This document shows positions 1 through 64,000 of a DNA stretch of 64,000 nucleotides, piece by piece. The stretch is taken from IMG/VR virus record IMGVR_UViG_3300008117_004020, positions 54,148 through 118,147 of that record; one strand, given 5' to 3'. The notes beneath the pieces are model-generated. The model did not search any database, had not been told where the DNA came from, and was given only the letters and a program-made list of their open reading frames with translations. Position 1 is the first letter of the stretch, and each line of letters opens with the position of its first letter. This DNA is from a virus. A program made the translations under genes and the position numbers.

Positions 1-119
1 AGCGTGAAGAAATCAAAGACTTTGTAAAAAGAATGGCAGTAAACGCAGATAGCTTTGATTATCAGCAGTTTATAAAGACAGAATCTGGTATTGAAATTGT
101 AAGAGATATTGTACAATAA
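1..119 (+). CDS. 3' end of a hypothetical protein, truncated by the window edge
   Basis: Open frame from position 3 (REEIKDFVKRMAVNADSFDYQQF...IVQ) ends in TAA 117-119, overlapping the polymerase ATG (TAATG coupling). Confidence 0.75.
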   Translation, partial: REEIKDFVKRMAVNADSFDYQQFIKTESGIEIVRDIVQ

Positions 120-2050
120 TGAATCATTGGGTAATGGACTATGAGACAATGTCAAGTTGTTTCATAGCAGTATTTGAACATTATAAAGATAAGACTAGGA
201 AGGTCTTTGCTGTAAATCATCTTACAGCACGCTCTCAATTTGATGACTATGTAGTATTTCTACAAAGTAACATTGAGAAAGACGAGTGGCACATCTCCTT
301 TAATGGTCTTGCATTTGATGCTCAAATAACCCAGTATATCTTAAAGAATTATGAGTCTTGGAAATATTCCACTAATGATGAAATAGCCAGACTCATATAT
401 GCTTATGCTCAATACATCATCTCAGGTCAAGAAGAAAGAAGACTGGACTATAATGAACGAGATCTTTACATTAGACAGATTGATTTATTCAAACTAAATC
501 ACTGGGACAATGCTGCTAAAAGATCTGGTTTGAAATGGATACAGTATTCCATGGACTGGGATAATGTTGAGGATATGCCTATACATCACTCATATGAGAT
601 TAAGACAGTGGCTGAGCTAGAAACTGTAATTAAATATTGTATTAATGATGTGCAGTCTACCAAAAAGATATATGAAGCTAGCACTGAACAAATAGCTCTT
701 AGGAAATCTCTATCTGAAGAATATGACATCAACTTATATTCAGCATCAGAGACTAAGATTGCTAGAGAACTATTTGCACATTTTCTAGCCAAGGATTTGA
801 AAATACCTAAATATGAACTTAAAAAGCTTAGAACAGAACGTGCATACATCAATCTTAAGGATTGTATCCTGGACTATATAAGTTTTGAAAGTAAGGAGTT
901 TAAAGATTTGCTGGAGTTCTTTAAAGGCAAGGTGGTCAAAGAAACCAAGGGAGCGCTAAACCACAAAATCACATATAAAGGATTAGACCTTTATTATGGC
1001 TTGGGTGGTATACATGGTGCTGTAGATTCTGGTATCTATAAGGCAGAAGAAGGATATACTATCATGACATCAGATGTCGCTAGCTACTATCCTAATTTAG
1101 CTATTAGAAACAAGTTTTCCCCAGGTCACTTAAACAAAGAAGCATTTTGCAATTTGTATGAGTGGTTCTTCAATGAAAGAAAGAAGATTCCAAAGACTGA
1201 TCCTAAAAACTATGTTTATAAGATCATTTTGAATTCCACTTATGGTCTTTCTAATGATGAGAACAGCTTCCTTTATGATCCTCAGCTTACTATGAGCATC
1301 ACCATCAATGGTCAGCTATTGTTATCAAAGCTGCTAGAAATGGTGACACTAGGTATACCTGGAGCTCTTCCCATCATGATCAATACAGATGGTTTAGAGG
1401 TGATGATTCCTAATTGTTACAAGAATGAATATCTTAAGATATGTGAACAATGGGAAAAGATGACCAAGCTGTCTCTAGAGCATGATGAATATAGCAACGT
1501 GATTGTTGGCGATGTAAACAATTATATTGCCATATATCAAAATCCAGCTAAAACTCCTAAATGTAAAGGTAGATTTGAATGGGAAGACTTACAAAAGAAG
1601 AAGGTTAGTATTCTTCACAAGAATAAAAGCTTCCTCATCATCCCTAAAGCCATCTATCATTATTTTATTAATGGGACAAAACCAGAAAACTTCCTCAAGA
1701 CAAACAGAGACATCTTTGACTATTGTGGAGGCATTAAGGTGAAGTCTGATTGGCAACTGTTAAACATCTACATTAAAGAGGGTGAAATTATAGAAGAACC
1801 CATGCAAAAGATATGTAGATATTATATCAGCAAATCAGGCACAAAACTTGTCAAGCGTAATAAAAAGGATGGTAGGGAGATTCAAATAGAATCTGGCAAG
1901 TGGTTACAGAGCATATATAATAAAAATTCAAATATGTCCTTTGAAGATATGGATATAGATGAAGAATATTATATTGAAAGAATTTATAAGGAGATTCATA
2001 ACATTGATAAGATAATTAAACGTAAATTTGAGCAACTAACATTATTTTAA
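119..2050 (+). CDS. polB: Family B DNA polymerase, crAss-like type
   Basis: Exonuclease motifs DYE, SFNGLAFD, YCINDV; polymerase motifs SDVASYYPN, KIILNSTYG, NTDG; C-terminal QLTLF. Confidence 0.95.
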   Translation: MNHWVMDYETMSSCFIAVFEHYKDKTRKVFAVNHLTARSQFDDYVVFLQSNIEKDEWHISFNGLAFDAQITQYILKNYESWKYSTNDEIARLIYAYAQYIISGQEERRLDYNERDLYIRQIDLFKLNHWDNAAKRSGLKWIQYSMDWDNVEDMPIHHSYEIKTVAELETVIKYCINDVQSTKKIYEASTEQIALRKSLSEEYDINLYSASETKIARELFAHFLAKDLKIPKYELKKLRTERAYINLKDCILDYISFESKEFKDLLEFFKGKVVKETKGALNHKITYKGLDLYYGLGGIHGAVDSGIYKAEEGYTIMTSDVASYYPNLAIRNKFSPGHLNKEAFCNLYEWFFNERKKIPKTDPKNYVYKIILNSTYGLSNDENSFLYDPQLTMSITINGQLLLSKLLEMVTLGIPGALPIMINTDGLEVMIPNCYKNEYLKICEQWEKMTKLSLEHDEYSNVIVGDVNNYIAIYQNPAKTPKCKGRFEWEDLQKKKVSILHKNKSFLIIPKAIYHYFINGTKPENFLKTNRDIFDYCGGIKVKSDWQLLNIYIKEGEIIEEPMQKICRYYISKSGTKLVKRNKKDGREIQIESGKWLQSIYNKNSNMSFEDMDIDEEYYIERIYKEIHNIDKIIKRKFEQLTLF

Positions 2051-2051
2051 A

Positions 2052-2927
2052 ATGACAGGTTTAAACGCAATGGAGAGGATGTTTTCAGCACCTCTCCCAG
2101 AAAAAACAGACAGCTATACACCAATAGCTCATGAAACTATAGACAAGATAACAAGAACAGCCCTCCAAGAGCAGGGCTTTGTGTTATCTAAAACATTTTA
2201 TAGAAGTTCTACAGATGGTAGATTAGGACAAGCTGAGTATCACATTAACTATGGAGATGATCCAGAAATGGGACTGATGATTGCTTGGCAGAATAGTTAC
2301 AACAAGCTTATATCATTTAAATACGCTATTGGAGCACACGTAATGGTGTGTTCTAATGGTGCTGTTTCAGGTGATATTGGAGCATATAAAAGAAAGCATA
2401 CAGGTACAGCTGATGAAGAGGCTGCATCACAAATCAAGTATTATTTACAGAATGCTAAGCAAATCTTTTTGAATTTAGTTAGAGACAGGGAGCATCTAAA
2501 GAAGATTGACTTATCTCCTGAAAGAATGGCTGAGATTATAGGTAGAATGTTTATTCATAAAGAGATTATTACATCTACGCAAATCAATATCATGAAGCGT
2601 GAAATGGAAACTCCATCATTTGATTATGGTGTACCAGTACATAACGCATGGTCATTGTATAATTTTGCAACACATGCTTTTAAAGAAGATAGTCCTAGAA
2701 ACTGGATTTCTAGACATATAGATTTACATAGCTTCTTTGGAGAAGAGTTTGGATTGGAAAGGTCTGAGGAATCACCTGAGCCTGTACAACCCACTTTGTT
2801 TCCTGAAGAAGCAACCCCTGAAGAAACCTCTCAACCACTTGAAGAAGTAATGGAAGAAGTCCCAGCTTTTTCATCCAATGAGGAGAGAGACTCTGACGAA
2901 TTAATTGATTTGTTAGAAGATTTTTAA
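2052..2927 (+). CDS. DUF932/DUF945-like protein with an acidic C-terminal tail
   Basis: YTPIAH, NSYN, GAHVMVCSNG, RKHTG and WSLYN..TH pattern typical of DUF932-like phage proteins; Glu/Pro-rich tail. Confidence 0.7.
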   Translation: MTGLNAMERMFSAPLPEKTDSYTPIAHETIDKITRTALQEQGFVLSKTFYRSSTDGRLGQAEYHINYGDDPEMGLMIAWQNSYNKLISFKYAIGAHVMVCSNGAVSGDIGAYKRKHTGTADEEAASQIKYYLQNAKQIFLNLVRDREHLKKIDLSPERMAEIIGRMFIHKEIITSTQINIMKREMETPSFDYGVPVHNAWSLYNFATHAFKEDSPRNWISRHIDLHSFFGEEFGLERSEESPEPVQPTLFPEEATPEETSQPLEEVMEEVPAFSSNEERDSDELIDLLEDF

Positions 2928-2934
2928 AACCAAC

Positions 2935-2976
2935 AGAAGAGGGGGGGAGACTACTAACCCCTCCCCCCTTCCTTCT
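2935..2976 (+). promoter_or_regulatory. GC-rich intergenic stem-loop without a U-tract (possible processing or stability element)
   Basis: GGGGGGAG-ACTACTAACCC-CTCCCCCC, a perfect 8-bp stem in an AT-rich genome, preceded by AAAACCAACA. Confidence 0.5.
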
Positions 2977-2999
2977 CTATTAAAACCCCACACCACAAT

Positions 3000-3623
3000 A
3001 TGATATTAGGAATTAATGGTTACTCTGGATCAGGAAAAGACACTATAGGAAAACTATTGCAGGATTTATATCCTGAAGAGAATTGGAAGATTAAAAAGTT
3101 TGCTGGTAAACTTAAAACTGTAGCAAGTTTGCTATCAGGAATACCACAGTCTAATTTTGAAGATCAAGACTTTAAAAAAACACTACTAGGAACAGAATGG
3201 TGGACTGCTTGTGATGAGGGATTACAACCTATGACTGTAAGAGATTTCTTGCAGAAACTAGGTACTGAAGGACTGAGAGTGGGACTGCATGAAAACACCT
3301 GGGTGAATGCTCTAATGGCTGATTATAAGCCAGAAACAATGTATGTAGTCAATCCTATAACAGGATCACTGGATGCAAAAGTGGACACTAAAATGCCTAA
3401 TTGGGTGATTACAGATGTAAGATTCCCTAATGAAGCACAGGCTATCAAAGAGAAAGGTGGATATGTGATTAGAATAGACAGACCAGGCGTCAAGCCCATC
3501 AATGATCATCCATCTGAAACCAGTCTTGACACATGGAAATTTGACTATAAAATTGCTAATGTATCAGATATAGTTTCATTAGCATTCACTTTAACGAATA
3601 TTATATCTAAAATTAAAGAATAA
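3000..3623 (+). CDS. Deoxynucleoside monophosphate kinase (T4 gp1-like)
   Basis: P-loop GINGYSGSGKDT, FAGKLK, RDFLQKLGTE, DVRFPNE, HPSE motifs. Confidence 0.9.
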   Translation: MILGINGYSGSGKDTIGKLLQDLYPEENWKIKKFAGKLKTVASLLSGIPQSNFEDQDFKKTLLGTEWWTACDEGLQPMTVRDFLQKLGTEGLRVGLHENTWVNALMADYKPETMYVVNPITGSLDAKVDTKMPNWVITDVRFPNEAQAIKEKGGYVIRIDRPGVKPINDHPSETSLDTWKFDYKIANVSDIVSLAFTLTNIISKIKE

Positions 3624-3892
3624 TGGAAGGACAATTAGTAAGAGTAACAGAGTTGTCACCTATTATTGTAAAAGTGTATAATCCTTTAAAACAAGAGCTG
3701 ATAGGTGTTTTTGAGAACTATTCTAAGGCTGCTAGAGCACTAGGGCTTACGCCTAAGATTGTATATAACAAAGCCACCTCAAAGAAAAGAGTGATGTCAC
3801 CCTATCTAGAAATTGAAGTGGCTATACGTATTACTAGAAAAAAACCAGAAGATAAGTTCTTTATGAGCGAGATCTTCAAAAGAATATTATAA
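3623..3892 (+). CDS. Small NUMOD1-like helix-turn-helix DNA-binding protein
   Basis: VYN..ELIGVFENYSKAARALG resembles NUMOD1; TAATG coupling with the upstream gene. Confidence 0.55.
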   Translation: MEGQLVRVTELSPIIVKVYNPLKQELIGVFENYSKAARALGLTPKIVYNKATSKKRVMSPYLEIEVAIRITRKKPEDKFFMSEIFKRIL

Positions 3893-3920
3893 TTACGCTG
3901 TGTTTTGTTAGTTAAGGTCA

Positions 3921-3958
3921 AAGGGGAGGATGTTTCTACATCTTCCCCTTATTTTTTT
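3921..3958 (+). terminator. Intrinsic terminator at the convergence of the replication and virion blocks
   Basis: AAGGGGAGGATGT-TTCT-ACATCTTCCCCTT 13-bp stem (one G.U) followed by ATTTTTTT. Confidence 0.85.
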
Positions 3959-6900
3959 ACTTAGCACGCTGCTGGTATTCAAATGACTGTATAGCATCAA
4001 CAGGATGGAATGTCTTTCCTGTATATCCTATAAATGTCTGAACAAGCATAGCTAATAGTTTTGAATCACCTCTTTCTTTAAACTCTGACTCACCTGAATC
4101 GCGTTTGTAATATAAGCTTTCAGTGTCTCCTCCAAATAGCCCTAATAGATGATCTATCATCAGTCCAGCCATTGACAAGAAGTTTGTATTGATGTTCAAA
4201 AGAATAGATGGGTTGGAGTAAATACGCTGAATCTCACCAAGACCTGCTTGTGGTAAAGGTATAAACTGTTCAGTCTCAGACCTCACCTTAAGCATAGTGT
4301 ACACCATATATTGAGTGAACCAGCTCTTGCGTCTCAATTCTTTAAGTCTACCCTTCTCATCATCATCATATCCAAACATAACACCATAAATAATATAAGT
4401 TAGCAACATAGCACCAAGGTCAGCAAATGTGCGCTTTATAGCTGCTCTCTCCATATCTGAATAATTCTCCCAATTCTTAACTACATTCAGACGCATCTTT
4501 ATAAGATCTTTTCCTGCTGTTTGTAAGAATGTAAGATAGAACCCTTGTTCTACACTCATGCCTTCATAATCAGCTCTTCTTATACCCCATCTGTTCATAC
4601 CAAGCTGCATAAAGTATTTTCTAAAGAAGAACATAGCTCTTCCAATAGATGACTTAGCCTGATATGCAGCATCAAACTTAGCATAAGAACCATTTATACG
4701 CTTTTGCATAGCATGCAGCTTGCTGACAACATCAGAAAACTGTTTACTATTTAAGTCAAAAGCATTCTTATATTGGTCTTTAACTTGTACCTTCTTGTCT
4801 TTCATCTCAAATATATCAATGAGATTGACATCCAACTTATCAAATTCTCTCAAAGCCTCTAGCTTCTTTTCTCTGATTTGTTTAAGAGTCATACCACTAA
4901 AATCAGTACCCACTTTCATAGTGACAAATGTCTCTCTATCATACATCTTGCCATTATAGAGTCTCACTGATTTCAAATATGCCAAGAAACTACTCATTTG
5001 AATCTCCCACTCACCCCACACTTTACCAGAATAAATACCCAGCTTTAAGATGTTCTTATAAGAGTTCCATGCTGTTTTATTACCAAACTCATTTTCAAAT
5101 TCACCCTGTATAGGATCAAATATTTCCATCATTTGTCCCCAGAAAGACAGCTCACCCACTTTATTAAAGTCAGCCATCATATCTTTCATAATGTGACCAT
5201 TCTTTGAGTCTAGATATAAGTCTTTCTTTGCTTGCATGAAATCCTTATAATTGATCACTCTACCTCCTGCAGCCTCCACCATATTCTGTACATTACCAGA
5301 TATCCAGTTCACTGACCAGTTTAAAGGTGACAAACCTAACAAAGTAAAACTTGTCAATCCCATCATCTGATTAAGCATTTTTTGAGTGTTAAATCCTAAT
5401 ACATCATATCCCTCAAAGTGCTCTTCATTATATAATACAGAGTTGATAAAACTCTTAAACACCTCTAAACGAATATTACTACCAAGATTTATCCTTTGCT
5501 CTACCTCTGGAAGATATTTCTTCATGACATTATTGAGCATCAGGTTTTTACTCTCACTCTTAGGTTGATTCTCTTGGTCTGACAAAATTTGTTCTAACCC
5601 ATTAATCAATGAAAGTTCTTTATCAAGTTCCTTCTTTCTAATAGTAGACCCTACATAGTTAAGAACAGATCCCCATACATCATATGATGCATCTGAAGCT
5701 TGTCCTTTTGAGGTGTATTTCACAGGAACATATTTCACCTCATCATTATCAATAGTGGCTAATTTAGCCATATCTCTAGAAACACCAGGATCACTTGCAA
5801 ACCCTGTATCAACATCAGACTCAGTTCTACTAAGACTTCTCTTAATACCCTGCCAAACACTCTTAACACTTTCTTTAGTTTCAGATACCTTAACACCTAA
5901 AGCTCTTTCTGTCTTGCTCTTCTCCATAAATGGAACAGCTAAACCAAGTCTATATCTAGGTTCAATATCTTGCTGAGCATCTAACATTTCTTTATGTATG
6001 AATAGCAGATTCTCATAATCCACCTTCTCATACTCATTAGCTGTATTATTGTTATACTTGTCCCTAAGTGATACAAAGTCTTTATTTAAATAAGGATGGT
6101 CAGTGCCATATTCTTTCCTATATTCTTCATTACTCTTAGGTTTATACCTATTTTGAATATCTCTATTATCTTTGTTAATAAGTTTAACCTCCTCACCCTT
6201 CTCATTAATATATGACTCTTTGAGTTTGCGAGAATAAAAATGCCTAGCTGGTTTCTCCTCAATATACTCCTCTAATGGGGCATTCCTAGTCCATATTGCT
6301 ATAGGTGTAAAAGAAGCAGATGTAAGAGACTCTCCGTGTTCAGTGTCAAACAAAGACCTCACCTCTTTATTATGATTCTCTAAAAACCATGCTGATTCTC
6401 TAAATTGATCATATAAAGTGTCATCACGCCTTAGTTCTTCATGTGATACATCTAGCTCTTTAGCAAATGCTATTTCCTGCCTATCAAGCTCTTCATAGTA
6501 ATACTTAGTGTATTCCATGTTACCCATAGCTTTAAGCTGTGCTTTGATTTCACCCGCTCTTTCCACTTTAGCTCTTAAATCTGGGTCACTGCTCAATCTT
6601 TCATCTCTAGCTGCATAAATACTATTCACTGTATATTTATCATAGTTCTCAGGCTCATTAGTCCTAAAGTAAAACTGTTGCTTGAGAGTTTGTTTTTCAG
6701 CATAAGTAAATCCATCAGGTGTATATTCTTCCACTTCATCCCTTAAAGATTCAATCTCTTGTTGTAAGTCTTTGATTCTCTGGATCTTATCTGAAGGCAC
6801 CTTACTACCAACTACAGCACCATCATTATCTCTGTATGGTTTAGTCAATGCATTTAGCTCCTTATAAAGTTCTGTTATCCTATCAGCATTAGGATTTTTT

Positions 6901-9900
6901 GATATCTCAGATAGTTCAGTGAACAAAGCAGCTCTTTCATCATAGTACCTTTGAGAAATCACCTGGCGGGTATTATTAGCCAGCCATCTTTTGTACATCT
7001 CACTGTCCTCACCATATGTTAGTTTCATCTTTGTCTTAGCTCTCTCAAACGCTGCTCTAAGTTCTACATCTTCATAGATGAGATTCTTGTTTTTCTGATA
7101 CTCTCTCAAAGCCTGAGCTATCTTTAAGTCATCTCCTGTCTTATCTGTACCATCTAGATTTTTTATTTCCATAAGAGAATAGTATTTCTCCCATAGCTCT
7201 TGTCTGGTTTTAAGATGATCTTCGCTAAGTTTACCCTCAGCAATAGCCTCATTATCATACATCATCTCTATACCTCTGATTTCCTCAAATATCTTGCTGG
7301 TAATTTCTCTTATACTAGTCTTTTTATTACCATACATCACTTCTGTATCCAACATTTTAGTAAGATCAAAGTAAGCTTTTGTATAGTCTGACTCAAAATA
7401 TTTACGCTCAAAGTCTTTAATTTCTTTTTTTACTCTTTTAACTTCATCTTCAGACACCTCATCAGCCTCAAATTTCTTGTTTGTTAAATATAATTTACGC
7501 TTGAGTTTATCATACTCATAGTATAAACTTTCATCAAACTCAGATTTAAACACCAGACCAAAACTCTCATCACCTGATGCTATATCCAGTCTTTTAGCCT
7601 CATAGACCAATGACTGATTGATTTCCTTAATATTAAGACCTCTACCATAAACTTTAGCACGTTTATTAAATTCAGGTGACAGTTTATCTCTAAAGTCTTT
7701 CATCTTTAATCTCACACCATCTAATACACGTTTTAATCTCTTAGCAACAGATGCTATAACAACATCTGGATTAGATATTGTAGGCAACCATTTGCTCAGA
7801 AACGCACCTGCATCACCCATGCCACCTGTCATAGTAGCTTTAATAACATCATAACTTGCTAGCTGATCTCTCTCCTTTGTAAGTTCTGCCACTCTTTTTT
7901 TATCTTTTCTTTGCTCAGCAGCCTTAATAAGCTCATTGTATTCTCTCTTCATATTATCTAATAAGTCTTTTGTAAACTCTTCAGATAATGTAGAAGCAAC
8001 GTGTGGGGTGATAGCTTTAATATAACTAGTTCTTATGTTCTCAATAGCACCCATCATTTGTGTAAGCCTGTCAACAAGAATATTATCTTCAGCTACAGTG
8101 GTACCTAAAGCATCCAACATTTCTTTAAATACATTCTCATAGCCTATTACAAAGTCCTTGATCTTTTCTAGCTCCTTAATCTTTTGAATAGCAGCCTGTT
8201 GTGTTGCAGGGGTTAACGCTTTGAGTCTATCAAACTCTTTAGATATAATATTAATAATAGGCCCAGCAGAATCAACCAGCTCAATAAAAGCTTTTTGTAT
8301 AGCCACCATATTACGCAAATCCCCATCTTCACCATAGTTTTCTAAGAATGTCTTAACAAGGCGTTCCATTTGTTCCACCTTGTTGACTTTATCCTCATCA
8401 GTTAATAAATCATATACATTCCTAACATCCTTGTTTTTCTTAAAATAAGCATAGATTTGATCCAACCTACCCTTCATTTTAGCAAACGCCTCTTTCATCC
8501 TAGGTTTACTAATATTCTCTAAAAGTTTAACCCTAGCATCTTCTTCTTTGGATGTCTCCTCTTTTCTGTTAGCATCCATACTCATATCAAGATCTGGGAA
8601 ATATCCATTTGCCAGCCTATCATTAAATGGTGTTGGAGCTGTCTGAAAAACACCAATCTTATTAATCTTATTGGTTGCAGGGTCAATCTTATATCCTACA
8701 CCAATAATAGTAGTGTCGCCCACCTTTACACCTTGAGACATCAATATCTTCTTATAAATTGACATCTGCTGACTATATTTTTCCCTAAGTCTTCTTCTAT
8801 TACCCACTAACTCAGGAAGAACACCTTCAGATTTTCTTACACCACCTGTTGATAACAAATCAATTACATAGTTAAATTCATCCTCTAGATTAGTAAACTT
8901 TTTAAACTCAGGTCTATCTTTTAAAAATTTAGTTTTAAAGTCTAATATGTGTGCTACACCATTCTTGTCAATAGCAATAACGTCAGCCACACCACCCACT
9001 TCTAAATTACCTATCTCAGTCTCAGTCATTAAAATATGACCCTCATCAATAAGTTTCCTAATAATCCCTCTAATTCCAGGTTCTCTTAATGTACCATTGA
9101 TAACTTTGTCTAGCGTAGACTTATCCATGAAAGTATAAATAATAGGGTCAAGATTGTCTAAATCAATCTCTCTATCCATTATAATATTCTCCACTATACT
9201 ATGTATAGCTGTACCAAAAAGAGTCTTCTTTTGATTTTCAGATGCAGAATATAACAACTCTGTTATCCTATCTCCTAATACTGTCTGAATATCTTCTTTC
9301 TCATATTCACCCTTAATGATTTTATCAATCAAATGCGCTGCAATCTTTTTAGCAATCACTTCATCTGAGTCTCCAATATCATACACATCAGAAAACTCAA
9401 TATCATAATTGCTCACCAATTGCAGTACAACATCTGGACTTTCAAGTTCACTATAAAAGTCAGAGCCAAGCAGTCTACTAGGAGATTTAAGTCTTATTGG
9501 TTCACCTGTGATAGGATCTAATACAGTGAGACTATTGTTATCTTCACGCTTGATTAAAGCTGATATAGCAATAATCTTATTTAACGTATCTTTTTGTGAA
9601 TCATTCATAGACTGAGCCTCATAGAATGACTTAGCCTCATCTGTAAGTTGGTTATAAACCTCACTAGATGTAAGGTTCATGTTAAGATTACTGATGTCCT
9701 CTGCCATAAACATCTCTTCTAAAATATCAATAGGGTCTCTTTTTAACTTAAGAGCTTTCACCCATGTCATGATTCTTTGTAAAAGAGCTCCCAGCCAAGA
9801 TTCTTTTGCTTTGATGTTACTAGCCAGCTTTTTAGCCAATGCTTCACGCTGTATCTTATCAAATCTAATCTTACCATCTGGGGTTCTATAGTTGGGATTG

Positions 9901-10601
9901 TCTTTATACTCTGCTAGTGTATCTTTATACACCTGAGTGTTCCTGATTTTATCCAGGGCCTCTCTTAATTCAGGCATATCTTGAGGCAACATATCTATGA
10001 AAAAGTGTAATGCTTCTTCAGGTAGAGCTTGCATCTCTTTACCTTCTTGTATTCTCACCATCCACTCTGCCATATCAGCTACACCATTAGAACCATACCT
10101 CTTCATTATATCATTAGACACCTCAATAGGTACACCTATTCTTCTTAAAAATGACCTAGCCACCTGTTCACCTGTCCTCTTATCTTTATTCATCTGAGAA
10201 GCTATATTATTCCAGCTATCTACACCTGCAGGATTAATAGCAACATAGTCTCCACTATATTGTAAAACAGCACCATATTGTGTTGAAATATCTCCTAGTC
10301 TTTTACCAAGGTCATCGATAGTCATATTAAGAGCATAATATGTCAACCCATCCCTCTGTTGTGATGAGTCATATATTAGCCCTCTTTCCATCAACATACC
10401 TTTAATCTTCTCCTCAGACAATGTAGGGAGTGATTCAAAAGACTTTAATAATCCTACATTAGTGATTAATTCTCTAGCTTCAGCCACAGACACAGGCATC
10501 TCATTACCCTTTCTTATAAAAGCTAACATAGCACGATCTTCTCCAAGTTTCTCAGATAGATTTTGCCATTCTCTAGATAGTTTATTAGGACACGCTAACA
10601 T
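3957..10601 (-). CDS. Giant virion cargo/ejection protein (2214 aa) with a degenerate zincin-like region and a PD-(D/E)xK nuclease-like domain
   Basis: Next to the vRNAP gene; EEALH in place of HExxH; GTAIH...E...GVADVIAIDKNG.AHILDFKT...YSQQMSIY pattern; hydrophobic C-terminal helices. Confidence 0.75.
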   Translation of the reverse strand: MLACPNKLSREWQNLSEKLGEDRAMLAFIRKGNEMPVSVAEARELITNVGLLKSFESLPTLSEEKIKGMLMERGLIYDSSQQRDGLTYYALNMTIDDLGKRLGDISTQYGAVLQYSGDYVAINPAGVDSWNNIASQMNKDKRTGEQVARSFLRRIGVPIEVSNDIMKRYGSNGVADMAEWMVRIQEGKEMQALPEEALHFFIDMLPQDMPELREALDKIRNTQVYKDTLAEYKDNPNYRTPDGKIRFDKIQREALAKKLASNIKAKESWLGALLQRIMTWVKALKLKRDPIDILEEMFMAEDISNLNMNLTSSEVYNQLTDEAKSFYEAQSMNDSQKDTLNKIIAISALIKREDNNSLTVLDPITGEPIRLKSPSRLLGSDFYSELESPDVVLQLVSNYDIEFSDVYDIGDSDEVIAKKIAAHLIDKIIKGEYEKEDIQTVLGDRITELLYSASENQKKTLFGTAIHSIVENIIMDREIDLDNLDPIIYTFMDKSTLDKVINGTLREPGIRGIIRKLIDEGHILMTETEIGNLEVGGVADVIAIDKNGVAHILDFKTKFLKDRPEFKKFTNLEDEFNYVIDLLSTGGVRKSEGVLPELVGNRRRLREKYSQQMSIYKKILMSQGVKVGDTTIIGVGYKIDPATNKINKIGVFQTAPTPFNDRLANGYFPDLDMSMDANRKEETSKEEDARVKLLENISKPRMKEAFAKMKGRLDQIYAYFKKNKDVRNVYDLLTDEDKVNKVEQMERLVKTFLENYGEDGDLRNMVAIQKAFIELVDSAGPIINIISKEFDRLKALTPATQQAAIQKIKELEKIKDFVIGYENVFKEMLDALGTTVAEDNILVDRLTQMMGAIENIRTSYIKAITPHVASTLSEEFTKDLLDNMKREYNELIKAAEQRKDKKRVAELTKERDQLASYDVIKATMTGGMGDAGAFLSKWLPTISNPDVVIASVAKRLKRVLDGVRLKMKDFRDKLSPEFNKRAKVYGRGLNIKEINQSLVYEAKRLDIASGDESFGLVFKSEFDESLYYEYDKLKRKLYLTNKKFEADEVSEDEVKRVKKEIKDFERKYFESDYTKAYFDLTKMLDTEVMYGNKKTSIREITSKIFEEIRGIEMMYDNEAIAEGKLSEDHLKTRQELWEKYYSLMEIKNLDGTDKTGDDLKIAQALREYQKNKNLIYEDVELRAAFERAKTKMKLTYGEDSEMYKRWLANNTRQVISQRYYDERAALFTELSEISKNPNADRITELYKELNALTKPYRDNDGAVVGSKVPSDKIQRIKDLQQEIESLRDEVEEYTPDGFTYAEKQTLKQQFYFRTNEPENYDKYTVNSIYAARDERLSSDPDLRAKVERAGEIKAQLKAMGNMEYTKYYYEELDRQEIAFAKELDVSHEELRRDDTLYDQFRESAWFLENHNKEVRSLFDTEHGESLTSASFTPIAIWTRNAPLEEYIEEKPARHFYSRKLKESYINEKGEEVKLINKDNRDIQNRYKPKSNEEYRKEYGTDHPYLNKDFVSLRDKYNNNTANEYEKVDYENLLFIHKEMLDAQQDIEPRYRLGLAVPFMEKSKTERALGVKVSETKESVKSVWQGIKRSLSRTESDVDTGFASDPGVSRDMAKLATIDNDEVKYVPVKYTSKGQASDASYDVWGSVLNYVGSTIRKKELDKELSLINGLEQILSDQENQPKSESKNLMLNNVMKKYLPEVEQRINLGSNIRLEVFKSFINSVLYNEEHFEGYDVLGFNTQKMLNQMMGLTSFTLLGLSPLNWSVNWISGNVQNMVEAAGGRVINYKDFMQAKKDLYLDSKNGHIMKDMMADFNKVGELSFWGQMMEIFDPIQGEFENEFGNKTAWNSYKNILKLGIYSGKVWGEWEIQMSSFLAYLKSVRLYNGKMYDRETFVTMKVGTDFSGMTLKQIREKKLEALREFDKLDVNLIDIFEMKDKKVQVKDQYKNAFDLNSKQFSDVVSKLHAMQKRINGSYAKFDAAYQAKSSIGRAMFFFRKYFMQLGMNRWGIRRADYEGMSVEQGFYLTFLQTAGKDLIKMRLNVVKNWENYSDMERAAIKRTFADLGAMLLTYIIYGVMFGYDDDEKGRLKELRRKSWFTQYMVYTMLKVRSETEQFIPLPQAGLGEIQRIYSNPSILLNINTNFLSMAGLMIDHLLGLFGGDTESLYYKRDSGESEFKERGDSKLLAMLVQTFIGYTGKTFHPVDAIQSFEYQQRAK

Positions 10602-10614
10602 ATTAATATTCAGT

Positions 10615-13600
10615 TTATTTTAGTTTACCAAGACAAGACATTCTTTGTAAGAATTCTTCTATTGTTTCTCCAGATAGTTTTTCTTTATTATACATTCCTT
10701 CCATTTCTTCATTAGTCATCTCAAGAACCCATGGAAGCATTTCTCTAAATGCATTAATCTTACTATTAGTATCTACTGTACTAGTAGATGATTCTGCTTG
10801 AGGTTTGCCCATTAGTTCTGTAAAAGATCTTGTATCAATCTTATCATAAGTTGTAAAGTTCTTTTCTTCTGGTTTTTTTGAAGCAATAGCTATTTCACTA
10901 TCCTCATTTGGATAAAAGAACAGCTCATCAAATCCAGACTTGTTTATTACTTTCCAATAAGTATTATCTATATACCAGTGTTGACCATCCACTTGTAACA
11001 TTCCTTTGCTAGTCTTTTTGCCACCAGCTTTAATAAACATATCTTCAACAACTTTTTTACTATCTACTGTTTCTGTAGTAGGTTTAGTTGATAAGTTTTT
11101 AATCTTATACACATACACTTTCTGATTACCCTCCAAAAACTCAGGACGCAGGGTTCTTGTTTGTCCAGTGCTAATCTTCTCCATTAAGTCCATCCAAGAT
11201 GCGAACCCTTCATTCTTAGCATAGTATTCTTTCTTCTCAGGTGTATTTAAGTCATTGACTGTTATAGCTTTATAAAGAGATAGCTCAATTGGAATGACAT
11301 TACCTTCAGCATTTTCTGTTTGATAGACGCCATTCTTAATTATATAAGTTCTACTTGTGAGAGTCTTTTCTCCAGACTTAATCTTCTCTACATTATAAGA
11401 CTGCATCTTAATCTTATTAGTAGTAGTTGTTTTCTCACCAGCTTTAGGCATAACCTCTTCTTTTATTCTTTTTAAATCTATACCCATATCTTCAGCATAC
11501 CATTTACCTCTCTTAGGACTTTCCCCAGTAGGTGTGGAAGAAGTATCTCTATTGTTAAAGAATGCTGGGTTATTTGCCTTAAACTTAAATGAGAAGTTTT
11601 GATATTCAAGTTCTTTCTCATCATTCTCCAGTTTCATAAACTCATCTTGTGAGTATTCATACAACTTGTTTACAATATTCACAGGTGTGGTTCCTGTAAA
11701 ACTATTTTGAGCTGTATTATATCCAGATTGGAAAATAGAATACAAAGCTAAATTTCTAAAAAAGTCTTTAACTATCTTTAAATCAGGATCTTCTAAGTTT
11801 ACCAAATCCTCAAACTGAGCAATTACACCATCTTTTTCTACAGAGTTATTAATATTCTGCAGAAGCTTAAAGTTAATAAAGTTTTTGGTATTTTCCCCTG
11901 GTTCAACGATTATATTTTCTATCAGAGGATACTGCTCAACCAGGTCAGCATAAAAAGGCAACTGTTTAATCATTGTAAACTGTTCCCTCATTAAAGGTGT
12001 TTCTATAAGCTCCTTTAAATACTCATTAATATCTTTGTCTGTACCAAATGTTTCTTTAAAAAACTCCATACCTGCTGTAGACTTGCCCAAATAATTCTGA
12101 AGAATATAGTTCATCAGGTCATTTTTATATGTCCTAGCATACTTATTCATATCATCATCACTTACAATAGCTGAGTTCTTCTTATTGCTACGTTCTGATA
12201 ACACATCTTCTAGCAAAATCATATTTAACTCTCTAGAATCACGTAAAGGGAAAAGTTGCTCTAAAACATCAATTATAACACTTCCAGTATCTAGAGGAGA
12301 AATAATACTCTCTTTCTTTATTCTTCTTAGTGTATCAGGAGACAACACATTACTTTTTCTATTCACTGCATTCACATAAGATACATTTCTAGCATATGCA
12401 TCAAATGAACTTACATATGGTTTAGTATCAAAGTTTAAGAATCTTTGAGCTGCAGTTAAACTATCTGATTGCTTTTTTTGATTCAGAAACTCATGTAATA
12501 CAGCAAGTTGTAAAAACTTTTTATCTGCAGGAAGCTTTGATATATCTGTTTTGTCATCAGCCAGAATATTATTATAAAGATTCTGTGATGTAAATTGATT
12601 ATTAAAAGATATTTTTGATTCTTTAAGTTTCTTACCTATTTCACTTCTAGGATCTGCTGTCATATTAATATCAGTAAATCCTAGTTGCTTAACTGTCTCA
12701 GACATAGCTTTAGCTCTAGCACTTGACCTAAGTTTACCAAGCTTTATTCTAAGCTCCTGATATTCCTTGTTATCTACAATCTCATCTGGACCATAGCTCA
12801 TCATTTGTCTTTCTACATCAGTGGCAGTTTTTTCTAAGTAGTTCTTAACAAACATACTCTCATACTTACTAAGATTCTTTACATAAGTACGCATTGCAGG
12901 CTGATTAATAAACGCAAAAATCTTTCTAGATGATAGTCCCGCATACTTCATATAGAATGCCACAGGTGTAAGTTCAGTGACAAAGTTGATAGCAAAGATG
13001 TAGTCATCATTCGCAGCATCTACAAATGAGCTAATAAACTCAGCAAAAAACTCAGACTTATGTACACCATCCTCGTCATAAATATCACCATAAAATGTAT
13101 TAGTGATTAAATTATCCTCATTCTTTGCTACATCACTAGAATTAAAGAATGTGGTAATATTCTGTTTTTCAAAGAATAATCTATTACCTGTAGCATTAGA
13201 CAGCTGAAACAATACATTAAATGTATTAGCCACAGCTGCAATACCTAAGTCAGACTTACTCTTAAGAAGACTCATGAACTTTTCAACATTCCTCACCCTG
13301 TTAAGAATATCAGTGTGAGCATAATCATTAGCTACACGTTTGCCATCCTTAACATTTTTGGGATACACCTTCTTATATATCTTATCTACAAGTGGTAGAA
13401 TATGATAGTTTGTAGATGGTGTAACCAACTCCATATAGTTGCTAGGATGAAGTATGATTTCACTTAATACATCATACATTTCATTCTGTAGAGTGGCCCT
13501 AAATGACCCAGCATCTATTCTTTTTAAATCTTCAGGTGTATATGGAATCTTTGTATACTTACCATCCTTATCAAGATTAGGATAGAATGTAAACATCTTA

Positions 13601-16600
13601 TCATAGTCAAAGTCAGAACCAGACTTAATGATAGCCTCTGTAGGCATGATGATAGCATCTCCAAATGCAGCAGGTAAAAATTCAACCACTTCCATAACAT
13701 CCAAGAAGTTTCTACCCTGTGTAGGAATACGATAGGATATCATCCTAATAGACTTCTTATTCTCCTTACGCCAATTCTCATCTTTTAGTGCGCTATTAAG
13801 TCTATTTAAAGAATCAATAGGCATTCCATCTGGGTGTGTAAGCTTTAATAAAGACTCCCATTGCTTTGTAAATCCTATCTTAACCTGCATCTCTGTAATC
13901 GATAGAGCACCATTTGTTCCAGTAAATACATCATAAGATTTCAACTCACTATTACCAAAGGTCTTTGTAGCTTTTTCAGAAGCTTCTCTGCTAAATTTCT
14001 TAGCTGATCCAGTGATAGCCACTTGGGTGAGCATACTACCATTAATCTTATATCTTGGTATTCTATTATTAATAGATGATATAAGTATACCTTCTATAAT
14101 TTGTGCTTGTACAGCAGCATCCAGTCCTATCAAAAACTTACCTGAATCTTTAGAAAGCATCAAAGCTTTACGAACATTTTGATCTTGATTCTTCTTAGAA
14201 ATCTCTTCCTCAAAATACTTCACTAGCTTTTTCATATCTGTCACTGCAAGCACACCAGCTTTATCAGTGATACCCAATTTATTATATATCTCAGTTTTTT
14301 CTATCTGAATAAGTCCATCAACTAACGACTTATATCTACGATATAGATTTTCAAACTCTTCTTTTTTGTAAGATGACTTAAGAGACAATATATTCATCAA
14401 CACAAGCTTTCTCATCTGTGAACCAAATGGAGCTTCTGTATGTGCTTCTGAATCAGCCTTCACCTGCTCTTTAAGATGATTAAAGAATATGGTGTGCTCA
14501 GAATCAAACTTAGTTTTACCAGACTCCACTCTTAAATCAAATGGAATGATGTATCTTTCTTTAGGATTGTTAGCATCGTAGTTCTCATACAAATCATCCT
14601 GTTTCAGAGGTGTTTCAGTCTTACTACCTGTTTTAAATTTAACATATCCCACACCCTCAAACTCCATCCTATCAGCCAAGTCTTCATCCTCAGTGTTTTC
14701 TATCACTGTAGGAATCAATGGTTGCAGTGAAAACTTATCAAACATTGGTACATGTGAATCAAATAATCCTACAGATGTATAAACCTGATGTTTCATTGGT
14801 CCAGAATACTGGAACTTCTTAGGAGGAAAATACACTTGCTCAGCGGGATCATATCCTATAGCATCTCTTTTAGAGATATACTCAGTTCTCTTTTGTTCAT
14901 CAGTGGTACTCTTAGCCAGCTTATTATAATGTGCATATTCTACAATCTTTTTATAAGATGCCTCTTGGTCTGCTGTCCAGTTATTAGTGAGAATACTTAT
15001 AATCCTATAAAAGTCAAATGTGCATTTACCCTGACCATCAGCCTCCTTACCAGAATAATTATCCTGAATGGCTTGCTTAAGACTATCTTTATATAAATTA
15101 TAGTTCTCCTCAGAAATATATCCAGCAGCATATAGTCTTTCAATATTAGCAGGGATCTTTGTTGCCTGCTCAGAGTTAAACACCACATCTTTTAATATAC
15201 CAGACTTATACTCTTTAGAAACAGTCTGTCTGGATATAATCATATTCTTTGTATCCTCATCAATCTGACCAAGCTCAAACAACCTTTCAGCTAACAACCT
15301 ACCAGACAGATTAGTATTAGCACCTATGTCTTGTTGGTTCTCATAGTTGTTAAAACGAGCAATCAAATCATTCTCCATAAAGGTGAATATACCTGTAGCT
15401 GAGTCTTTACCAGCTCTTTTATGAAATGCTTTAAAGTGGATGGACCCACCAAAGAACAGTTTCATATTATCAAGATCAATCAAGAATGTATTAGCTATGT
15501 AGTAGTTAATAGACGACCTTAAGTCAGGCATTGTTTTAAAATTACCCTTTCCTAATAGATAACTACTCTCAACAATACTTTTTGCAGATGCAAGTTTATT
15601 TGCAAACTCCTCTGAATACTCGTTAAAATACGCTGTTATAGCATTATTAATCTCTGCTTTATATCCATCAATAAGATTACTAGCTTCAGCAGGAGAGTTA
15701 ACTTCTTTAAGTTGAGCATTTAACGCATCCCTCACTTCAGGAATCCTATTCATAATAGACTCAAACTCTCCCCATGTGTTTAGAATGTTCTTACTAGCAA
15801 AATCCAGGTCACTGTAAAACCCTTTCTCTCCTAAAAACTTAAGAGCAGAATGGTTTTTAATACCATTAGTCACTTGTGTTAAAAACAATTCTGACTTGAA
15901 TATACCATTGTCCCCTTTATACTCAGCGACACCCAAAGGTCTTGGCATAGGATCACCTGTAAGAGGATTATAATAATAGTTGGAATGAATGGATAGGTCA
16001 GTGGATTTATCGCTCAATCTTGTAACACTAGAAAAACCCTGTAGATTAAATGTATTAATATCCTGTAAAAGTTTATCTATATCACTTAGGTTGATGGTGG
16101 AAGCAGCATCAGACCTAAAACCATTTTCTTTAAGTTGTATACCACCAGTATTATTTATGTTTAATACTACAGGTGTACCACTACCATCAGTCACGTATTT
16201 ATATCCACTACTTGTGAGTTTTACTCTTCTTCTCTCCCCAAAGTTATCAGCTGCAGGGTCAAAATAAAATAAACTATTAAGATATAAACTGTCTTTAATT
16301 CCAGGATTAGTAACAGGGTTAAGCCAAGACAAAGATGGCTCAGCATCTAAAATATCCTGTAATTTAGGATAGGTTTTAAAATCTGATAGTGCTTTATTAA
16401 TAACAGTGAAGTTATTATGATATTGAGAGGAGTGCTGTCTATTACCCTCAGGATTGATTACACTACGCTCTATACTGTAAACAGGATTGTATTTAACCTC
16501 AACATCAATTATATTATTGATGACATTGTTCTGTCCTGTCCTGTCTTTATTCCAGTCTTTTTTTAGTGATGCAATTGGATTAGTGATGACATCTGTTTTT

Positions 16601-17790
16601 CCTACAACACCATATCTTCTATTATTGCTAGGAACAGACAACCTATTAATCAAATGCCCTGATATATAATCTATGAATTTTTGATTAGCAGGCAGCTTCA
16701 TAATCTCCTCAGTCTTAGGAGATAGCTGAAAACCCACTGCTTTTAAAAATGCCACCTTTCTTGCAGCAACACCTTCACTTGCTGGAATCTTTTTAGGGTC
16801 TAGAAAATCCTTAATCTTAGATAGGTCATCATTAGACAGTGTCCACACACCATCTTCTTGATGTGCTAGATTTATAATTTCTCCATTAACTACAACAGGC
16901 ATCCCATTTAAATAAAAGTTAGACTCTACAATCTGCTCATATTTACTTCTGGATGCTACAGTGGTTTGAAACACTTTAATAAGGTTTCCTTCCACTGATG
17001 TCATATAGATGGGAATAGTAGCCTTTGCAAATGAATTTCTAAATGCAATCTTGAATTTAGTTTCAGCCATGTTATCTCCTGCTTTAAACTCAAGCTTATC
17101 TATAACAGACTGATACTCAGGAACTTTATCTAAATTATTCTTTAGTCTTTCAATTATCTCAGCAACACTTGTAGTATTTTCTAAATCTACAATAAGACCT
17201 CTGGTAAAAGAACCATAGTCTACAGGCACTGTAAAACCATAGTCATCAAATACATCTGCACTACGAGGGATACTAAGTATGAACAGCTCTACAGCTTTGT
17301 CAATAGTATCAAATGGATCCATCTCATTAGCTGCCTGATCAAATACTAACTTTTTAAGAACAGCATCATCGTCATCAGACACCATGGATAAATCCACCAT
17401 ACCCTCCTCATCCAGCTTAAACTTAGTTTTTAATTTAAACGCTCTACCATATGCTGCCATATTTGCAACAATATCATTCCAATTAGCATTTAAAGTTCTA
17501 AGATTGGATGCAAATGTCATATAGACATCTGCTACATCTTCATTACCATTTTGTTTTTCAGCTCTAGCACGAGCCTCATACTCAGCAGCTTTATTTGTAA
17601 TTAATTGATTAGCAGTCTTATACAACTGTTCTAAATCAGACCTATACTTAGCTGGATCACTTGTAATCTGTGCTAATTTAAAAAAGTCCATGTTCATCTG
17701 CTCCACAGCACGAAACATGAAATATTCAGCCTTATTAATTACTTTAGGAAGAGATTCAATCTTTAAATCAATAGAACAATTCTTAGCCAT
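10615..17790 (-). CDS. Virion-packaged single-chain RNA polymerase (crAss-like, phi14:2 gp66-type), 2391 aa
   Basis: Catalytic SGSDFDYDK (DFDYD at 13600-13614), upstream YRIPTQG, ADGQG, and downstream LGIAA and FVDAA motifs; flanked by two other giant genes. Confidence 0.9.
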   Translation of the reverse strand: MAKNCSIDLKIESLPKVINKAEYFMFRAVEQMNMDFFKLAQITSDPAKYRSDLEQLYKTANQLITNKAAEYEARARAEKQNGNEDVADVYMTFASNLRTLNANWNDIVANMAAYGRAFKLKTKFKLDEEGMVDLSMVSDDDDAVLKKLVFDQAANEMDPFDTIDKAVELFILSIPRSADVFDDYGFTVPVDYGSFTRGLIVDLENTTSVAEIIERLKNNLDKVPEYQSVIDKLEFKAGDNMAETKFKIAFRNSFAKATIPIYMTSVEGNLIKVFQTTVASRSKYEQIVESNFYLNGMPVVVNGEIINLAHQEDGVWTLSNDDLSKIKDFLDPKKIPASEGVAARKVAFLKAVGFQLSPKTEEIMKLPANQKFIDYISGHLINRLSVPSNNRRYGVVGKTDVITNPIASLKKDWNKDRTGQNNVINNIIDVEVKYNPVYSIERSVINPEGNRQHSSQYHNNFTVINKALSDFKTYPKLQDILDAEPSLSWLNPVTNPGIKDSLYLNSLFYFDPAADNFGERRRVKLTSSGYKYVTDGSGTPVVLNINNTGGIQLKENGFRSDAASTINLSDIDKLLQDINTFNLQGFSSVTRLSDKSTDLSIHSNYYYNPLTGDPMPRPLGVAEYKGDNGIFKSELFLTQVTNGIKNHSALKFLGEKGFYSDLDFASKNILNTWGEFESIMNRIPEVRDALNAQLKEVNSPAEASNLIDGYKAEINNAITAYFNEYSEEFANKLASAKSIVESSYLLGKGNFKTMPDLRSSINYYIANTFLIDLDNMKLFFGGSIHFKAFHKRAGKDSATGIFTFMENDLIARFNNYENQQDIGANTNLSGRLLAERLFELGQIDEDTKNMIISRQTVSKEYKSGILKDVVFNSEQATKIPANIERLYAAGYISEENYNLYKDSLKQAIQDNYSGKEADGQGKCTFDFYRIISILTNNWTADQEASYKKIVEYAHYNKLAKSTTDEQKRTEYISKRDAIGYDPAEQVYFPPKKFQYSGPMKHQVYTSVGLFDSHVPMFDKFSLQPLIPTVIENTEDEDLADRMEFEGVGYVKFKTGSKTETPLKQDDLYENYDANNPKERYIIPFDLRVESGKTKFDSEHTIFFNHLKEQVKADSEAHTEAPFGSQMRKLVLMNILSLKSSYKKEEFENLYRRYKSLVDGLIQIEKTEIYNKLGITDKAGVLAVTDMKKLVKYFEEEISKKNQDQNVRKALMLSKDSGKFLIGLDAAVQAQIIEGILISSINNRIPRYKINGSMLTQVAITGSAKKFSREASEKATKTFGNSELKSYDVFTGTNGALSITEMQVKIGFTKQWESLLKLTHPDGMPIDSLNRLNSALKDENWRKENKKSIRMISYRIPTQGRNFLDVMEVVEFLPAAFGDAIIMPTEAIIKSGSDFDYDKMFTFYPNLDKDGKYTKIPYTPEDLKRIDAGSFRATLQNEMYDVLSEIILHPSNYMELVTPSTNYHILPLVDKIYKKVYPKNVKDGKRVANDYAHTDILNRVRNVEKFMSLLKSKSDLGIAAVANTFNVLFQLSNATGNRLFFEKQNITTFFNSSDVAKNEDNLITNTFYGDIYDEDGVHKSEFFAEFISSFVDAANDDYIFAINFVTELTPVAFYMKYAGLSSRKIFAFINQPAMRTYVKNLSKYESMFVKNYLEKTATDVERQMMSYGPDEIVDNKEYQELRIKLGKLRSSARAKAMSETVKQLGFTDINMTADPRSEIGKKLKESKISFNNQFTSQNLYNNILADDKTDISKLPADKKFLQLAVLHEFLNQKKQSDSLTAAQRFLNFDTKPYVSSFDAYARNVSYVNAVNRKSNVLSPDTLRRIKKESIISPLDTGSVIIDVLEQLFPLRDSRELNMILLEDVLSERSNKKNSAIVSDDDMNKYARTYKNDLMNYILQNYLGKSTAGMEFFKETFGTDKDINEYLKELIETPLMREQFTMIKQLPFYADLVEQYPLIENIIVEPGENTKNFINFKLLQNINNSVEKDGVIAQFEDLVNLEDPDLKIVKDFFRNLALYSIFQSGYNTAQNSFTGTTPVNIVNKLYEYSQDEFMKLENDEKELEYQNFSFKFKANNPAFFNNRDTSSTPTGESPKRGKWYAEDMGIDLKRIKEEVMPKAGEKTTTTNKIKMQSYNVEKIKSGEKTLTSRTYIIKNGVYQTENAEGNVIPIELSLYKAITVNDLNTPEKKEYYAKNEGFASWMDLMEKISTGQTRTLRPEFLEGNQKVYVYKIKNLSTKPTTETVDSKKVVEDMFIKAGGKKTSKGMLQVDGQHWYIDNTYWKVINKSGFDELFFYPNEDSEIAIASKKPEEKNFTTYDKIDTRSFTELMGKPQAESSTSTVDTNSKINAFREMLPWVLEMTNEEMEGMYNKEKLSGETIEEFLQRMSCLGKLK

Positions 17791-20700
17791 TACTTACAAT
17801 TTTTTTCAAATATTTCATCATATGTTGGAGCTCTAAACTTCTTTTTCTTCTTGATAGCATTTGTCTCTTGCTCATTCTGAGATATTTTACCATCAGTGTT
17901 TACATTGTTTTTAACATCATTCTTAACTGCGTTAGGGTCATTTAATAAGTCATCAGCTGTTTTACCCGCAGGTGTTGCAACTTGAATATCTCTAGGGTTA
18001 GTGAAAGCAACTATTGAGTTATATCTTATTAATTGATCTTGTGCTGGTATTTCTACAGTGTCTGAGCTAAGACCCACCTTAGTCATTATAAAGTTCTTGT
18101 AGTCAATGTCTCTAAACTCTACACTCTTAACACCTTCTTTATCTACTATGACTGGGAATAAGAACTGCTCAAATCCTGTCTCCTTGTTCCACCACTTCTT
18201 AGATATATTAATAGGACGATTACCCACTTTATTTACCACCTGAGCTAGTACAGCCTCATCAATCAACGCTTCTCCATTAACCACTTTAATCACATCATAC
18301 ACTGTTGGCGTATCATCATTATATTGTTTAATTGTAAATCTTGACAATGTATTAGGAATCTTAAAGTTTTCTCCAGTGAGCCAGATGTTATATACAAATT
18401 TAATAAGATTTTCCTTAACTACATCAGCATTTTTATCTCCTCTTAATAACATCTCATGGTATGTTTTCATAACATCCACAATATGATTTATAAATGGAGT
18501 TTCTACACCATTCTTATTAAAATTAACATATCTAGTGTTAGGAGGATATAGAGGCTCTTCATTCACTGCACCATTTTTATCCTTAATCATCATCATTAAT
18601 ACACCCTTGTTATTAAACTTAAAGCTAATATTAGGCTGCATTAATTGAGCTAAGAAGCCAGGGTCTTTAGCTGTATTCTTACGATCAGCTTGATTACTCC
18701 TAGCAAGTTTTCTTTTATTCATCTGTCCAGCTGAAATCACAGTGAGGTCAGCAATCTGAGGATTACCTGCCATAGCTTTTCTTCTAGCTTCATTTAACTT
18801 ATCATAAGACTCTTTAGTGAGAAGCTTAGCCATAGGTGACTTGCTATCCTCAGCAAACAATTTAAAGTAGACTATTTGATTCTCCCCATTGTCTAAACCT
18901 TTCTTATCAGATAGATTAGCTCTGTCTAATGTACCCAATCTAGTACCATCTTTAGCAAATACAATAGGATTTCCATTTATATCAGACAAGAAACCAACCA
19001 CTCCTTTTTTAGCAGCTTTCCAATCTTCATCAACTGAACCATCCCACCTAAGTCCTTCATTATCAGCATGTATTGTAACAAATACATCTCCCAGCTTTGC
19101 CTTGTCCATTATATGAAGAGCATTGATGATAGCTCTCACTTTATGATAATACTGTGTAAAATAAGGAGTTTCCTGTTGATTGCTAGGAAATACATCATTA
19201 TTAAGAGACCTTAGAGCATTTGTATCCATTGCACTAATACCTTGTGATGGGTCAACTACACTAGCATCAAATATAGCAGGGTCAGAACCTTGTTTATGTA
19301 CTGGAGGTGTGTATGTTACATCGCCTTCATCTGAACCTGTAGTTTCTGTTTCTTCTTCATCTGCAGGTGCTGGTTCTTCTCTTTTATTTTGAAGCTCTAA
19401 TTCAATTTTAGTCTGAAGAGCATCAGAGATATTAACACCTAATGTTTGTTTAAGAACAGAATTTATATACCTACGAGTCTCCTCATATTCTGAAGAATCT
19501 ATATTACCACCCTCAATTAAAAACTGCATGTAATCAACCAATTGACTTTCACTAAAATTTGTATCATCTTCAGTGAGAATTTCTTCTAAGGAAAGACCTT
19601 TTCTGTCAATGCTGATTAATCCTTTTTTAATTAACTTCTCTATATTAGATCTTGAATCTATATATCCTGTCAACTCATCATAGTTACCTACAGCTGTAGC
19701 TCCATACCTATCTTTTAAATATGCATATTTCTTTGTAAGCGCTCCCTCTTTTACAAACTTCCAATACTCATTTTTAAAGTCTGCATAATCTTTTTGACTC
19801 TTAAATGGTAGGGATATAACCAGTCCTACAAATGGTGCATATTGAGATTCTGACAATGGAACATCTAGCATTTGACCAGATGCATATGATCCCATTCTAT
19901 CTGGATCACCCATTATATCTATAACATTACGTCTTAATGAATCAGATAATAATTCATTTATAGACTTTGATTTAAGAAGTTGCATAAACACTTGCTCATA
20001 AACAATCGCAGCCTTAACAGGAGTGACACCCTTTCTTGTTTTATTAAACACCTCAAGGATGCCATTCTTTGTAGTGTAATAGTATGTTTGTTTTCCAATC
20101 TTAACCTTGGACATACCCTGCACTTGTTTAGAAGCCTCTTTATCTCTAATGGACTGTATTTTAGAACTGATTAACTTCTGAGCACTACTATATAAAGATG
20201 GCACCATAGAGTCTTCGTAGTTAGTCAAATCCTCAGAAAGACTATTAAGCTCTTCAATAGTGCTAGCCTCAGCCACCTTACCTAATAATTCATTAGTGTA
20301 GTTAGACTTAATCAACTCTGCAGTCTGATTAATCACCTCATTTAGTACAGTGCCCTCAACATCAATGCCTATACTCTTTAATAAGTTAGACAGAATTTCA
20401 AGGAATTTCTCCCACACTGACTTGCCAGATTTAGCATATGGTATAGTGGATAGAAGATGCTGAAATGATGGGTTGGTGAAAGCCTCAATAACAAACTCTC
20501 TTATCTGCTCATCATCTGTAAGATTCTCTTGGAATGCATAGAAAGTCTTTGCAGCTGGATTATTTCTTACAGCAGCCATAGCAGACTTAATAGCTTTGGT
20601 AAACTCACCAGAAGGATTTTGAAGTTCCAACTCTATCTCTCTGTGCAAAAGCTCATGTAGAATAACTGTTTCAATAGGAAGATAGGGTTTTTCTTCTGTG

Positions 20701-23700
20701 TAACCCACCTGCTTCATATTGATAGCTACATTATTAGTATCTGGATCAAAGTCTCCTGATGATGGTAATGAATTATTAACTTCTATTGTATCATCAGCAG
20801 CTGTCCTACCTAATAACTTTCTAGCCAGCTCCCTCTCACCCAGTGTTGCAAACTCACTATTAATAATATTCTGTAAAGCTAATCTTGTATTTATCCTACC
20901 ATCTTTAACTTGATATTCTTGCATCAAGTCTTCTTCAGTTCTAATATCAGCGTCATCTTTAGCACGCAAAGCCAACATTCCAGGTTTTGATCCAGGCTGT
21001 ATAGTGGTCAGTTCTTCTAGTGTTAACTCAGGCATAATCTCTTCATAACCAGGAGCTCTTGACAACTTACCCCTACTAGCTTCTATTAAATCCTCTTTAT
21101 ATTGTCTAACTTGCTCCATCTGAGAAGCAGTCAAAGTTCTTTGCTCACCATTAAGAATCCTTACAATCTCTTCATCTGTAAGAGGAGTTGGTGCAGCTTG
21201 ATTGTTAAACATTATAGCCTCCACTTCTAACACTGTAGCAATCATTGCTTTAGATACATTACGTAAATCTCCAGCAAAAATAGTAGGAGCATGTTTATTA
21301 ACTAGTGCTTTTATTAAATTATCAGCTTCTTTCTTAGTAGAAGCCACCCTGATATTTTCTATTACATCTAACAAATCATTATAATAAGTAACAACATCAG
21401 GTTTATTATTAGCAGCCTTTTTTAAAAACCTCTTAGCTATTTCTTCAACTTCAAATGCTGACAATACTTCTTCTATAGATTTATAGACAGTACCTTGCTG
21501 TAAAAATTTATTCTTTTTATCTGATAAAGACTCTAGATTTGCCAATAAATTAGCTTCACTCTGTACTCTATTAATAGACCTGTTATACTCCTTTAAAAGC
21601 TTATACTGCTCATCTGTAATTTCTGATGTAATGGGAATATTAAGTTCTTCTAATATATCAGCTACTTTAATTGATTCTTTATCCTGAGCATATCTAGTTT
21701 TAAAATCATCTATAATATCTTTAGCTTTATATTTAATCTCACCCTCTGATATTTTACCTTTATTAGATAATAAATAGTTAGTAATTTGTTCTTCTAGTTC
21801 ATCAATTTTTCCTGTACTTATAAATATATAAGCTGCTTTATTAATATTAATTGTATAAATCCTAGCTACACCAAGATTAATATGCTCACTAGCATCTGCT
21901 TTTGTACCTAAAGCTTCTAAATTAATACCATCAACATCTGCTGATAATGTACCAGCATTTATAAGATTACTAATTGCAGCTTTTTGACCTGCAGTTGCAG
22001 GATTACCACTGGTTTTACCATTTACAATTGATACATGAGTATCATTTTCATAATCATTATCTACATCAACTGTTAGATTAACCCCCTGCATTTTAGTTGC
22101 TACTGTTTGACTCTGCTGTTTAAATATTTCAAGAGCACCTTGAATCTTTGATTTATATGCAGCTAAATCATTAATGTATTGTAATACAATACTATCATTT
22201 TCAGCAGACCCTTCCTGTTCAATCTTATTAATAGCCTCTTGATATCTCTTATCTATAAGAGACACATAGTATTTGATTAACTCTTCTTTTATTTCAGGGG
22301 ATGCCTGCTCACCTATTATAGTCAAAGCAGCCTCATCCATATCAGACAACAACTGAAGATTTTTAATAGCATCAGCTATCCTAGACTTGAGAGCAGCCAT
22401 GTTTTTAGAATCAGCATTCTTCTTAAGAGTTCTCACTATACTATCCCTCTCATTATTAACCTTATCCATCCACTTTGCTCTCTCAATATTATCAGCCAGA
22501 CTATCTAGCACTGGTGTAAAATCCTCAAATGCTTTTATCACCACTGAAATAGCAACATTAGAATTCTTAAGCAGGTCCCTAATCTTTTGTCTTACAGTAT
22601 TATAAGCTGCTTTGAATTGAGGATCATCTTGAGAATAGACTTTTTTAGGAAGACCTATAAGCTGAGTAGCTCTTTGTGATATAGCCATCTCCACCTTGTC
22701 TCTTTGCTCAGGAGATAGTGAATCATATTTAGCATTACCTGGAGTGATGTAATCAACAAAATCTTCTAATAATTCATCTTGTGTAGCATTACTAATCCTC
22801 TCAATAAGATTATCAACATCTACTGTTGGGGTTGATGGTGTAGGTGTAACAGGAGCTGCTTGTTTACCACCTTCTAAAGCAGCCAGTTCTGCATCATACT
22901 TAGCTTTAATTGCTTTGTATATTGCAGGAATAACTCCTGTCATATTAGGATCTAAACCATATTGTTTAGCATAAACTTCTTTACCTCTTCTCTCAAAATC
23001 AATTTCTTCTTTTCTTAATCTTTCTTCTATATGTGCTTCAATAAGCTCTCTATTTGATTTGTTAAAGCGATTATCAAGTTTTTCACCTTCAAAATAAACT
23101 CCATCAGCCTTCACTTCATAGTTAGTACCATCCACTTTACCTAATGGTATATCAGGTCTTGTAGGAGGCTGTGTAACTGGAGGAGTTGCAACTGGTTGAG
23201 GAGTAGGCTGTTGCGACATTGCTTCATCTAAATTCTTAGCAATCTCGTTAGCTTCATCTTCTGTAGCAATGCCCTTCTGTACTAAATTACCCTGTGGACT
23301 TATTACAGAGAATGTGCCATCAGCATCTTGTTTAACTGTATGTACATTTCCTATTTGTTCAGGAGCTGTTTCTACCTCTTTAGCAGTTTGATAATAATTA
23401 TTATATTCATCAAGAATCTCATCCATCAACTCATCCACTGTATCAAACTCTCTATTTGCTGCAGCTTCTCTAAGCCTAGCATACAACACCTTCACCTTAG
23501 GTTGATTAGCAAAATCAGTATTAGAGTCTAGTTCCTTGAGCAACTCTGTTCTTAGTTGTACAACAGCTTGCCTTCTAAACATCTCAGCTGTATAAAATTT
23601 TGTAGCTGATTCAAAATGTCTGTCAAACTGTTCAGCAAAACCTTCAGGTGATGAAAGTAAAGATATATTAGTGACAGCCCTGCCCTTATCATTATTAAGA

Positions 23701-26231
23701 CGAGCATAATCAATCATCCCCTTATATCCAGCTTCAATCTGTTCAGACGTAAGCATATCACCACCCATAGTATCCTGATAAGCATCCATCAACTCTTTGA
23801 ATGCAGCTTTAGACTCATCTGTAAATTCAGCCATAGACAAACTGAATCCTTCTGCTCTTGTAAAAGATTCTGTAATAAGTTTATTGGAGTCTCTCCATTT
23901 GCTAAGAGCTCTTAATTGTCTTTCTTTGTCAGCAATCAGCTTCTTAGTCTTTTCATCTTGTGTCTCTGCAGACTTAAGATTCTTTATCTCATCTTGTAAT
24001 AGAAGAGTCTCTGTAGTGATATTCTCATCAGATGTAGCTGTGTAGAAAGGATTATAGAGAGCATCTCCTAATGAATCTTTGACATCACCCAGAATATTAG
24101 ACATCCTACCTATAACATTTCTATAGGTATCTTTTTCAAATATTAAGTCTTGTACAGCATTCTCCCAAGCTATATATCTAAGCTGTCCTCTCTTTTTCTC
24201 CTCAGTACCATCTTTTAATTTAGAAAAATCAGACCATGCATTAGGGAACTCTTGTTTTATTTTGTCATAGTCTTTTGCTATATCAGCAGCCTTTTGTTCA
24301 AAAGTATTAAGATAATCCATAGCAGACTTCTTATTACTTGAATCTGCAGTCACTTTAAATATTGCTTCAAAGTCATCTGCACTAAGATTATTCAACTGAT
24401 CACGCATGGTGTCCATCATATACTCTAGCTTACCAGTACGCAATCCTAGTACAATCATATCCCTCATCTGCTGGTTATGCAGATTCTTATACGCATAAAT
24501 GTCCCCGCTTTTAATAGCCTCAGACATTTGTTTAGAAAACTCCATCTGATTATTAGCATTAGCAATACGTGGGTCAAATACTCTCAGAGGATTCTCTTCC
24601 CATTTATTTAATTTTGCAGCATAATCATCAATAATGTTTTTTCTTTCTTGCATTTGTTTTTTGTACACTGTACTGTTCAGAGCCTTTCCTATACTCATAT
24701 TAACAGCAGTGCCAGGAACACCTATAATAAATCCACTAATGAACTCATCAAAAGCATTTTTACCATCTAAGTGATCAGATACAGCTTTACCTGCCAAGTA
24801 CATTTGCTCAAACCCACTTTTTCTATCATACTGATCTTTATAATACTTGTTCCAGAACTCAGAAGATGATCCTTGTACAACTTCTTGAACACCTTCCCAT
24901 GCACTATCAATACCCCATTTAAAAAGACCTTTACCAGCACCAGCAGCTCCTTCTTTAGTAAACATAGAAAGAGTACCTTTCCTCACCCATCCTTTTGCTG
25001 TTCTCACCAAATCATCCCCTATATTTCCTGAAAGCTCAGATAAAAATCTTTTTTGAGCACCAAATGGACCTCTAAATAAGTTGCCCATATTAATCCTGTT
25101 CATCACATACAGCAGTCCTGTATTAGTGATACCATTGCCCATAGCAATATCAGACGCTTCTTTCTCTAGATTTGCACGCTCACCTAGAGTTAGCATCCTG
25201 CCCTCTTCCTTAGCTTTTCTTGTAGCCTCATCCATATAATCAACATATGATGATGCTGCTTCAAATTTTGCTTCTGCAGCAGCAGCATTCCATTGTTTAG
25301 TGAATGAATAAAAGCTACCAAGACCAGCCTTTATATTACTAGATTTTGTAAAGTATTGATATGCTTGTTTGATTTTATTAGCAGACTCTATAGAGTTTTC
25401 AATCTTACTAAGATTTTTATAAAACTTACCTAGAGTTAGTATTCTCTTAACTTTATTAACTAAAGATGCGCCAGCAGCAGCAATACTTGCTCCTTCAGTT
25501 TCAGGAGCTAGTATGGCTGCAGCAGCAAACTCTAATACTAATTGTGTACTGAATGCTCCTATTGTTCCTAGGGTGAATCCAAATTGACCAACAGTAGTTG
25601 CAAACTTTCCAAATCCAAACTCATCTCCTCTTTGTTCAGCTTCAGTGAGAGGAATATAGTTTTCTGTAGAAATCTGCTGCATGGTTCTACCCATATCAGC
25701 CAACTCCTTTGTATCACTAAATGGAAGAAATGCCTCTTTTAAATCACCACTGACAAGATTTTTCCAAAACTTACCTTCTGTAACCCATTGTTCTTTAAAT
25801 GTTTCTGCAGCAAGACCAGTCATTTGATCCCACGCAAGACCCATCTTTTGCCATCTTGTTAAACTTCTAGCAAACCTATCCTCATTATTTTCAAATGGGT
25901 AAAACCCTATCTCTGTAAATAGATTATCTCTATCTGGATTATCAAATGTCTTTTGAAGCTTTGTAAAACTCTCATCTGTATATCTTATAGGCTGAGTGAT
26001 GTTTGCAGGATCAAATGTTTTTCCTGCATACCTTGATAAACTATTAGACCTAATTGCATTATATGGATCTACATCATACCTACCAGATGAAAGTTCTGGT
26101 ACAATAGTTAATCCTGGACTTGGCAATCCTTCTAATGGTTCAAGCCCACTAGGATTTAATACCCCTAAAGGGTCAAGAGTTTGATTATCAGGTTGTTGTG
26201 GAGGAACAGGAGGAGTGTTATCTAACGCCAT
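17790..26231 (-). CDS. Giant virion cargo/ejection protein (2813 aa) with a zincin-like metallopeptidase domain
   Basis: ILHELLH (HELLH about 20643-20657) plus EFVIEAFTNPSFQ; Ala/Gly-rich hydrophobic segments near the N-terminus; stop overlaps the vRNAP start. Confidence 0.8.
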   Translation of the reverse strand: MALDNTPPVPPQQPDNQTLDPLGVLNPSGLEPLEGLPSPGLTIVPELSSGRYDVDPYNAIRSNSLSRYAGKTFDPANITQPIRYTDESFTKLQKTFDNPDRDNLFTEIGFYPFENNEDRFARSLTRWQKMGLAWDQMTGLAAETFKEQWVTEGKFWKNLVSGDLKEAFLPFSDTKELADMGRTMQQISTENYIPLTEAEQRGDEFGFGKFATTVGQFGFTLGTIGAFSTQLVLEFAAAAILAPETEGASIAAAGASLVNKVKRILTLGKFYKNLSKIENSIESANKIKQAYQYFTKSSNIKAGLGSFYSFTKQWNAAAAEAKFEAASSYVDYMDEATRKAKEEGRMLTLGERANLEKEASDIAMGNGITNTGLLYVMNRINMGNLFRGPFGAQKRFLSELSGNIGDDLVRTAKGWVRKGTLSMFTKEGAAGAGKGLFKWGIDSAWEGVQEVVQGSSSEFWNKYYKDQYDRKSGFEQMYLAGKAVSDHLDGKNAFDEFISGFIIGVPGTAVNMSIGKALNSTVYKKQMQERKNIIDDYAAKLNKWEENPLRVFDPRIANANNQMEFSKQMSEAIKSGDIYAYKNLHNQQMRDMIVLGLRTGKLEYMMDTMRDQLNNLSADDFEAIFKVTADSSNKKSAMDYLNTFEQKAADIAKDYDKIKQEFPNAWSDFSKLKDGTEEKKRGQLRYIAWENAVQDLIFEKDTYRNVIGRMSNILGDVKDSLGDALYNPFYTATSDENITTETLLLQDEIKNLKSAETQDEKTKKLIADKERQLRALSKWRDSNKLITESFTRAEGFSLSMAEFTDESKAAFKELMDAYQDTMGGDMLTSEQIEAGYKGMIDYARLNNDKGRAVTNISLLSSPEGFAEQFDRHFESATKFYTAEMFRRQAVVQLRTELLKELDSNTDFANQPKVKVLYARLREAAANREFDTVDELMDEILDEYNNYYQTAKEVETAPEQIGNVHTVKQDADGTFSVISPQGNLVQKGIATEDEANEIAKNLDEAMSQQPTPQPVATPPVTQPPTRPDIPLGKVDGTNYEVKADGVYFEGEKLDNRFNKSNRELIEAHIEERLRKEEIDFERRGKEVYAKQYGLDPNMTGVIPAIYKAIKAKYDAELAALEGGKQAAPVTPTPSTPTVDVDNLIERISNATQDELLEDFVDYITPGNAKYDSLSPEQRDKVEMAISQRATQLIGLPKKVYSQDDPQFKAAYNTVRQKIRDLLKNSNVAISVVIKAFEDFTPVLDSLADNIERAKWMDKVNNERDSIVRTLKKNADSKNMAALKSRIADAIKNLQLLSDMDEAALTIIGEQASPEIKEELIKYYVSLIDKRYQEAINKIEQEGSAENDSIVLQYINDLAAYKSKIQGALEIFKQQSQTVATKMQGVNLTVDVDNDYENDTHVSIVNGKTSGNPATAGQKAAISNLINAGTLSADVDGINLEALGTKADASEHINLGVARIYTININKAAYIFISTGKIDELEEQITNYLLSNKGKISEGEIKYKAKDIIDDFKTRYAQDKESIKVADILEELNIPITSEITDEQYKLLKEYNRSINRVQSEANLLANLESLSDKKNKFLQQGTVYKSIEEVLSAFEVEEIAKRFLKKAANNKPDVVTYYNDLLDVIENIRVASTKKEADNLIKALVNKHAPTIFAGDLRNVSKAMIATVLEVEAIMFNNQAAPTPLTDEEIVRILNGEQRTLTASQMEQVRQYKEDLIEASRGKLSRAPGYEEIMPELTLEELTTIQPGSKPGMLALRAKDDADIRTEEDLMQEYQVKDGRINTRLALQNIINSEFATLGERELARKLLGRTAADDTIEVNNSLPSSGDFDPDTNNVAINMKQVGYTEEKPYLPIETVILHELLHREIELELQNPSGEFTKAIKSAMAAVRNNPAAKTFYAFQENLTDDEQIREFVIEAFTNPSFQHLLSTIPYAKSGKSVWEKFLEILSNLLKSIGIDVEGTVLNEVINQTAELIKSNYTNELLGKVAEASTIEELNSLSEDLTNYEDSMVPSLYSSAQKLISSKIQSIRDKEASKQVQGMSKVKIGKQTYYYTTKNGILEVFNKTRKGVTPVKAAIVYEQVFMQLLKSKSINELLSDSLRRNVIDIMGDPDRMGSYASGQMLDVPLSESQYAPFVGLVISLPFKSQKDYADFKNEYWKFVKEGALTKKYAYLKDRYGATAVGNYDELTGYIDSRSNIEKLIKKGLISIDRKGLSLEEILTEDDTNFSESQLVDYMQFLIEGGNIDSSEYEETRRYINSVLKQTLGVNISDALQTKIELELQNKREEPAPADEEETETTGSDEGDVTYTPPVHKQGSDPAIFDASVVDPSQGISAMDTNALRSLNNDVFPSNQQETPYFTQYYHKVRAIINALHIMDKAKLGDVFVTIHADNEGLRWDGSVDEDWKAAKKGVVGFLSDINGNPIVFAKDGTRLGTLDRANLSDKKGLDNGENQIVYFKLFAEDSKSPMAKLLTKESYDKLNEARRKAMAGNPQIADLTVISAGQMNKRKLARSNQADRKNTAKDPGFLAQLMQPNISFKFNNKGVLMMMIKDKNGAVNEEPLYPPNTRYVNFNKNGVETPFINHIVDVMKTYHEMLLRGDKNADVVKENLIKFVYNIWLTGENFKIPNTLSRFTIKQYNDDTPTVYDVIKVVNGEALIDEAVLAQVVNKVGNRPINISKKWWNKETGFEQFLFPVIVDKEGVKSVEFRDIDYKNFIMTKVGLSSDTVEIPAQDQLIRYNSIVAFTNPRDIQVATPAGKTADDLLNDPNAVKNDVKNNVNTDGKISQNEQETNAIKKKKKFRAPTYDEIFEKNCK

Positions 26232-26234
26232 TCT

Positions 26235-29200
26235 TTATCGATTTAAAGATCCATCTAAGTCTTGCACAGTAATAAATGTCTGTGGAGAGTTAGCTTTCAA
26301 TGACTTAAGTTTAGTTTTATTTTGTCTTTCAGCTAGTGCTATTTGATTACCTATGTAAGCGACAACACTTTCATTAACAGATCTAAAGCTATTAGTTGGA
26401 GGAAATAATATCACTTGATCAGCATCATCGCCAGCCAAAGATACAGGTTCATATTCAATCTCGCCATTATCATTAATTACAGGCATTTTATATGTACCAC
26501 TCACCTCATACCCTTCTCCTGTAGACAGCTTTCTTATTTTATATTCATAGCGATCTTTAGCAAACTCAGGACTTGAGTAGTTCATATTCTCTTGAAAATA
26601 TCTTTCTGTAATATTATACTCACCTGGAAGTGTGCCTGGGATCATTTTATTTGGGAGTCTTATTTCTTGCTGAGAAACTCTAAATACTAAACCATTTGCT
26701 TTAATCTTTTTTACAATTTCTTTCTCAGCTAGTATAGCATCATTATCATTTGTAGCAGTTGACTGAGTGGTTAACTCTGCAATTCTACCTTCTAAATATT
26801 TATCATTAAATCTAATAGTGTATCTATATCTATCATCTCCTTGTATACCAGTAAAAGGTTCATATAACACTTGATGTTGAGCACCAGATGTAGCGTGAGA
26901 ATTTAAAAGATTACCAATTGCAGATCTAATTGCATTTTTTTGTTCATCATCTATTTCATTATTACCGACTAATTTAGAATAATCTAATATTTGAGTTAAA
27001 TTATCTTCAGGAAGCTTTGGCTGAGAAACTTCTTCACTACCTAATTTTAACAATAATCCAATAGCTTTTTCAGCATTTTCACCTTGGAGATCAGGCATAT
27101 CAGCTAATGTATATCCATAAAACTGAGCTAAATTATCTTTCTCACCAATCAACTTTAAAGAATCTTGAGCAGGAAGTGAATTATTAAACTCTTCTATTAT
27201 ACTATCATAATTATTATCAATATACCTAAGTTTTTTAGCTTTAGCTGGATCTTTACGAGTAACAACATGTGTACTATAAGATATACCAAAGTCTCCTGGT
27301 GTTCTAATCTCCTCATCTTTTATCACTGAAGTAGCATCATTAATTTCTGCTTTTATTTCATCTCTAGTTTTAAATCTATAATTCCCATGGGAATCTTTAA
27401 CTACTAAAAGCGGATCTACTATATTTTTACCTGGAGCAAGCAATTCATTAGAAATCTTGTTAATATCATTATTTATTTTATCTAATTGATTTTTAGCATT
27501 GTCAATATTCTCTAAATCAAATGCCAGTTTTGACCACTCACTAAATGGCATATTAGCTTTAGTGAGATTCATATTATCTGAAGCCTTACCAAATAAAAAA
27601 CTATACATATTGGCATATGTAGGTGTCTTATCACCATCTTTACCTGCTAACCACTTTTCAAACTCAGCGCCATATTTTTGTACAAATTTCTTTACAGGCA
27701 GTTCTGTATTGTCATCTTTGTAACCAATATCAGTTTTTGGATCAGTAATTAACCCCTTGAACTTAAGATACTCAGGAGACTCTTTATTTAAATCACCAGA
27801 ATTGCGTTTTAGTACATGCTGAATAACTGTATTAACTTCAGGAAATTCAGTTCTCAAAGCCCTCTCTATAAAAGACATAGAAGCAGCATCCACTGTACCC
27901 TCTAAAGATTTCCTATAAGTAGCCATTGTTCCAAGCAAACCTGATATAGATGTGTTTTTTGGAACGTTTCCTAATAAAGATTGCTGAGGAGTGTTAGCTT
28001 TTTGTAAATCTGTAGGTTCCCCAGGAGTTGTACCTTTTTTAGTAGTTTTAGTACCAGTGGCAGGAATCATTGTTAATTGTCCTGTTTCTGGATCAAAACC
28101 AAATGTCATTCCTCCAGGTGTTCCAGCTGCATCAATTCGCATCTGAGCCATTCTCTCCCTACTCTCTCTATCTAACTTTTTCTCTTGAAGATCCAACCAT
28201 GCAAAAAATGTCTCATCTTTTTTAACAGTGGACTGCTCTGTTCCATAAGAATAACCCTTTACAATCTTATCTAAAGATTGACTATAAAGAGTTTCACTCC
28301 AATAGTTTTTACCAAGCCTAGTGTATTCACTTGCTGTCTTATCCAGGTCAAACATATTGAGTCTTTTCTCATAGTCCTCATATTGTTTCTTATAGAATAA
28401 AACATTTGCCCTATAACCTTTTGCATCTTCTGTATTAGGGATTTTACCATCTTTTGAGTTGGCTTTAAAATAAGTATCCCAAGCAGTGTTAGCCCTTTCA
28501 TATGCTGATTTGTAATTCTGTAGCTCCTGAGTGTATAAATCTCTAGTCTTATTTGCTAAATCATATCCCAGTTCCTTCCTAGCATCAGTCTCAGATAACC
28601 CCTGTGCCATCTTTTCTTCAAGAGCGCGATCATATACTACTTCTCCCCATGCATCAAAGTATTTCCTCTCATCACCTGTAATAAGACCATCTAAAAGATA
28701 TTTAAGAGGTTGTTCAATTAATTTGCCGTTCACTCTCTCAAATATAGCACCTTTACCATCCCTAGTTTGTGAAATCACTTTTAACTTGTCAGAAGTAAGA
28801 TATTTTTCTAACTTATCAACCAAATTAACACCAGGAACATAATACCTAGGCTTAACATTCATAATGCTACCATCCCCTCTTTTAGCTCTTCTGAGTTCTT
28901 TTAAAGGAAGAGTAACATACTCATCAGATATTGGAGAGTGCATAGCTCTTTTCTTAGCATCATCAGATGTTAAGAAAGACTGCCCCATTTGAAGCTGCTG
29001 TCCTGATATTTTTGTAATACCTATATCGTTTTGAAGTTCCTTATCATTAAAGAATGGTTCAAACACATTCTCAGCCATACTAACATTCTGTGGGAGAGAC
29101 AAATCTACATTAGGAAGATCTTTAAGATTGTTTTCTATATCTTTAAGATACTCTGCTTGTTTCTCAATATCCTGAGGATTTGTAGCCTTAGAGTTAAGTA

Positions 29201-29342
29201 CGCTATTATATAATGACTTTAATCTTGTAAAACCTTGGTCATACCTTGACTGTTTTACCTGTAAAGCCTTGGAAATCAAATCAAAATCTGGTACAAACAG
29301 CTTTTGTTCGGGAAAGTAATCTGCGTTTAAATATGTTGCCAT
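26235..29342 (-). CDS. Virion cargo/ejection protein (1035 aa)
   Basis: Long helical, Cys-free ORF directly upstream of the giant genes; N-terminal PDFDL...QSRYDQG is typical of this position in crAss-like phages. Confidence 0.6.
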   Translation of the reverse strand: MATYLNADYFPEQKLFVPDFDLISKALQVKQSRYDQGFTRLKSLYNSVLNSKATNPQDIEKQAEYLKDIENNLKDLPNVDLSLPQNVSMAENVFEPFFNDKELQNDIGITKISGQQLQMGQSFLTSDDAKKRAMHSPISDEYVTLPLKELRRAKRGDGSIMNVKPRYYVPGVNLVDKLEKYLTSDKLKVISQTRDGKGAIFERVNGKLIEQPLKYLLDGLITGDERKYFDAWGEVVYDRALEEKMAQGLSETDARKELGYDLANKTRDLYTQELQNYKSAYERANTAWDTYFKANSKDGKIPNTEDAKGYRANVLFYKKQYEDYEKRLNMFDLDKTASEYTRLGKNYWSETLYSQSLDKIVKGYSYGTEQSTVKKDETFFAWLDLQEKKLDRESRERMAQMRIDAAGTPGGMTFGFDPETGQLTMIPATGTKTTKKGTTPGEPTDLQKANTPQQSLLGNVPKNTSISGLLGTMATYRKSLEGTVDAASMSFIERALRTEFPEVNTVIQHVLKRNSGDLNKESPEYLKFKGLITDPKTDIGYKDDNTELPVKKFVQKYGAEFEKWLAGKDGDKTPTYANMYSFLFGKASDNMNLTKANMPFSEWSKLAFDLENIDNAKNQLDKINNDINKISNELLAPGKNIVDPLLVVKDSHGNYRFKTRDEIKAEINDATSVIKDEEIRTPGDFGISYSTHVVTRKDPAKAKKLRYIDNNYDSIIEEFNNSLPAQDSLKLIGEKDNLAQFYGYTLADMPDLQGENAEKAIGLLLKLGSEEVSQPKLPEDNLTQILDYSKLVGNNEIDDEQKNAIRSAIGNLLNSHATSGAQHQVLYEPFTGIQGDDRYRYTIRFNDKYLEGRIAELTTQSTATNDNDAILAEKEIVKKIKANGLVFRVSQQEIRLPNKMIPGTLPGEYNITERYFQENMNYSSPEFAKDRYEYKIRKLSTGEGYEVSGTYKMPVINDNGEIEYEPVSLAGDDADQVILFPPTNSFRSVNESVVAYIGNQIALAERQNKTKLKSLKANSPQTFITVQDLDGSLNR

Positions 29343-29348
29343 AGTCTA

Positions 29349-29394
29349 TATAATATAATATACAAAAAAATCTGGTAAGTTTAGAATTAAACTT
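29349..29394 (-). promoter_or_regulatory. Putative phage late promoter (AGTTTA-N24-GTATATTATA)
   Basis: The 19-mer 29349-29367 is identical to 54626-54644; intergenic, just upstream of the ATG at 29342. Confidence 0.7.
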
Positions 29395-29401
29395 ATAATG
29401 T

Positions 29402-32400
29402 TTACCAACCTCCCACTCTATATTCTGGGATGTAACCACCTTGTTTTGATTGTCTTGGGTTGTTTGCATCAGCCATATTCATCATCATCATAGCTGCCAT
29501 AGGATTCTTATTAAACATTATTTGCTGTAAATATAGCTTATCAAATGGATTATTAGGATCCAATTTATTCTGAGTGATAAAGTTTCTATATTGAGCATAT
29601 CCATCACCACCAAGTCCAGTACCAAAACCAAATGGGTTAGTATCAGCTACTGAATACCCACTTCCTGGTTTAAAGTACATATTATAACTTAATGGGTCAA
29701 AAGCTGCCTGAGGATACATTTGATTCATTAAATACTGCTTGTTAGCATTAGCCACCGTATTTATAAAAGCTGCTTTTTTTTGTGCAAACTTGTCCATATT
29801 AGATCTATCAACATTACTTATAAAAACAGCATTTTTATCAGCTAGCTGAGTATTAGCAAGGGCTTCTTCTCTAGCAGCTTGATTGTAGATTTGATTATTC
29901 ATTTGCTCATTAGCTGTAGCAAACTGAATGTTTTGTAATCCTGTATCTAATGTATTCTTTTGAATCTCAGGAAGTAAACTAGCGTTCACTTGCATTTGTC
30001 TAGCAGCTCTAGTTTGAGGAGCTCCACCATACAAATCATTACCTGCCATTGCCATAGCACCTTGAGACTGTAAAAGTCTATTATATGCATCTGTACTAAT
30101 CTGCTTTGCATCAGTATACCTAGGTTGCCATTTAGCTTGATATGGAGGAACATTTCTATAAGGATCATATTGAGCAGCAGCAAATCCTAATATATCTTCT
30201 TCAAATGGACGCTTTTGCAAAACCTGTGAATATGTACTATATACTCTTTTTTTGTCCTCCTCTTTCTTTTTTAAATCATAAGAAGAAGTTTTATCACCCT
30301 TATCTTTTTCTCCACTAGTACTTTCTGAAGTGCTCTCATCAGGAGTATCAAATGTAGCATATAAATCAGGTGTTCCTTCTTTTCCTTTTGTACCTTCTAA
30401 TGGTTGATAATACGTTTCCCAAAATCTTTTTACATCTTCTCTAGGAAGTACTATTCTTCCTACACCAGGTTTATATGCTGTAATTTCTTCCCATGTTGCG
30501 CCTTTTTCTGCAAGAGCCTTAACCATTGGTCTCCAATCTCCTTTTCTGGAACTTCTTCTAGGAGTTACACCTAATGAACCTGGTTGTCCAGATATACCTT
30601 CTTGACCTTGTTGCCAATATAAATTAGGATAGTTATTAGGATCATAAGGAATATATCCCTGTGGAATTTGAGTTTTATCTTTTACTTTGGTAGCTCTAAT
30701 CTTCCTTCCATTGATATCAACATCCACTTCACCATCAGTTTGGAACTTATGTAGTCCACCATGCATCATCATTTCAGGAGATTCTTCTTCTTGTTCTTGT
30801 GGTTGCTGTGGAGCTGTCATTCCCAAAGCCTCACTCAATTCTTCCATATTTTTAGGAGGATTGGTTTGTATCACCTGAGCCAACAAGTCTCCCATACCCT
30901 GCATGCGCATAAGCTTCATCATAGCAGGCATAGCTAATGATGGAATATCATACTCCTTACCCATCATACCCTTGGTCAATTCACCCCCTAATACAGCCTT
31001 AGACATATAATCCTGATAGACGCCAAACTTGTTCATAGCTGTAGATAGTTCAAACTGGTCTGTAATACCACCACCTTGAGCAGTTTTAATAATTTCCGCC
31101 AGTCTATTGTAGTCTTTAGCATTCACCTTAGATCCTAACAGCTTAGCCCATGTATTGTCTTTCTTTTTGTTAGACTCTACATCAAAACCCATCACTTCTT
31201 TTAAAAATGATGGAGCTGTGATATAATCACTCACTACATAAGACCCTGGTTCTACATTAACAGGAACACCCCCTTGACTATGTTTTTTACCATTAACATC
31301 ATAGACGCTCATGCCATCCTTAGCTATAATCATCTCACCTCCCTCCACTTCAATGTTAGGATTGTCTTTTTCACTAGCTTTAGGATAGACAGATCTAATC
31401 TCTGAGTCAACAGGCGCTTCTTCAAAAGATTTAAAATCTCTTACACCTTGTCCTCTATAAAGACCATAGCCCATTTGATCACCCACTGTTCTACCTCCTT
31501 CAGCATATTGACGCTTATCAGAAGTACCTGTAATTCTTATTTTCATACTATTAGGATTATCTTGTAACATATTATCTTCTGGTATTTCTCCACCTTCTTC
31601 AAAATACCCTTGTTGTTTTAATTGATTATAGATCTTTCTATCCTCCCACTTAACAAACTCTTCAAATACCTTTTTCTTTTGTTTTTCATTTAGTTGATTT
31701 AGCTTAATATCTGTACCTACCTCTTTCACTATATATGGGGTGGAACTAGTTTGTTGTTTGGGATTACCAGTGACCCATTTGTTTCTAGCTTCTGAAATAG
31801 AAAGATTATTATAAGCACTTCCAAATATCAAATCACGCATAGCCTTTAAGCCTGTTTCCATATCAGGGAATATTGCCACATGACCATTACCATCCTTTCT
31901 ACCCTTTATTCCACCATACACCTTTGCAAAATCACCCTCTATATGTATATTACCAGGATTATTATGATCCCAGTTAGATATATTAGTTTTATTACTCTTT
32001 TCTCCACTTACACCTTTAACATTAAACAAATGAGAAGGATCTACAAATTTACCTGTTGCATCTCTAAAAGTAAAATGTAAATGTGGACCAGTTGATATGC
32101 CACTATTGCCAGATAACGCCACCTGTTGACCTCTAGTCACCTTATCTCCAATAGTCACTGTATAATCATTTAGATGCGCAAACCCAGACTTTGAACCATC
32201 GTTATGCCTGATAATCAATTGTTTACCACCTTTATCATTACTATAAATATTCTCAACCACCCCATCCATAGGAGAATAAACAATACTATTTACTGGAGCA
32301 GCTAAATCAATTCCATTGTGACTAGATGAAGCTCCTTTTTTTGGTGACTTACGTGGACCAAATCCACTTGTAATTTTAAAGTCTTTTAGAGGCATTGCTA

Positions 32401-33331
32401 TTTCTGAACTTGCACTAGCTGTAGATGAGGCCTCAGAGTCTATAGATGTAACATCAGATTTATCAACTGGTTTAGTAGCAGCATCTTTAGATGAAGCATC
32501 TTGTGCTGGTGTTGGTGCTGTTGCACCACCCACTGGACCAGCATTTCCACCTGGATAATATCCTTGACTCATGTAACGCTCATAGTTCATATTACCTCCA
32601 CTACCAGGCATATAGTCAGGATAGGGTGCTCCTTTCACTGTAGGAGGTATGTCAAATGGCACTAATGCTCCACGCTGTGCCATAAATCTATTACGAGAGT
32701 TATACAAAGACTCTGAGTAGTATGCAGGATATCCCATGTATTCTCTTACAGGTCTACCAGCAAATGGTGTAGGAGTGGTAATCATACCAGGTGTACCTAC
32801 ATTCATAAGCAAGTTGCCTCTCTCACCACCAGGAGCTGTTACAAAGTTTGCAGACTGCCCTAGTTCCTTAGCATACTGGGTGTTGGTATTATAGTTATCT
32901 ATACCCTGCATTAAATCTGAAAACATAGACATACCAGCATTAATCATTGATGGTAGAATATAATTAGACTGTCTAAATGTCTTTTTATTTTGTGCAGCAG
33001 TTTGATTTATAGCTCCAGGACCCCCTACTTTTTGACCCATAGGATTAGTTGTTCCAGTAATAGGTTGTCCTTTAGATCCTACACCTTGACCCATCCAAAT
33101 TCTATTAGCTTCTAATTGTTCAGGATATATCCAATTCCCAGTCTCATCTTGAACCATTCCAGCTGTTGGTGATGCAGAAGGCATCATATTACTAGGACGA
33201 GAAGGTATATTATCAATGTCTGGTATACAGTTACCAAATCCATCATCCATATATCCTTGAGGGCAATCATTAAATAACCCTCTCATTTGAAACTTTGGTA
33301 GTCTTTTTTGACCTGTAATTTTAATACGCAT
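29402..33331 (-). CDS. Modular cargo protein (1309 aa) with an M23 peptidase and an NNPGNI lysozyme-like domain
   Basis: HNGIDLA and STGPHLHF (M23, about 32030-32395); HNNPGNI...FPDMETG.KAM; EVEGGE...HSQGGVPV; recurring xxGG motifs. Confidence 0.8.
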   Translation of the reverse strand: MRIKITGQKRLPKFQMRGLFNDCPQGYMDDGFGNCIPDIDNIPSRPSNMMPSASPTAGMVQDETGNWIYPEQLEANRIWMGQGVGSKGQPITGTTNPMGQKVGGPGAINQTAAQNKKTFRQSNYILPSMINAGMSMFSDLMQGIDNYNTNTQYAKELGQSANFVTAPGGERGNLLMNVGTPGMITTPTPFAGRPVREYMGYPAYYSESLYNSRNRFMAQRGALVPFDIPPTVKGAPYPDYMPGSGGNMNYERYMSQGYYPGGNAGPVGGATAPTPAQDASSKDAATKPVDKSDVTSIDSEASSTASASSEIAMPLKDFKITSGFGPRKSPKKGASSSHNGIDLAAPVNSIVYSPMDGVVENIYSNDKGGKQLIIRHNDGSKSGFAHLNDYTVTIGDKVTRGQQVALSGNSGISTGPHLHFTFRDATGKFVDPSHLFNVKGVSGEKSNKTNISNWDHNNPGNIHIEGDFAKVYGGIKGRKDGNGHVAIFPDMETGLKAMRDLIFGSAYNNLSISEARNKWVTGNPKQQTSSTPYIVKEVGTDIKLNQLNEKQKKKVFEEFVKWEDRKIYNQLKQQGYFEEGGEIPEDNMLQDNPNSMKIRITGTSDKRQYAEGGRTVGDQMGYGLYRGQGVRDFKSFEEAPVDSEIRSVYPKASEKDNPNIEVEGGEMIIAKDGMSVYDVNGKKHSQGGVPVNVEPGSYVVSDYITAPSFLKEVMGFDVESNKKKDNTWAKLLGSKVNAKDYNRLAEIIKTAQGGGITDQFELSTAMNKFGVYQDYMSKAVLGGELTKGMMGKEYDIPSLAMPAMMKLMRMQGMGDLLAQVIQTNPPKNMEELSEALGMTAPQQPQEQEEESPEMMMHGGLHKFQTDGEVDVDINGRKIRATKVKDKTQIPQGYIPYDPNNYPNLYWQQGQEGISGQPGSLGVTPRRSSRKGDWRPMVKALAEKGATWEEITAYKPGVGRIVLPREDVKRFWETYYQPLEGTKGKEGTPDLYATFDTPDESTSESTSGEKDKGDKTSSYDLKKKEEDKKRVYSTYSQVLQKRPFEEDILGFAAAQYDPYRNVPPYQAKWQPRYTDAKQISTDAYNRLLQSQGAMAMAGNDLYGGAPQTRAARQMQVNASLLPEIQKNTLDTGLQNIQFATANEQMNNQIYNQAAREEALANTQLADKNAVFISNVDRSNMDKFAQKKAAFINTVANANKQYLMNQMYPQAAFDPLSYNMYFKPGSGYSVADTNPFGFGTGLGGDGYAQYRNFITQNKLDPNNPFDKLYLQQIMFNKNPMAAMMMMNMADANNPRQSKQGGYIPEYRVGGW

Positions 33332-33342
33332 ACTATTTAAAA

Positions 33343-33918
33343 TTAATCAATTATCTCAAATTTATAGCCTTCTGCTGTAAGTTTTTTTAGCATTTCTTCA
33401 TTTACATCATTTAATACAGTACCTACAGTGAGACCACCCTCTTGCATATATTGCTTCATAGGGTTATTATCTGCATACAAAGATGGTGCTATTGTATACA
33501 TATATGGTGAATTTGCATACGCTGGGATATTAACCTCTCCTTCATATTGATAAGAAGACATACCACCATCTCCAAACATAATATTCTGTGGAAAGTATCC
33601 TCCAAAGTTATACATAGCATTCCCTTCTTTCATATAGTTAGGAATATCACCACCATGCCTATACCACATATTACCTGAGTTAGTTGATCCACCACCTCTG
33701 TATTGAGCACCTGTTTGTTGTTCTTGAATCATTGCTTGAACAGCCTGCCTAATTTGCATTATAGCTTTTTGCTGATCTTTAGGATTCATCTCCTGAATTT
33801 GCTTAATAAGCTTTTCAGGTGTTGTATTAGAAGCTTTTGCATATAATGCGATCTCTTGCATTAATGTATCATCTGTCATGTCCCCATCTTGATTTTGAGG
33901 ATAGTAGGATTTGTTCAT
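33343..33918 (-). CDS. Small protein (191 aa) rich in [YFM]xxGG repeats
   Basis: YRGGG, YRHGG, YNFGG, FGDGG, MQEGG; tight packing with neighbouring genes. Confidence 0.7.
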   Translation of the reverse strand: MNKSYYPQNQDGDMTDDTLMQEIALYAKASNTTPEKLIKQIQEMNPKDQQKAIMQIRQAVQAMIQEQQTGAQYRGGGSTNSGNMWYRHGGDIPNYMKEGNAMYNFGGYFPQNIMFGDGGMSSYQYEGEVNIPAYANSPYMYTIAPSLYADNNPMKQYMQEGGLTVGTVLNDVNEEMLKKLTAEGYKFEIID

Positions 33919-33923
33919 TTGAT

Positions 33924-36900
33924 TTATTTTTTAATTTTCATGTTATAATAGTCCTTCAACAATCCACCCTCTTTCATAGATTTTTTAGATGGTTTGGAAA
34001 CATAACCTCCATAATTATACTGTAGATTAGTATAATTAAGCATTTCACCAAGTGTTGGTTGGTATTCTTGAGGATTTTTTTGTTTAAACTCAACTCTTTT
34101 ATCTTGATGAACATATGGGTTAAACTTATCTTTCTTTGCATAGTCAATACCATATTTAATGTCTTTAGTCACTCTTGGTCCTGTAGTTCTACTTAATTTA
34201 TTATCAAGAGATATATATTTAGGATCTTTAATTATTTTACTTTCTGCAATTCTTTTTAAAGAATCTAATTTCTCAAATATATTCCATCTTTGTTGTGCAG
34301 CTTGTTCTGTATAATAACCTCCTTCACCTCTTGCTTTATCAAATAATTCACTAAGCTCTTTATTAAGTTTTTTTACTTCTGGTTTACTATTATAATAAAT
34401 ATCCATTTTATTATCATAATAGTTCTCACGCTCTCTATAATATTTTTCAGTGTCAGGGTGATAGTAAGTTCTACTAAACATAGCATCTAATACCCCTACC
34501 CTGCTGTCTCCATATGCAGGAGCATTAGGATTAATACCTAACCATGGACGATCAGGTCTATAATAGAAATTGCTCACTCTTGAAAAACTTGGGGGATTAG
34601 GATAGAAATTCTTAGGATCATTTACACCAACAAGATCATTAGTGGAACAACTTCCTAAATAACAATTAAAATCACCAGCTCTTCTTTGAGCTTGTTCTAA
34701 TGCATCTCCCCATAAGTCATTAGGAATACCTGCATATCTTGAACCATGATGACCTAATATATAAACTCTGTCATCTTTTGTAATCTTACCTAATGTAGGA
34801 ACCACTTGTTTGTCAAAGTATTCTTTACCATATCCTGGCATAATAACTACTTCTTCATTGGGATAGTTTTTACCAATATATGTTTGTAAGTTTTTTGCTT
34901 CTTGTATAAAAGCAGAGGTTGTACGAGGACCAGGAAGACCTGCATTAGGGTCTTCAGGAAACACATAATGTTTTACTGTGCCTTTCTTTTGATACTTAGG
35001 TATTTTAGGAGCGAGTACAGGTATAGATATGTCTCCGCCACCTTGCATTATATTACCACCATACTTTCTATCATAATATCCTGTAGTTCCAGTTCCTATA
35101 CCTATAGGTCTACTCTGAAGCTCTTGCATAAACTGTGAACCTTCTTTCTCAGATGGAAAATATTGAGATGCTCTTTTACCAGACTCATCCGTATAGTCTA
35201 CTCTATAAGGAGTGCTCATATTAACTTTTCCTGATATATCTCCAGCTACCTGTCTAGTTAATGGAAGTATATTATACTCAGGAGCTTGAGATTCTCTTTC
35301 ATTTTTAACAGCTCCACGTTTAGGATGTAAAGTAGCTTCTCTATAAATAACAGGTTGTTTTGGTTTATCGTAAACATATGTTCTTTTATGTCCACCAGTT
35401 CCACCACCTAGATCTACCCATTCATTTGAATATTTAACACCTGCAGGATATTGTTTTTGTTTTATAGCGTATTCCGCATTTTTGAAAAGTTCTTTAAATT
35501 TTGGATTTTTTTTAACACTTTCACGATATTTTTTTAAATTTTCTTTTCTTTCTTGTGCTGATTCTACATGATCATAATGTTCAACAAAACCAACAGCTGG
35601 ATACCTTTGAAAGTTTACAGCACTATCACCATGAGCTTTCAATCTAGGATCATTAGGATCATTTGTATATATAGGAGGAAGAGTCCCACCTTTTTGCATC
35701 ATAGGATATTCATCTACATAATCTGCACCTGGAAAGTAATAGTCTTGACCAGGCTGCATAATAATTTTTTGACCTGTATTAGCATGCGCTTCTACAGGAT
35801 AAGGTACTCCATCCATTGTAATACTAGGCGAAAATACTCTTGTATTTTTACCAGGATGAGCCCATTGACCTCTATCATCATTTATCACCTTCCCTTGTTT
35901 AGCCGTAGTTCCTAAAGATAGTTGATTTGCAGAACCTCCCCATTTTTTAGTTGGAAAAACTTCTTCAATAGGTTCTTTAACTTTTTCACTAGGTTTACTA
36001 TCAAATAAATCATCTGCGTTAAAAACACCATTATAGCCTATACTATATTCAGGATTTGGATCTGCATTCCATTTGTCTATATACTCTTGACGTTCTTTAT
36101 TGGTTTTAAGGTTTATATTTTTTTTGCCAGTATCAGTATACATTGTCAATTCATAAGGACTTTCTATTTTATCAGTTTTTAAATATTCTAATGGAGTAGT
36201 ATTAATTTGTCCAAGCGATAAACTAGCAGCTGATTTACTTCCATCTTCTTCAGAGCTTTGGAAAGCTCTTGATCCACTAAATCTATCCTTAAGTTTTTTC
36301 CATGAATCATAATCCTTTACATATACTGTTTGCTGTTTACCTTGGTAATCTACATAATTAATAGCAAAAGAAGGATTGAATTCTACCTTTTGTTTAGCTT
36401 CTTGAAACTCAGGAGCATATTGAGTAGAAGCGGTGTCAACAAGATTACCTTTCTCATCATAATGTTTAGAGTCCACATGATAATCTGTAATAGCTACAGG
36501 ATTAATTATTTGATTTCCACTTATTACAGAGGCTGACTGATCAACAAATTCATCAACTGCTTTTGGATCATTTCCTTCTTTGATTAATTTGTCCTTATAT
36601 TGTTGAGTAGTATGTCTAACTAAAGGTTGATTTTTATATTTAGTAACGCTTTTAGCAACTGATTTCTTATCTTTATAAGATTTATCAGATGTTGATAATG
36701 TAGGACGAGCATTATTTGCTGTAATTGTTTTTTCATTAAAACTATTAAGATCATTTTCTTTTATACTAACTGCAGAGTTAATTGCTGCATTTGTACTATC
36801 ACTAGCTAATTGATTCCTTCTATTAAAATCATTTATATCTGATGTAATATATGGAGCAGGTCTTGGAACACATGTTCTTTTTACTGTATCCCAATACATA

Positions 36901-39900
36901 TTAGCAGGACATGATCCTGGACCACCTATATCAAATCTTGGAATTTCATATTTAATATCACCACCATTAGCATATCTACCTACATTTTGATAATAATTTT
37001 TTTGTAATGAAGGATTAGTAAAAATTCCTCTCTCCATTGATTTAGTAAGAGGATTATAACTAAATGATTTTAATCCTTCTATACCAGGTAAATCCATTTC
37101 AGTAGTTGGAGTGATAGTTATATTTTTTCTAGGTAATACCCCTTTTTGTAAAACATCACCTAATAATTCCCGATGTGTATCTAAAGGTCTACCTAATGAG
37201 GATTCAAGAGCTGATTGTTTTGCAAATAAATGTCTCCCAAATGGTTTATCAAATATAGATCGTTTAAACATCCCACTATATGGTTGGCTTTTCAACCACC
37301 ACGTTTTGTCACCTGTTAACTTACCAAGATCATTATGAATAATCCAATCATCAATTGGAGTAACTTCTTCATCATATTTAAAATAATCTTTATATGGATC
37401 ATCAAATTCAATTGGTGCTGCATCTGAAACATTATATTTCTTTTGTAACTTTTTAATATGTTTACTAGGATATGGATGATCTGGTCTTGGCATAAACATG
37501 TATGTTTCATCAGAAAGCCCTATTCCATTCTCAAACTCTGACATATAATACATCCTACCATTTCTTTGCAAAAAAGGACCATCAGAATACCACACTGTTT
37601 TTCCTTCAGGGAAATTAGGAGTGCCTTTATAAGATACATTAGGCCCAATAAGCTCTTCTTCAAGAATACGATTAGCATAATATCTATCAGCAAGTTTTGT
37701 ATTTAACTTACTGTTATTTAGCATTTTAGATACAATGACGCTTCTAGGACTGGGTATATTAGAAAGAAGACCTGATTCTGTACCTAAAGCTTTACGTGTT
37801 GCGTTTGCAATTTTTACTGGAGCATTTGTAACAGATTTAGAGCCAGGTAACATTTTAAAACTACCTACACCTGCTACATCACCTAATACTCCTAAAGCTG
37901 GAAGTATATTACTAGTAATACCATCACTGTTAAACCCATATGGATTTTGTCCAACAGCTAATTGCGTAAGTCTACCTGAAGAAGTTATGGGAGCTGTAAT
38001 AGGATTCATATTTACAAATACCTCAGATCCAGCAGTAGCAGCATCATAATCTCTACCAGATGGTGTAGCCATAGCAGCTGTTTGTACTAATGCTGGTGTT
38101 TGTACTTTTCCCCATGCACCTCCCTTAGCTGTTGGGTCATTAGCTGGAGCTATATCACCTGTCTCATAATTAAACTTAGCTCCTGTTTCAAATGCACGTT
38201 GTTTATTTAATTCATACCTTCTTTTTTTAGATTGAGGTGATTCAGGTGTAGCTGGACCTACAAATGTTCTTCTAGCATTTTCTCTAGCACCAGCATCCAT
38301 TTTTCTTTTTGTCTCAGCAGCTATAGCAGCACGTTGCATTACAGCTAAAGCGTCAGCATCTGTAGAATAGTTAGTAGTCTGTCCTAAATCCATCATCCAA
38401 GGATAAACTGTTCCTTTGGTTTGATATTTTTGTAATCCCCCTTCTTTATTAGGTGTAAGATTTTGCCATGCATCTATACCTCTATAGGTTTCTCCTAAAT
38501 CTAAATTTTTGGGAACCTTGCCATATAACTTGTTTAAACGCGCTTGAATTTTTGAAGATGTTTCTGCATCATCCGCCATTTTTAAAAGATCCTCATAATG
38601 TTTAATTTGATTAGATACTACTGAATTTAAATCAACATAGTTAGCCAGCTCATCTCCAAATACATAAATGTTTTTATTTCCTATGTCAAAGTTGGGATCC
38701 ATCATGTTAGATGGATTAGCACGCATTACTCCTTTAGCTTGTGACCCAAGAGGTTTTCTACTCCATAAATACTCAGGTCTAAAATCTTTATGATATGGAT
38801 TATAAGTATTTGCACCTCTTGTTAATTTTTGAAAAGTCCTTTCTAATGATAAATTATGGTCAAAATCAGGATGATTTTTTAAATTATCTAAAGTTCTATT
38901 AACAGCATGATTAATAGCATCTTTCCAATCATACCCCATATTAGTAAAATCACGAATATGTTTCTTATATTCATCCATGAATATTTGTTCATTAAACAAC
39001 TGCTCATTAGTTACAAAATCTAATTTTGTTGGAACTTTTTGTTCTCCATATTGAGCTAAATTAACTAATCTATCACCTGCTGTTGGATTTTGAGAACTAT
39101 AGTAAGTTCTTCCTTTTTGATTTTTTGCTGCTTCTTCAGCACCTTTTTCCTGTTGTTTTAAAAACTGCATATACTCTTCTGCTGTAGAAGGTATACCTGC
39201 TTTTTTATTAAACCAGCTATCTGTAACTCTTTGATTACGAGCTGCTAATCTAGAACTAGGAGGAAGCTCTTCTACAAAAACTGTTTCTGGATTATAGGTA
39301 CTACCTGATGGTGTCCTTGTAGTCATTTTAAGCATACCAAGATCACCAGATAATGCTAAAGCCCCTAGTATGTTTTGTCCTATACTATTATCTGCACTAA
39401 AATATGGATTGAATGTCTTAGGATCAAACATACTTCTACCAGCCCCATAAAGTCTGCTTGTTGACATAATAGGTCCAGTGATAAGAGGATTCATATTCAC
39501 TGTAGTCTCAGCTCCTATTACACCAGCATCTACATTATCTCCTGTAGGCGTAAACAATCCCATAGTTTGAGCTAAAGCGCTGTTTCTCTGAGCTTGACTT
39601 CTAGCATATTCTTGTGCAGATTGTTTTCTTTGTACATCGTACACTTTATTATACTGCCCAATCTGAGGACCTGTTTGTACAGCCCTTTGTTCATTTCTTC
39701 TAGCTATAGCTAAAGCATCAGATGGAGAAACTCTATATCCTGTAGGATTAGTAATAGGATGATAGGGTTGATCTGGTCCTACAGTGCCATCAGTTTGATA
39801 TTGATGCAGTCCCCCATATCCTTTCTTATTAAGAAATTTTTTAACATAATTAAGCTGGTTCTTTATCTTTTCTTCATATACAGGATCTGATGCATACCTA

Positions 39901-40433
39901 TTACCCGCTGCATTAATAAATCCTTTAGGCTTAAGTAAGTCTTCAAATGACTTTTCTCCTTTCTGTAAATAATCATTATACATTAAGTTAAGATAGTCAC
40001 CAACAGATTGTTTTGCAGAAGGGTAGTCTTTAGTTAATCCTTCATCTGTATTACCAATATTAAAATAATTATATTTGCTTTTAAGTTTTGTACCTAACCC
40101 ACTTTCCATTTGACCTTGAGTTAATATCATTTCTAGTGGAGCTTGATAACCAGTCTTATTATAAAAGTCCATAGCTGCATCTGCTATATCTTTAGCCTTA
40201 AGAGATGTGCCTTTAAACACTGGGCGGTTTAAATACTTTTGAGCGCTATTCAGATATGTATTATAATCAAAAGCGGGTTTTGTTGAACTTTCATTTCCTC
40301 CCATCATTCCCCTCATAAATGACCCAAGTCCAGATGCTATTTTAGACACTAAAGGATCAAAGATGTAATTTCCAACCTGTGCTTTTGGAAGTTTACCACT
40401 ATAATAGTTGCTAAGTTTAGATTTTTTTGCCAT
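33924..40433 (-). CDS. Multi-module cargo polyprotein (2169 aa) with an N-terminal GH73 glucosaminidase-like domain
   Basis: QGQMESGLG...YNYFNIG...YASDPVY (GH73-like, about 39830-40260); internal duplications; GQWAHPG...ITMDGVPYPV...EYPM domain; C-terminal GHHG...LGSC domain. Confidence 0.7.
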   Translation of the reverse strand: MAKKSKLSNYYSGKLPKAQVGNYIFDPLVSKIASGLGSFMRGMMGGNESSTKPAFDYNTYLNSAQKYLNRPVFKGTSLKAKDIADAAMDFYNKTGYQAPLEMILTQGQMESGLGTKLKSKYNYFNIGNTDEGLTKDYPSAKQSVGDYLNLMYNDYLQKGEKSFEDLLKPKGFINAAGNRYASDPVYEEKIKNQLNYVKKFLNKKGYGGLHQYQTDGTVGPDQPYHPITNPTGYRVSPSDALAIARRNEQRAVQTGPQIGQYNKVYDVQRKQSAQEYARSQAQRNSALAQTMGLFTPTGDNVDAGVIGAETTVNMNPLITGPIMSTSRLYGAGRSMFDPKTFNPYFSADNSIGQNILGALALSGDLGMLKMTTRTPSGSTYNPETVFVEELPPSSRLAARNQRVTDSWFNKKAGIPSTAEEYMQFLKQQEKGAEEAAKNQKGRTYYSSQNPTAGDRLVNLAQYGEQKVPTKLDFVTNEQLFNEQIFMDEYKKHIRDFTNMGYDWKDAINHAVNRTLDNLKNHPDFDHNLSLERTFQKLTRGANTYNPYHKDFRPEYLWSRKPLGSQAKGVMRANPSNMMDPNFDIGNKNIYVFGDELANYVDLNSVVSNQIKHYEDLLKMADDAETSSKIQARLNKLYGKVPKNLDLGETYRGIDAWQNLTPNKEGGLQKYQTKGTVYPWMMDLGQTTNYSTDADALAVMQRAAIAAETKRKMDAGARENARRTFVGPATPESPQSKKRRYELNKQRAFETGAKFNYETGDIAPANDPTAKGGAWGKVQTPALVQTAAMATPSGRDYDAATAGSEVFVNMNPITAPITSSGRLTQLAVGQNPYGFNSDGITSNILPALGVLGDVAGVGSFKMLPGSKSVTNAPVKIANATRKALGTESGLLSNIPSPRSVIVSKMLNNSKLNTKLADRYYANRILEEELIGPNVSYKGTPNFPEGKTVWYSDGPFLQRNGRMYYMSEFENGIGLSDETYMFMPRPDHPYPSKHIKKLQKKYNVSDAAPIEFDDPYKDYFKYDEEVTPIDDWIIHNDLGKLTGDKTWWLKSQPYSGMFKRSIFDKPFGRHLFAKQSALESSLGRPLDTHRELLGDVLQKGVLPRKNITITPTTEMDLPGIEGLKSFSYNPLTKSMERGIFTNPSLQKNYYQNVGRYANGGDIKYEIPRFDIGGPGSCPANMYWDTVKRTCVPRPAPYITSDINDFNRRNQLASDSTNAAINSAVSIKENDLNSFNEKTITANNARPTLSTSDKSYKDKKSVAKSVTKYKNQPLVRHTTQQYKDKLIKEGNDPKAVDEFVDQSASVISGNQIINPVAITDYHVDSKHYDEKGNLVDTASTQYAPEFQEAKQKVEFNPSFAINYVDYQGKQQTVYVKDYDSWKKLKDRFSGSRAFQSSEEDGSKSAASLSLGQINTTPLEYLKTDKIESPYELTMYTDTGKKNINLKTNKERQEYIDKWNADPNPEYSIGYNGVFNADDLFDSKPSEKVKEPIEEVFPTKKWGGSANQLSLGTTAKQGKVINDDRGQWAHPGKNTRVFSPSITMDGVPYPVEAHANTGQKIIMQPGQDYYFPGADYVDEYPMMQKGGTLPPIYTNDPNDPRLKAHGDSAVNFQRYPAVGFVEHYDHVESAQERKENLKKYRESVKKNPKFKELFKNAEYAIKQKQYPAGVKYSNEWVDLGGGTGGHKRTYVYDKPKQPVIYREATLHPKRGAVKNERESQAPEYNILPLTRQVAGDISGKVNMSTPYRVDYTDESGKRASQYFPSEKEGSQFMQELQSRPIGIGTGTTGYYDRKYGGNIMQGGGDISIPVLAPKIPKYQKKGTVKHYVFPEDPNAGLPGPRTTSAFIQEAKNLQTYIGKNYPNEEVVIMPGYGKEYFDKQVVPTLGKITKDDRVYILGHHGSRYAGIPNDLWGDALEQAQRRAGDFNCYLGSCSTNDLVGVNDPKNFYPNPPSFSRVSNFYYRPDRPWLGINPNAPAYGDSRVGVLDAMFSRTYYHPDTEKYYRERENYYDNKMDIYYNSKPEVKKLNKELSELFDKARGEGGYYTEQAAQQRWNIFEKLDSLKRIAESKIIKDPKYISLDNKLSRTTGPRVTKDIKYGIDYAKKDKFNPYVHQDKRVEFKQKNPQEYQPTLGEMLNYTNLQYNYGGYVSKPSKKSMKEGGLLKDYYNMKIKK

Positions 40434-40434
40434 T

Positions 40435-43400
40435 TTATCTAAATGATTTAGTCATTTTTTGATTAGACAATCTAAATAACATTTTAACATCATCAGATAC
40501 CATCCTCTTTAATAATATCTTATTAAGATAGTGTCTGATTTTTTTATGTTGTAAAGATGTCTTTTGATAATTTACATAGCGATCATTTAATTCTCTCTCA
40601 TATCCATTAGCTGCTGTTTCCCATATAGGTTGATAGTTAGTTATAAACTCCCCGCGATTACGCGTGACATCCCAAAACTGATTAAACCTATACTTATTCT
40701 CTTCCTTAGAATACAATATATCAATATTACTAGACTTGACAATAGGATATTCTATTAGAGCTATAGGATCATTCTTAGGTTTAAGAACTAGTCTTAGATT
40801 ACCTGATGTTTGTTCTGTATTATGAATAACAGCCCTGTCAAAGTTCCAATCCAGAATATGATTCTTGTCTTGACATGTACCATCATATTTATAGCATTCC
40901 AACTGATACTCTACACTCTTTAATGTTGCCACCTCTTGTCCTGTAGATGATACAAACTCCACCTCAAATGGGTAATTTACACCATAGAAATTACAGAATA
41001 GGTCACAACGATCATTATGTCTGTAGATGTCTGTTCCTTTAGTTGTCAAGAAATGACTTTTAGAAGGAAGGACTAAATCAGGATGCCAGTCATGGAAACT
41101 AATCCAAGACTGTGATTTAACATCATAACTCACTGTAAATGAAGCATCTTCAAAATATAAAGGATCACCTAAATATATAGTTCTTGTTGCTCCTATTTTA
41201 AAGATGTTTGCCTTATGGTACACTAATGTGGAAGCATACTCATCTCTCACCTTATAGTCCTTCTTACATAAATAAAGAATATTGTTAATATTATCATATG
41301 TAAGTTGGACACCCACTCCCAAAATCGGATTATCTGACAACTCAAAATCAGGATATGACTTAAGCAAATATGAAGGGAGGTATTTAGCAAACCACCATTT
41401 GAGTCCTGCATTAGATATTTCTTGCAATCCTTGTGCAAAATAAAACACCCTTCCTTGGTTCTGACTCACCCAGAATAAACCCATAGGTGTATTTAATACA
41501 GCACCAGAGTTTTGACATGATCCATATTCATAGACATATTCAGCATTACTTGCTGCTTGCATTGGAGTACCAAAAAGCCCACCATCACCAATAGTCACTT
41601 TTACTCCATTAGTAGTCTGAAGTTGATCCACCCCAGCAAAGAAATCAGGACTTGCATTTTTAAATAATATAATAGATCCAGACTGATTGATTGACTTCAT
41701 AGAAACAACAGTACTAGAAAAATCATAATAGTTATTAGCTAAAAATACTCTCCAATTATCTTTTTTAAGTTCTTTTTGTGTAGGCAGTGAATATATAGCT
41801 CTTGATGAATAGTAGGAATAACAAGAAGAAGCCACCTCAGGATCATAGTCTTTTGGTAACACTGTACCCCATGATATGTTATTCTGGAACATTCTACTAG
41901 CTGATAAACTATAGTCATACTTGTAATAGTTACCAGCCTTAATTAAATCAGACCTAAATAAATACTGAAGGTCAGTGTATGTATATTGATCATAGTGTCT
42001 TTGTCCATCATTCTCTCCATAGTCTCTTTGTGCAAGATTGATTTCTGATTCTACAAAGAAGTCTTTTACACCATTCGCAAACAAATAGAAATATCCATTC
42101 TTTACTCCAAACCCTATTTTACCTGTAAGGCAATCGCTTTTAAGTCTATCCAAATGCATAAAATCATTTGGTAAAGCATTGTTTTTCCAGGAATTTATTG
42201 AAATAGCAGCACTACTTCCAGCACCAGCTATGGTAGATAGAGTGGTTAAAAAAGACTTAATTGTAACATTACCAAATATCTTTTTATCCTGTGCAGTTTT
42301 ATTAAATAAACTACTAAGCTGTCTGCCTATTGCATTTCCTATGAGTGCTCCAGAAACCGTATTAACAAATGGTTGAATAAGTACTGAGGAATCATACTCA
42401 TTTGAATTCATCCAATATCTGGGATACGTTATGTTAACATGCTCCATATAGTTAAATGGATACTCATTAGGTTGTCCTATTAACCAATCATTAAAGAAAC
42501 AAAATGAATTCTTCTCAGTGTAGCGATTAATATAAACATCACCTCCAAATAAAACAGGAGATGTGAATTTAGTGCTAGGCGTTGTATTTGTGAAATGAAC
42601 ACACGATGATACTGGTACTTGCAATACCCCATCTAACTGCCCATATTGACTAGGCATCTTAATTTTCAAAGAAGCATAATGAGATGATATAGTTCTTTTA
42701 AAAGATGCTGTAGGATTACTGTACTGTTTTAATCCTCCAATAGTAACCCTTGAATTATCTTTTGTGGTAGGATCATCAAACTCTCCATTAGTTTGAAGAA
42801 TAACATATCTTCCTCTAAATAGATTATTAATTCTATAGTCTAAACCAAAATCTTGAATATATGGGTTAATGTATTGAGCATCAATAAGTTTGCGTCTTCT
42901 ATTGTTTTGTGTAGGCTCAATATAATTATTATAAAACCCATGAGCATCATATTGATATGCGTATTGCTCAGGAGAAACCATTTGTTTAATTATTCTAAGA
43001 GCATTCTCCATACCCTCTCCCATAAAATATAAGAACGTCAGGGTTTTTTGAGCAGCTGCTAATGTAGGAATCTCATCAAAAGGAGATTGTTCTTGTGTTA
43101 CTGATTTATCAGTGGATATATTATATCCCCCAAAATTGGCATTAGGTCCAACACTAGGTTTTTTAATTAATTCATTTAGTGGTAATAATGGTCCAACAAA
43201 CAGCGGGTCAACACCTTCTGCAGAACCACTTGTACCTGTAGGTTGTCCTGTAATAGAGAGACCTAAATTAAAGCCTCTTGCATTATTAATAGTGGTGGTG
43301 GAAGTTTTCTTTCCAAGTAATGATGTAAGTCCTATACCTGTACCCACTATACCAGCTATAAATAAAGCAAAATCCCTAAGCAGCTTATGCTTAGGATGTT

Positions 43401-45303
43401 TATAAGGAACAGTAAATTTACCTTCTGCATTTCCCCAATACTCACCATGAATCTTCACCTCATAAGGATTTAGATAGGGATCTCTAAACTGTGTGTCAGG
43501 AGAATGAAAACTAAACATGTCTCTAAGGAATGTACCCATAGGTTCATATCCTTTACCCTGACAACCACCCTTCACTTCTTTTTTAGAAAGAAAAGGGTCA
43601 ATGTTTAAATCATTAAAAGGATAGTTTTGATATAATCCCTTACGACTAGTGATGTCAGGATTAATCTCATACTCTCCCATATTGCTAAGTATACCCTTTG
43701 CAATCACTGTTTTATTTCCTTCCCTGGACCCTCTAAGAATCTCATATCCTACCACTGATTCAAGAGGAACACCATTATTGTCTAATGGATGGGTGATGTT
43801 TTCAAACTTAACACCTAATAATACGATACTATTAGTGGTTGTATTGTAAATATGAGAAGTGCTATTATCAGGCATCTTGTGATGTCTGATAGGCTTACCG
43901 CACAAATCTCCCCATATTTGGGGTTTGTCATCTGGGTATTTCTCTGTTGATTCCCAATATCCCATTGTACCCTCAGCTACAACCTTTCCTTCATTATTAG
44001 GAAGAATGGAAGAAGATCTTGATGTAGTGTTTGATGTATCAAATACTTCCCATCTTTTAGCAGGGACTGTTGGATTGTCTTGATTCTCAATAGCATCTCT
44101 ACCTCCAGCAACAGATATATCACGCCCTACAGAAGCTCTACCAGGAATATGATAGCTCGCAGACTTCTCACCTGTGTTATACACCCAGCGAATAAAAAAT
44201 GAATATACCTCATCACGCAAATAGGATGTTTGATTTCCACCCTTAATATAGTAATCAGCAGGTTGTTCTACAGCCACCCACTTTGTTAAAATCTTATTAG
44301 CTTGAGGTTGATAGTTAAAGTCTGGTTTAGTGTATATGCCAATTCTAATCAGATAATCATTTAAACTAAGCAAATTATCAGATTTCTCATACGCTGGTGT
44401 AATCAATGGAATGAGATCAAGCCCTACAGTTTTTAACGCAGGATCAAGTTTATCAATAGACACCTTAGTGGTTCTAGTTGAATAATACCCTATGATTCTA
44501 GCTGTTAAGTTTTCTTTAACATAGCTAATCAAGACTAATTCAAACTCATCAAAATCTAAATCAATACTGTCAATTTCCACCTCCAATGCTCCATTGTTAT
44601 CAGCGTGTGTAAATAAAGACTGTATATTTGAAGGAAGAAAGTAATCAGTGACTTTAATGCCTGCAATACTATATGCTATTGCCACCTGGTATGATCCATT
44701 AGGCATTGTTCCACCTGACTTAGATTTAATTACTCTTAAGCATGGAGTGGTCATTAATGGTGCCAGTCTTAATGCTTCACAATCTAATTCATTAGAATAT
44801 TGGGGAACATAGCATGTATTTGCTATTGTATTACTTTTAGGTATTTCTTTATAAGGAATCCTATCTACATTTAATACTCTTGTTGGGTTGATTCCATCAT
44901 CCCAGTATAAAGATGTAGTGCAGTCAGCATTTGATTTAATGGCTGCCTTAATAAGATTTGTTCTTTTGAAATTAAGACATGGAGCATTAACTACTTTTTC
45001 GTAGGTGCATGTACTTTCTCTAAACAATCCTATCTCTGAGTTTACGTCATCTGTAGAGAATAAGTACCATTTGTCTTGTTCATCATATAAAGCAGCAATA
45101 ATAGGGTAGGGGGTACTGCTGCAAAACTTATTAGCAGGTTCATTTCCTAAATATCCAACATGTCCTTCATTAGTGTTATTGACAGCATTACGCGCGTGCG
45201 TCCACATGCCCTCACCTATGTAAGATTCTGCAGTGTCTTTATTAAGACCTTTGACAAAAGAATTTGTCTTTATATTACTGGATTCTTGAAAATTACTCGC
45301 CAT
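40435..45303 (-). CDS. Tail muzzle/stabilization protein (crAss-like), 1622 aa
   Basis: FVKGLNKD...HARNAV start, YWDDGINP, MGYWESTEKYP, IRHHKMPD, FGGDVYINR, WISFHDWHP; beta-rich; located after the ring genes. Confidence 0.8.
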   Translation of the reverse strand: MASNFQESSNIKTNSFVKGLNKDTAESYIGEGMWTHARNAVNNTNEGHVGYLGNEPANKFCSSTPYPIIAALYDEQDKWYLFSTDDVNSEIGLFRESTCTYEKVVNAPCLNFKRTNLIKAAIKSNADCTTSLYWDDGINPTRVLNVDRIPYKEIPKSNTIANTCYVPQYSNELDCEALRLAPLMTTPCLRVIKSKSGGTMPNGSYQVAIAYSIAGIKVTDYFLPSNIQSLFTHADNNGALEVEIDSIDLDFDEFELVLISYVKENLTARIIGYYSTRTTKVSIDKLDPALKTVGLDLIPLITPAYEKSDNLLSLNDYLIRIGIYTKPDFNYQPQANKILTKWVAVEQPADYYIKGGNQTSYLRDEVYSFFIRWVYNTGEKSASYHIPGRASVGRDISVAGGRDAIENQDNPTVPAKRWEVFDTSNTTSRSSSILPNNEGKVVAEGTMGYWESTEKYPDDKPQIWGDLCGKPIRHHKMPDNSTSHIYNTTTNSIVLLGVKFENITHPLDNNGVPLESVVGYEILRGSREGNKTVIAKGILSNMGEYEINPDITSRKGLYQNYPFNDLNIDPFLSKKEVKGGCQGKGYEPMGTFLRDMFSFHSPDTQFRDPYLNPYEVKIHGEYWGNAEGKFTVPYKHPKHKLLRDFALFIAGIVGTGIGLTSLLGKKTSTTTINNARGFNLGLSITGQPTGTSGSAEGVDPLFVGPLLPLNELIKKPSVGPNANFGGYNISTDKSVTQEQSPFDEIPTLAAAQKTLTFLYFMGEGMENALRIIKQMVSPEQYAYQYDAHGFYNNYIEPTQNNRRRKLIDAQYINPYIQDFGLDYRINNLFRGRYVILQTNGEFDDPTTKDNSRVTIGGLKQYSNPTASFKRTISSHYASLKIKMPSQYGQLDGVLQVPVSSCVHFTNTTPSTKFTSPVLFGGDVYINRYTEKNSFCFFNDWLIGQPNEYPFNYMEHVNITYPRYWMNSNEYDSSVLIQPFVNTVSGALIGNAIGRQLSSLFNKTAQDKKIFGNVTIKSFLTTLSTIAGAGSSAAISINSWKNNALPNDFMHLDRLKSDCLTGKIGFGVKNGYFYLFANGVKDFFVESEINLAQRDYGENDGQRHYDQYTYTDLQYLFRSDLIKAGNYYKYDYSLSASRMFQNNISWGTVLPKDYDPEVASSCYSYYSSRAIYSLPTQKELKKDNWRVFLANNYYDFSSTVVSMKSINQSGSIILFKNASPDFFAGVDQLQTTNGVKVTIGDGGLFGTPMQAASNAEYVYEYGSCQNSGAVLNTPMGLFWVSQNQGRVFYFAQGLQEISNAGLKWWFAKYLPSYLLKSYPDFELSDNPILGVGVQLTYDNINNILYLCKKDYKVRDEYASTLVYHKANIFKIGATRTIYLGDPLYFEDASFTVSYDVKSQSWISFHDWHPDLVLPSKSHFLTTKGTDIYRHNDRCDLFCNFYGVNYPFEVEFVSSTGQEVATLKSVEYQLECYKYDGTCQDKNHILDWNFDRAVIHNTEQTSGNLRLVLKPKNDPIALIEYPIVKSSNIDILYSKEENKYRFNQFWDVTRNRGEFITNYQPIWETAANGYERELNDRYVNYQKTSLQHKKIRHYLNKILLKRMVSDDVKMLFRLSNQKMTKSFR

Positions 45304-45670
45304 GTTTAACCTTCAAATTCTTTTTATCTAAAAATTTATGAAGCACACCTGTTATATGTCCACACAACCATGCTTGAGTTTCCTCATCTACAATATCTCT
45401 ATCCTCAGTTATCTTCACTGTAGCATGATAGATTTCATGTGCTATAGTATTATAAGACAAATATCTAAGATCAATTACTAAATAATAGTCTGTAATATCA
45501 GGAGATAGTACAACACCTTCTGCTTCATCTGTAAATTGATATCCCATTTTGTGAGTGGAGCATATCTTATTAACTGTCTTATTCAATGCTGATGTTACAT
45601 ACAGTATCAACTTACAGTTGTATACAGGTAGGTCTACAGTCTTCTTATATGTTGTGTTTTTAACTACCAT
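45293..45670 (-). CDS. Small zincin-like metalloprotease
   Basis: IAHEIYHA followed by DEETQAWL (HExxH...E). Confidence 0.65.
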   Translation of the reverse strand: MVVKNTTYKKTVDLPVYNCKLILYVTSALNKTVNKICSTHKMGYQFTDEAEGVVLSPDITDYYLVIDLRYLSYNTIAHEIYHATVKITEDRDIVDEETQAWLCGHITGVLHKFLDKKNLKVKHGE

Positions 45671-46509
45671 TAGCGTTTAAACATATTATAGTATTTGCCA
45701 TACATAGCCTTTCTATTCATCTCCCAGTTTTTCTTAAACTCATCAAAATCAGGCATATTAACAAAACTATAAGCATTATTTCTAGCCGCTCTAAGTCTTT
45801 GCTCAATAAGCTGTATTCTTTGTGCAACGTCTTCTCCATTCATAAATAAGTTTTCTAGTACCCTTTGCTTTAATGCATACTCATAAAATTCATTTACAAG
45901 AGGATTATCTAATACAAGTAGATTACCACAATCATCTTCTAATGTACCCTCATAATTAATGTGTACTTTTCCTGTCTCTAGATTAGTGTATATAAACCCG
46001 TTTTTAAGTTCAGCTCTATTATATGATTTTACATGTATGTTAGGACAGTCAACAGATACTACCTTTGCCTTACCTAATTGCAAAGGATAGAACTCCTCAT
46101 AAGTTCTAATCTCTGACCTAAGAGTTTGTACTAAGTTGTAGTATTGACCACAATCTGTCATACAAGCATTCACTCTACCGCAGCTATCCACTTTAGGTGG
46201 AGTCTTAAGAATAACATCCTCTACATGTGTTCCTGAAAATACTGGGTCTTGCACTGTATACTTACCACATAAATTAGCATAATTCAAAACGTAGAAATCA
46301 TCTGGAAGTTTTGCTTTATTATGCTCAATATCAAGTATGACATCTTTAGTTTGATGAATCCTAAGCCCAAGTTCATAGTTCACTCTAATAGCCACCTTTA
46401 TAAGTTGTTGAGGATCAATCATCCCCTCTAGGTTAAAACTACTAAAGTCACTCAGCACCTCTGCCAAGAGCTCATCAAATTTTTTATATTTTAATTCAAT
46501 CTTTGCCAT
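45670..46509 (-). CDS. Putative tail tubular/ring protein
   Basis: KLPDDF, GFIYTN.ETG.V.INY.G, FYEYALK; position between the IHF-like gene and the muzzle gene, as in crAss-like tail modules. Confidence 0.65.
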   Translation of the reverse strand: MAKIELKYKKFDELLAEVLSDFSSFNLEGMIDPQQLIKVAIRVNYELGLRIHQTKDVILDIEHNKAKLPDDFYVLNYANLCGKYTVQDPVFSGTHVEDVILKTPPKVDSCGRVNACMTDCGQYYNLVQTLRSEIRTYEEFYPLQLGKAKVVSVDCPNIHVKSYNRAELKNGFIYTNLETGKVHINYEGTLEDDCGNLLVLDNPLVNEFYEYALKQRVLENLFMNGEDVAQRIQLIEQRLRAARNNAYSFVNMPDFDEFKKNWEMNRKAMYGKYYNMFKR

Positions 46510-46512
46510 GTT

Positions 46513-46740
46513 TTATATACATAAATCAGAACCATTAACAATTAGTTTAACCTTGGTTTCTTCTTTAGTCTTAAGATTTACAAGAATTGCCCCATCCAAA
46601 TAACCATCTACATCAACTGGTAATGTGTTAATTGGAATAAGCTCATCCTCATAAAAAGCAACAATCTCAGACGCATTATTTACAAACGCGTAGATGTCAT
46701 TGTTAAAATCTATAAAAATATATGTTTTGTAGTTAGTCAT
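46513..46740 (-). CDS. Hypothetical protein (75 aa)
   Basis: Fills the gap between two ring genes on the coding strand. Confidence 0.6.
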   Translation of the reverse strand: MTNYKTYIFIDFNNDIYAFVNNASEIVAFYEDELIPINTLPVDVDGYLDGAILVNLKTKEETKVKLIVNGSDLCI

Positions 46741-46759
46741 TATAGTTTAGATTTTTTTA

Positions 46760-47434
46760 TTATCTTAAAATGTTTTGTTTATCAGAGATTAAATCTGGAG
46801 GAATCTGATAGGCCATACCAAAGTCTTTCATTACAAATGTCTCTAGTTCACCATGTAAGTAATCTGGAACATTAAATGGCTGATCTTGTCTTAATGTGCA
46901 ATCATCATTTGTATCACAATTAAAGCCTGTAACATCATCCTCAAATATACCATCCACCCTAATAGCCTCCCACTCAATATTTGGCAAATACAAATACCCA
47001 TCTAAATACCAATAATACTTTGTCTTATTGTATTTAAATGTTTTAGAATGGGTCATTGCCACCCAGGTTTTAGGATCTGTGGGAACAAACACTTCACTAC
47101 CATCCAGTGACATTACACCAGAAATCAATGGTCCAAAGTATCCTTCTAAAAATGCAGGGAGTCTTTCTTTTGTGCGTTTAATCTTACAGTTGGTGTACAT
47201 GTTAGTGCAACATGCTTCCACCTTATCTACATCAATCAGTTCAACAGTTGGTAGAGTGCGAATCACTGATTTAAATTTCATTAGTCTGAACTTAGAGTCT
47301 TCTCTCTTCATTAACCAATGAGCATGCTTTATAATAATACTGTATATAAATCTATCAGTGAGGAATGCATCCTTATTTACAGCCTTGAGCTGGTTTCTCA
47401 CCCTTGAAATAATATCTCCTATTGTAGTTGTCAT
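46760..47434 (-). CDS. Putative tail ring protein
   Basis: LTDRFI, KRTKERLP, YYWYLDGYLY, IRVDGIFED; ATGA overlap with the upstream gene. Confidence 0.65.
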   Translation of the reverse strand: MTTTIGDIISRVRNQLKAVNKDAFLTDRFIYSIIIKHAHWLMKREDSKFRLMKFKSVIRTLPTVELIDVDKVEACCTNMYTNCKIKRTKERLPAFLEGYFGPLISGVMSLDGSEVFVPTDPKTWVAMTHSKTFKYNKTKYYWYLDGYLYLPNIEWEAIRVDGIFEDDVTGFNCDTNDDCTLRQDQPFNVPDYLHGELETFVMKDFGMAYQIPPDLISDKQNILR

Positions 47435-48012
47435 AAGTCAAATTCATTATAAGTTTCTAAGGCAATTTTGTCTTTGTTCTGCATATCTAGTTTAAACACC
47501 TTTCGCCTAAACACAGCGTTTATCTTTTTATAATCCTCAACATGCAAATACCTGTTAAAGTTTTCAGGATAGTGTTTTGCAACAGTTCTGGAAAATTGTC
47601 TAACAGGACTAAATCCCCACAAATTAGAAAATGTAAATCTGTATTTAGTAGCTGAATTAGTATAAAATATTTTAGCTAGATACTGATCACTTTCCCAATT
47701 TCTATGCTGAATCACCTTTCTTAATTCTACAGACAAATGATAATTAACATTCTCTTTTTTTGGAGCTGGACAGCTTCCTATGAAAATATATCCTAACTGC
47801 TCTGGTAACTCCACCCCATCTCTATCATCAATCACAGATTGCCATATCTTACCATTCACAGTACTGATAATCTCTTTAATTTGTTTATTAGAGAGATGGG
47901 CATATTTAGGGTGGGTCTTTCTAAAACTAACATAAAAATCCCTCTTAAGAATGTCTAGACATTTAGCTCTATATCTAGGGGCATTTAAATCAGGAGATCG
48001 CATTTCCCTCAT
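47431..48012 (-). CDS. IHF/HU-like basic protein (crAss-like)
   Basis: Helical IKEIISTVNGKIWQSVI followed by GVELPEQLGYIFI; basic; heads the tail operon. Confidence 0.6.
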   Translation of the reverse strand: MREMRSPDLNAPRYRAKCLDILKRDFYVSFRKTHPKYAHLSNKQIKEIISTVNGKIWQSVIDDRDGVELPEQLGYIFIGSCPAPKKENVNYHLSVELRKVIQHRNWESDQYLAKIFYTNSATKYRFTFSNLWGFSPVRQFSRTVAKHYPENFNRYLHVEDYKKINAVFRRKVFKLDMQNKDKIALETYNEFDL

Positions 48013-48020
48013 AGTATACC

Positions 48021-48066
48021 TATATTATAATTTACGAAAAATTTGTGAAGTTTCCTATCTAAACTT
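48021..48066 (-). promoter_or_regulatory. Putative phage late promoter, variant copy (AGTTTA-N24-GTAAATTATA)
   Basis: 16 of 19 matches to the core 19-mer, same spacing to AGTTTA, intergenic upstream of 48012. Confidence 0.6.
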
Positions 48067-48073
48067 TATAGAT

Positions 48074-49276
48074 TTAAACTGTATAAATAAACTCAGAAAC
48101 CTTACCATAGTTCTCGCTGTGACATTCTATGATGGCTTGACGCTTAGCTCCTACATATTTGTTGTGATAATGCCAGTAGTCAGTGGAGCAAAGACTTGGT
48201 AAATGCTTGATACTGAACCCATTGTGTTCATTTTCTGTAACATACTCTGTAGTCTTTTTACTATGGAAGTGACCAGTGTAACATGTTCTAAATTGTGTAT
48301 TACCCCATTGCACTGGAAACTCTGTAGCATAAACTAGTGGAGTATATTTTTTTGTTACATCCCCATGCTCAAACGCAAAGAAGTTTAAACCATAGGTGAT
48401 CACCTTGCGTTCTGAGTAGTCTGTTTTAAAAGATATGCTGTCATCATTAAAGCATTTCTCTAATGCATGAGCTAAATGGTATGAGCTTAGTCTGTCATGA
48501 TTACCAGGAATATAAACCACAACCAGGTTATTACAAAATTGTTTAATGTAATTTACTGACCAATATAAAGCATCAAATGCATCTTTATACGCATCCTGAG
48601 CCCTCTGGTCGTTATCTACAGGCGTACCTGATGTAGTGGTTCCATTAAAGGTATCCATGTTAAGAATGTCTCCTCCTATCACATAAACCACCTTATCTAC
48701 ATTATGTACCATGTAAGCCCTGTGTATAAGGTTTTCTATGGCAGCTTTAAACTCATCTATAATCCCTAGGTTTCCCTCTTTGCCAAAATGAAGATCTTGT
48801 ATAGATAATACAGCAGCCACCTTCTCTGCGTATTTAGTATTGATGTGGGGCTTACCTACAGGCTTATAACTAGGCTTAAACTCTTTAATAACCTCAGCTA
48901 GTATATCTTTAGGTTCTTTCTTTATAAGACTAACTAATGCAGAAACCAGCCACTTACCACCACCAGTTTCTTTATTCCAGTAGTTGGAAAGTTTCCATTT
49001 TGTTGTGTCAATCTTAAGTAGTTTGATAATTTCCTCAGGAGAGCGAGGTTCAGAGAGGGAGATTCCTTTGATTTCAGCAGTACCTTTGTCTAAGTCTTCT
49101 TTAAATTCTATTACTTTTTCTTTATCTTCTATATCCTCAACCTCAGACTTTTCTAAATGTAATACCTTGGTTTTCAGTTTCTTATATTGTTTGAGAGATA
49201 TTCCTAACTTCTCAGCACAATAAGCATCTGACTTTTTCCATTTTAACGTGGAATAAACACGATTGATTAAATTCAT
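48074..49276 (-). CDS. Calcineurin-like metallophosphoesterase with an N-terminal HTH-like segment
   Basis: DLHFG, GGDILN, GNHD, HGD, GHFH motifs. Confidence 0.85.
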   Translation of the reverse strand: MNLINRVYSTLKWKKSDAYCAEKLGISLKQYKKLKTKVLHLEKSEVEDIEDKEKVIEFKEDLDKGTAEIKGISLSEPRSPEEIIKLLKIDTTKWKLSNYWNKETGGGKWLVSALVSLIKKEPKDILAEVIKEFKPSYKPVGKPHINTKYAEKVAAVLSIQDLHFGKEGNLGIIDEFKAAIENLIHRAYMVHNVDKVVYVIGGDILNMDTFNGTTTSGTPVDNDQRAQDAYKDAFDALYWSVNYIKQFCNNLVVVYIPGNHDRLSSYHLAHALEKCFNDDSISFKTDYSERKVITYGLNFFAFEHGDVTKKYTPLVYATEFPVQWGNTQFRTCYTGHFHSKKTTEYVTENEHNGFSIKHLPSLCSTDYWHYHNKYVGAKRQAIIECHSENYGKVSEFIYTV

Positions 49277-49300
49277 ATATATAAGGATTAGTATGCATGC

Positions 49301-49310
49301 CGTAAATATA
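49301..49310 (-). promoter_or_regulatory. Possible host-type -7 promoter element
   Basis: TATATTTACG resembles the Bacteroidota TAnnTTTG box; lies between a terminator and the ATG at 49276. Confidence 0.3.
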
Positions 49311-49323
49311 AGGGTTTTATTTT

Positions 49324-49356
49324 AAAAAACAAACCCCCGTGTAGAAACACAGGGGG
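49324..49356 (-). terminator. Intrinsic terminator after the glycosyltransferase cassette
   Basis: Minus strand CCCCCTGTGT-TTCT-ACACGGGGG followed by TTTGTTTTTT. Confidence 0.8.
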
Positions 49357-49392
49357 ATTTTTATTGGAGGAAACCAACAAACCTCCTATTAT

Positions 49393-50139
49393 TTATTTAA
49401 AAAAGTCTTGTGGAATTACACTTTGATAATCTTTTACATACCAAAAATTCTTTAAATACTTGTCATCGTTTATATAATGCACCTGATCTAAATTAGTCAA
49501 TTCTATTAACCTTGGTTTACCTAGTGCATGTGCTAGTGCTGTAATTCCTGTCATATTACCAACGTATTTTTTACCAGAATTAATGACTAAAGCAAGTTCA
49601 GAAACTGTATCTACTACAATTGATTCTACTGAATATTTAGATTTAAACGACTGAGCAAAAGCATCGTTAGTAGATATAAATAAACAATTTTCTTTTTCAA
49701 TAACCTCTCCCCATGGAAACTTATCATTATGTCTATGAAACGATCTATGAATTATAGTGTAATTTTCATAGTCTGATACTTTCTTATAAGACAGCCAATT
49801 TGTTGTAATTGGGTCAACCTTAAAAGTTTCAGATAACATTTCAATCCAACACTTTGAATATAAAAATCCTGAGTGTCTCCATTTATTTAAATTAATATCG
49901 ATTCTTTGATTATTATACACATCATAAGTGTTTATATAATCTTGAGACAATATTAAATCCTTTGTATCTAAAAGAACTTTTTTTGCACCATATGAAAAAC
50001 CATCCCCATCAAATCCTCCTGATGCTAAATAGACATTTCCTTTTTTACCATATTTAATGTAGTTTTGTTTTACTACCATTAAAGCATGAATAAAATCTCC
50101 TAGTTTACCGCCTGATACATAGTTAATTGTACCATTCAT
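49393..50139 (-). CDS. Putative glycosyltransferase, GT-B fold (GT9-like)
   Basis: N-terminal GGKLGDFIH and C-terminal YVGNMTGITALAHALGKP resemble heptosyltransferase-type motifs. Confidence 0.65.
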   Translation of the reverse strand: MNGTINYVSGGKLGDFIHALMVVKQNYIKYGKKGNVYLASGGFDGDGFSYGAKKVLLDTKDLILSQDYINTYDVYNNQRIDINLNKWRHSGFLYSKCWIEMLSETFKVDPITTNWLSYKKVSDYENYTIIHRSFHRHNDKFPWGEVIEKENCLFISTNDAFAQSFKSKYSVESIVVDTVSELALVINSGKKYVGNMTGITALAHALGKPRLIELTNLDQVHYINDDKYLKNFWYVKDYQSVIPQDFFK

Positions 50140-50984
50140 TAAAACAATTTATTTGATAGCTCTTTAAACTCTCCCCAGTAAGGATCAACTTCATCAACAC
50201 CATGCCCATATATAGTGAAGTGAGAAGTAAAATGTCTCCCATGATTCACATGAATGGCAGGATTTGCACAGTGCCATTTAGATCTTTTAGACTGAGGCTC
50301 TAGTAACACTTGACCATTTTGAATAGCTTCTTTAAATAACTTTTCAAAATGTGCTATAGCATCATTAAATCTCATAGTCATTTGATGAAGAGGTTCATGG
50401 TCAGCATTTCTTTTTTGAAAACCTGCTGAACATATTCCCATATAATTCATATTAGTGAGCACACCACCTTCAAAATCTGGGAAATCAAAATAACCATCAG
50501 GGTAAAGAACATCATGTTCAAGGAAACTTACATAATCATACTCCCCACTATTCTTGGCAGCATATAACAATTGGAGTATTTGAATTACAATATTCAAATG
50601 ATTACTACTTCTTGTCATAGCTCCCACTTCAAAAAATGGGTTGTTAGGTATTGGTTTCCAGACACATGTAAGAATATCAGCCTTATCTTTAAACTTTGTA
50701 AGAGTTTGTAAGCTTTCACTTACAACATTATCTACATTGTTATTAGTATAAAAAATACCTAACTTTCTACTTTTAGAATCTGGAAGTGTAAGATAAGATC
50801 CTTCTTGAATCTTTTTACTACCTCCTTCATATTCCACTTCTAAGTATTTAATTTGCCCAACTGCAGGATCACCAAAAATATCATTACCCACTTTAACTCT
50901 CAGCTGACCATCTTTAACTTTAGAATTTAATATAGATGTGACATCACGTCCACCATATGTAGCTTTCTTTATCATAACAAACAA
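50139..50984 (-). CDS. Putative GT-A glycosyltransferase with an N-terminal DUF3395/lectin-like domain
   Basis: IKKATYG...FGDPAVGQIKYL domain; YVSFLEHDVLY metal-binding motif; HVNHG. Confidence 0.6.
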   Translation of the reverse strand: MFVMIKKATYGGRDVTSILNSKVKDGQLRVKVGNDIFGDPAVGQIKYLEVEYEGGSKKIQEGSYLTLPDSKSRKLGIFYTNNNVDNVVSESLQTLTKFKDKADILTCVWKPIPNNPFFEVGAMTRSSNHLNIVIQILQLLYAAKNSGEYDYVSFLEHDVLYPDGYFDFPDFEGGVLTNMNYMGICSAGFQKRNADHEPLHQMTMRFNDAIAHFEKLFKEAIQNGQVLLEPQSKRSKWHCANPAIHVNHGRHFTSHFTIYGHGVDEVDPYWGEFKELSNKLF

Positions 50985-51892
50985 GAGGTTTTAGCTGTGT
51001 TAACAATTGCTTTAGCATAATTATAAGCACAAAACTTATTACTAAAACTTTCTTGTTTTATATCATAGGGAAGTTTACCAATGTATGCCCCCTTATAAAA
51101 CAATTCTCCAGGACCTGTAACACCTGCATTATGATAGATGGGATGTTTATCCCATTCACTGATTGGTGATGTAGCCCAGGAGAATGACAACTTATCTGTG
51201 GTTTCCACCTTTCTATCTAACACCCATAGATTCCAAAGAACTGCCCACATATCAGCACACCATATTTGAATAGCATGTGGAGGCTGATCTTTTGCAATCT
51301 GTTGATTTACAAGGCGAAACATTGTTTCACAATCTTGATAAACCTTTCTCCAAAACTCTGTAGGAATATTTTTAAGAATATATTGAGCACCTCCGCTATT
51401 CTTCTCTTGCTCAATAACATATTGTTTATTAACTCCTACAATCCCTGTCATCAAATCTAGATAGTGTTCTCCCTTAGAGCGAATATAATTAGCTCCTATG
51501 TAACTTGCAGTGTCACTGACATAGCATGTATCCAAATCCATAAGATCCTCAGTATCAAATGGTTTTGCCAATACAATATCACAATCGTGATAAAATACTG
51601 TTTTAGATGCTAGTTCAGGATTATGCACCCAATGCTTGTGCAAAACATGGGGACGTACACTTGGAATATATCCTGGTTTGAATCTTTCATCTGTATAAAA
51701 TGCAAATGTTACATCTGAATATTTAGTCTTTAGTTTTTCCCATTTTTCAGGAACAGTCCCATAATGGGAGCAAACTATGTGAATATTTTTAGGATCCACT
51801 TTATTCTCAATAAAGTTATCCAGCATCACTTCTACTTGCCAAGCATAATAGTCTATGGCAGGTTGAGCACACATGTAAATCATGTCATTCAT
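50972..51892 (-). CDS. Putative protein O-glycosyltransferase (GT-A; resembles plant HPAT/SGT1, GT95/GT96)
   Basis: YYAWQ, RPHVLHKHW, DCD (DxD), GGAQY, WCADMWA, IYH motif order. Confidence 0.6.
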   Translation of the reverse strand: MNDMIYMCAQPAIDYYAWQVEVMLDNFIENKVDPKNIHIVCSHYGTVPEKWEKLKTKYSDVTFAFYTDERFKPGYIPSVRPHVLHKHWVHNPELASKTVFYHDCDIVLAKPFDTEDLMDLDTCYVSDTASYIGANYIRSKGEHYLDLMTGIVGVNKQYVIEQEKNSGGAQYILKNIPTEFWRKVYQDCETMFRLVNQQIAKDQPPHAIQIWCADMWAVLWNLWVLDRKVETTDKLSFSWATSPISEWDKHPIYHNAGVTGPGELFYKGAYIGKLPYDIKQESFSNKFCAYNYAKAIVNTAKTSCLL

Positions 51893-51917
51893 TGTTGGTT
51901 ATTTTTTGTTGGTTTAT

Positions 51918-51955
51918 AAAAAAGTAGCTAGTCTCTACATAGAAAGACTGGCTAC
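51918..51955 (-). terminator. Probable intrinsic terminator after the protease gene
   Basis: Minus strand GTAGCCAGTCT-N10-AGACTAGCTAC (one mismatch) followed by TTTTTT. Confidence 0.6.
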
Positions 51956-51962
51956 AAATATA

Positions 51963-53021
51963 TTACAAAATAGGATATGGATTTTGGTCCACTCTTGTAG
52001 TCATCCACCATACAGCACCTGTAAGAGCTGTGGCTAAAAAATTATAATCAATCCAGATTTTTCCACCACATGCCCAATTAGGTCCATAAGAATTTTGACA
52101 TAACCATGCCTGTTTTGCATCATCATAGCCAATAATCACCATTGAGTGAGTTGACATAAGAGTACCCCTAGAATTCCAGATGTAATCACAAGAAGGTGCA
52201 TTGTAATAATTATAATCCATTTGAAAATCTAACTTAAGACCATGATTATTACAAATAAGTCTTTTCATTGCATACAAATCAGTAGATTGTACATTACCAA
52301 ATCCTGTAATTTTATGATTTGCTGCATCATCTGCCATTGCTTGTGTAAACGCTGCAGTAGAACATCCATCTTGAGAATTATAAGGACAAAGTGACCATCT
52401 AGGTAATCCAACATTTAAACAAAAAGACAAATTTGTTAATGTAGCAGAACCACTTCCACAGCCTTCATTAAATTTTGTATAATTATATATATACTCAGGA
52501 CTCAATTCATTAGTAGACTGACTATATGATGTGGCACCTGTTGTATAATATTGTTCTATTGACCTCTGTAAAGCTGTTGCTTGAGCATTACAAGATCCCT
52601 CTCCTCCTTGATTCCATGCAGTGGGGGTAGCTAAGATTTTGCTACTAGGCAGTGTAGGGGGAGGAGCAATTGTAGTTGATGTGGTGGTAGTGGTAGTACT
52701 ATCTGTTCTATTAATTACAACAGAATGACTTGCTGTATTACCAGCAGCATCGTATGCCTTAGCTGTCAATGTAAAAATTCCTAGTTGTGTACTCACAGGC
52801 CATGCAGCACTATAAGGTGAACTAGTATCAGTTGCTAACAATGCTGTAGCACCAGTTGAATTATTCTTTACATAAAACTCCACTTTTGCTACAGCTTTGT
52901 TATCAGTAGCAGTAGCTGTTATACTAATAGTACTTGATGTTAAAAATATTTGTCCATTAGCAGGCGATGTGATAGTAACCACTGGTGCAGTTCTATCTTT
53001 AGAGCCAGTACCCCTTGCCAT
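51963..53021 (-). CDS. Ig-like (Big_7-type) domain, Thr linker and papain-like C1 cysteine peptidase (paralog 1)
   Basis: APVVTITSPANG...TAKAYDAAGN; NQGGEGSC, HSMVIIGY, QNSYGPNW catalytic motifs. Confidence 0.85.
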   Translation of the reverse strand: MARGTGSKDRTAPVVTITSPANGQIFLTSSTISITATATDNKAVAKVEFYVKNNSTGATALLATDTSSPYSAAWPVSTQLGIFTLTAKAYDAAGNTASHSVVINRTDSTTTTTTSTTIAPPPTLPSSKILATPTAWNQGGEGSCNAQATALQRSIEQYYTTGATSYSQSTNELSPEYIYNYTKFNEGCGSGSATLTNLSFCLNVGLPRWSLCPYNSQDGCSTAAFTQAMADDAANHKITGFGNVQSTDLYAMKRLICNNHGLKLDFQMDYNYYNAPSCDYIWNSRGTLMSTHSMVIIGYDDAKQAWLCQNSYGPNWACGGKIWIDYNFLATALTGAVWWMTTRVDQNPYPIL

Positions 53022-53040
53022 ATTATTAAAAGTTTATATA

Positions 53041-53442
53041 TTAAACAATCTTAGATGTACGATAACCATTGATACGGAAGTCTTCTGACATAATCATTGG
53101 AACATCAGCAAGATCTTCAGGAGAATCAACTACAACACCTGAGTTTTCATTCTCTCCACGAGGGCGTCCAATAACATTATCTTTAAACAACTCCATGTAG
53201 TTTCCTACAGGTACAATAGTAGACACTACCAATGAACCATTAATTACATTTCCATTAGCATCCAACTGTACAAAAAATCTGTTGTTGCCAGCAAATGCAG
53301 GTTTAAATGAATCAGAAATAGGTCCATTAATTACATTCTTCACTTGAATGTGTCCTGTAGATGGTCTTCTATTAGCTCTAATGTTAGAACCTGCTAAGGG
53401 TAAACCATTTCTACCCCTTCTGAAATACAAATTTTGTCCCAT
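53041..53442 (-). CDS. Hypothetical protein with a short internal duplication
   Basis: LYFRRGRNGLPLAGS...P..G versus FFVQLDANGNVINGS...P.G. Confidence 0.65.
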   Translation of the reverse strand: MGQNLYFRRGRNGLPLAGSNIRANRRPSTGHIQVKNVINGPISDSFKPAFAGNNRFFVQLDANGNVINGSLVVSTIVPVGNYMELFKDNVIGRPRGENENSGVVVDSPEDLADVPMIMSEDFRINGYRTSKIV

Positions 53443-53478
53443 TTTTTTTATTATTTTAAATATTAAAGAATTAATTTA

Positions 53479-54597
53479 TTAAAGAATTGGATATGGATTC
53501 TGATCAATCCTTGTTGTCATCCAGTATAGTCCACCAGTTTTTACAGGTAAAAAGTTATACGCTATCCACAACTGCCCATTGCATCCCCAATTTGTTCCCC
53601 ATGAGTTTTGACATAACCAAGCTTGTTTAGTGTCATCATATCCAATAATAGAAACCGCATGAGTACTCATAGGTGTTCCAACACTGTTCCAGATATAATT
53701 ACATGGTGCAATACCTTGATCAGTACCAGTATAGTAAAAATTACTATCCACTTGAAAAGTAAAATGAAGAGCGTGATTATTATTAATCAAACGCTTCATA
53801 GAATAAATATCAGTTGGTTGAACCACACCATATCTAGTAATCTTATAGTTAGCAGCATCATCAAGCATACCTTGTGTAAAACTTGTAACACTGCATCCAT
53901 TTTGATAATTCCATGGACATATTGATGATCTGCAAATTCCAACTCTAGTGATTTTTCCAAATGTTGTAAGTGTTGCAGTGCCATATCCACATCCATCACA
54001 AGTAGGACTAACAAAGTCTTCTACTGTAATGGGTTCAACACAATTACATATTTGAATATTATAGAGCCACTCAGGACTTAAAATATTAGTAGCTGTGCTA
54101 TAAGATGTAGCTCCTGTAGTGTAATATTCTTCTATAGATCTAGTTAATGTAGCAGACATAGTACAACAAGATCCTTCTCCACCCTGGTACCATACAGGAG
54201 GAGCAGCTAATATTTTACTAGCTGGTAAAGTTGGTGGTGGTGCTATGGTGGTACTTGTAGTAGTGGTGGTAGTGCTATCTGTTCTGGTCACTACAATAGA
54301 ATGTGTAGAAAAGTTACCAGATGTATCTACAGCTTTTGCTGTAATAGTATAGTTACCCACCTGTACAGGTACAGGCCAAGTTGTACTATATGGTGAAGTT
54401 GTATCAGTAGCTAATGCACCAACAGCACCTGTTGAATTATTAGTCACTTGAAATTCTACTCTTGCCACTGCTTTATTATCTGTAGCTGTAGCTGTAATTG
54501 TTATTGTACCTGCTGTAGTATACAAGGTACCATTTGCTGGGGAAGTGATAGTAACCACAGGGGCTGTCCTATCTTTTGAACCTGTTCCGCGTGCCAT
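53479..54597 (-). CDS. Ig-like domain, Thr linker and papain-like C1 cysteine peptidase (paralog 2)
   Basis: First 23 aa identical to paralog 1; YQGGEGSC, HAVSIIGY, QNSWGTNWG. Confidence 0.85.
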   Translation of the reverse strand: MARGTGSKDRTAPVVTITSPANGTLYTTAGTITITATATDNKAVARVEFQVTNNSTGAVGALATDTTSPYSTTWPVPVQVGNYTITAKAVDTSGNFSTHSIVVTRTDSTTTTTTSTTIAPPPTLPASKILAAPPVWYQGGEGSCCTMSATLTRSIEEYYTTGATSYSTATNILSPEWLYNIQICNCVEPITVEDFVSPTCDGCGYGTATLTTFGKITRVGICRSSICPWNYQNGCSVTSFTQGMLDDAANYKITRYGVVQPTDIYSMKRLINNNHALHFTFQVDSNFYYTGTDQGIAPCNYIWNSVGTPMSTHAVSIIGYDDTKQAWLCQNSWGTNWGCNGQLWIAYNFLPVKTGGLYWMTTRIDQNPYPIL

Positions 54598-54625
54598 AGT
54601 TGTAAGGATTAAATTGTTATAAGTT

Positions 54626-54670
54626 TATAATATAATATACAAAATTTTTAGGGGTTTGCCTAATTAAACT
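54626..54670 (-). promoter_or_regulatory. Putative phage late promoter
   Basis: Core identical to 29349-29367; 54631-54650 identical to 63981-64000; AGTTTA at the same spacing. Confidence 0.7.
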
Positions 54671-55734
54671 GCTGTAATTGTTACAGTATTTACTGCCTGT
54701 AGAGCAACTACATCTCCATCAGTTACTAAAGCTGTTGGTATTGTAAGACTTATAGTGTTTCCTGATATTCCTGCAAATACTCCATCATCTCCTGTAGTTG
54801 AGCCCAAACTTGTACATGCAGGTAAAGTGATGGTAGTTAATGAATCACAATTATTAAAGCAACCATCCACTATTGTAGTTACACCAGGTAGGTTAACTGT
54901 TGCTAAAAGAACTGCATTTTGTAAACTTGCACATGTTATAATACAACCTGCCTGATCATTTATACCAATCAGATTATCATTAGATGGAGTATTTAATGTT
55001 GATATTGTACCTGAAGATAATGTTATTCCAGATCCACCATATAAATAAATTTGTGTGCCACTTGGATCAGCAGTAACATTTGTAAATGGTGTCCCATTTG
55101 TTGGCAAATTAAATACTGTATTCCATTGCCCAACATTAAATGGATCTGTTACACCAGTAGCATTATAATCTTGAAGTGTAATAATTAATGGTAATGGGCA
55201 ACTTCCTTCTCCTGATACAACAGATTCACCCAACACAAAACTACCTGGAACAGCCTCCACCTCAATACATTCAAATGGATCTAGAGCATCAGAAATCTGT
55301 GTTCCAAAACAATCTGTATATTGATAATCTTGAGGAGCCAGATTAGCTAAATTTAATATATAATAACTTGTACAATCAGGATTAATAGTAGTAGTGGTAG
55401 TAGTAGTTGATGTACTTGTAGTTGTAGAAGTGGTTGACGTTGAGGTTGTAGTAGAAGTGGTACTAGTTGTCGTAGTGGAAGTGGTTGTAGTGGTACACTC
55501 ACACAAAAACTGACTTATTAGATTTAAAATATCTAATAAACTATCACCTGGATTAATTCCATAATCCTCTAAAAATGTACCATTGTATATAATACATTCT
55601 GCTGGTATTACAACATCACATCCTGGTTCATTAGGATTGTATGTAGTTGTTGTAGTTGTAAAAGCTGTAGTAGTTGTAGTGATTTGGTTACAACAACATG
55701 GATTACAATAACATCCGCAATTATAATGTGCCAT
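54664..55734 (-). CDS. Cys-rich, poly-Thr surface protein with short BspA-like LRR units
   Basis: CGCYCNPCCC start, two Thr tracts, LPGVTTIVDGCFNNCDSLTTITLP. Confidence 0.7.
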   Translation of the reverse strand: MAHYNCGCYCNPCCCNQITTTTTAFTTTTTTYNPNEPGCDVVIPAECIIYNGTFLEDYGINPGDSLLDILNLISQFLCECTTTTTSTTTTSTTSTTTSTSTTSTTTSTSTTTTTTTINPDCTSYYILNLANLAPQDYQYTDCFGTQISDALDPFECIEVEAVPGSFVLGESVVSGEGSCPLPLIITLQDYNATGVTDPFNVGQWNTVFNLPTNGTPFTNVTADPSGTQIYLYGGSGITLSSGTISTLNTPSNDNLIGINDQAGCIITCASLQNAVLLATVNLPGVTTIVDGCFNNCDSLTTITLPACTSLGSTTGDDGVFAGISGNTISLTIPTALVTDGDVVALQAVNTVTITAV

Positions 55735-55747
55735 AGTTATATTTAAA

Positions 55748-57679
55748 TTATGGGGTTATAGTGACTACCACTGACTGAGCTGTAAGTGCTGCTACTGCTG
55801 CATTAACAGCTGGAGTAAATGATCTAGTTCCTCTTAAATTAATTTCTAATGTAAAGTTTAGTGCTGTATATCCTGGAGGATATGTCCATGTTTTAATAGA
55901 CAAATCAAGTAATAATTGGTCAATATCAGGAGTGGGCATGTTACCAGCAGATACAGGCATAACACTCACTTGACTCATTCTAATAGGACTCCATATCTTA
56001 CCATTATATCCTGTAACAGTATTATTACCTCTGAGTTCAATATTTTCCAATGATGTAGGTGTATCTCCCAAATCACCAGTCAATATGCAAGCCAAATCAC
56101 TACTGTCAATTGAGAATTGTTTAATACCTGCAGGTAATGTTGCAATATCTCCTATCACCGTATTAGCACCTTGAAGTGTAAACTCATCTATACTAGGAAT
56201 TATTGCAGCCAATGAGCTAATATTACCTGTAATTGTATTGCCACCAGGAGCATCTCCTCTTACATTAAATTTAATAGTAGTTGTTGGTGATGCACCTACA
56301 CCTGTAGGCATATCTACCAAGTCTCCATATACAGTGTTAAATCCACCAATGCTTGTACTATATACTGTCTTAGGAATATCAGCAATATCACCAGTGACAG
56401 TATTTCCATATCCTGGAGGAGTTGTAAATGGATCATTATCAATTGATAAGATAACAAGAGGTAGAGTTGAAAGACTTGACAAATCACCTGACAATGAAGA
56501 CCATCCAAGTATTGATATTCTAATCAAACCTGCTAATGCACTAAATGCAGCAATGTCTCCATCAATAGTATTAAATCCATGAATAGTAATCTCTGTAATA
56601 ACAGTGTATGTAGAGAATACAGAAATATCTCCTGTAAGTGTATTTTTACCTTGTATTACTAATCTTGTCATTGCTGTTGCATATCCAGCTGGCAAATCAA
56701 TAATATCACCACTAATAGTATTATTACCTTGTATTACACAAAGCGTTAAGTTAGGAGGCAAATCACCCACATCTCCAGAAAGTATATTAGCTTCAATTGA
56801 TGTTAAGTTTAATTGAGTGAGAGTTGTAGGAAGATCTGCAACATCACCTGTCAAAATCCCTTTATAGCTTGTAAGTCTTGTTAATGTATCTGGTAACTCT
56901 GACGCATCAGCATTAAGTATTGTAGTGATGCTGTATAGTTGTTGAAGATTTACAAGTTTACTAATCTCAGGACCAGTAATAGTCAAACTACCTACAGTGA
57001 AAGTATTTATATTGTCTGTACGCAATTCAGTGATTGCAGCCAAACTAGCAGTTAATATTTTAACCTCTCCAGTAAATGGTGAAGAATAAGTGTGAGTTCC
57101 AACGTTTGTTGTGCTACCAAGATAGGATGTTTGATTACCATCACCCCAGTCAACTATAAATGGAACTGAAGTTACAATCTTACGAATGTTTAATTTATTA
57201 ATACCAGATGCAAACATTTTAAATACCTCATAGCATTCTGAATCTCTAGAGCATTCATCTACTCCTCCAGTTACTATAATATCACCTGTACCGCTATATT
57301 GAATAGAACCTTCCTTAGCACAGAAATTATTTGTTTCATCAGCTAAATAATCAATGTTTTCATTACCATCACAATCAATCCATTCTACTGCATATGAGCC
57401 ACCTGTAGTATCCACCTTATAGCAATAGCATGGAACAGTGGTTGTTGTAGTTGGCAACTGTACTATTACATTATTAGTACATATTACACCATCAGAAATC
57501 AATTTAATTTCTGTTGTACCATCAGGAACATTTACAGAGGTAAACCCAGACAACAATGCAGCCTTAGAAATATCATTTTCAAATGGTGTTGTAAATCCAT
57601 CCACATTTGAATAAATATCAAATACAGGACCTGCATCTACTCCTGCTGCTGTTATTGTTATAATTGCTGTAAAAGACAT
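55748..57679 (-). CDS. Putative surface/receptor-binding protein with an LRR-like solenoid
   Basis: Many roughly 24-aa repeats (GDiadLP..lt.l.i.G.Nt); VDWGDG PKD-like motif; short Thr tract. Confidence 0.7.
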   Translation of the reverse strand: MSFTAIITITAAGVDAGPVFDIYSNVDGFTTPFENDISKAALLSGFTSVNVPDGTTEIKLISDGVICTNNVIVQLPTTTTTVPCYCYKVDTTGGSYAVEWIDCDGNENIDYLADETNNFCAKEGSIQYSGTGDIIVTGGVDECSRDSECYEVFKMFASGINKLNIRKIVTSVPFIVDWGDGNQTSYLGSTTNVGTHTYSSPFTGEVKILTASLAAITELRTDNINTFTVGSLTITGPEISKLVNLQQLYSITTILNADASELPDTLTRLTSYKGILTGDVADLPTTLTQLNLTSIEANILSGDVGDLPPNLTLCVIQGNNTISGDIIDLPAGYATAMTRLVIQGKNTLTGDISVFSTYTVITEITIHGFNTIDGDIAAFSALAGLIRISILGWSSLSGDLSSLSTLPLVILSIDNDPFTTPPGYGNTVTGDIADIPKTVYSTSIGGFNTVYGDLVDMPTGVGASPTTTIKFNVRGDAPGGNTITGNISSLAAIIPSIDEFTLQGANTVIGDIATLPAGIKQFSIDSSDLACILTGDLGDTPTSLENIELRGNNTVTGYNGKIWSPIRMSQVSVMPVSAGNMPTPDIDQLLLDLSIKTWTYPPGYTALNFTLEINLRGTRSFTPAVNAAVAALTAQSVVVTITP

Positions 57680-57700
57680 ATTATTTTATTTTATAATAAA

Positions 57701-60634
57701 TTATATAGTTGTTGTAGTTGTTGTATATAAACAAGTATCAATTGCAGTTATAACAGAAAAGCCTCCCACTAAAGATACTGTAACTATCTGAACTGATGTG
57801 GTCGCTGGATCTCTTAAATAAACATCTACATTAATTGCAGTATTAGGTTGATAAATATAATACCCTGCGCTAATATTAGTACAACTTGTTAATGACCACC
57901 CTGGATAAACTCTTTCTCCAATAGTTAAAGAATTTATCTCAATTTGTGTAAATCCATAACTTCCACCTGTACCTACATGATAATAGTTAAATGCATTACA
58001 AGCATCTACTACTGAAACAGTTCTAAAATTCCAAATTGGATCTCCTGCATTTTGAACTTGGGATACTAATATACCATCAGTTAATCCAGTAGGTCTTTGA
58101 CATACAGTTGTTGTAGTTGTGGTAGACGTTGTACTAGTAGTAGTAGAGGTGGTTGAAGTAGTAGTTGTAGGTGCTGGTTCTCCACAATTAACATCAATTC
58201 TTTCAACGCATGTTCCTGAATCAATATCGTAACTATATCCACCTGGACAACCAAAATTGCTACAGAAATTACTATTATACAAAGGACCTGTAGATCTGTA
58301 GTTTTCAGTGGTAAACACTATATTAATCATTGCTGTAGAGGTAGCAGCAATTAACTCAGACAAAGTATTATCATATATTTCTGCAGCAAAACCACCAACC
58401 TGAGTTCTATTCCATCCCTCTAATTCAATTACATTAGTACCTGCTGGTATTTGAACTGGATATATATGCCAATAGTTAAAGTTTATATTTGTACCTGCAG
58501 CACTTGATCCTATACCATATTGATCTACTATAATAGTACCATTAAGCTTTATAGTCACATCATTATCACCAGCAATTCCAATATAATATATTTTACTTTC
58601 AGTTAATTCAACTGTATCACATAAACTAACATAATCTGGATAAGCAGGATCAGGCCAAAAAGCATTTCCACTCACCCAAACACCTGTTGTATTCAATCTT
58701 TGTCTCCAGAATGCTGTATTTGCTGGTTCAGGCGTTGGACCTCCAAAAGCTGCAGTAAGTCCTTGGAATGCATATGTAGTACTAATAGAGTTACCTAAAA
58801 TATCATAGTCATTAATGTTGTAGATTCTAAATCCACCATTTCCATACGCAAGATTAGGAGTTATATCAGCAGTTAACAAAGTATCAACTATTGAGGGGGG
58901 AGTTTCATTTACAGCTACACAACCAGATTCATCAGGTAATACAGTAAATCCAGGAGGACAATCACAAACAGTTGTAGTTGTAGTTGTGGTAGGTTCTACT
59001 GTAGTAGTCGTTGTAGTAGATGTTGTTGTTGATGTTGTACTAGTTGTTGTAGTAGTTGTAGGCTCTATTGTGGTAGTTGTAGTTGTGGATGTTGTTGTAG
59101 ATGTAGTACTAGTGGTGGTTGTTGTAAATGGACATGAATAATCTGGACCATACCACTGCATAACTTCCTCACATGGAGCTGTTAAATTTTCAACTATTTC
59201 CACTCCATCTGCTGCAATAGGATTTTTACCACAGTAAACAAGAGTTTGACCTGCAAAAATAAATCCTAAATTTAAATTATTAAAGCAATTTCTAAATGAA
59301 AAATTTAATCCTTCACCTGTAGTATTGGTAAATGTAATACAATGACAATCAGTAATTAATAATGGACAATCATAAGTTTCTCCATCTAATACACACTCAA
59401 CTCCTGATTTTACATAATAAACTGCAATACTTGGAACTATAGTATCGTAATAGCCACAAACATTAATTGGACTACCAAATGATATATTATCGCTCACAGT
59501 ATTTCCAAAACAATCTGTATATTGATATGGATAACTTCCTTCTATATTAGTTGAGATATTAAAACATTCACATAATGGACAATCTGTGTTTGATACGCAT
59601 GGATCACCCACTGTAATTGTAGGAGCTGTTTCAAATCCTGAATATGTAACAGAACCTTCTCTAGCACAGAAAGAATAAGGACCTATTTGATCTATTGAAT
59701 TAATTGTAATTTCTTCACCATCACAATTGATATAACCCACACTATAACTTTCTGGCCAAGAAATGCCATTAGGTAATGACACTGTATGACATAAGCATAT
59801 AGGTGCAGTAGTAGTTGTAGTTACACAATATCCAGTACATGGATCCAATTGAACAACAAGATCTACTATTCCTGCTCCAGCATATTGAACAATACTTGCA
59901 TCCCAAGCACATATTTTAGCCACTTCATCTGTAAAGGTATCAGTTGTAATAATATTATCATACCCTGTCCATCTTAATGACACTTCACCTATTATTGTTA
60001 ATTCATAACAATAACTCATAGGAGCGGCACAATCAATTGAACAATCTCCTTCTGGAGTTACTACTAATCCAGGAGTAGTCACTACATTGCTTAAATTAGA
60101 ACAAATAAACTTAATTTCACCAATAGCCATTTCTTCTACTAGTGTATCCCCAAATGTTGGAGAATCTACATTACAATCCACCCAAGTTACACTCTCAATA
60201 GATAAACCTGGATTAATCACCTTATAACAATTGCATGGCAATGTTGTTGTGGTGGTGGTACTTGTCGTAGAAGTAGAAGTAGTGGATGTTGATGTAGTAG
60301 TAGGTATAATGACCTCCACTTCAAAACCACAGTTTGGAATCTGTGTAGTGGTACTTGTGGTACTGGTAGTTGATGTAGTTGAGGTGGTAGTTGTTGTAGG
60401 AATTACAAATTCATATGTAATTTCACAATCGCTTAAAATATCAACTAAACGTATTTTAGTGCAATCATCTGGCACCACTGTAGAAATATATCCAGCTTGA
60501 AGTTGAGCTAGTGTAATATTAAAATCAAATGCAGGATAAATCAAATTACCCAATGAATCTACGCAATGCAGATTAAATGGACCACTGAGAGCTGATCCAG
60601 ATGAAGTTACCGTTATAAGTACTTTTTTTGCCAT
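57701..60634 (-). CDS. Mucin-like Thr-rich, Cys-rich surface protein with a PA14-like beta domain
   Basis: Several long T/S tracts; repeated Cys modules; IAGDNDVTIKLNG...GTNVIELEG. Confidence 0.75.
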   Translation of the reverse strand: MAKKVLITVTSSGSALSGPFNLHCVDSLGNLIYPAFDFNITLAQLQAGYISTVVPDDCTKIRLVDILSDCEITYEFVIPTTTTTSTTSTTSTTSTTTQIPNCGFEVEVIIPTTTSTSTTSTSTTSTTTTTTLPCNCYKVINPGLSIESVTWVDCNVDSPTFGDTLVEEMAIGEIKFICSNLSNVVTTPGLVVTPEGDCSIDCAAPMSYCYELTIIGEVSLRWTGYDNIITTDTFTDEVAKICAWDASIVQYAGAGIVDLVVQLDPCTGYCVTTTTTAPICLCHTVSLPNGISWPESYSVGYINCDGEEITINSIDQIGPYSFCAREGSVTYSGFETAPTITVGDPCVSNTDCPLCECFNISTNIEGSYPYQYTDCFGNTVSDNISFGSPINVCGYYDTIVPSIAVYYVKSGVECVLDGETYDCPLLITDCHCITFTNTTGEGLNFSFRNCFNNLNLGFIFAGQTLVYCGKNPIAADGVEIVENLTAPCEEVMQWYGPDYSCPFTTTTTSTTSTTTSTTTTTTIEPTTTTTTSTTSTTTSTTTTTTVEPTTTTTTTVCDCPPGFTVLPDESGCVAVNETPPSIVDTLLTADITPNLAYGNGGFRIYNINDYDILGNSISTTYAFQGLTAAFGGPTPEPANTAFWRQRLNTTGVWVSGNAFWPDPAYPDYVSLCDTVELTESKIYYIGIAGDNDVTIKLNGTIIVDQYGIGSSAAGTNINFNYWHIYPVQIPAGTNVIELEGWNRTQVGGFAAEIYDNTLSELIAATSTAMINIVFTTENYRSTGPLYNSNFCSNFGCPGGYSYDIDSGTCVERIDVNCGEPAPTTTTSTTSTTTSTTSTTTTTTVCQRPTGLTDGILVSQVQNAGDPIWNFRTVSVVDACNAFNYYHVGTGGSYGFTQIEINSLTIGERVYPGWSLTSCTNISAGYYIYQPNTAINVDVYLRDPATTSVQIVTVSLVGGFSVITAIDTCLYTTTTTTI

Positions 60635-60660
60635 TTGATTTATATCACACTATTATAAGT

Positions 60661-61845
60661 TTAAGGACAAGGAGATCCATTAGGTGAAGCTAATACATTA
60701 GGATCGCTTCCTATGATACTACCAGGAACTGCACAAATAGTATCTGTAGCACCAGCTGTTATTAAAATAGTTCCGCTTGGAGCACCAAGACAGTTTGTAT
60801 AAGTGTAACTAGCTGCAGGTTCTCCAGGAAGAACATCATAAAATACGTTATAACCAATACAAGCAATTGTTGTAGTGGTAGTTGTACTACTAGTTGTAGT
60901 AGTGCTAGTAGTGCTAGTAGTTGTACTAGTTGATGTTGTAGTTGAAGTTGTGCTGGTAGTAGTACTAGTACTAGTCGTAGTTGTCGTACTGCTAGTAGTC
61001 GTTGTTGTGTCATTTACAAGTTCTATAGTTCCTGTAATTTCACAAGGATTTAGTGTAGTACTTGTAGTGGTTGTTGTAGGAAATGATATTTCAAAATCAA
61101 AATCACACAATGGACCATCACACACCACTTGAGTGTTTGTTATTATAATACCAGGTATTGGTATTACAGGAACAAAATCATCACATCCACATACTTCTAG
61201 CGTTTCTCCAGCTAGAATAGTTAATACAGCATCGTAACTACCATTTGCGCTACATCCTGTATAATTTCTAATCCATGTGTTGTTAGTGTTATTAACTACT
61301 GTAAAAATATTACAGGTACACTCGTACACATCATCACACGCATCATCAGATAATTGATTAATCTCAATGCCTTGTATTGGAGATAACAACTCAATATCTG
61401 AACATCCACATACCACCTTGCGTTGGTTAGGATATACAGTTACAGTTAATTGTGAGTTTTGATCGCCATCACATCCTGTATAAGTGCGGGTAAACTCGTT
61501 ATTTGTTAAGTTGATTATCTCATATGTATGACAAATACATACATTGTTAATATTACAATCAGGATCATTAGTAGCGTCCTCAATTAAGATTCCCGCAGGA
61601 ATATTAGAAGGAACTAGATTAATACATCCTGTAAATACTTTTGATACCCCATCCTCAACCACAGCTGTAACCAATGTGTTAGTACCATCTTGATTACATT
61701 TGAAATAGTTACGCGTCCAAGTAGATCCTGATGTATTTGTAATTCTATAACAAGAACACTCACAATTACATCTATCTGTTAATTCCTCTAAAATATCAGC
61801 AATTACAGTACATACATTATCATCAGGATTAATATTTTCAGACAT
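60661..61845 (-). CDS. Cys-rich, poly-Thr surface protein (possibly the continuation of 61803-61997)
   Basis: Three tandem Cys modules, a long T/S tract and a terminal Cys module. Confidence 0.75.
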   Translation of the reverse strand: MSENINPDDNVCTVIADILEELTDRCNCECSCYRITNTSGSTWTRNYFKCNQDGTNTLVTAVVEDGVSKVFTGCINLVPSNIPAGILIEDATNDPDCNINNVCICHTYEIINLTNNEFTRTYTGCDGDQNSQLTVTVYPNQRKVVCGCSDIELLSPIQGIEINQLSDDACDDVYECTCNIFTVVNNTNNTWIRNYTGCSANGSYDAVLTILAGETLEVCGCDDFVPVIPIPGIIITNTQVVCDGPLCDFDFEISFPTTTTTSTTLNPCEITGTIELVNDTTTTTSSTTTTTSTSTTTSTTSTTTSTSTTTSTTSTTTTSSTTTTTTIACIGYNVFYDVLPGEPAASYTYTNCLGAPSGTILITAGATDTICAVPGSIIGSDPNVLASPNGSPCP

Positions 61846-61997
61846 GGTATATTAGGAGGTTGAATGCAGCATAAATCAAAATATTCCCCCTCACATGGAT
61901 CAACAGGTTTACAGGTGGTAAGATTAGTTACCCCTGGAGGTACGCAGCATGCGCATCCTTCTTTTTTTACCCCAGTTGTTTTGCAAGTACAAGACAT
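61803..61997 (-). CDS. Small Cys-rich ORF, probably the frameshifted N-terminus of the 60661-61845 protein
   Basis: MSCTC start like neighbouring genes; overlaps the next ORF by 43 nt; the joined sequence restores a domain shared with two neighbours. Confidence 0.5.
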   Translation of the reverse strand: MSCTCKTTGVKKEGCACCVPPGVTNLTTCKPVDPCEGEYFDLCCIQPPNIPCLKILILMIMYVL

Positions 61998-62012
61998 TTA
62001 CTTATATCAGAT

Positions 62013-62579
62013 TTATGTACAAGGTGGAAATGTAAAGTCACCCCCTAATGCTATAAACTCAGCATATGGAAATACAGGAAATGATACTGGAACACTTGAT
62101 GTGGCAGGAGCCTCAACTACCCCTGTTCCACCTCCACTAAAATACATAGTAGAAGCAATAGAAGGCAATGTTTTAAATGCAATATATAACACATCTCCTC
62201 TGTTACCATCGGATTTTAAACTCATACCAGTAATAGTAAATAAGCCAGCAAATGGAGTTTGATTTAATGCAGCTAATATATCTCCTGATGTTGAACCTGT
62301 ATTTATATTTGATAAAAAAGGATAATAAACATTATCAACTGTAATTCCTCCTATTTCTACATCATTATAAACAGGTGTGGGAGGATCTGGCACAGAACTA
62401 TTTTCAGACTCCCCAAATACTACCCCATAACATTCTATTGTTTCTACATTAGTTAAATTTAAACAATCATTTACAGAATCTAATTGTGCTGTATCTGTTG
62501 CAGCAATAAGAGTAGCTCCAGGAGGCAATACAAATTGCTCATTGGGTTGAAGCGTTACTGATTGATATGAACATGACAT
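62013..62579 (-). CDS. Hypothetical structural protein (188 aa)
   Basis: On the coding strand, tightly spaced, acidic and beta-rich. Confidence 0.7.
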   Translation of the reverse strand: MSCSYQSVTLQPNEQFVLPPGATLIAATDTAQLDSVNDCLNLTNVETIECYGVVFGESENSSVPDPPTPVYNDVEIGGITVDNVYYPFLSNINTGSTSGDILAALNQTPFAGLFTITGMSLKSDGNRGDVLYIAFKTLPSIASTMYFSGGGTGVVEAPATSSVPVSFPVFPYAEFIALGGDFTFPPCT

Positions 62580-62597
62580 ATTATAAGTATTTTAAAT

Positions 62598-63887
62598 TTA
62601 TGTAATTGGAGCTGCTGTAGTAGTGGTTGTTGTTGGACAAATTGTATAAACAATTGTATTTTCAGAATCACTAGTATTAGTAATTACACAACAATCTGGA
62701 GCAACAGGAGGAACTGTAGTGCTAAAGCACTTAATACATGTTGTATCTCCATTAGTCAAACACAAATCTGATGTTATAGTCAATCCTGTGGTTGCATCAA
62801 GCGGTGACAATGAAAGATCAATTTCATAACCATTAGCAAGTACACCAGCATCCTCTAGAACATCTTCTCTTATTTTAATATATGTAAACCATTGAGCACC
62901 ATTACCATCAGTGAATAAGAATTTGTTTCCTAATGTTTCATCACAATCGTTAAATCCATTTGGAATACTTGTCTTAGGAAGGAAGAAGAACAATAATGTT
63001 TCTTCATCAAGCGCCTTAACATCAAATCCAAACATAATATCATCACATGTAATCTTGCAACAGTTATCCTGAATAGCTTTAACAGCCCCTCTTAAATCAC
63101 AAATAGCCAACCACATTTTATCCAATGTTTCAGCAATATTTGTAGAAACCCCAGTCCAAAGATCAGTAGTGGGGTCAGTGAGTTTTTTTACAGGAAGAGT
63201 GCATTCTTTATCTATTACATCTAGCAAATCACCAGTTCCACCTAATGTTTCTTTTAGTGTACAATAATCTTGCTCAATACTTTCAACCGCTTCATCAATA
63301 GGTTTAACTCCTGGAGTGATACATGTTAACGTAACAGTGGTGCCTCCCTCATTTTCTAATGCAGTGATCCTGTCATCATGATCTATTAATGTATTATTAA
63401 TATTTGTAATATCACTATTAAGTCCTGCCACCTCATTAATTAGAATACACAACTTTTGTGCAATCTTCTGAACATACTGACTAATGGTTACATCTTTTGT
63501 AATATCACCATTTCCATCAGTAAAATCAGGATAGAAACATGTAGCTATTCTGATTAAAGTTTCATCTGTAGACCCACCTGTAAGTTGAGCAATCATTTCC
63601 TCAAGTGTACACACCTTGTCAATCAACAGCTGTAATACCACTTTAAGAGTTTTTTCAGGATCTGGGCATAATGCGCAGTTATCTATGATACATTTTAAAT
63701 CTAAATCACTTAGATTTAATTGTTCTTTCAAATCACAGATTTCTTCTGCTAATCTATAAATCACCTCAGACACACTATCTCCCTTGCAAAGATTAATGCA
63801 TGATATATCAGGACCCTGCCACACTATACAATTAGATGAGACAGGAGAACAGTTTTCCTTATTTAAATTTGAATTTGTAGGAATCAT
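62598..63887 (-). CDS. Cys-rich coiled-coil structural (fiber-like) protein with a terminal Thr tract
   Basis: SSNCIVWQGPDISC domain; heptads LNSDITNINNTLIDHDDRITALEN; ends PTTTTTTAAPIT. Confidence 0.7.
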   Translation of the reverse strand: MIPTNSNLNKENCSPVSSNCIVWQGPDISCINLCKGDSVSEVIYRLAEEICDLKEQLNLSDLDLKCIIDNCALCPDPEKTLKVVLQLLIDKVCTLEEMIAQLTGGSTDETLIRIATCFYPDFTDGNGDITKDVTISQYVQKIAQKLCILINEVAGLNSDITNINNTLIDHDDRITALENEGGTTVTLTCITPGVKPIDEAVESIEQDYCTLKETLGGTGDLLDVIDKECTLPVKKLTDPTTDLWTGVSTNIAETLDKMWLAICDLRGAVKAIQDNCCKITCDDIMFGFDVKALDEETLLFFFLPKTSIPNGFNDCDETLGNKFLFTDGNGAQWFTYIKIREDVLEDAGVLANGYEIDLSLSPLDATTGLTITSDLCLTNGDTTCIKCFSTTVPPVAPDCCVITNTSDSENTIVYTICPTTTTTTAAPIT

Positions 63888-63975
63888 TTCATAATAGTTT
63901 AATCAAAATGATTGTAATATGTTGATAATCAAATGATTATAAAAAATAATAGAAAAATACTAAGCAAAACACTCT

Positions 63976-64000
63976 ATATATATAATATACAAAATTTTTA
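63976..64000 (-). promoter_or_regulatory. Putative phage late promoter core (upstream half outside the window)
   Basis: 63981-64000 is identical to 54631-54650. Confidence 0.65.

What the first reader, a model, noticed from the sequence alone, without database searches (positions are those of the whole stretch)
10590..17798. Terminal cysteines suggest the three giant ejection proteins link head-to-tail
Seen (manual count): the 2813-aa protein has one Cys, its penultimate residue (EKNCK, 17796-17798). The vRNAP has three: residue 5 (MAKNCS, 17776-17778), one internal, and one six from the end (RMSCLGKLK, 10633-10635). The 2214-aa protein has one, residue 4 (MLACP, 10590-10592). So 4 of 5 Cys in about 7400 aa lie at the two junctions in gene order, and the outer termini have none. 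Established: crAss-like cargo proteins are thought to exit unfolded through the tail. Inference: disulfides (or metal bridges) join them into one ordered chain that is threaded into the cell and released by reduction.
Basis: partly seen in the sequence, partly recalled or inferred. Interest (0 to 1): 0.82.

Follow-up and report, generated by a model that had tools for sequence, protein, structure and literature searches.

The report
Cysteine-tipped junctions chain crAss cargo proteins
Three giant proteins that this crAss-like phage packs for injection, with its RNA polymerase in the middle, have almost no cysteine except one at each end that faces the next protein, a rule kept across the whole phage order and pointing to untested end-to-end disulfide links.

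Summary
On the minus strand, A (2813 aa) has one Cys, its penultimate residue. B (2391 aa, virion RNA polymerase with a DFDYD motif) has Cys 5, Cys 923 and Cys 2386, sixth from the end. C (2214 aa) has one Cys, residue 4. Chance is about 5e-10, and the three proteins are about 23-fold Cys-depleted.

The pattern is conserved. Homologues: A 22/22 C-terminal Cys, B 59/65 N-terminal and 63/65 C-terminal, C 57/61 N-terminal. No outer terminus carries one. In 52 distinct IMG/VR loci, 51 have both Cys at the boundary upstream of C. All 16 named Crassvirales genomes follow the rule, with caveats listed in the report, including crAss001, where gene A lies on the other strand. Where genes are fused, I saw no obvious Cys pair in the few fusions whose junction could be roughly placed, and the remaining break keeps both Cys.

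A solved precedent exists. In cyanophage A4, gp27 Cys1715 and gp26 Cys5 are each protein's only Cys and form a disulfide in the virion (PMC12002296).

I found no paper describing this for Crassvirales. This scan noted the same pattern before on other DNA (160 notes).

The parts
17790..26231 (-). Gene A: 2813-aa cargo protein with a single Cys. It has an HELLH motif at residue 1859. It is weakly similar to crAss001 gp47 and crAss002 gp32, and residues 1800-2040 resemble phi14:2 gp65.
   Evidence: no Pfam or PHROG hit
17796..17798 (-). Cys2812 of A, its penultimate residue and only Cys (TGT).
   Evidence: Of 22 homologues, 22 have Cys as last or penultimate residue and 21 have it as their only Cys.
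10615..17790 (-). Gene B: 2391-aa virion RNA polymerase homologue. Its ATG overlaps A's TAA stop (TAATG).
   Evidence: tblastn matches phi14:2 g066 and crAss002 RNAP among 84 records. BLASTP matches crAss001 gp50 and phi14:2 gp66.
17776..17778 (-). Cys5 of B (MAKNCS).
   Evidence: Invariant in 37 aligned relatives. 59 of 65 homologues have an N-terminal Cys within 9 residues.
13600..13614 (-). DFDYD (residues 1393-1397 of B), the DFDxD catalytic-type motif of crAss-like virion RNAPs.
   Evidence: D1393, D1395 and D1397 are invariant. The motif is named in the abstract of bioRxiv 10.1101/2020.03.07.982082 (listing).
15022..15024 (-). Cys923 of B, an internal Cys that is not part of the junction rule. 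It is present in most close relatives (consensus GQGKCTFDFY) and absent in phi14:2 gp66.
10633..10635 (-). Cys2386 of B, sixth residue from the C-terminus (RMSCLGKLK).
   Evidence: Invariant in alignment A1. 63 of 65 homologues have a C-terminal Cys within 9 residues.
3957..10601 (-). Gene C: 2214-aa cargo protein with a single Cys. It is homologous to crAss001 gp49 and phi14:2 gp65 and starts 13 nt after B's stop.
10590..10592 (-). Cys4 of C (MLACPNK), its only Cys.
   Evidence: C4 is invariant in 36 aligned relatives. 57 of 61 homologues have an N-terminal Cys within 9 residues.

Best explanation
A, B (the virion RNA polymerase) and C are ejected cargo proteins under strong selection against cysteine. 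The four cysteines they keep are selected in pairs: A's C-terminus with B's N-terminus, and B's C-terminus with C's N-terminus. The most likely mechanism is as follows. After the termini dock non-covalently, each pair forms an intermolecular disulfide in the virion. This stitches the three proteins into one linear pseudo-polyprotein of about 7,400 residues, in gene order, with overhangs of only 1-9 residues. Such a string could pass a narrow tail channel unfolded without branching or loops. The host's reducing cytoplasm would then separate the parts.

Shown: the positions, the Cys depletion, the order-wide conservation, the independence from gene adjacency and the absence from outer termini. 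Seen only coarsely: no obvious Cys pair in the fusions whose junction could be roughly placed. Shown elsewhere: a real disulfide of this kind in cyanophage A4, and disulfides in the crAss001 tail. Inferred: the bond itself in Crassvirales, when it forms, threading as one chain and reductive release.
For: (1) Positions and chance.
(2) Homologue families from a 5.8-billion-protein search (tallied, window's own proteins excluded). A: 22/22 C-terminal Cys, 0/22 N-terminal, 21/22 with a single Cys in 2444-4791 aa. B: 59/65 N-terminal and 63/65 C-terminal, and 25 of 65 have exactly two Cys. C: 57/61 N-terminal, 0/61 C-terminal.
(3) Same-genome pairs. 5/5 complete IMG/VR triplets carry all four Cys. 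Of 75 loci found with the C alignment, 23 were dropped: 9 duplicates, 8 with C cut at the locus end, 6 with no upstream giant ORF in the locus. Of the 52 kept, 51 have both Cys at the boundary upstream of C. That is 49 strictly, and 2 only with an internal Met as start. 8 of them have 155-4973 nt between the two genes.
(4) 16 named Crassvirales genomes. phi14:2 gp67, gp66 and gp65 have Cys only at the last residue, at 3 and 2179 of 2180, and at 3. In crAss001 and cr112_1, gene A is on the opposite strand and still ends in its only Cys.
(5) Fusions. Three Intestiviridae fuse B+C. A keeps its penultimate Cys in 3/3. No Cys lies between residues 2140-3119 (crAss002) or 2380-4198 (cr8_1). Nine Suoliviridae fuse A+B. 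The fused protein ends in Cys within 2-5 residues in 8/9, and C starts with Cys at 3-6 in 9/9. cr55_1 has no Cys at all in its first 4025 residues.
(6) Outer termini carry no Cys within 9 residues in 16/16 named genomes at each end.
(7) Precedent. A4 gp27 Cys1715 and gp26 Cys5 form a disulfide in cryo-EM (PMC12002296, passages read). They are the only Cys of the 1717-aa and 1114-aa proteins.
(8) crAss001 virions contain real inter-subunit disulfides, in the tail hub and rings and in gp57 (PMC10172136, passages).
(9) Ejection proteins of Schitoviridae are nearly Cys-free (PMC11445570, passage). Retained Cys in such proteins are therefore unlikely to be neutral.
Against: No crAss-like virion has been shown to contain these links. 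Bayfield et al. ran MS on reduced and non-reduced crAss001 virions. The passages I read report nothing about cargo cysteines ('cysteine' occurs 0 times), and their supplements were not seen. Virions assemble in a reducing cytoplasm. I found no thioredoxin or glutaredoxin gene in this genome, and the Erv1/Alr search was uninformative because its control rang nowhere.

Exceptions:
- In cr273_1 the nearest C-terminal Cys is 50 residues from the end.
- One relative has gene C split into 928 + 1278 aa with no Cys at the split.
- 6/65 B homologues lack an N-terminal Cys. One is N-truncated, and P0042 starts about 800 residues into B with no Cys.
- crAss002 and cr110_1 fit only if the start is moved to an internal Met (Met-Ser-Cys at 33-35 and 15-17).
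- Some gut lineages carry many internal Cys (26 in cr130_1 gp79).
- Fusion junctions were placed only roughly from BLAST offsets, not mapped.

Fusion data do not by themselves exclude homotypic links. Homologues are related, so the counts are not independent events.
Confidence: 0.6

Rival explanations
1. The terminal cysteines do pair across each junction, but not by a disulfide. They could share a metal ion, or simply be packed contact residues of a non-covalent dock between the C-terminal tail of one protein and the N-terminal domain of the next.
For: The residues flanking the Cys are conserved, which fits a specific docking interface: A ends ...IFEKxCK, B starts MANNCS, B ends ...EEFLxRMSCLGKLK, and C starts MxxCPNKxxxEW. 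In A4 the gp27 C-terminal helix inserts into a cleft of gp26 and is only 'further stabilized' by the disulfide. The cytoplasm where assembly occurs is reducing, and no phage thioredoxin or glutaredoxin gene was found (the Erv1/Alr search was uninformative).
Against: Each terminus offers one thiol and no conserved His, too few ligands for a usual Zn site. In distant relatives the flanking sequence changes completely while the Cys stays. The one solved analogue shows a disulfide.
Confidence: 0.12
2. The terminal cysteines link to other partners. These could be homotypic (A-A, C-C, B-B), or links to portal, capsid-interior or other cargo proteins, anchoring each protein in the capsid rather than chaining A-B-C.
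For: Nothing here shows which Cys meets which. Fusion data are also compatible with each free terminus having its own partner. crAss001 has many structural disulfides among tail proteins.
Against: Only the facing termini carry Cys. The outer N-terminus of A and the outer C-terminus of C do not, in 16/16 named genomes and 0/22 and 0/61 homologues. Both partners of a boundary co-occur in 51/52 loci. The neighbouring cargo-like proteins in the window have either no Cys or only closely spaced internal pairs. The A4 bond is heterotypic between consecutive gene products.
Confidence: 0.15
3. Each terminal Cys has a separate role unrelated to pairing, such as a packaging or processing signal, or a site of modification.
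For: The first authors of the phi14:2 RNAP structure assume that fused polyproteins are cleaved into parts, so processing exists in the block. N-terminal M-x-x-C motifs could be recognition sites.
Against: Distant relatives share no motif beyond the Cys itself. The fused forms I could place roughly show no Cys pair near the presumed junction. The asymmetry between facing and outer termini is unexplained by this reading.
Confidence: 0.1
4. Chance or an annotation artefact, for example start and stop calls that happen to fall beside Cys codons, or a nucleotide-level signal at overlapping gene junctions.
For: All junction Cys codons but one of the 24 examined are TGT, so codon choice cannot separate protein-level from DNA-level selection. 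The A/B junction overlaps (TAATG).
Against: P is about 5e-10 in the window alone. The pattern holds when gene A is on the other strand and when 155-4973 nt separate the genes. It also holds at 21-26% identity with unrelated flanking sequence.
Confidence: 0.01

Closest known systems
Cyanopodophage A4 (Anabaena phage A-4L, Saffermanviridae) pre-ejectosome proteins gp27 and gp26, PNAS 2025, PMC12002296
   Same: Two consecutive giant ejection proteins are each nearly Cys-free. gp27 (1717 aa) has its only Cys 3 residues from the C-terminus. gp26 (1114 aa) has its only Cys at residue 5. Cryo-EM shows these two form a disulfide in the virion, with the gp27 C-terminal helix inserted in gp26 (passages read).
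   Different: A4 has one junction, not two. No RNA polymerase is named among its four pre-ejectosome proteins in the passages I read. The pair sits in a pentameric ring on the portal. There is no detectable homology between the C family and gp26 (hhalign probability 0.2); gp27 was not compared. The paper presents the bond as a local stabiliser, not as a chaining rule.
RNA-polymerase-associated cargo block of Crassvirales: phi14:2 gp67-gp66-gp65 and crAss001 gp47, gp50, gp49
   Same: The proteins are homologous and are virion-packaged cargo (passages). The DFDxD motif is present. They show the same terminal-Cys rule.
   Different: The window's phage is only 21-27% identical to them over parts of the proteins, and its proteins hit no PHROG or Pfam model. 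The papers I searched do not mention the cysteines. In bioRxiv 10.1101/2020.03.07.982082, 'cysteine', 'disulfide' and 'Cys' each occur 0 times. In PMC10172136, 'cysteine' occurs 0 times.
Ejection proteins of Schitoviridae (N4 gp50-52, DEV gp71-73)
   Same: A giant virion RNA polymerase is ejected with two partners. Cys is strongly suppressed (0.00075% in gp71 homologues against 0.865% in the proteomes; PMC11445570, passage).
   Different: Those proteins lack Cys altogether, including at the termini. The N4 paper PMC13434306 has 0 occurrences of 'disulfide', 'cysteine' or 'covalent'. No chaining is proposed.
Fused polyprotein forms of the same block in other crAss-like phages
   Same: They keep the same order A-B-C. 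Fusion of A+B (Suoliviridae) or B+C (Intestiviridae) gives a peptide bond where the window has a Cys pair. A triple fusion is mentioned.
   Different: The link is a peptide bond, and the phi14:2 authors presume it is cleaved. I did not see a triple fusion myself.

Membership tests
Crassvirales virion RNA polymerase (phi14:2 gp66 type) | Sequence homology to gp66 and its orthologues | tested here: met
   tblastn gives 84 crAss-like records, including phi14:2 g066 (24.5% over residues 1012-1648). BLASTP to gp66, crAss001 gp50 and crAss002 gp33 gives E 1e-12 to 1e-17.
Crassvirales virion RNA polymerase (phi14:2 gp66 type) | DFDxD catalytic-type motif | tested here: met
   DFDYD at residues 1393-1397. 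The three Asp are invariant in 37 relatives.
Crassvirales virion RNA polymerase (phi14:2 gp66 type) | Packaged in the virion and ejected | not testable with these tools
   Known for phi14:2 and crAss001 by MS (passages). Inferred here by homology and by position next to tail and cargo genes.
Crassvirales RNAP-associated cargo triad (A/B/C) | Two giant partner proteins homologous to gp67/gp47 and gp65/gp49, flanking or near the RNAP | tested here: met
   C matches crAss001 gp49 (E 7e-19) and phi14:2 gp65 (E 4e-9). A matches crAss001 gp47 only weakly (E 8e-8 over 259 aa). Gene order A-B-C is as in phi14:2.
Disulfide-tethered consecutive ejection proteins (A4 gp27-gp26 type) | Sole or near-sole Cys within a few residues of the facing termini of consecutive ejection proteins | tested here: met
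   and the tallies
Disulfide-tethered consecutive ejection proteins (A4 gp27-gp26 type) | Disulfide observed between those Cys in the virion | not testable with these tools
   Seen for A4 only.
Disulfide-tethered consecutive ejection proteins (A4 gp27-gp26 type) | Homology to A4 gp26/gp27 | tested here: not met
   hhalign of the C-family alignment against gp26 gives probability 0.2 and E 0.38. gp27 was not compared. The resemblance is therefore functional, not one of membership.
Cys-suppressed ejection proteins (as in Schitoviridae) | Cys frequency far below that of the phage proteome | tested here: met
   A 0.04%, B 0.13% and C 0.05%, against 1.28% overall and 1.58% for the rest. Across the homologue families the values are 0.035%, 0.097% and 0.068%.

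The most novel reading that the evidence does not exclude
Across Crassvirales, the RNA-polymerase cargo triad is a redox-stitched pseudo-polyprotein. Two terminal disulfides replace the peptide bonds that other lineages make by gene fusion. The Cys must sit within about 9 residues of the ends so that the 7,000-residue string can pass the tail unbranched. Reduction in the host cytoplasm is then the switch that frees the polymerase for early transcription. The same solution arose independently in a cyanobacterial podophage, which would make it a general design rule for ejected phage proteins.
Probability: 0.4. Interest if true: 0.8.

Novelty: new variant of a known kind. Interest (0 to 1): 0.68.

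Why it matters
CrAss-like phages are described as the most abundant viruses of the human gut (abstract of PMC10172136). How they order, store and eject about 5.5 MDa of cargo, including the polymerase that starts infection, is still open in that paper (passages). A covalent but reversible head-to-tail tether would fix the 1:1:1 stoichiometry and the order of exit. It would explain why the three genes are fused in some lineages and split in others. It would also provide a redox trigger for the first step of infection. The idea can be tested directly on two cultured phages, phi14:2 and crAss001, with a non-reducing gel and cross-link MS. It gives annotators a simple rule as well: two Intestiviridae start codons look mis-set by it, and it helps recognise the cargo triad in very divergent phages such as this one, whose proteins hit no Pfam or PHROG model.

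Tried and rejected
Pfam and PHROGs on A, B and C gave nothing. The search for related loci with B alone found no relative in IMG/VR; alignments were needed.

Codon choice at the junction Cys was uninformative: 23 of the 24 codons looked at (window plus 5 loci) are TGT and 1 is TGC.

I looked for a phage-encoded thiol oxidoreductase in the whole 118-kb genome. Thioredoxin gave nothing (control 13/14). Glutaredoxin gave only a 14-bit noise match containing a stop. The Erv1/Alr search was uninformative because its control rang in 0 of 14 genomes.

Homology of the C family to A4 gp26 was rejected.

I considered a nucleotide-level signal at overlapping junctions. I rejected it because the rule holds with genes on opposite strands or kilobases apart. 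I considered lipoprotein-type or intein-type N-terminal Cys chemistry. No signal peptide and no conserved block follows the Cys, and distant relatives share only the Cys. This rejection is by inspection, not by a tool.

BLAST shows that P0042 begins about 800 residues into B and that P0063 is an N-truncated form of P0066. The others remain unexplained.

Literature searches found no paper on terminal cysteines of crass cargo. One search was swamped by Neurospora crassa.

Full report
WHAT IS THERE. The window is bases 54148-118147 of a single 118,147-bp IMG/VR virus record, estimated 98% complete. GC is 34.5%. On the minus strand lies a run of giant ORFs:
- a 1622-aa ORF and a 2169-aa ORF;
- a 191-aa ORF;
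- a 1309-aa ORF with an M23-type peptidase match;
- a 1035-aa ORF;
- then A (17790..26231, 2813 aa), B (10615..17790, 2391 aa) and C (3957..10601, 2214 aa).

A's TAA stop overlaps B's ATG (TAATG). C starts 13 nt after B's stop. None of A, B or C hits Pfam or PHROGs.

B is a distant homologue of the crAss-like virion RNA polymerase. tblastn finds 84 crAss-like records, among them phi14:2 g066 and the crAss002 RNAP. B carries DFDYD at 1393-1397 with all three Asp invariant. C is homologous to crAss001 gp49 and phi14:2 gp65. A is weakly similar to crAss001 gp47 and crAss002 gp32.

THE OBSERVATION. It is exact. A has one Cys (2812 of 2813). B has three (5, 923, 2386 of 2391). C has one (4).

With uniform placement, at least 4 of 5 Cys in the 24 residues of the four facing termini has P = 5.5e-10. 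With all six termini and 9 residues each, P = 1.4e-8. In my crude ORF set the phage proteome has 1.28% Cys (475 of 37,206 residues), against 0.04%, 0.13% and 0.05% for A, B and C. About 117 Cys would be expected and 5 are seen.

CONSERVATION IN EACH FAMILY. Three searches of the 5.8-billion-protein collection gave 65, 22 and 61 homologues besides the window's own proteins (tallied).
- A family (21-67% identity, 2444-4791 aa): 22/22 have Cys as the last or penultimate residue, 21/22 have no other Cys, and 0/22 have an N-terminal Cys.
- B family (22-57% identity): 59/65 have Cys within the first 9 residues (positions 3-6) and 63/65 within the last 9. 25 of 65 have exactly two Cys in up to 4100 residues.
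- C family: 57/61 have Cys at position 3-7, and 0/61 have one near the C-terminus.

The misses:
- P0063 is N-truncated relative to P0066.
- P0042 begins about 800 residues into B.
- P0046, P0047, P0051 and P0066 are unexplained.
- P0029 (1841 aa) lacks the C-terminal part.
- P0045 has its last Cys 16 residues from the end.
- P0140 and P0143 are short C fragments.
- P0144 and P0148 look like mis-set starts. P0148 begins with the motif that normally follows the Cys.

Cys5 and Cys2386 of B are invariant in 37 aligned relatives. Cys4 of C is invariant in 36.

PAIRS IN THE SAME GENOME. With the B alignment I fetched 6 IMG/VR loci. All 5 with complete triplets carry all four Cys.

With the C alignment I fetched 75 loci. 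I dropped 23 of them: 9 duplicates, 8 in which C is cut by the locus end, and 6 without an upstream giant ORF in the locus. 52 distinct loci remain, 6 of them on the same contigs as the first set. In 51 of 52, the protein upstream ends in Cys 1-9 residues from its end and the C-like protein starts with Cys. That holds strictly for 49, and for 2 only if an internal Met is the start. 41 of the 52 C-like proteins have exactly one Cys.

The one failure is not a B|C boundary. It is an internal split of gene C into 928 + 1278 aa with a 108-nt gap and no Cys (L004/L027). That contig's true B|C boundary has both Cys. In 8 loci, 155-4973 nt separate the two genes and the pair is still there.

NAMED CRASSVIRALES, AND THE NATURAL EXPERIMENTS.

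Steigviridae (4 genomes):
- phi14:2: gp67 (1797 aa) has its only Cys as the last residue. gp66 (2180 aa) has exactly two, at 3 and 2179. gp65 (1421 aa) has its only Cys at 3.
- crAss001 and cr112_1: gene A (gp47, gp006) lies on the opposite strand from B and C. It still ends in its only Cys, 3 and 2 residues from the end. B has Cys 5 and a Cys 9 from the end. C has its only Cys at 5.
- IAS virus fits, with B apparently broken by ambiguous bases.

Intestiviridae (3 genomes) fuse B+C.
- A keeps a penultimate Cys in 3/3.
- cr8_1's fusion starts MANNCS.
- crAss002 and cr110_1 fit only if translation starts at an internal Met (Met-Ser-Cys at 33-35 and 15-17).
- None has a Cys near the fused protein's C-terminus.
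- No Cys lies between residues 2140 and 3119 in crAss002, where BLAST offsets put the junction near 2800, or between 2380 and 4198 in cr8_1.

Suoliviridae (9 genomes) fuse A+B.
- The fusion ends in Cys 2-5 residues from the end in 8/9.
- In cr273_1 the Cys is 50 residues from the end, ahead of an acidic tail.
- C starts with Cys at 3-6 in 9/9, often as CPN like the window.
- cr55_1 has no Cys at all in its first 4025 residues.

In all 16 genomes neither outer terminus has a Cys within 9 residues.

So the rule is protein-level. It concerns only termini that face a partner. Where a peptide bond does the joining, I saw no Cys pair in the cases I could place. Fusion junctions were placed only roughly.

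WHAT IS KNOWN.
- Bayfield et al. (PMC10172136; passages read) list gp45, gp46, gp47, gp49 and gp50 as crAss001 cargo and argue for partial unfolding during ejection. They see real disulfides in the tail and in gp57. They never mention cargo cysteines.
- The phi14:2 RNAP preprint (10.1101/2020.03.07.982082; passages) has no occurrence of cysteine or disulfide. It purified gp66 in DTT/TCEP. It notes that the three proteins are fused in some phages.
- Lokareddy et al. on DEV (PMC11445570; passage) document near-total Cys suppression in Schitoviridae ejection proteins and link it to periplasmic passage. The N4 paper (PMC13434306) has no hit for disulfide or cysteine.
- Earlier notes of this scan pointed me to PMC12002296. 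I read the passages. In cyanopodophage A4, the C-terminal helix of gp27 inserts into gp26 and Cys1715-Cys5 form a disulfide. I then checked the genome: those are the only Cys of the 1717-aa and 1114-aa proteins, 3 residues from the end and at residue 5.
- The C family shows no detectable homology to gp26, so this is an analogue, not a relative.

MECHANISM. The best reading (about 0.6) is that two heterotypic disulfides tie A-B-C into a linear string.

The steps shown are the positions, the depletion, the conservation, the asymmetry between facing and outer termini, and the independence from gene order. The fusion pattern is seen only coarsely. The steps borrowed from elsewhere are that such a bond exists in A4 and that crAss001 virions are oxidised enough to hold disulfides.

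The steps inferred are:
- docking of the conserved terminal motifs before oxidation;
- formation in or after assembly, without a thioredoxin- or glutaredoxin-family gene detected in this genome (the Erv1/Alr search was uninformative);
- passage as one unbranched thread;
- release by host reductants.

The closeness of every Cys to a chain end (1-9 residues) is what an unbranched thread would need. The other cargo-like proteins tolerate only closely spaced Cys pairs. In the window these are 23/35, 1175/1188 and 1924/1929. Elsewhere they are crAss001 gp45 390/398, phi14:2 gp69 369/378 and A4 gp28 1036/1039. This fits the same constraint, but it is my inference.

The rivals cannot be excluded without biochemistry: non-covalent or metal pairing, links to other partners or homotypic links, and separate roles for each Cys. 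Chance is excluded.

LIMITS.
- Supplements were closed.
- The homologues are related, so the tallies count lineages, not independent events.
- Start codons are predictions.

VERDICT. The feature is real and conserved across the order. I found it in no paper for Crassvirales. This scan has noted the same pattern before on other DNA (160 notes in at least 143 genomes).

Noticed in passing
window 54664-63887 (-) and genome C1:142-1521: The distal virion genes are very Cys-rich: 977 aa with 44 Cys, 394 aa with 26, 429 aa with 25, and 356 aa with 19. Two of them end in poly-Thr tails (…TTTTTAAPIT and …TTTTTAAPIL). This is the opposite of the Cys-free cargo block and suggests heavily disulfide-bonded external fibres.
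   Followed up: no
window 29402-33331, 33924-40433 (-): The other cargo-like giants keep only closely spaced Cys pairs: 23/35 in the 1309-aa M23-peptidase protein, and 1175/1188 and 1924/1929 in the 2169-aa protein. The 1035-aa and 191-aa proteins have none. The same is seen in crAss001 gp45 (390/398), phi14:2 gp69 (369/378) and A4 gp28 (1036/1039).
   Followed up: partly
window 17790-26231 (-), residue 1859 of A: An HELLH (zincin-type) motif sits in A. A residues 1800-2040 resemble the N-terminal part of phi14:2 gp65, which is the C-position protein there. The protease-like module seems to have moved between members of the triad. cr110_1's A-position protein is annotated as fused to a zincin protease.
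   Followed up: partly
P0004, P0009, P0011, P0012, P0018, P0022, P0023, P0028, P0032-P0035, P0042, P0052 (B homologues): Many B homologues carry extra precomputed Pfam domains: PF13532 in 11 close relatives, PF18760, PF00075, and helicase families in P0042 and P0052. The A1 alignment has a long poorly conserved stretch just before the last conserved block that bears the Cys, so that stretch may be where accessory modules are inserted. I did not place the domains along the proteins. One A homologue (P0078) has PF06414/PF13671.
   Followed up: no
L004 5811-12541 (= L027): In one relative, gene C is split into 928 + 1278 aa with a 108-nt gap and no Cys at the new ends. It may be a recent split, an insertion or an assembly error. 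It is the only boundary of 52 without the pair.
   Followed up: partly
L010 16545 (crAss002 gp33) and L022 16527 (cr110_1 gp40): The annotated starts are probably 32 and 14 codons too far upstream. An internal Met-Ser-Cys would give the N-terminus that the rule predicts.
   Followed up: partly
window 51963-53021 and 53479-54597 (-): Two neighbouring ORFs (352 and 372 aa) share the same first ten residues and nearly the same last ten, so they look like a tandem duplication. One matches a PHROG annotated as a peptidase (E 2.9e-6).
   Followed up: no
L031, L047, L063, L072, L081, L092, L096: In several distant relatives, 0.5-5 kb of extra DNA lies between the Cys-ended upstream protein and the Cys-started C protein. 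I did not examine what it encodes.
   Followed up: no

Follow-up and report, generated by a model that had tools for sequence, protein, structure and literature searches.

A short Gly-Gly-terminated peptide recurs at module ends in three adjacent, probable cargo proteins of a freshwater crAss-like phage

The window analysed here, a stretch of 64,000 nucleotides from a 118-kb genome, holds three adjacent genes that directly follow the tail muzzle gene, as is also the case for crAss_CARG1. Their place in the gene order is the basis on which we regard the three proteins of this freshwater crAss-like phage as probably particle-carried, injected cargo. A Pfam scan (105 ORFs of the 118-kb genome, E<=0.01) returned matches to CrAss_Ring_1 and CrAss_Ring_2, and four giant ORFs (1035, 2813, 2391 and 2214 aa) lie downstream of the cargo genes.

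40435-45303: muzzle-type protein, 1622 aa, phrog_37948; the three cargo genes come next
33924..40433, minus strand: cargo gene 1, 2169 aa, directly after the muzzle gene
33343..33918, minus strand: cargo gene 2, 191 aa
29402..33331, minus strand: cargo gene 3, 1309 aa

A preliminary description of the window had reported about 20 related Gly-Gly motifs in these three genes and none in the four genes downstream, and both observations held on counting. Strict matches to [YFM]xxGG, which we call seams, numbered 6, 5 and 5 (16 in all, with about 3.7 expected), rising to about 20 when two long copies without Y/F/M at -3 and the looser KYGG, KKWGG and SKQGG were added; the four giants had 0 sites. 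All nine short motifs that had been named were found (YANGG, FDIGG, MQKGG, MQGGG, YNYGG, MKEGG, FEEGG, YAEGG and YRVGG), and the long ones were correctly placed, GGLHQYQTDGTV at 39780-39815, GGLQKYQTKGTV at 38406-38441 and GGLHKFQTDGEV at 30725-30760. Enrichment over shuffled controls, on which the description had let its claim stand or fall, was also seen. Whole-protein shuffles gave means of 1.7, 0.3 and 1.7 for the three proteins, the observed count being reached in 6/500, 0/500 and 12/500. Shuffling within blocks of 10, 20 and 40 residues, which preserves local composition, gave means of 4.9, 4.8 and 4.4 and maxima of 13, 14 and 12, and 16 sites were reached in 0/2000 such shuffles. Genome-wide, 16 sites fell in the 3 cargo ORFs (3669 aa) versus 16 in the other 108 ORFs (32477 aa).

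The 2169-aa protein runs from GH73 through two copies of a ~200-aa repeat and an internal 'first-cargo' barrel domain to a seam-rich tail:

39849..40175, minus strand: GH73 (Pfam Glucosaminidase, E 1.5e-8), aa 87-195
39780..39815, minus strand: long seam GGLHQYQTDGTV, aa 207-218, at the GH73 end and the start of repeat A
39324..39815, minus strand: repeat A, aa ~207-370 (BLASTP E 2e-14 against repeat B)
37848..38441, minus strand: repeat B, aa ~665-862, opening with long seam GGLQKYQTKGTV (38406-38441)
36921..36974, minus strand: seams YANGG (aa 1154-1158) and FDIGG (aa 1167-1171)
36864..36911, minus strand: two-cysteine loop C-P-x11-C-V-P directly after FDIGG, read from the sequence
35934..35948, minus strand: KKWGG, aa 1496-1500, matching the N-terminus position of the stand-alone first-cargo protein
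35685..35918, minus strand: conserved small beta-barrel domain, aa ~1506-1578, ending in MQKGG
35685-35699, minus strand: seam MQKGG, aa 1579-1583, the end of the barrel domain
34974..35048, minus strand: MQGGG (aa 1796-1800), then KYQKKGTV (aa 1813-1820)
33963..34019, minus strand: C-terminal seams YNYGG (aa 2139-2143) and MKEGG (aa 2153-2157)

Gly-Gly stood at the same place after GH73 in 6/6 GH73 homologues examined, with differing sequence downstream. Two of the three long GGLxKYQTxGxV copies were paralogous (BLASTP, repeats A and B), and as both open the duplicated module they are not independent of each other. Structure prediction placed the barrel at pLDDT 96-98, falling to 70 at its seam, which was modelled as coil after the last strand. 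Gly-Gly was kept at the barrel end in 33/39 relatives and lay within 7 aa of the domain end in 140/147 family members, and KKxGG directly preceded 4/5 other internal copies of the barrel. At the far end of the protein, MKEGG is 12 residues ahead of the stop. A two-cysteine loop similar to that after FDIGG occurs at the N-terminus of the 1309-aa protein.

The 191-aa protein bears no payload; it combines a Q-rich helix with five seams and an acidic module at its C-terminus (ESM Atlas model pLDDT 0.50):

33562..33702, minus strand: four-seam array YRGGG, YRHGG, YNFGG and FGDGG, aa 73-119
33349..33450, minus strand: MQEGG and C-terminal acidic helix-GY-strand module, aa 157-190 (weak match)

The acidic module at aa 157-190 is this genome's best-scoring domain of its kind, at a weak iE of 0.014. 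A 796-aa relative matches residues 26-70 at one end and residues 76-190 at the other, with some 600 aa inserted between.

The 1309-aa protein is an M23-bearing protein fused to a conserved 'hub' cargo protein:

32036..32323, minus strand: Peptidase_M23, aa 337-432 (Pfam E 7e-25)
31493..31603, minus strand: fusion joint, with FEEGG (aa 577-581), relict start MKIRITG (aa 596-602) and YAEGG (aa 609-613)
31187..31369, minus strand: conserved hub domain with HSQGG (aa 684-688), invariant in 38/38 aligned sequences
30725..30769, minus strand: MMHGG and long seam GGLHKFQTDGEV, aa 855-869, where the conserved hub region ends
29405..29422, minus strand: C-terminal YRVGG-W-stop

At the nearest related locus (L001) the third ORF after the muzzle gene corresponds to aa 128-587 and the fourth, which also ends in YRVGG-W-stop, to aa 612-1309. 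The separate ORF of L001 ends in FKEGG followed by an acidic module, which was lost in the fusion; the 1309-aa protein unites the counterparts of two ORFs of this nearest relative exactly at seams. Six HSPs terminated at aa 852-860, next to the GGLHKFQTDGEV seam. HSQGG was rejected as a copy of the linker seam, being invariant within a conserved domain. YRVGG, a single residue from the C-terminus, cannot be a linker. The ORF that immediately precedes the hub gene carries a type of acidic module that is absent here exactly where that ORF and the hub are fused.

That the motifs fall at domain boundaries, as first described, received independent support for about 12 of 18 sites: the GH73 end, the starts of the two repeat units, the conserved barrel end, the two flanks of the fusion joint, the point where the conserved hub region stops and, in two proteins, the final 31 residues. 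This support did not extend to the 2169-aa protein's sites at aa 1154-1171 and aa 1789-1800, nor to that at aa 258-262 in the 1309-aa protein. The three cargo proteins are chains of exchangeable modules whose ends bear one short conserved, Gly-Gly-terminated peptide. Each of the two Pfam domains found in them (GH73; M23) is the only one in its protein, and relatives show ART-PolyVal (3/47 proteins scanned), SLT+LysM, M23, DUF5872 and DUF5754.

Across 77 related loci the motif was enriched 4- to 6-fold, only in the three genes that come next after the muzzle gene (observed/expected: upstream 114/95; muzzle gene 155/96; downstream ORF 1 256/60, ORF 2 326/57, ORF 3 133/34 and ORF 4 14/7.5). A 6-fold enrichment was seen in 150 diverse proteins (<=50% identity) of a family with 4519 cluster representatives. 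Much of the evidence overall comes from related, non-independent sequences. Y/F/M occupied -3 in 630/1629 GG pairs, versus a background of 11% and 121-323 at other offsets, and in 568/1172 pairs of the 150 diverse members; -2 was Q/K/R/A in 84%. Gly and Lys codon use at seams matched the background, indicating that selection acts at the protein level. A seam lay within the last 35 residues of 67/147 complete ORFs (17.6 expected; maximum of 1000 simulations, 31), and N-terminal seams (30 vs 19.7 expected) had no comparable bias. Ends of mosaic homology blocks lay 5 aa or less from a seam at 2.7-2.8 times the frequency found for random positions. The barrel was N-terminal in 145/150 family proteins. 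The acidic C-terminal module occurred in 66/79 loci, with 83/124 copies at ORF ends; its seam forms the helix-strand turn, with YIVE (45x), YVVE (28x) or FIIE (13x) after the Gly-Gly. The KYQT-type long form was confined to 2/77 loci, 0/150 family members and 4/9 GH73 homologues. These results show that the seams are conserved at the protein level and specific to this gene class, and that they mark where modules were joined, split, inserted and exchanged. From the sequence comparisons, the seam motif is a real, very widespread, clade-wide feature, and we found no description of it in the literature searched.

Several known systems offer likenesses. Encapsulin targeting peptides and the T4 capsid-targeting sequence are short terminal peptides on flexible Gly-rich tethers that load varied payloads into an HK97-type shell. 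The seams resemble them in being a short, flexibly tethered terminal peptide common to unrelated payloads, with C-terminal bias, a shared acidic module and a payload-free carrier; they differ in being also internal, in many copies and without known shell contact. Adenovirus protease, ubiquitin-like proteases, coronavirus PLpro and the C39 peptidases of double-glycine leaders all process at Gly-Gly, and their sites, like the seams, have a hydrophobic residue a few places before it, though two before the first Gly in (M/I/L)XGG and LXGG rather than three. A double-glycine leader/C39 system, in which GG closes an N-terminal leader of 15-30 aa, was rejected, as the seams are biased to the C-terminus (67/147) and not the N-terminus, and no C39 match was found. 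To our knowledge, the ejection proteins of T7 and P22 have no repeated seam peptide.

The closest known counterpart by position is gp45 (cargo C1) of crAss001, a virion cargo protein thought to exit first and to help build the conduit (Bayfield et al., 2023; PMC10172136); as here, its gene directly follows the muzzle gene. It carries FDTGG, FAEGG and FAYGG, with GG-flanked short peptides beside ordered segments, and in the available text FAEGG (aa 260-264) and FAYGG (aa 559-563) fall just outside the virion-ordered aa 214-245 and 425-552 (PMC10172136). That text makes no mention of a seam motif. Pfam crAss_CARG1 (PF25725) had no match in this genome, even with the cut-off relaxed to E<=10. When profile A1 was compared by hhalign with gp45, whose portal-bound domain spans aa 425-552, a weak alignment of 33 columns resulted (gp45 aa 479-511; E 0.011, probability 3.9%), and the profile did not match gp45 among PDB sequences. 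Unlike crAss001, the present, uncultured phage has three cargo genes, GH73 and M23 payloads and a fused hub. Polyvalent proteins, as portrayed in the accessible text of Iyer et al. (2017; PMC5512222), are likewise large, multi-module, DNA-co-delivered and highly mosaic, but often have a zincin-like MPTase, for which there was neither a Pfam match nor an HExxH here; that text describes no linker or glycine motif ('linker', 'glycine' and 'crAss' 0 occurrences each). The podovirus ejection proteins T7 gp14/15/16 and P22 gp7/16/20 are, according to the portion consulted of PMC10172136, also internal and first-ejected, some with a peptidoglycan hydrolase.

The explanation that we tentatively favour over cleavage is that seams are uncut recognition peptides at the module ends and termini of the first-ejected crAss-like cargo proteins, the class whose genes lie after the muzzle gene and before the RNA-polymerase block. 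A seam has Y/F/M at -3, usually Q/K/R/A next, one more residue and then Gly-Gly; it is located where an independently folding module exits on its C-terminal side, or at the protein end, and a short peptide from a limited repertoire often follows it. The chain most likely remains uncut, the Gly-Gly may act as a free swivel between modules, and a common partner may read the conserved residues and terminal peptides while cargo is loaded or held in the particle. The 191-aa protein would then be a bare carrier, with GH73, M23 and other modules as exchangeable payloads.

The preliminary description had inferred either protease cleavage sites or capsid-packaging tags. Its pattern proved to extend far beyond this genome, but neither mechanism was borne out; we infer that the explanation favoured here is nearer to its tag than to its cleavage. 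A packaging tag is in better agreement with the bias to termini, the arrays and a 191-aa protein that has no payload. Evidence against a tag comes from the crAss001 virion, where, in the published portions consulted, the ordered, bound parts of gp45 adjoin the canonical motifs rather than lie on them, so that the mature virion shows no stable, symmetric binding of the motifs. A general role in threading was rejected, as the polymerase-block giants are also ejected and yet have 0 seams.

A passive cap and hinge, in which the hydrophobic residue packs on the preceding module, the Gly-Gly is flexible and the whole is inherited with the module and read by nothing, is rather unlikely. It would agree with the predicted structure, in which the seam is coil directly after the last strand of a confident domain, with the helix-strand turn in the acidic C-terminal module, and with no reading partner having been found. 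However, the same ending occurs on unrelated modules (GH73, barrel, hub region, SET-like and others), the -2 preference for Q/K/R/A (84%) is more than a hinge would require, at the terminal copies there is nothing for a hinge to join, and the phage's other multidomain proteins do without seams (16 sites in 32477 aa).

We consider processing unlikely; on this reading the cargo proteins would be polyproteins whose modules are released when a protease of phage or host origin cleaves behind Gly-Gly, either within the capsid or once ejection has taken place. Cutting at Gly-Gly is common in viral and ubiquitin-like systems, which speaks for this, as do the position of seams at module exits and the tolerance of fusion and fission there. 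In relatives, the first cargo protein was strongly enriched in HExxH (31 vs 1.0 expected, in 24/77 loci), as was the family (38 vs 1.1 expected, in 31/150 proteins), leaving room for in-cis proteolysis. In the available text, polyvalent virion proteins were proposed to be autoprocessed by zincin-like domains (PMC5512222) and fused crAss polymerase-block proteins to be "likely cleaved" (preprint 10.1101/2020.03.07.982082). Against cleavage, the three proteins here lack HExxH, and 27 HExxH segments gave no Pfam peptidase match above cut-off. The only peptidases found by Pfam among 105 ORFs were two papain-like C1 with Big_7, a weak CHAP and M23, with no prohead/maturation, C39 or adenain/Ulp-type (CE-clan) protease in the 118-kb genome; nor did a protease co-occur with the motif within +-10 kb in 79 related loci (this phage's papain-like peptidases 0/79, M23 1/79). 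Arrays spaced 7-17 residues apart and a seam one residue before the stop would give odd products, 5 copies in 90 residues suit a processing site poorly, and N- and C-terminal modules keep fixed places (barrel N-terminal in 145/150). In the crAss001 text consulted, the gp45 GG pairs at aa 427-428, 434-435 and 447-448, though within a fold, lie inside the continuous ordered domain 425-552, and 'cleav', 'proteoly' and 'protease' each occur 0 times in the text of the atlas paper. As to cleavage products, the text of the crAss001 papers gives no gp45 fragment sizes.

A role of the seams once the cargo has been ejected, with the short aromatic-lysine peptides that glycines flank (GGWLDKY, GGxxKYQT, KRVKI..LPK) binding the host envelope or a host factor during conduit building, is very unlikely. 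Such a role would suit the amphipathic vocabulary of these peptides and the confinement of the motif to the envelope-breaching class (GH73, M23, SLT+LysM), with its absence from the polymerase block, but the long forms are lineage-limited (KYQT-type 2/77 loci, 0/150 members, 4/9 GH73 homologues). Chance, composition or paralogy alone is scarcely credible and, for the short motif, refuted: two of the three long motifs are copies in one duplicated module and the motif regions are rich in G, Y and M, but no local shuffle (0/2000) reached the observed count, and the position-specific signal was seen again across the 77 loci and the 150 proteins of <=50% identity.

Beyond uncut recognition, we put forward as a doubtful but wider proposal that the seams and few terminal peptides form a generic loading-and-ejection code of crAss-like phages, with docking between cargo proteins. 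Whatever domain a carrier like the 191-aa protein bore between two seams would be loaded close to the portal and ejected into the host, and successive cargo proteins would be docked to one another by their C-terminal acidic modules. If true, such a code would explain the rapid turnover of payloads (GH73, M23, SLT, ART, SET-like and HExxH modules), and would be a handle for putting chosen proteins into these phages.

The virus record containing the window is a 118-kb genome of a crAss-like phage, other parts of which encode the terminase, the portal and the major capsid protein. Searches with the DNA or with the 1309-aa protein described below returned no close relatives among phage records or viral contigs. 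The genes relevant here are as follows.

46760-47434, tail ring protein 2 (Pfam)
45670-46509, tail ring protein 1 (Pfam)
40435-45303, 1622-aa muzzle-type protein, grouped in PHROGs with crAss-type virion structural proteins
33924-40433, 2169-aa cargo protein, with GH73 at aa 87-195
33343-33918, 191-aa cargo protein
29402-33331, 1309-aa cargo protein, with M23 at aa 337-432

The three cargo genes, on the minus strand, are followed by the four giants of the polymerase block (1035, 2813, 2391 and 2214 aa). The start of the 191-aa gene comes 5 bases past the 2169-aa stop codon and in a different frame (33918-33926), and the two genes jointly carry an arrangement, from barrel domain to acidic C-terminal module, that is one ORF in most relatives. 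Outside the window, the phage's own genome also encodes a ferritin-like protein adjoining a ring 3/4-like protein, and a sigma-70 region-2 protein (G000:C1:1561-2145, 49941-50501).

A preliminary description had reported a recurring peptide, [YFM]xxGG, here called the seam, with a long form GGLxK[YF]QTxG (here GGxxK[YF]QTxGxV), at domain boundaries of the three cargo proteins. Every motif that it quoted was found at its coordinates. Strict seams numbered 6, 5 and 5 in the 2169-, 191- and 1309-aa proteins, against 1.7, 0.3 and 1.7 in whole-protein shuffles. Shuffling in blocks of 10-40 residues gave 4.4-4.9 sites and reached 16 in 0 of 2000 trials. The 3669 aa of the three proteins hold 16 sites, as many as the remaining 32477 aa of the genome, and the four giants hold none, in line with the preliminary description. 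Two matches elsewhere, in a 197-aa lysis-region ORF and a 188-aa ORF (62013-62579), look like chance on reading. In the 1309-aa protein, HSQGG (aa 684-688) differs from the seams: it is part of a conserved domain, and all 38 sequences aligned there share it.

A search with the muzzle protein as query yielded 79 related loci, each taken with 10 kb on either side; 77 of them had a muzzle ORF that we could place. Across these, observed and expected seams were 114 and 95 in upstream ORFs, 155 and 96 in the muzzle gene, then 256 and 60, 326 and 57, and 133 and 34 in the three ORFs immediately downstream, and 14 and 7.5 in the fourth. Tyr, Phe or Met stood at position -3 in 630 of 1629 GG pairs, against a background of 11% and 121-323 at other offsets; position -2 preferred Q, K, A and R. 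A profile of the conserved domain of about 80 residues that normally opens the first downstream ORF (the barrel domain) had 4519 matches among cluster representatives (E ≤ 1e-3); the 150 best of these carried 573 seams where 95.6 were expected, with Y/F/M at -3 in 568 of 1172 GG pairs. Among known phages, Cellulophaga phage phi17:2 gp041 has 4 seams (0.7 expected), and next to none occur in Flavobacterium phage Fpv1. The literature searched yielded no account of the motif. The seam is a real and conserved peptide that is specific to this protein class; it marks the ends of modules and of proteins in the first-ejected cargo proteins, and is a new feature in an already known kind of protein.

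The positions of the seams relative to modules could be defined at several sites. After GH73, a GG occupied the same place in all six GH73 homologues read, while the sequence beyond differed each time; in this phage the GH73 exit is YGG followed by the long form. In the 2169-aa protein the barrel domain is internal (aa ~1506-1578), and HSPs from 39 loci stop at its MQKGG, with the GG kept in 33 of the 39 relatives. Across the family, 140 of 147 members had a GG no more than 7 residues from the domain end. An AlphaFold model of aa 1496-1720 (45-sequence alignment) gave pLDDT 96-98 for aa 1516-1575, with the last strand ending at aa 1577; the seam that follows is coil, and pLDDT drops to 70 and then below 50. 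A helix C-cap (Schellman) reading was unsupported for this one modelled seam, which is coil after a strand. The barrel is N-terminal in 145 of the best 150 family members, and a basic-x-GG lies just upstream of it in four of the five internal cases and in this phage (KKWGG, aa 1496-1500). Searches of the PDB with the barrel gave no match at E ≤ 1e-3; the best were weak, to cupin-like barrels.

Six hub-region HSPs (the hub being the conserved cargo protein that forms aa 612-1309 of the 1309-aa protein) end at aa 852-860, the site of MMHGG plus the long form. Seams also mark protein ends: of 147 complete ORFs, 67 had one in the C-terminal 35 residues, where 17.6 were expected and no more than 31 arose in any of 1000 simulations, whilst the first 35 residues showed no clear excess (30, 19.7 expected). 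Of the ends of mosaic homology blocks, 10.3% and 11.2% were no more than 5 residues from a seam, compared with 3.8% and 4.1% of random positions, in data that are non-independent. Within 35685-40433, the barrel lies about 1500 residues into the 2169-aa protein, preceded by GH73 and by two repeats of about 200 aa (aa 207-370 and 665-862), each ending in Gly-rich hydrophobic stretches. A loop with two cysteines, of the pattern C-P-x(11)-C-[VI]-P, was seen directly behind a seam of the 2169-aa protein (36864-36911) and again close to where the 1309-aa protein begins (33221-33265); similar loops follow seams in some relatives (first ORFs of related loci L008, L057 and L065).

The 1309-aa protein corresponds to two separate ORFs of the nearest relative, matching its aa 128-587 and aa 612-1309; separate counterparts are ORFs 3 and 4 past the muzzle gene in the nearest relatives, loci L001 and L002. 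At the joint (31493-31603, aa 577-613), FEEGG and YAEGG stand on either side of a relict start-like MKIRITG, and the fusion lacks the acidic module that ends the upstream ORF. The relict resembles the protein's own N-terminus, MRIKITG.

This acidic helix-GG-strand module was present in 66 of the 79 loci, with 83 of its 124 copies at ORF ends, chiefly in downstream ORFs 1 (69) and 2 (46). It occurs as two types, one ending the first ORF and the other ending the ORF directly before the hub gene. The module itself holds a seam, with YIVE (45 times) or YVVE (28 times) after the GG, and may contain a Schellman C-cap. A basic peptide, KKYSRSL..ATNKLF, was considered as its partner, but the two were not associated: the acidic module occurred in 14 of the 23 loci that carry the peptide and in 30 of the 54 that lack it. 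The C-terminus of the 191-aa protein is a weak copy of the acidic module (domain iE 0.014). Since aa 26-70 and 76-190 of this protein match the two ends of a 796-aa relative, in which about 600 residues are inserted between them, we regard it as a carrier without payload. It has one homologue of similar length; its ESM Atlas model has a pLDDT of 0.50, and an ESM Atlas search gave no usable matches.

The long form is lineage-limited: 2 of 77 loci and 4 of 9 GH73 homologues have it, and none of the best 150 family members. The GH73 homologues also carry related forms, GGWLDKY and KRVKI..LPK, with the latter at the two ends of one protein. Two of the three copies in this phage open a duplicated module of about 200 residues (E 2e-14). 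An extended motif, GG[DEY]I..P, was dropped, as it occurs at just 5 of 563 seams. Payload modules seen in relatives included ART-PolyVal (3 of 47 proteins scanned), LysM+SLT (2), DUF5872 (5) and DUF5754 (3), and by eye SET-domain-like stretches open some first ORFs, each then followed by F-x-x-GG (loci for these observations: L008, L016, L028; L004, L020; L038, L053, L020, L061). A nucleotide-level signal such as a recombination site or frameshift heptamer was ruled out because codon use at seams equals background (Gly GGT 0.66/0.62 at seams, 0.59 in the background; Lys AAA 0.80 in both).

The structurally characterized phage crAss001 has the same gene positions, with muzzle gp44 and cargo gp45 and gp46 followed by polymerase-associated giants (PMC10172136). 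Its gp45 has three strict seams (1.2 expected) plus looser copies, gp47 has four (0.95 expected), and gp46, gp49 and gp50 have none. Two gp45 seams, FAEGG (aa 260-264) and FAYGG (aa 559-563), fall shortly beyond the segments that the paper's text gives as ordered (aa 214-245 and 425-552). A GG within the solved domain of gp45 would seem to be uncut, on comparison of the range stated in that text with the sequence (PMC10172136). The size of the gp45 band in crAss001 virions is not stated in the paper text or supplements searched, and the PF25725 profile had no match in our phage's genome.

We tentatively read the seams as uncut recognition or holding peptides: their close arrays and terminal copies, and the fixed positions of the end modules, would favour recognition over processing. 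That they form a passive cap-and-hinge is a rather doubtful alternative. We consider it unlikely that they are cleavage sites, as the preliminary description had offered as one option. In relatives, HExxH was enriched about 30-fold in the first ORF past the muzzle gene (31, 1.0 expected, in 24 of 77 loci; L004-L074) and numbered 38 (1.1 expected) in 31 of the best 150 family proteins (P0016-P0165). Zincin-mediated autoprocessing of polyvalent virion proteins (PMC5512222) and cleavage of fused crAss-like polymerase-block proteins (10.1101/2020.03.07.982082) have also been proposed, the seam motif going unmentioned in the text available from either. However, HExxH is absent from all three of our cargo proteins, and 27 HExxH segments of relatives had no Pfam peptidase match above cut-off. 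Pfam likewise revealed no maturation, C39 or adenain/Ulp-type protease among 105 ORFs of the genome, and the terms 'cleav', 'proteoly' and 'protease' do not occur in the crAss001 atlas paper text available. M23 as a built-in Gly-Gly endopeptidase was rejected as a general answer, occurring in 1 of 79 loci (±10-kb flanks), and the two papain-like peptidases with Big_7 domains were rejected as seam protease, occurring in 0 of 79 over the same flanks. The latter (51963-53021 and 53479-54597) are paralogues among tail/fibre genes, with an N-terminal Big_7 Ig-like domain and Peptidase_C1 (papain-family). A lone HELLH (20643-20657) lies at aa 1859-1863 of the 2813-aa giant, in a region with no Pfam or phage-record match; a zincin-like domain is reported in the crAss-like polymerase block in the text available of 10.1101/2020.03.07.982082. 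Action of the seams after ejection seems improbable.

Few known viruses rival crAss-like phages in abundance, and the protein that these phages load and eject amounts to several megadaltons. The peptide occurs across thousands of protein clusters, and also in the one structurally solved member; its position at every module end of the first-ejected cargo proteins explains the free exchange of payload modules. It offers a concrete, mutable element with which to probe how cargo is chosen and held, and whether it is processed. If the seam is a tag, these phages may serve to deliver chosen proteins; were it a cleavage site, the cargo would represent a phage polyprotein system of a new kind.
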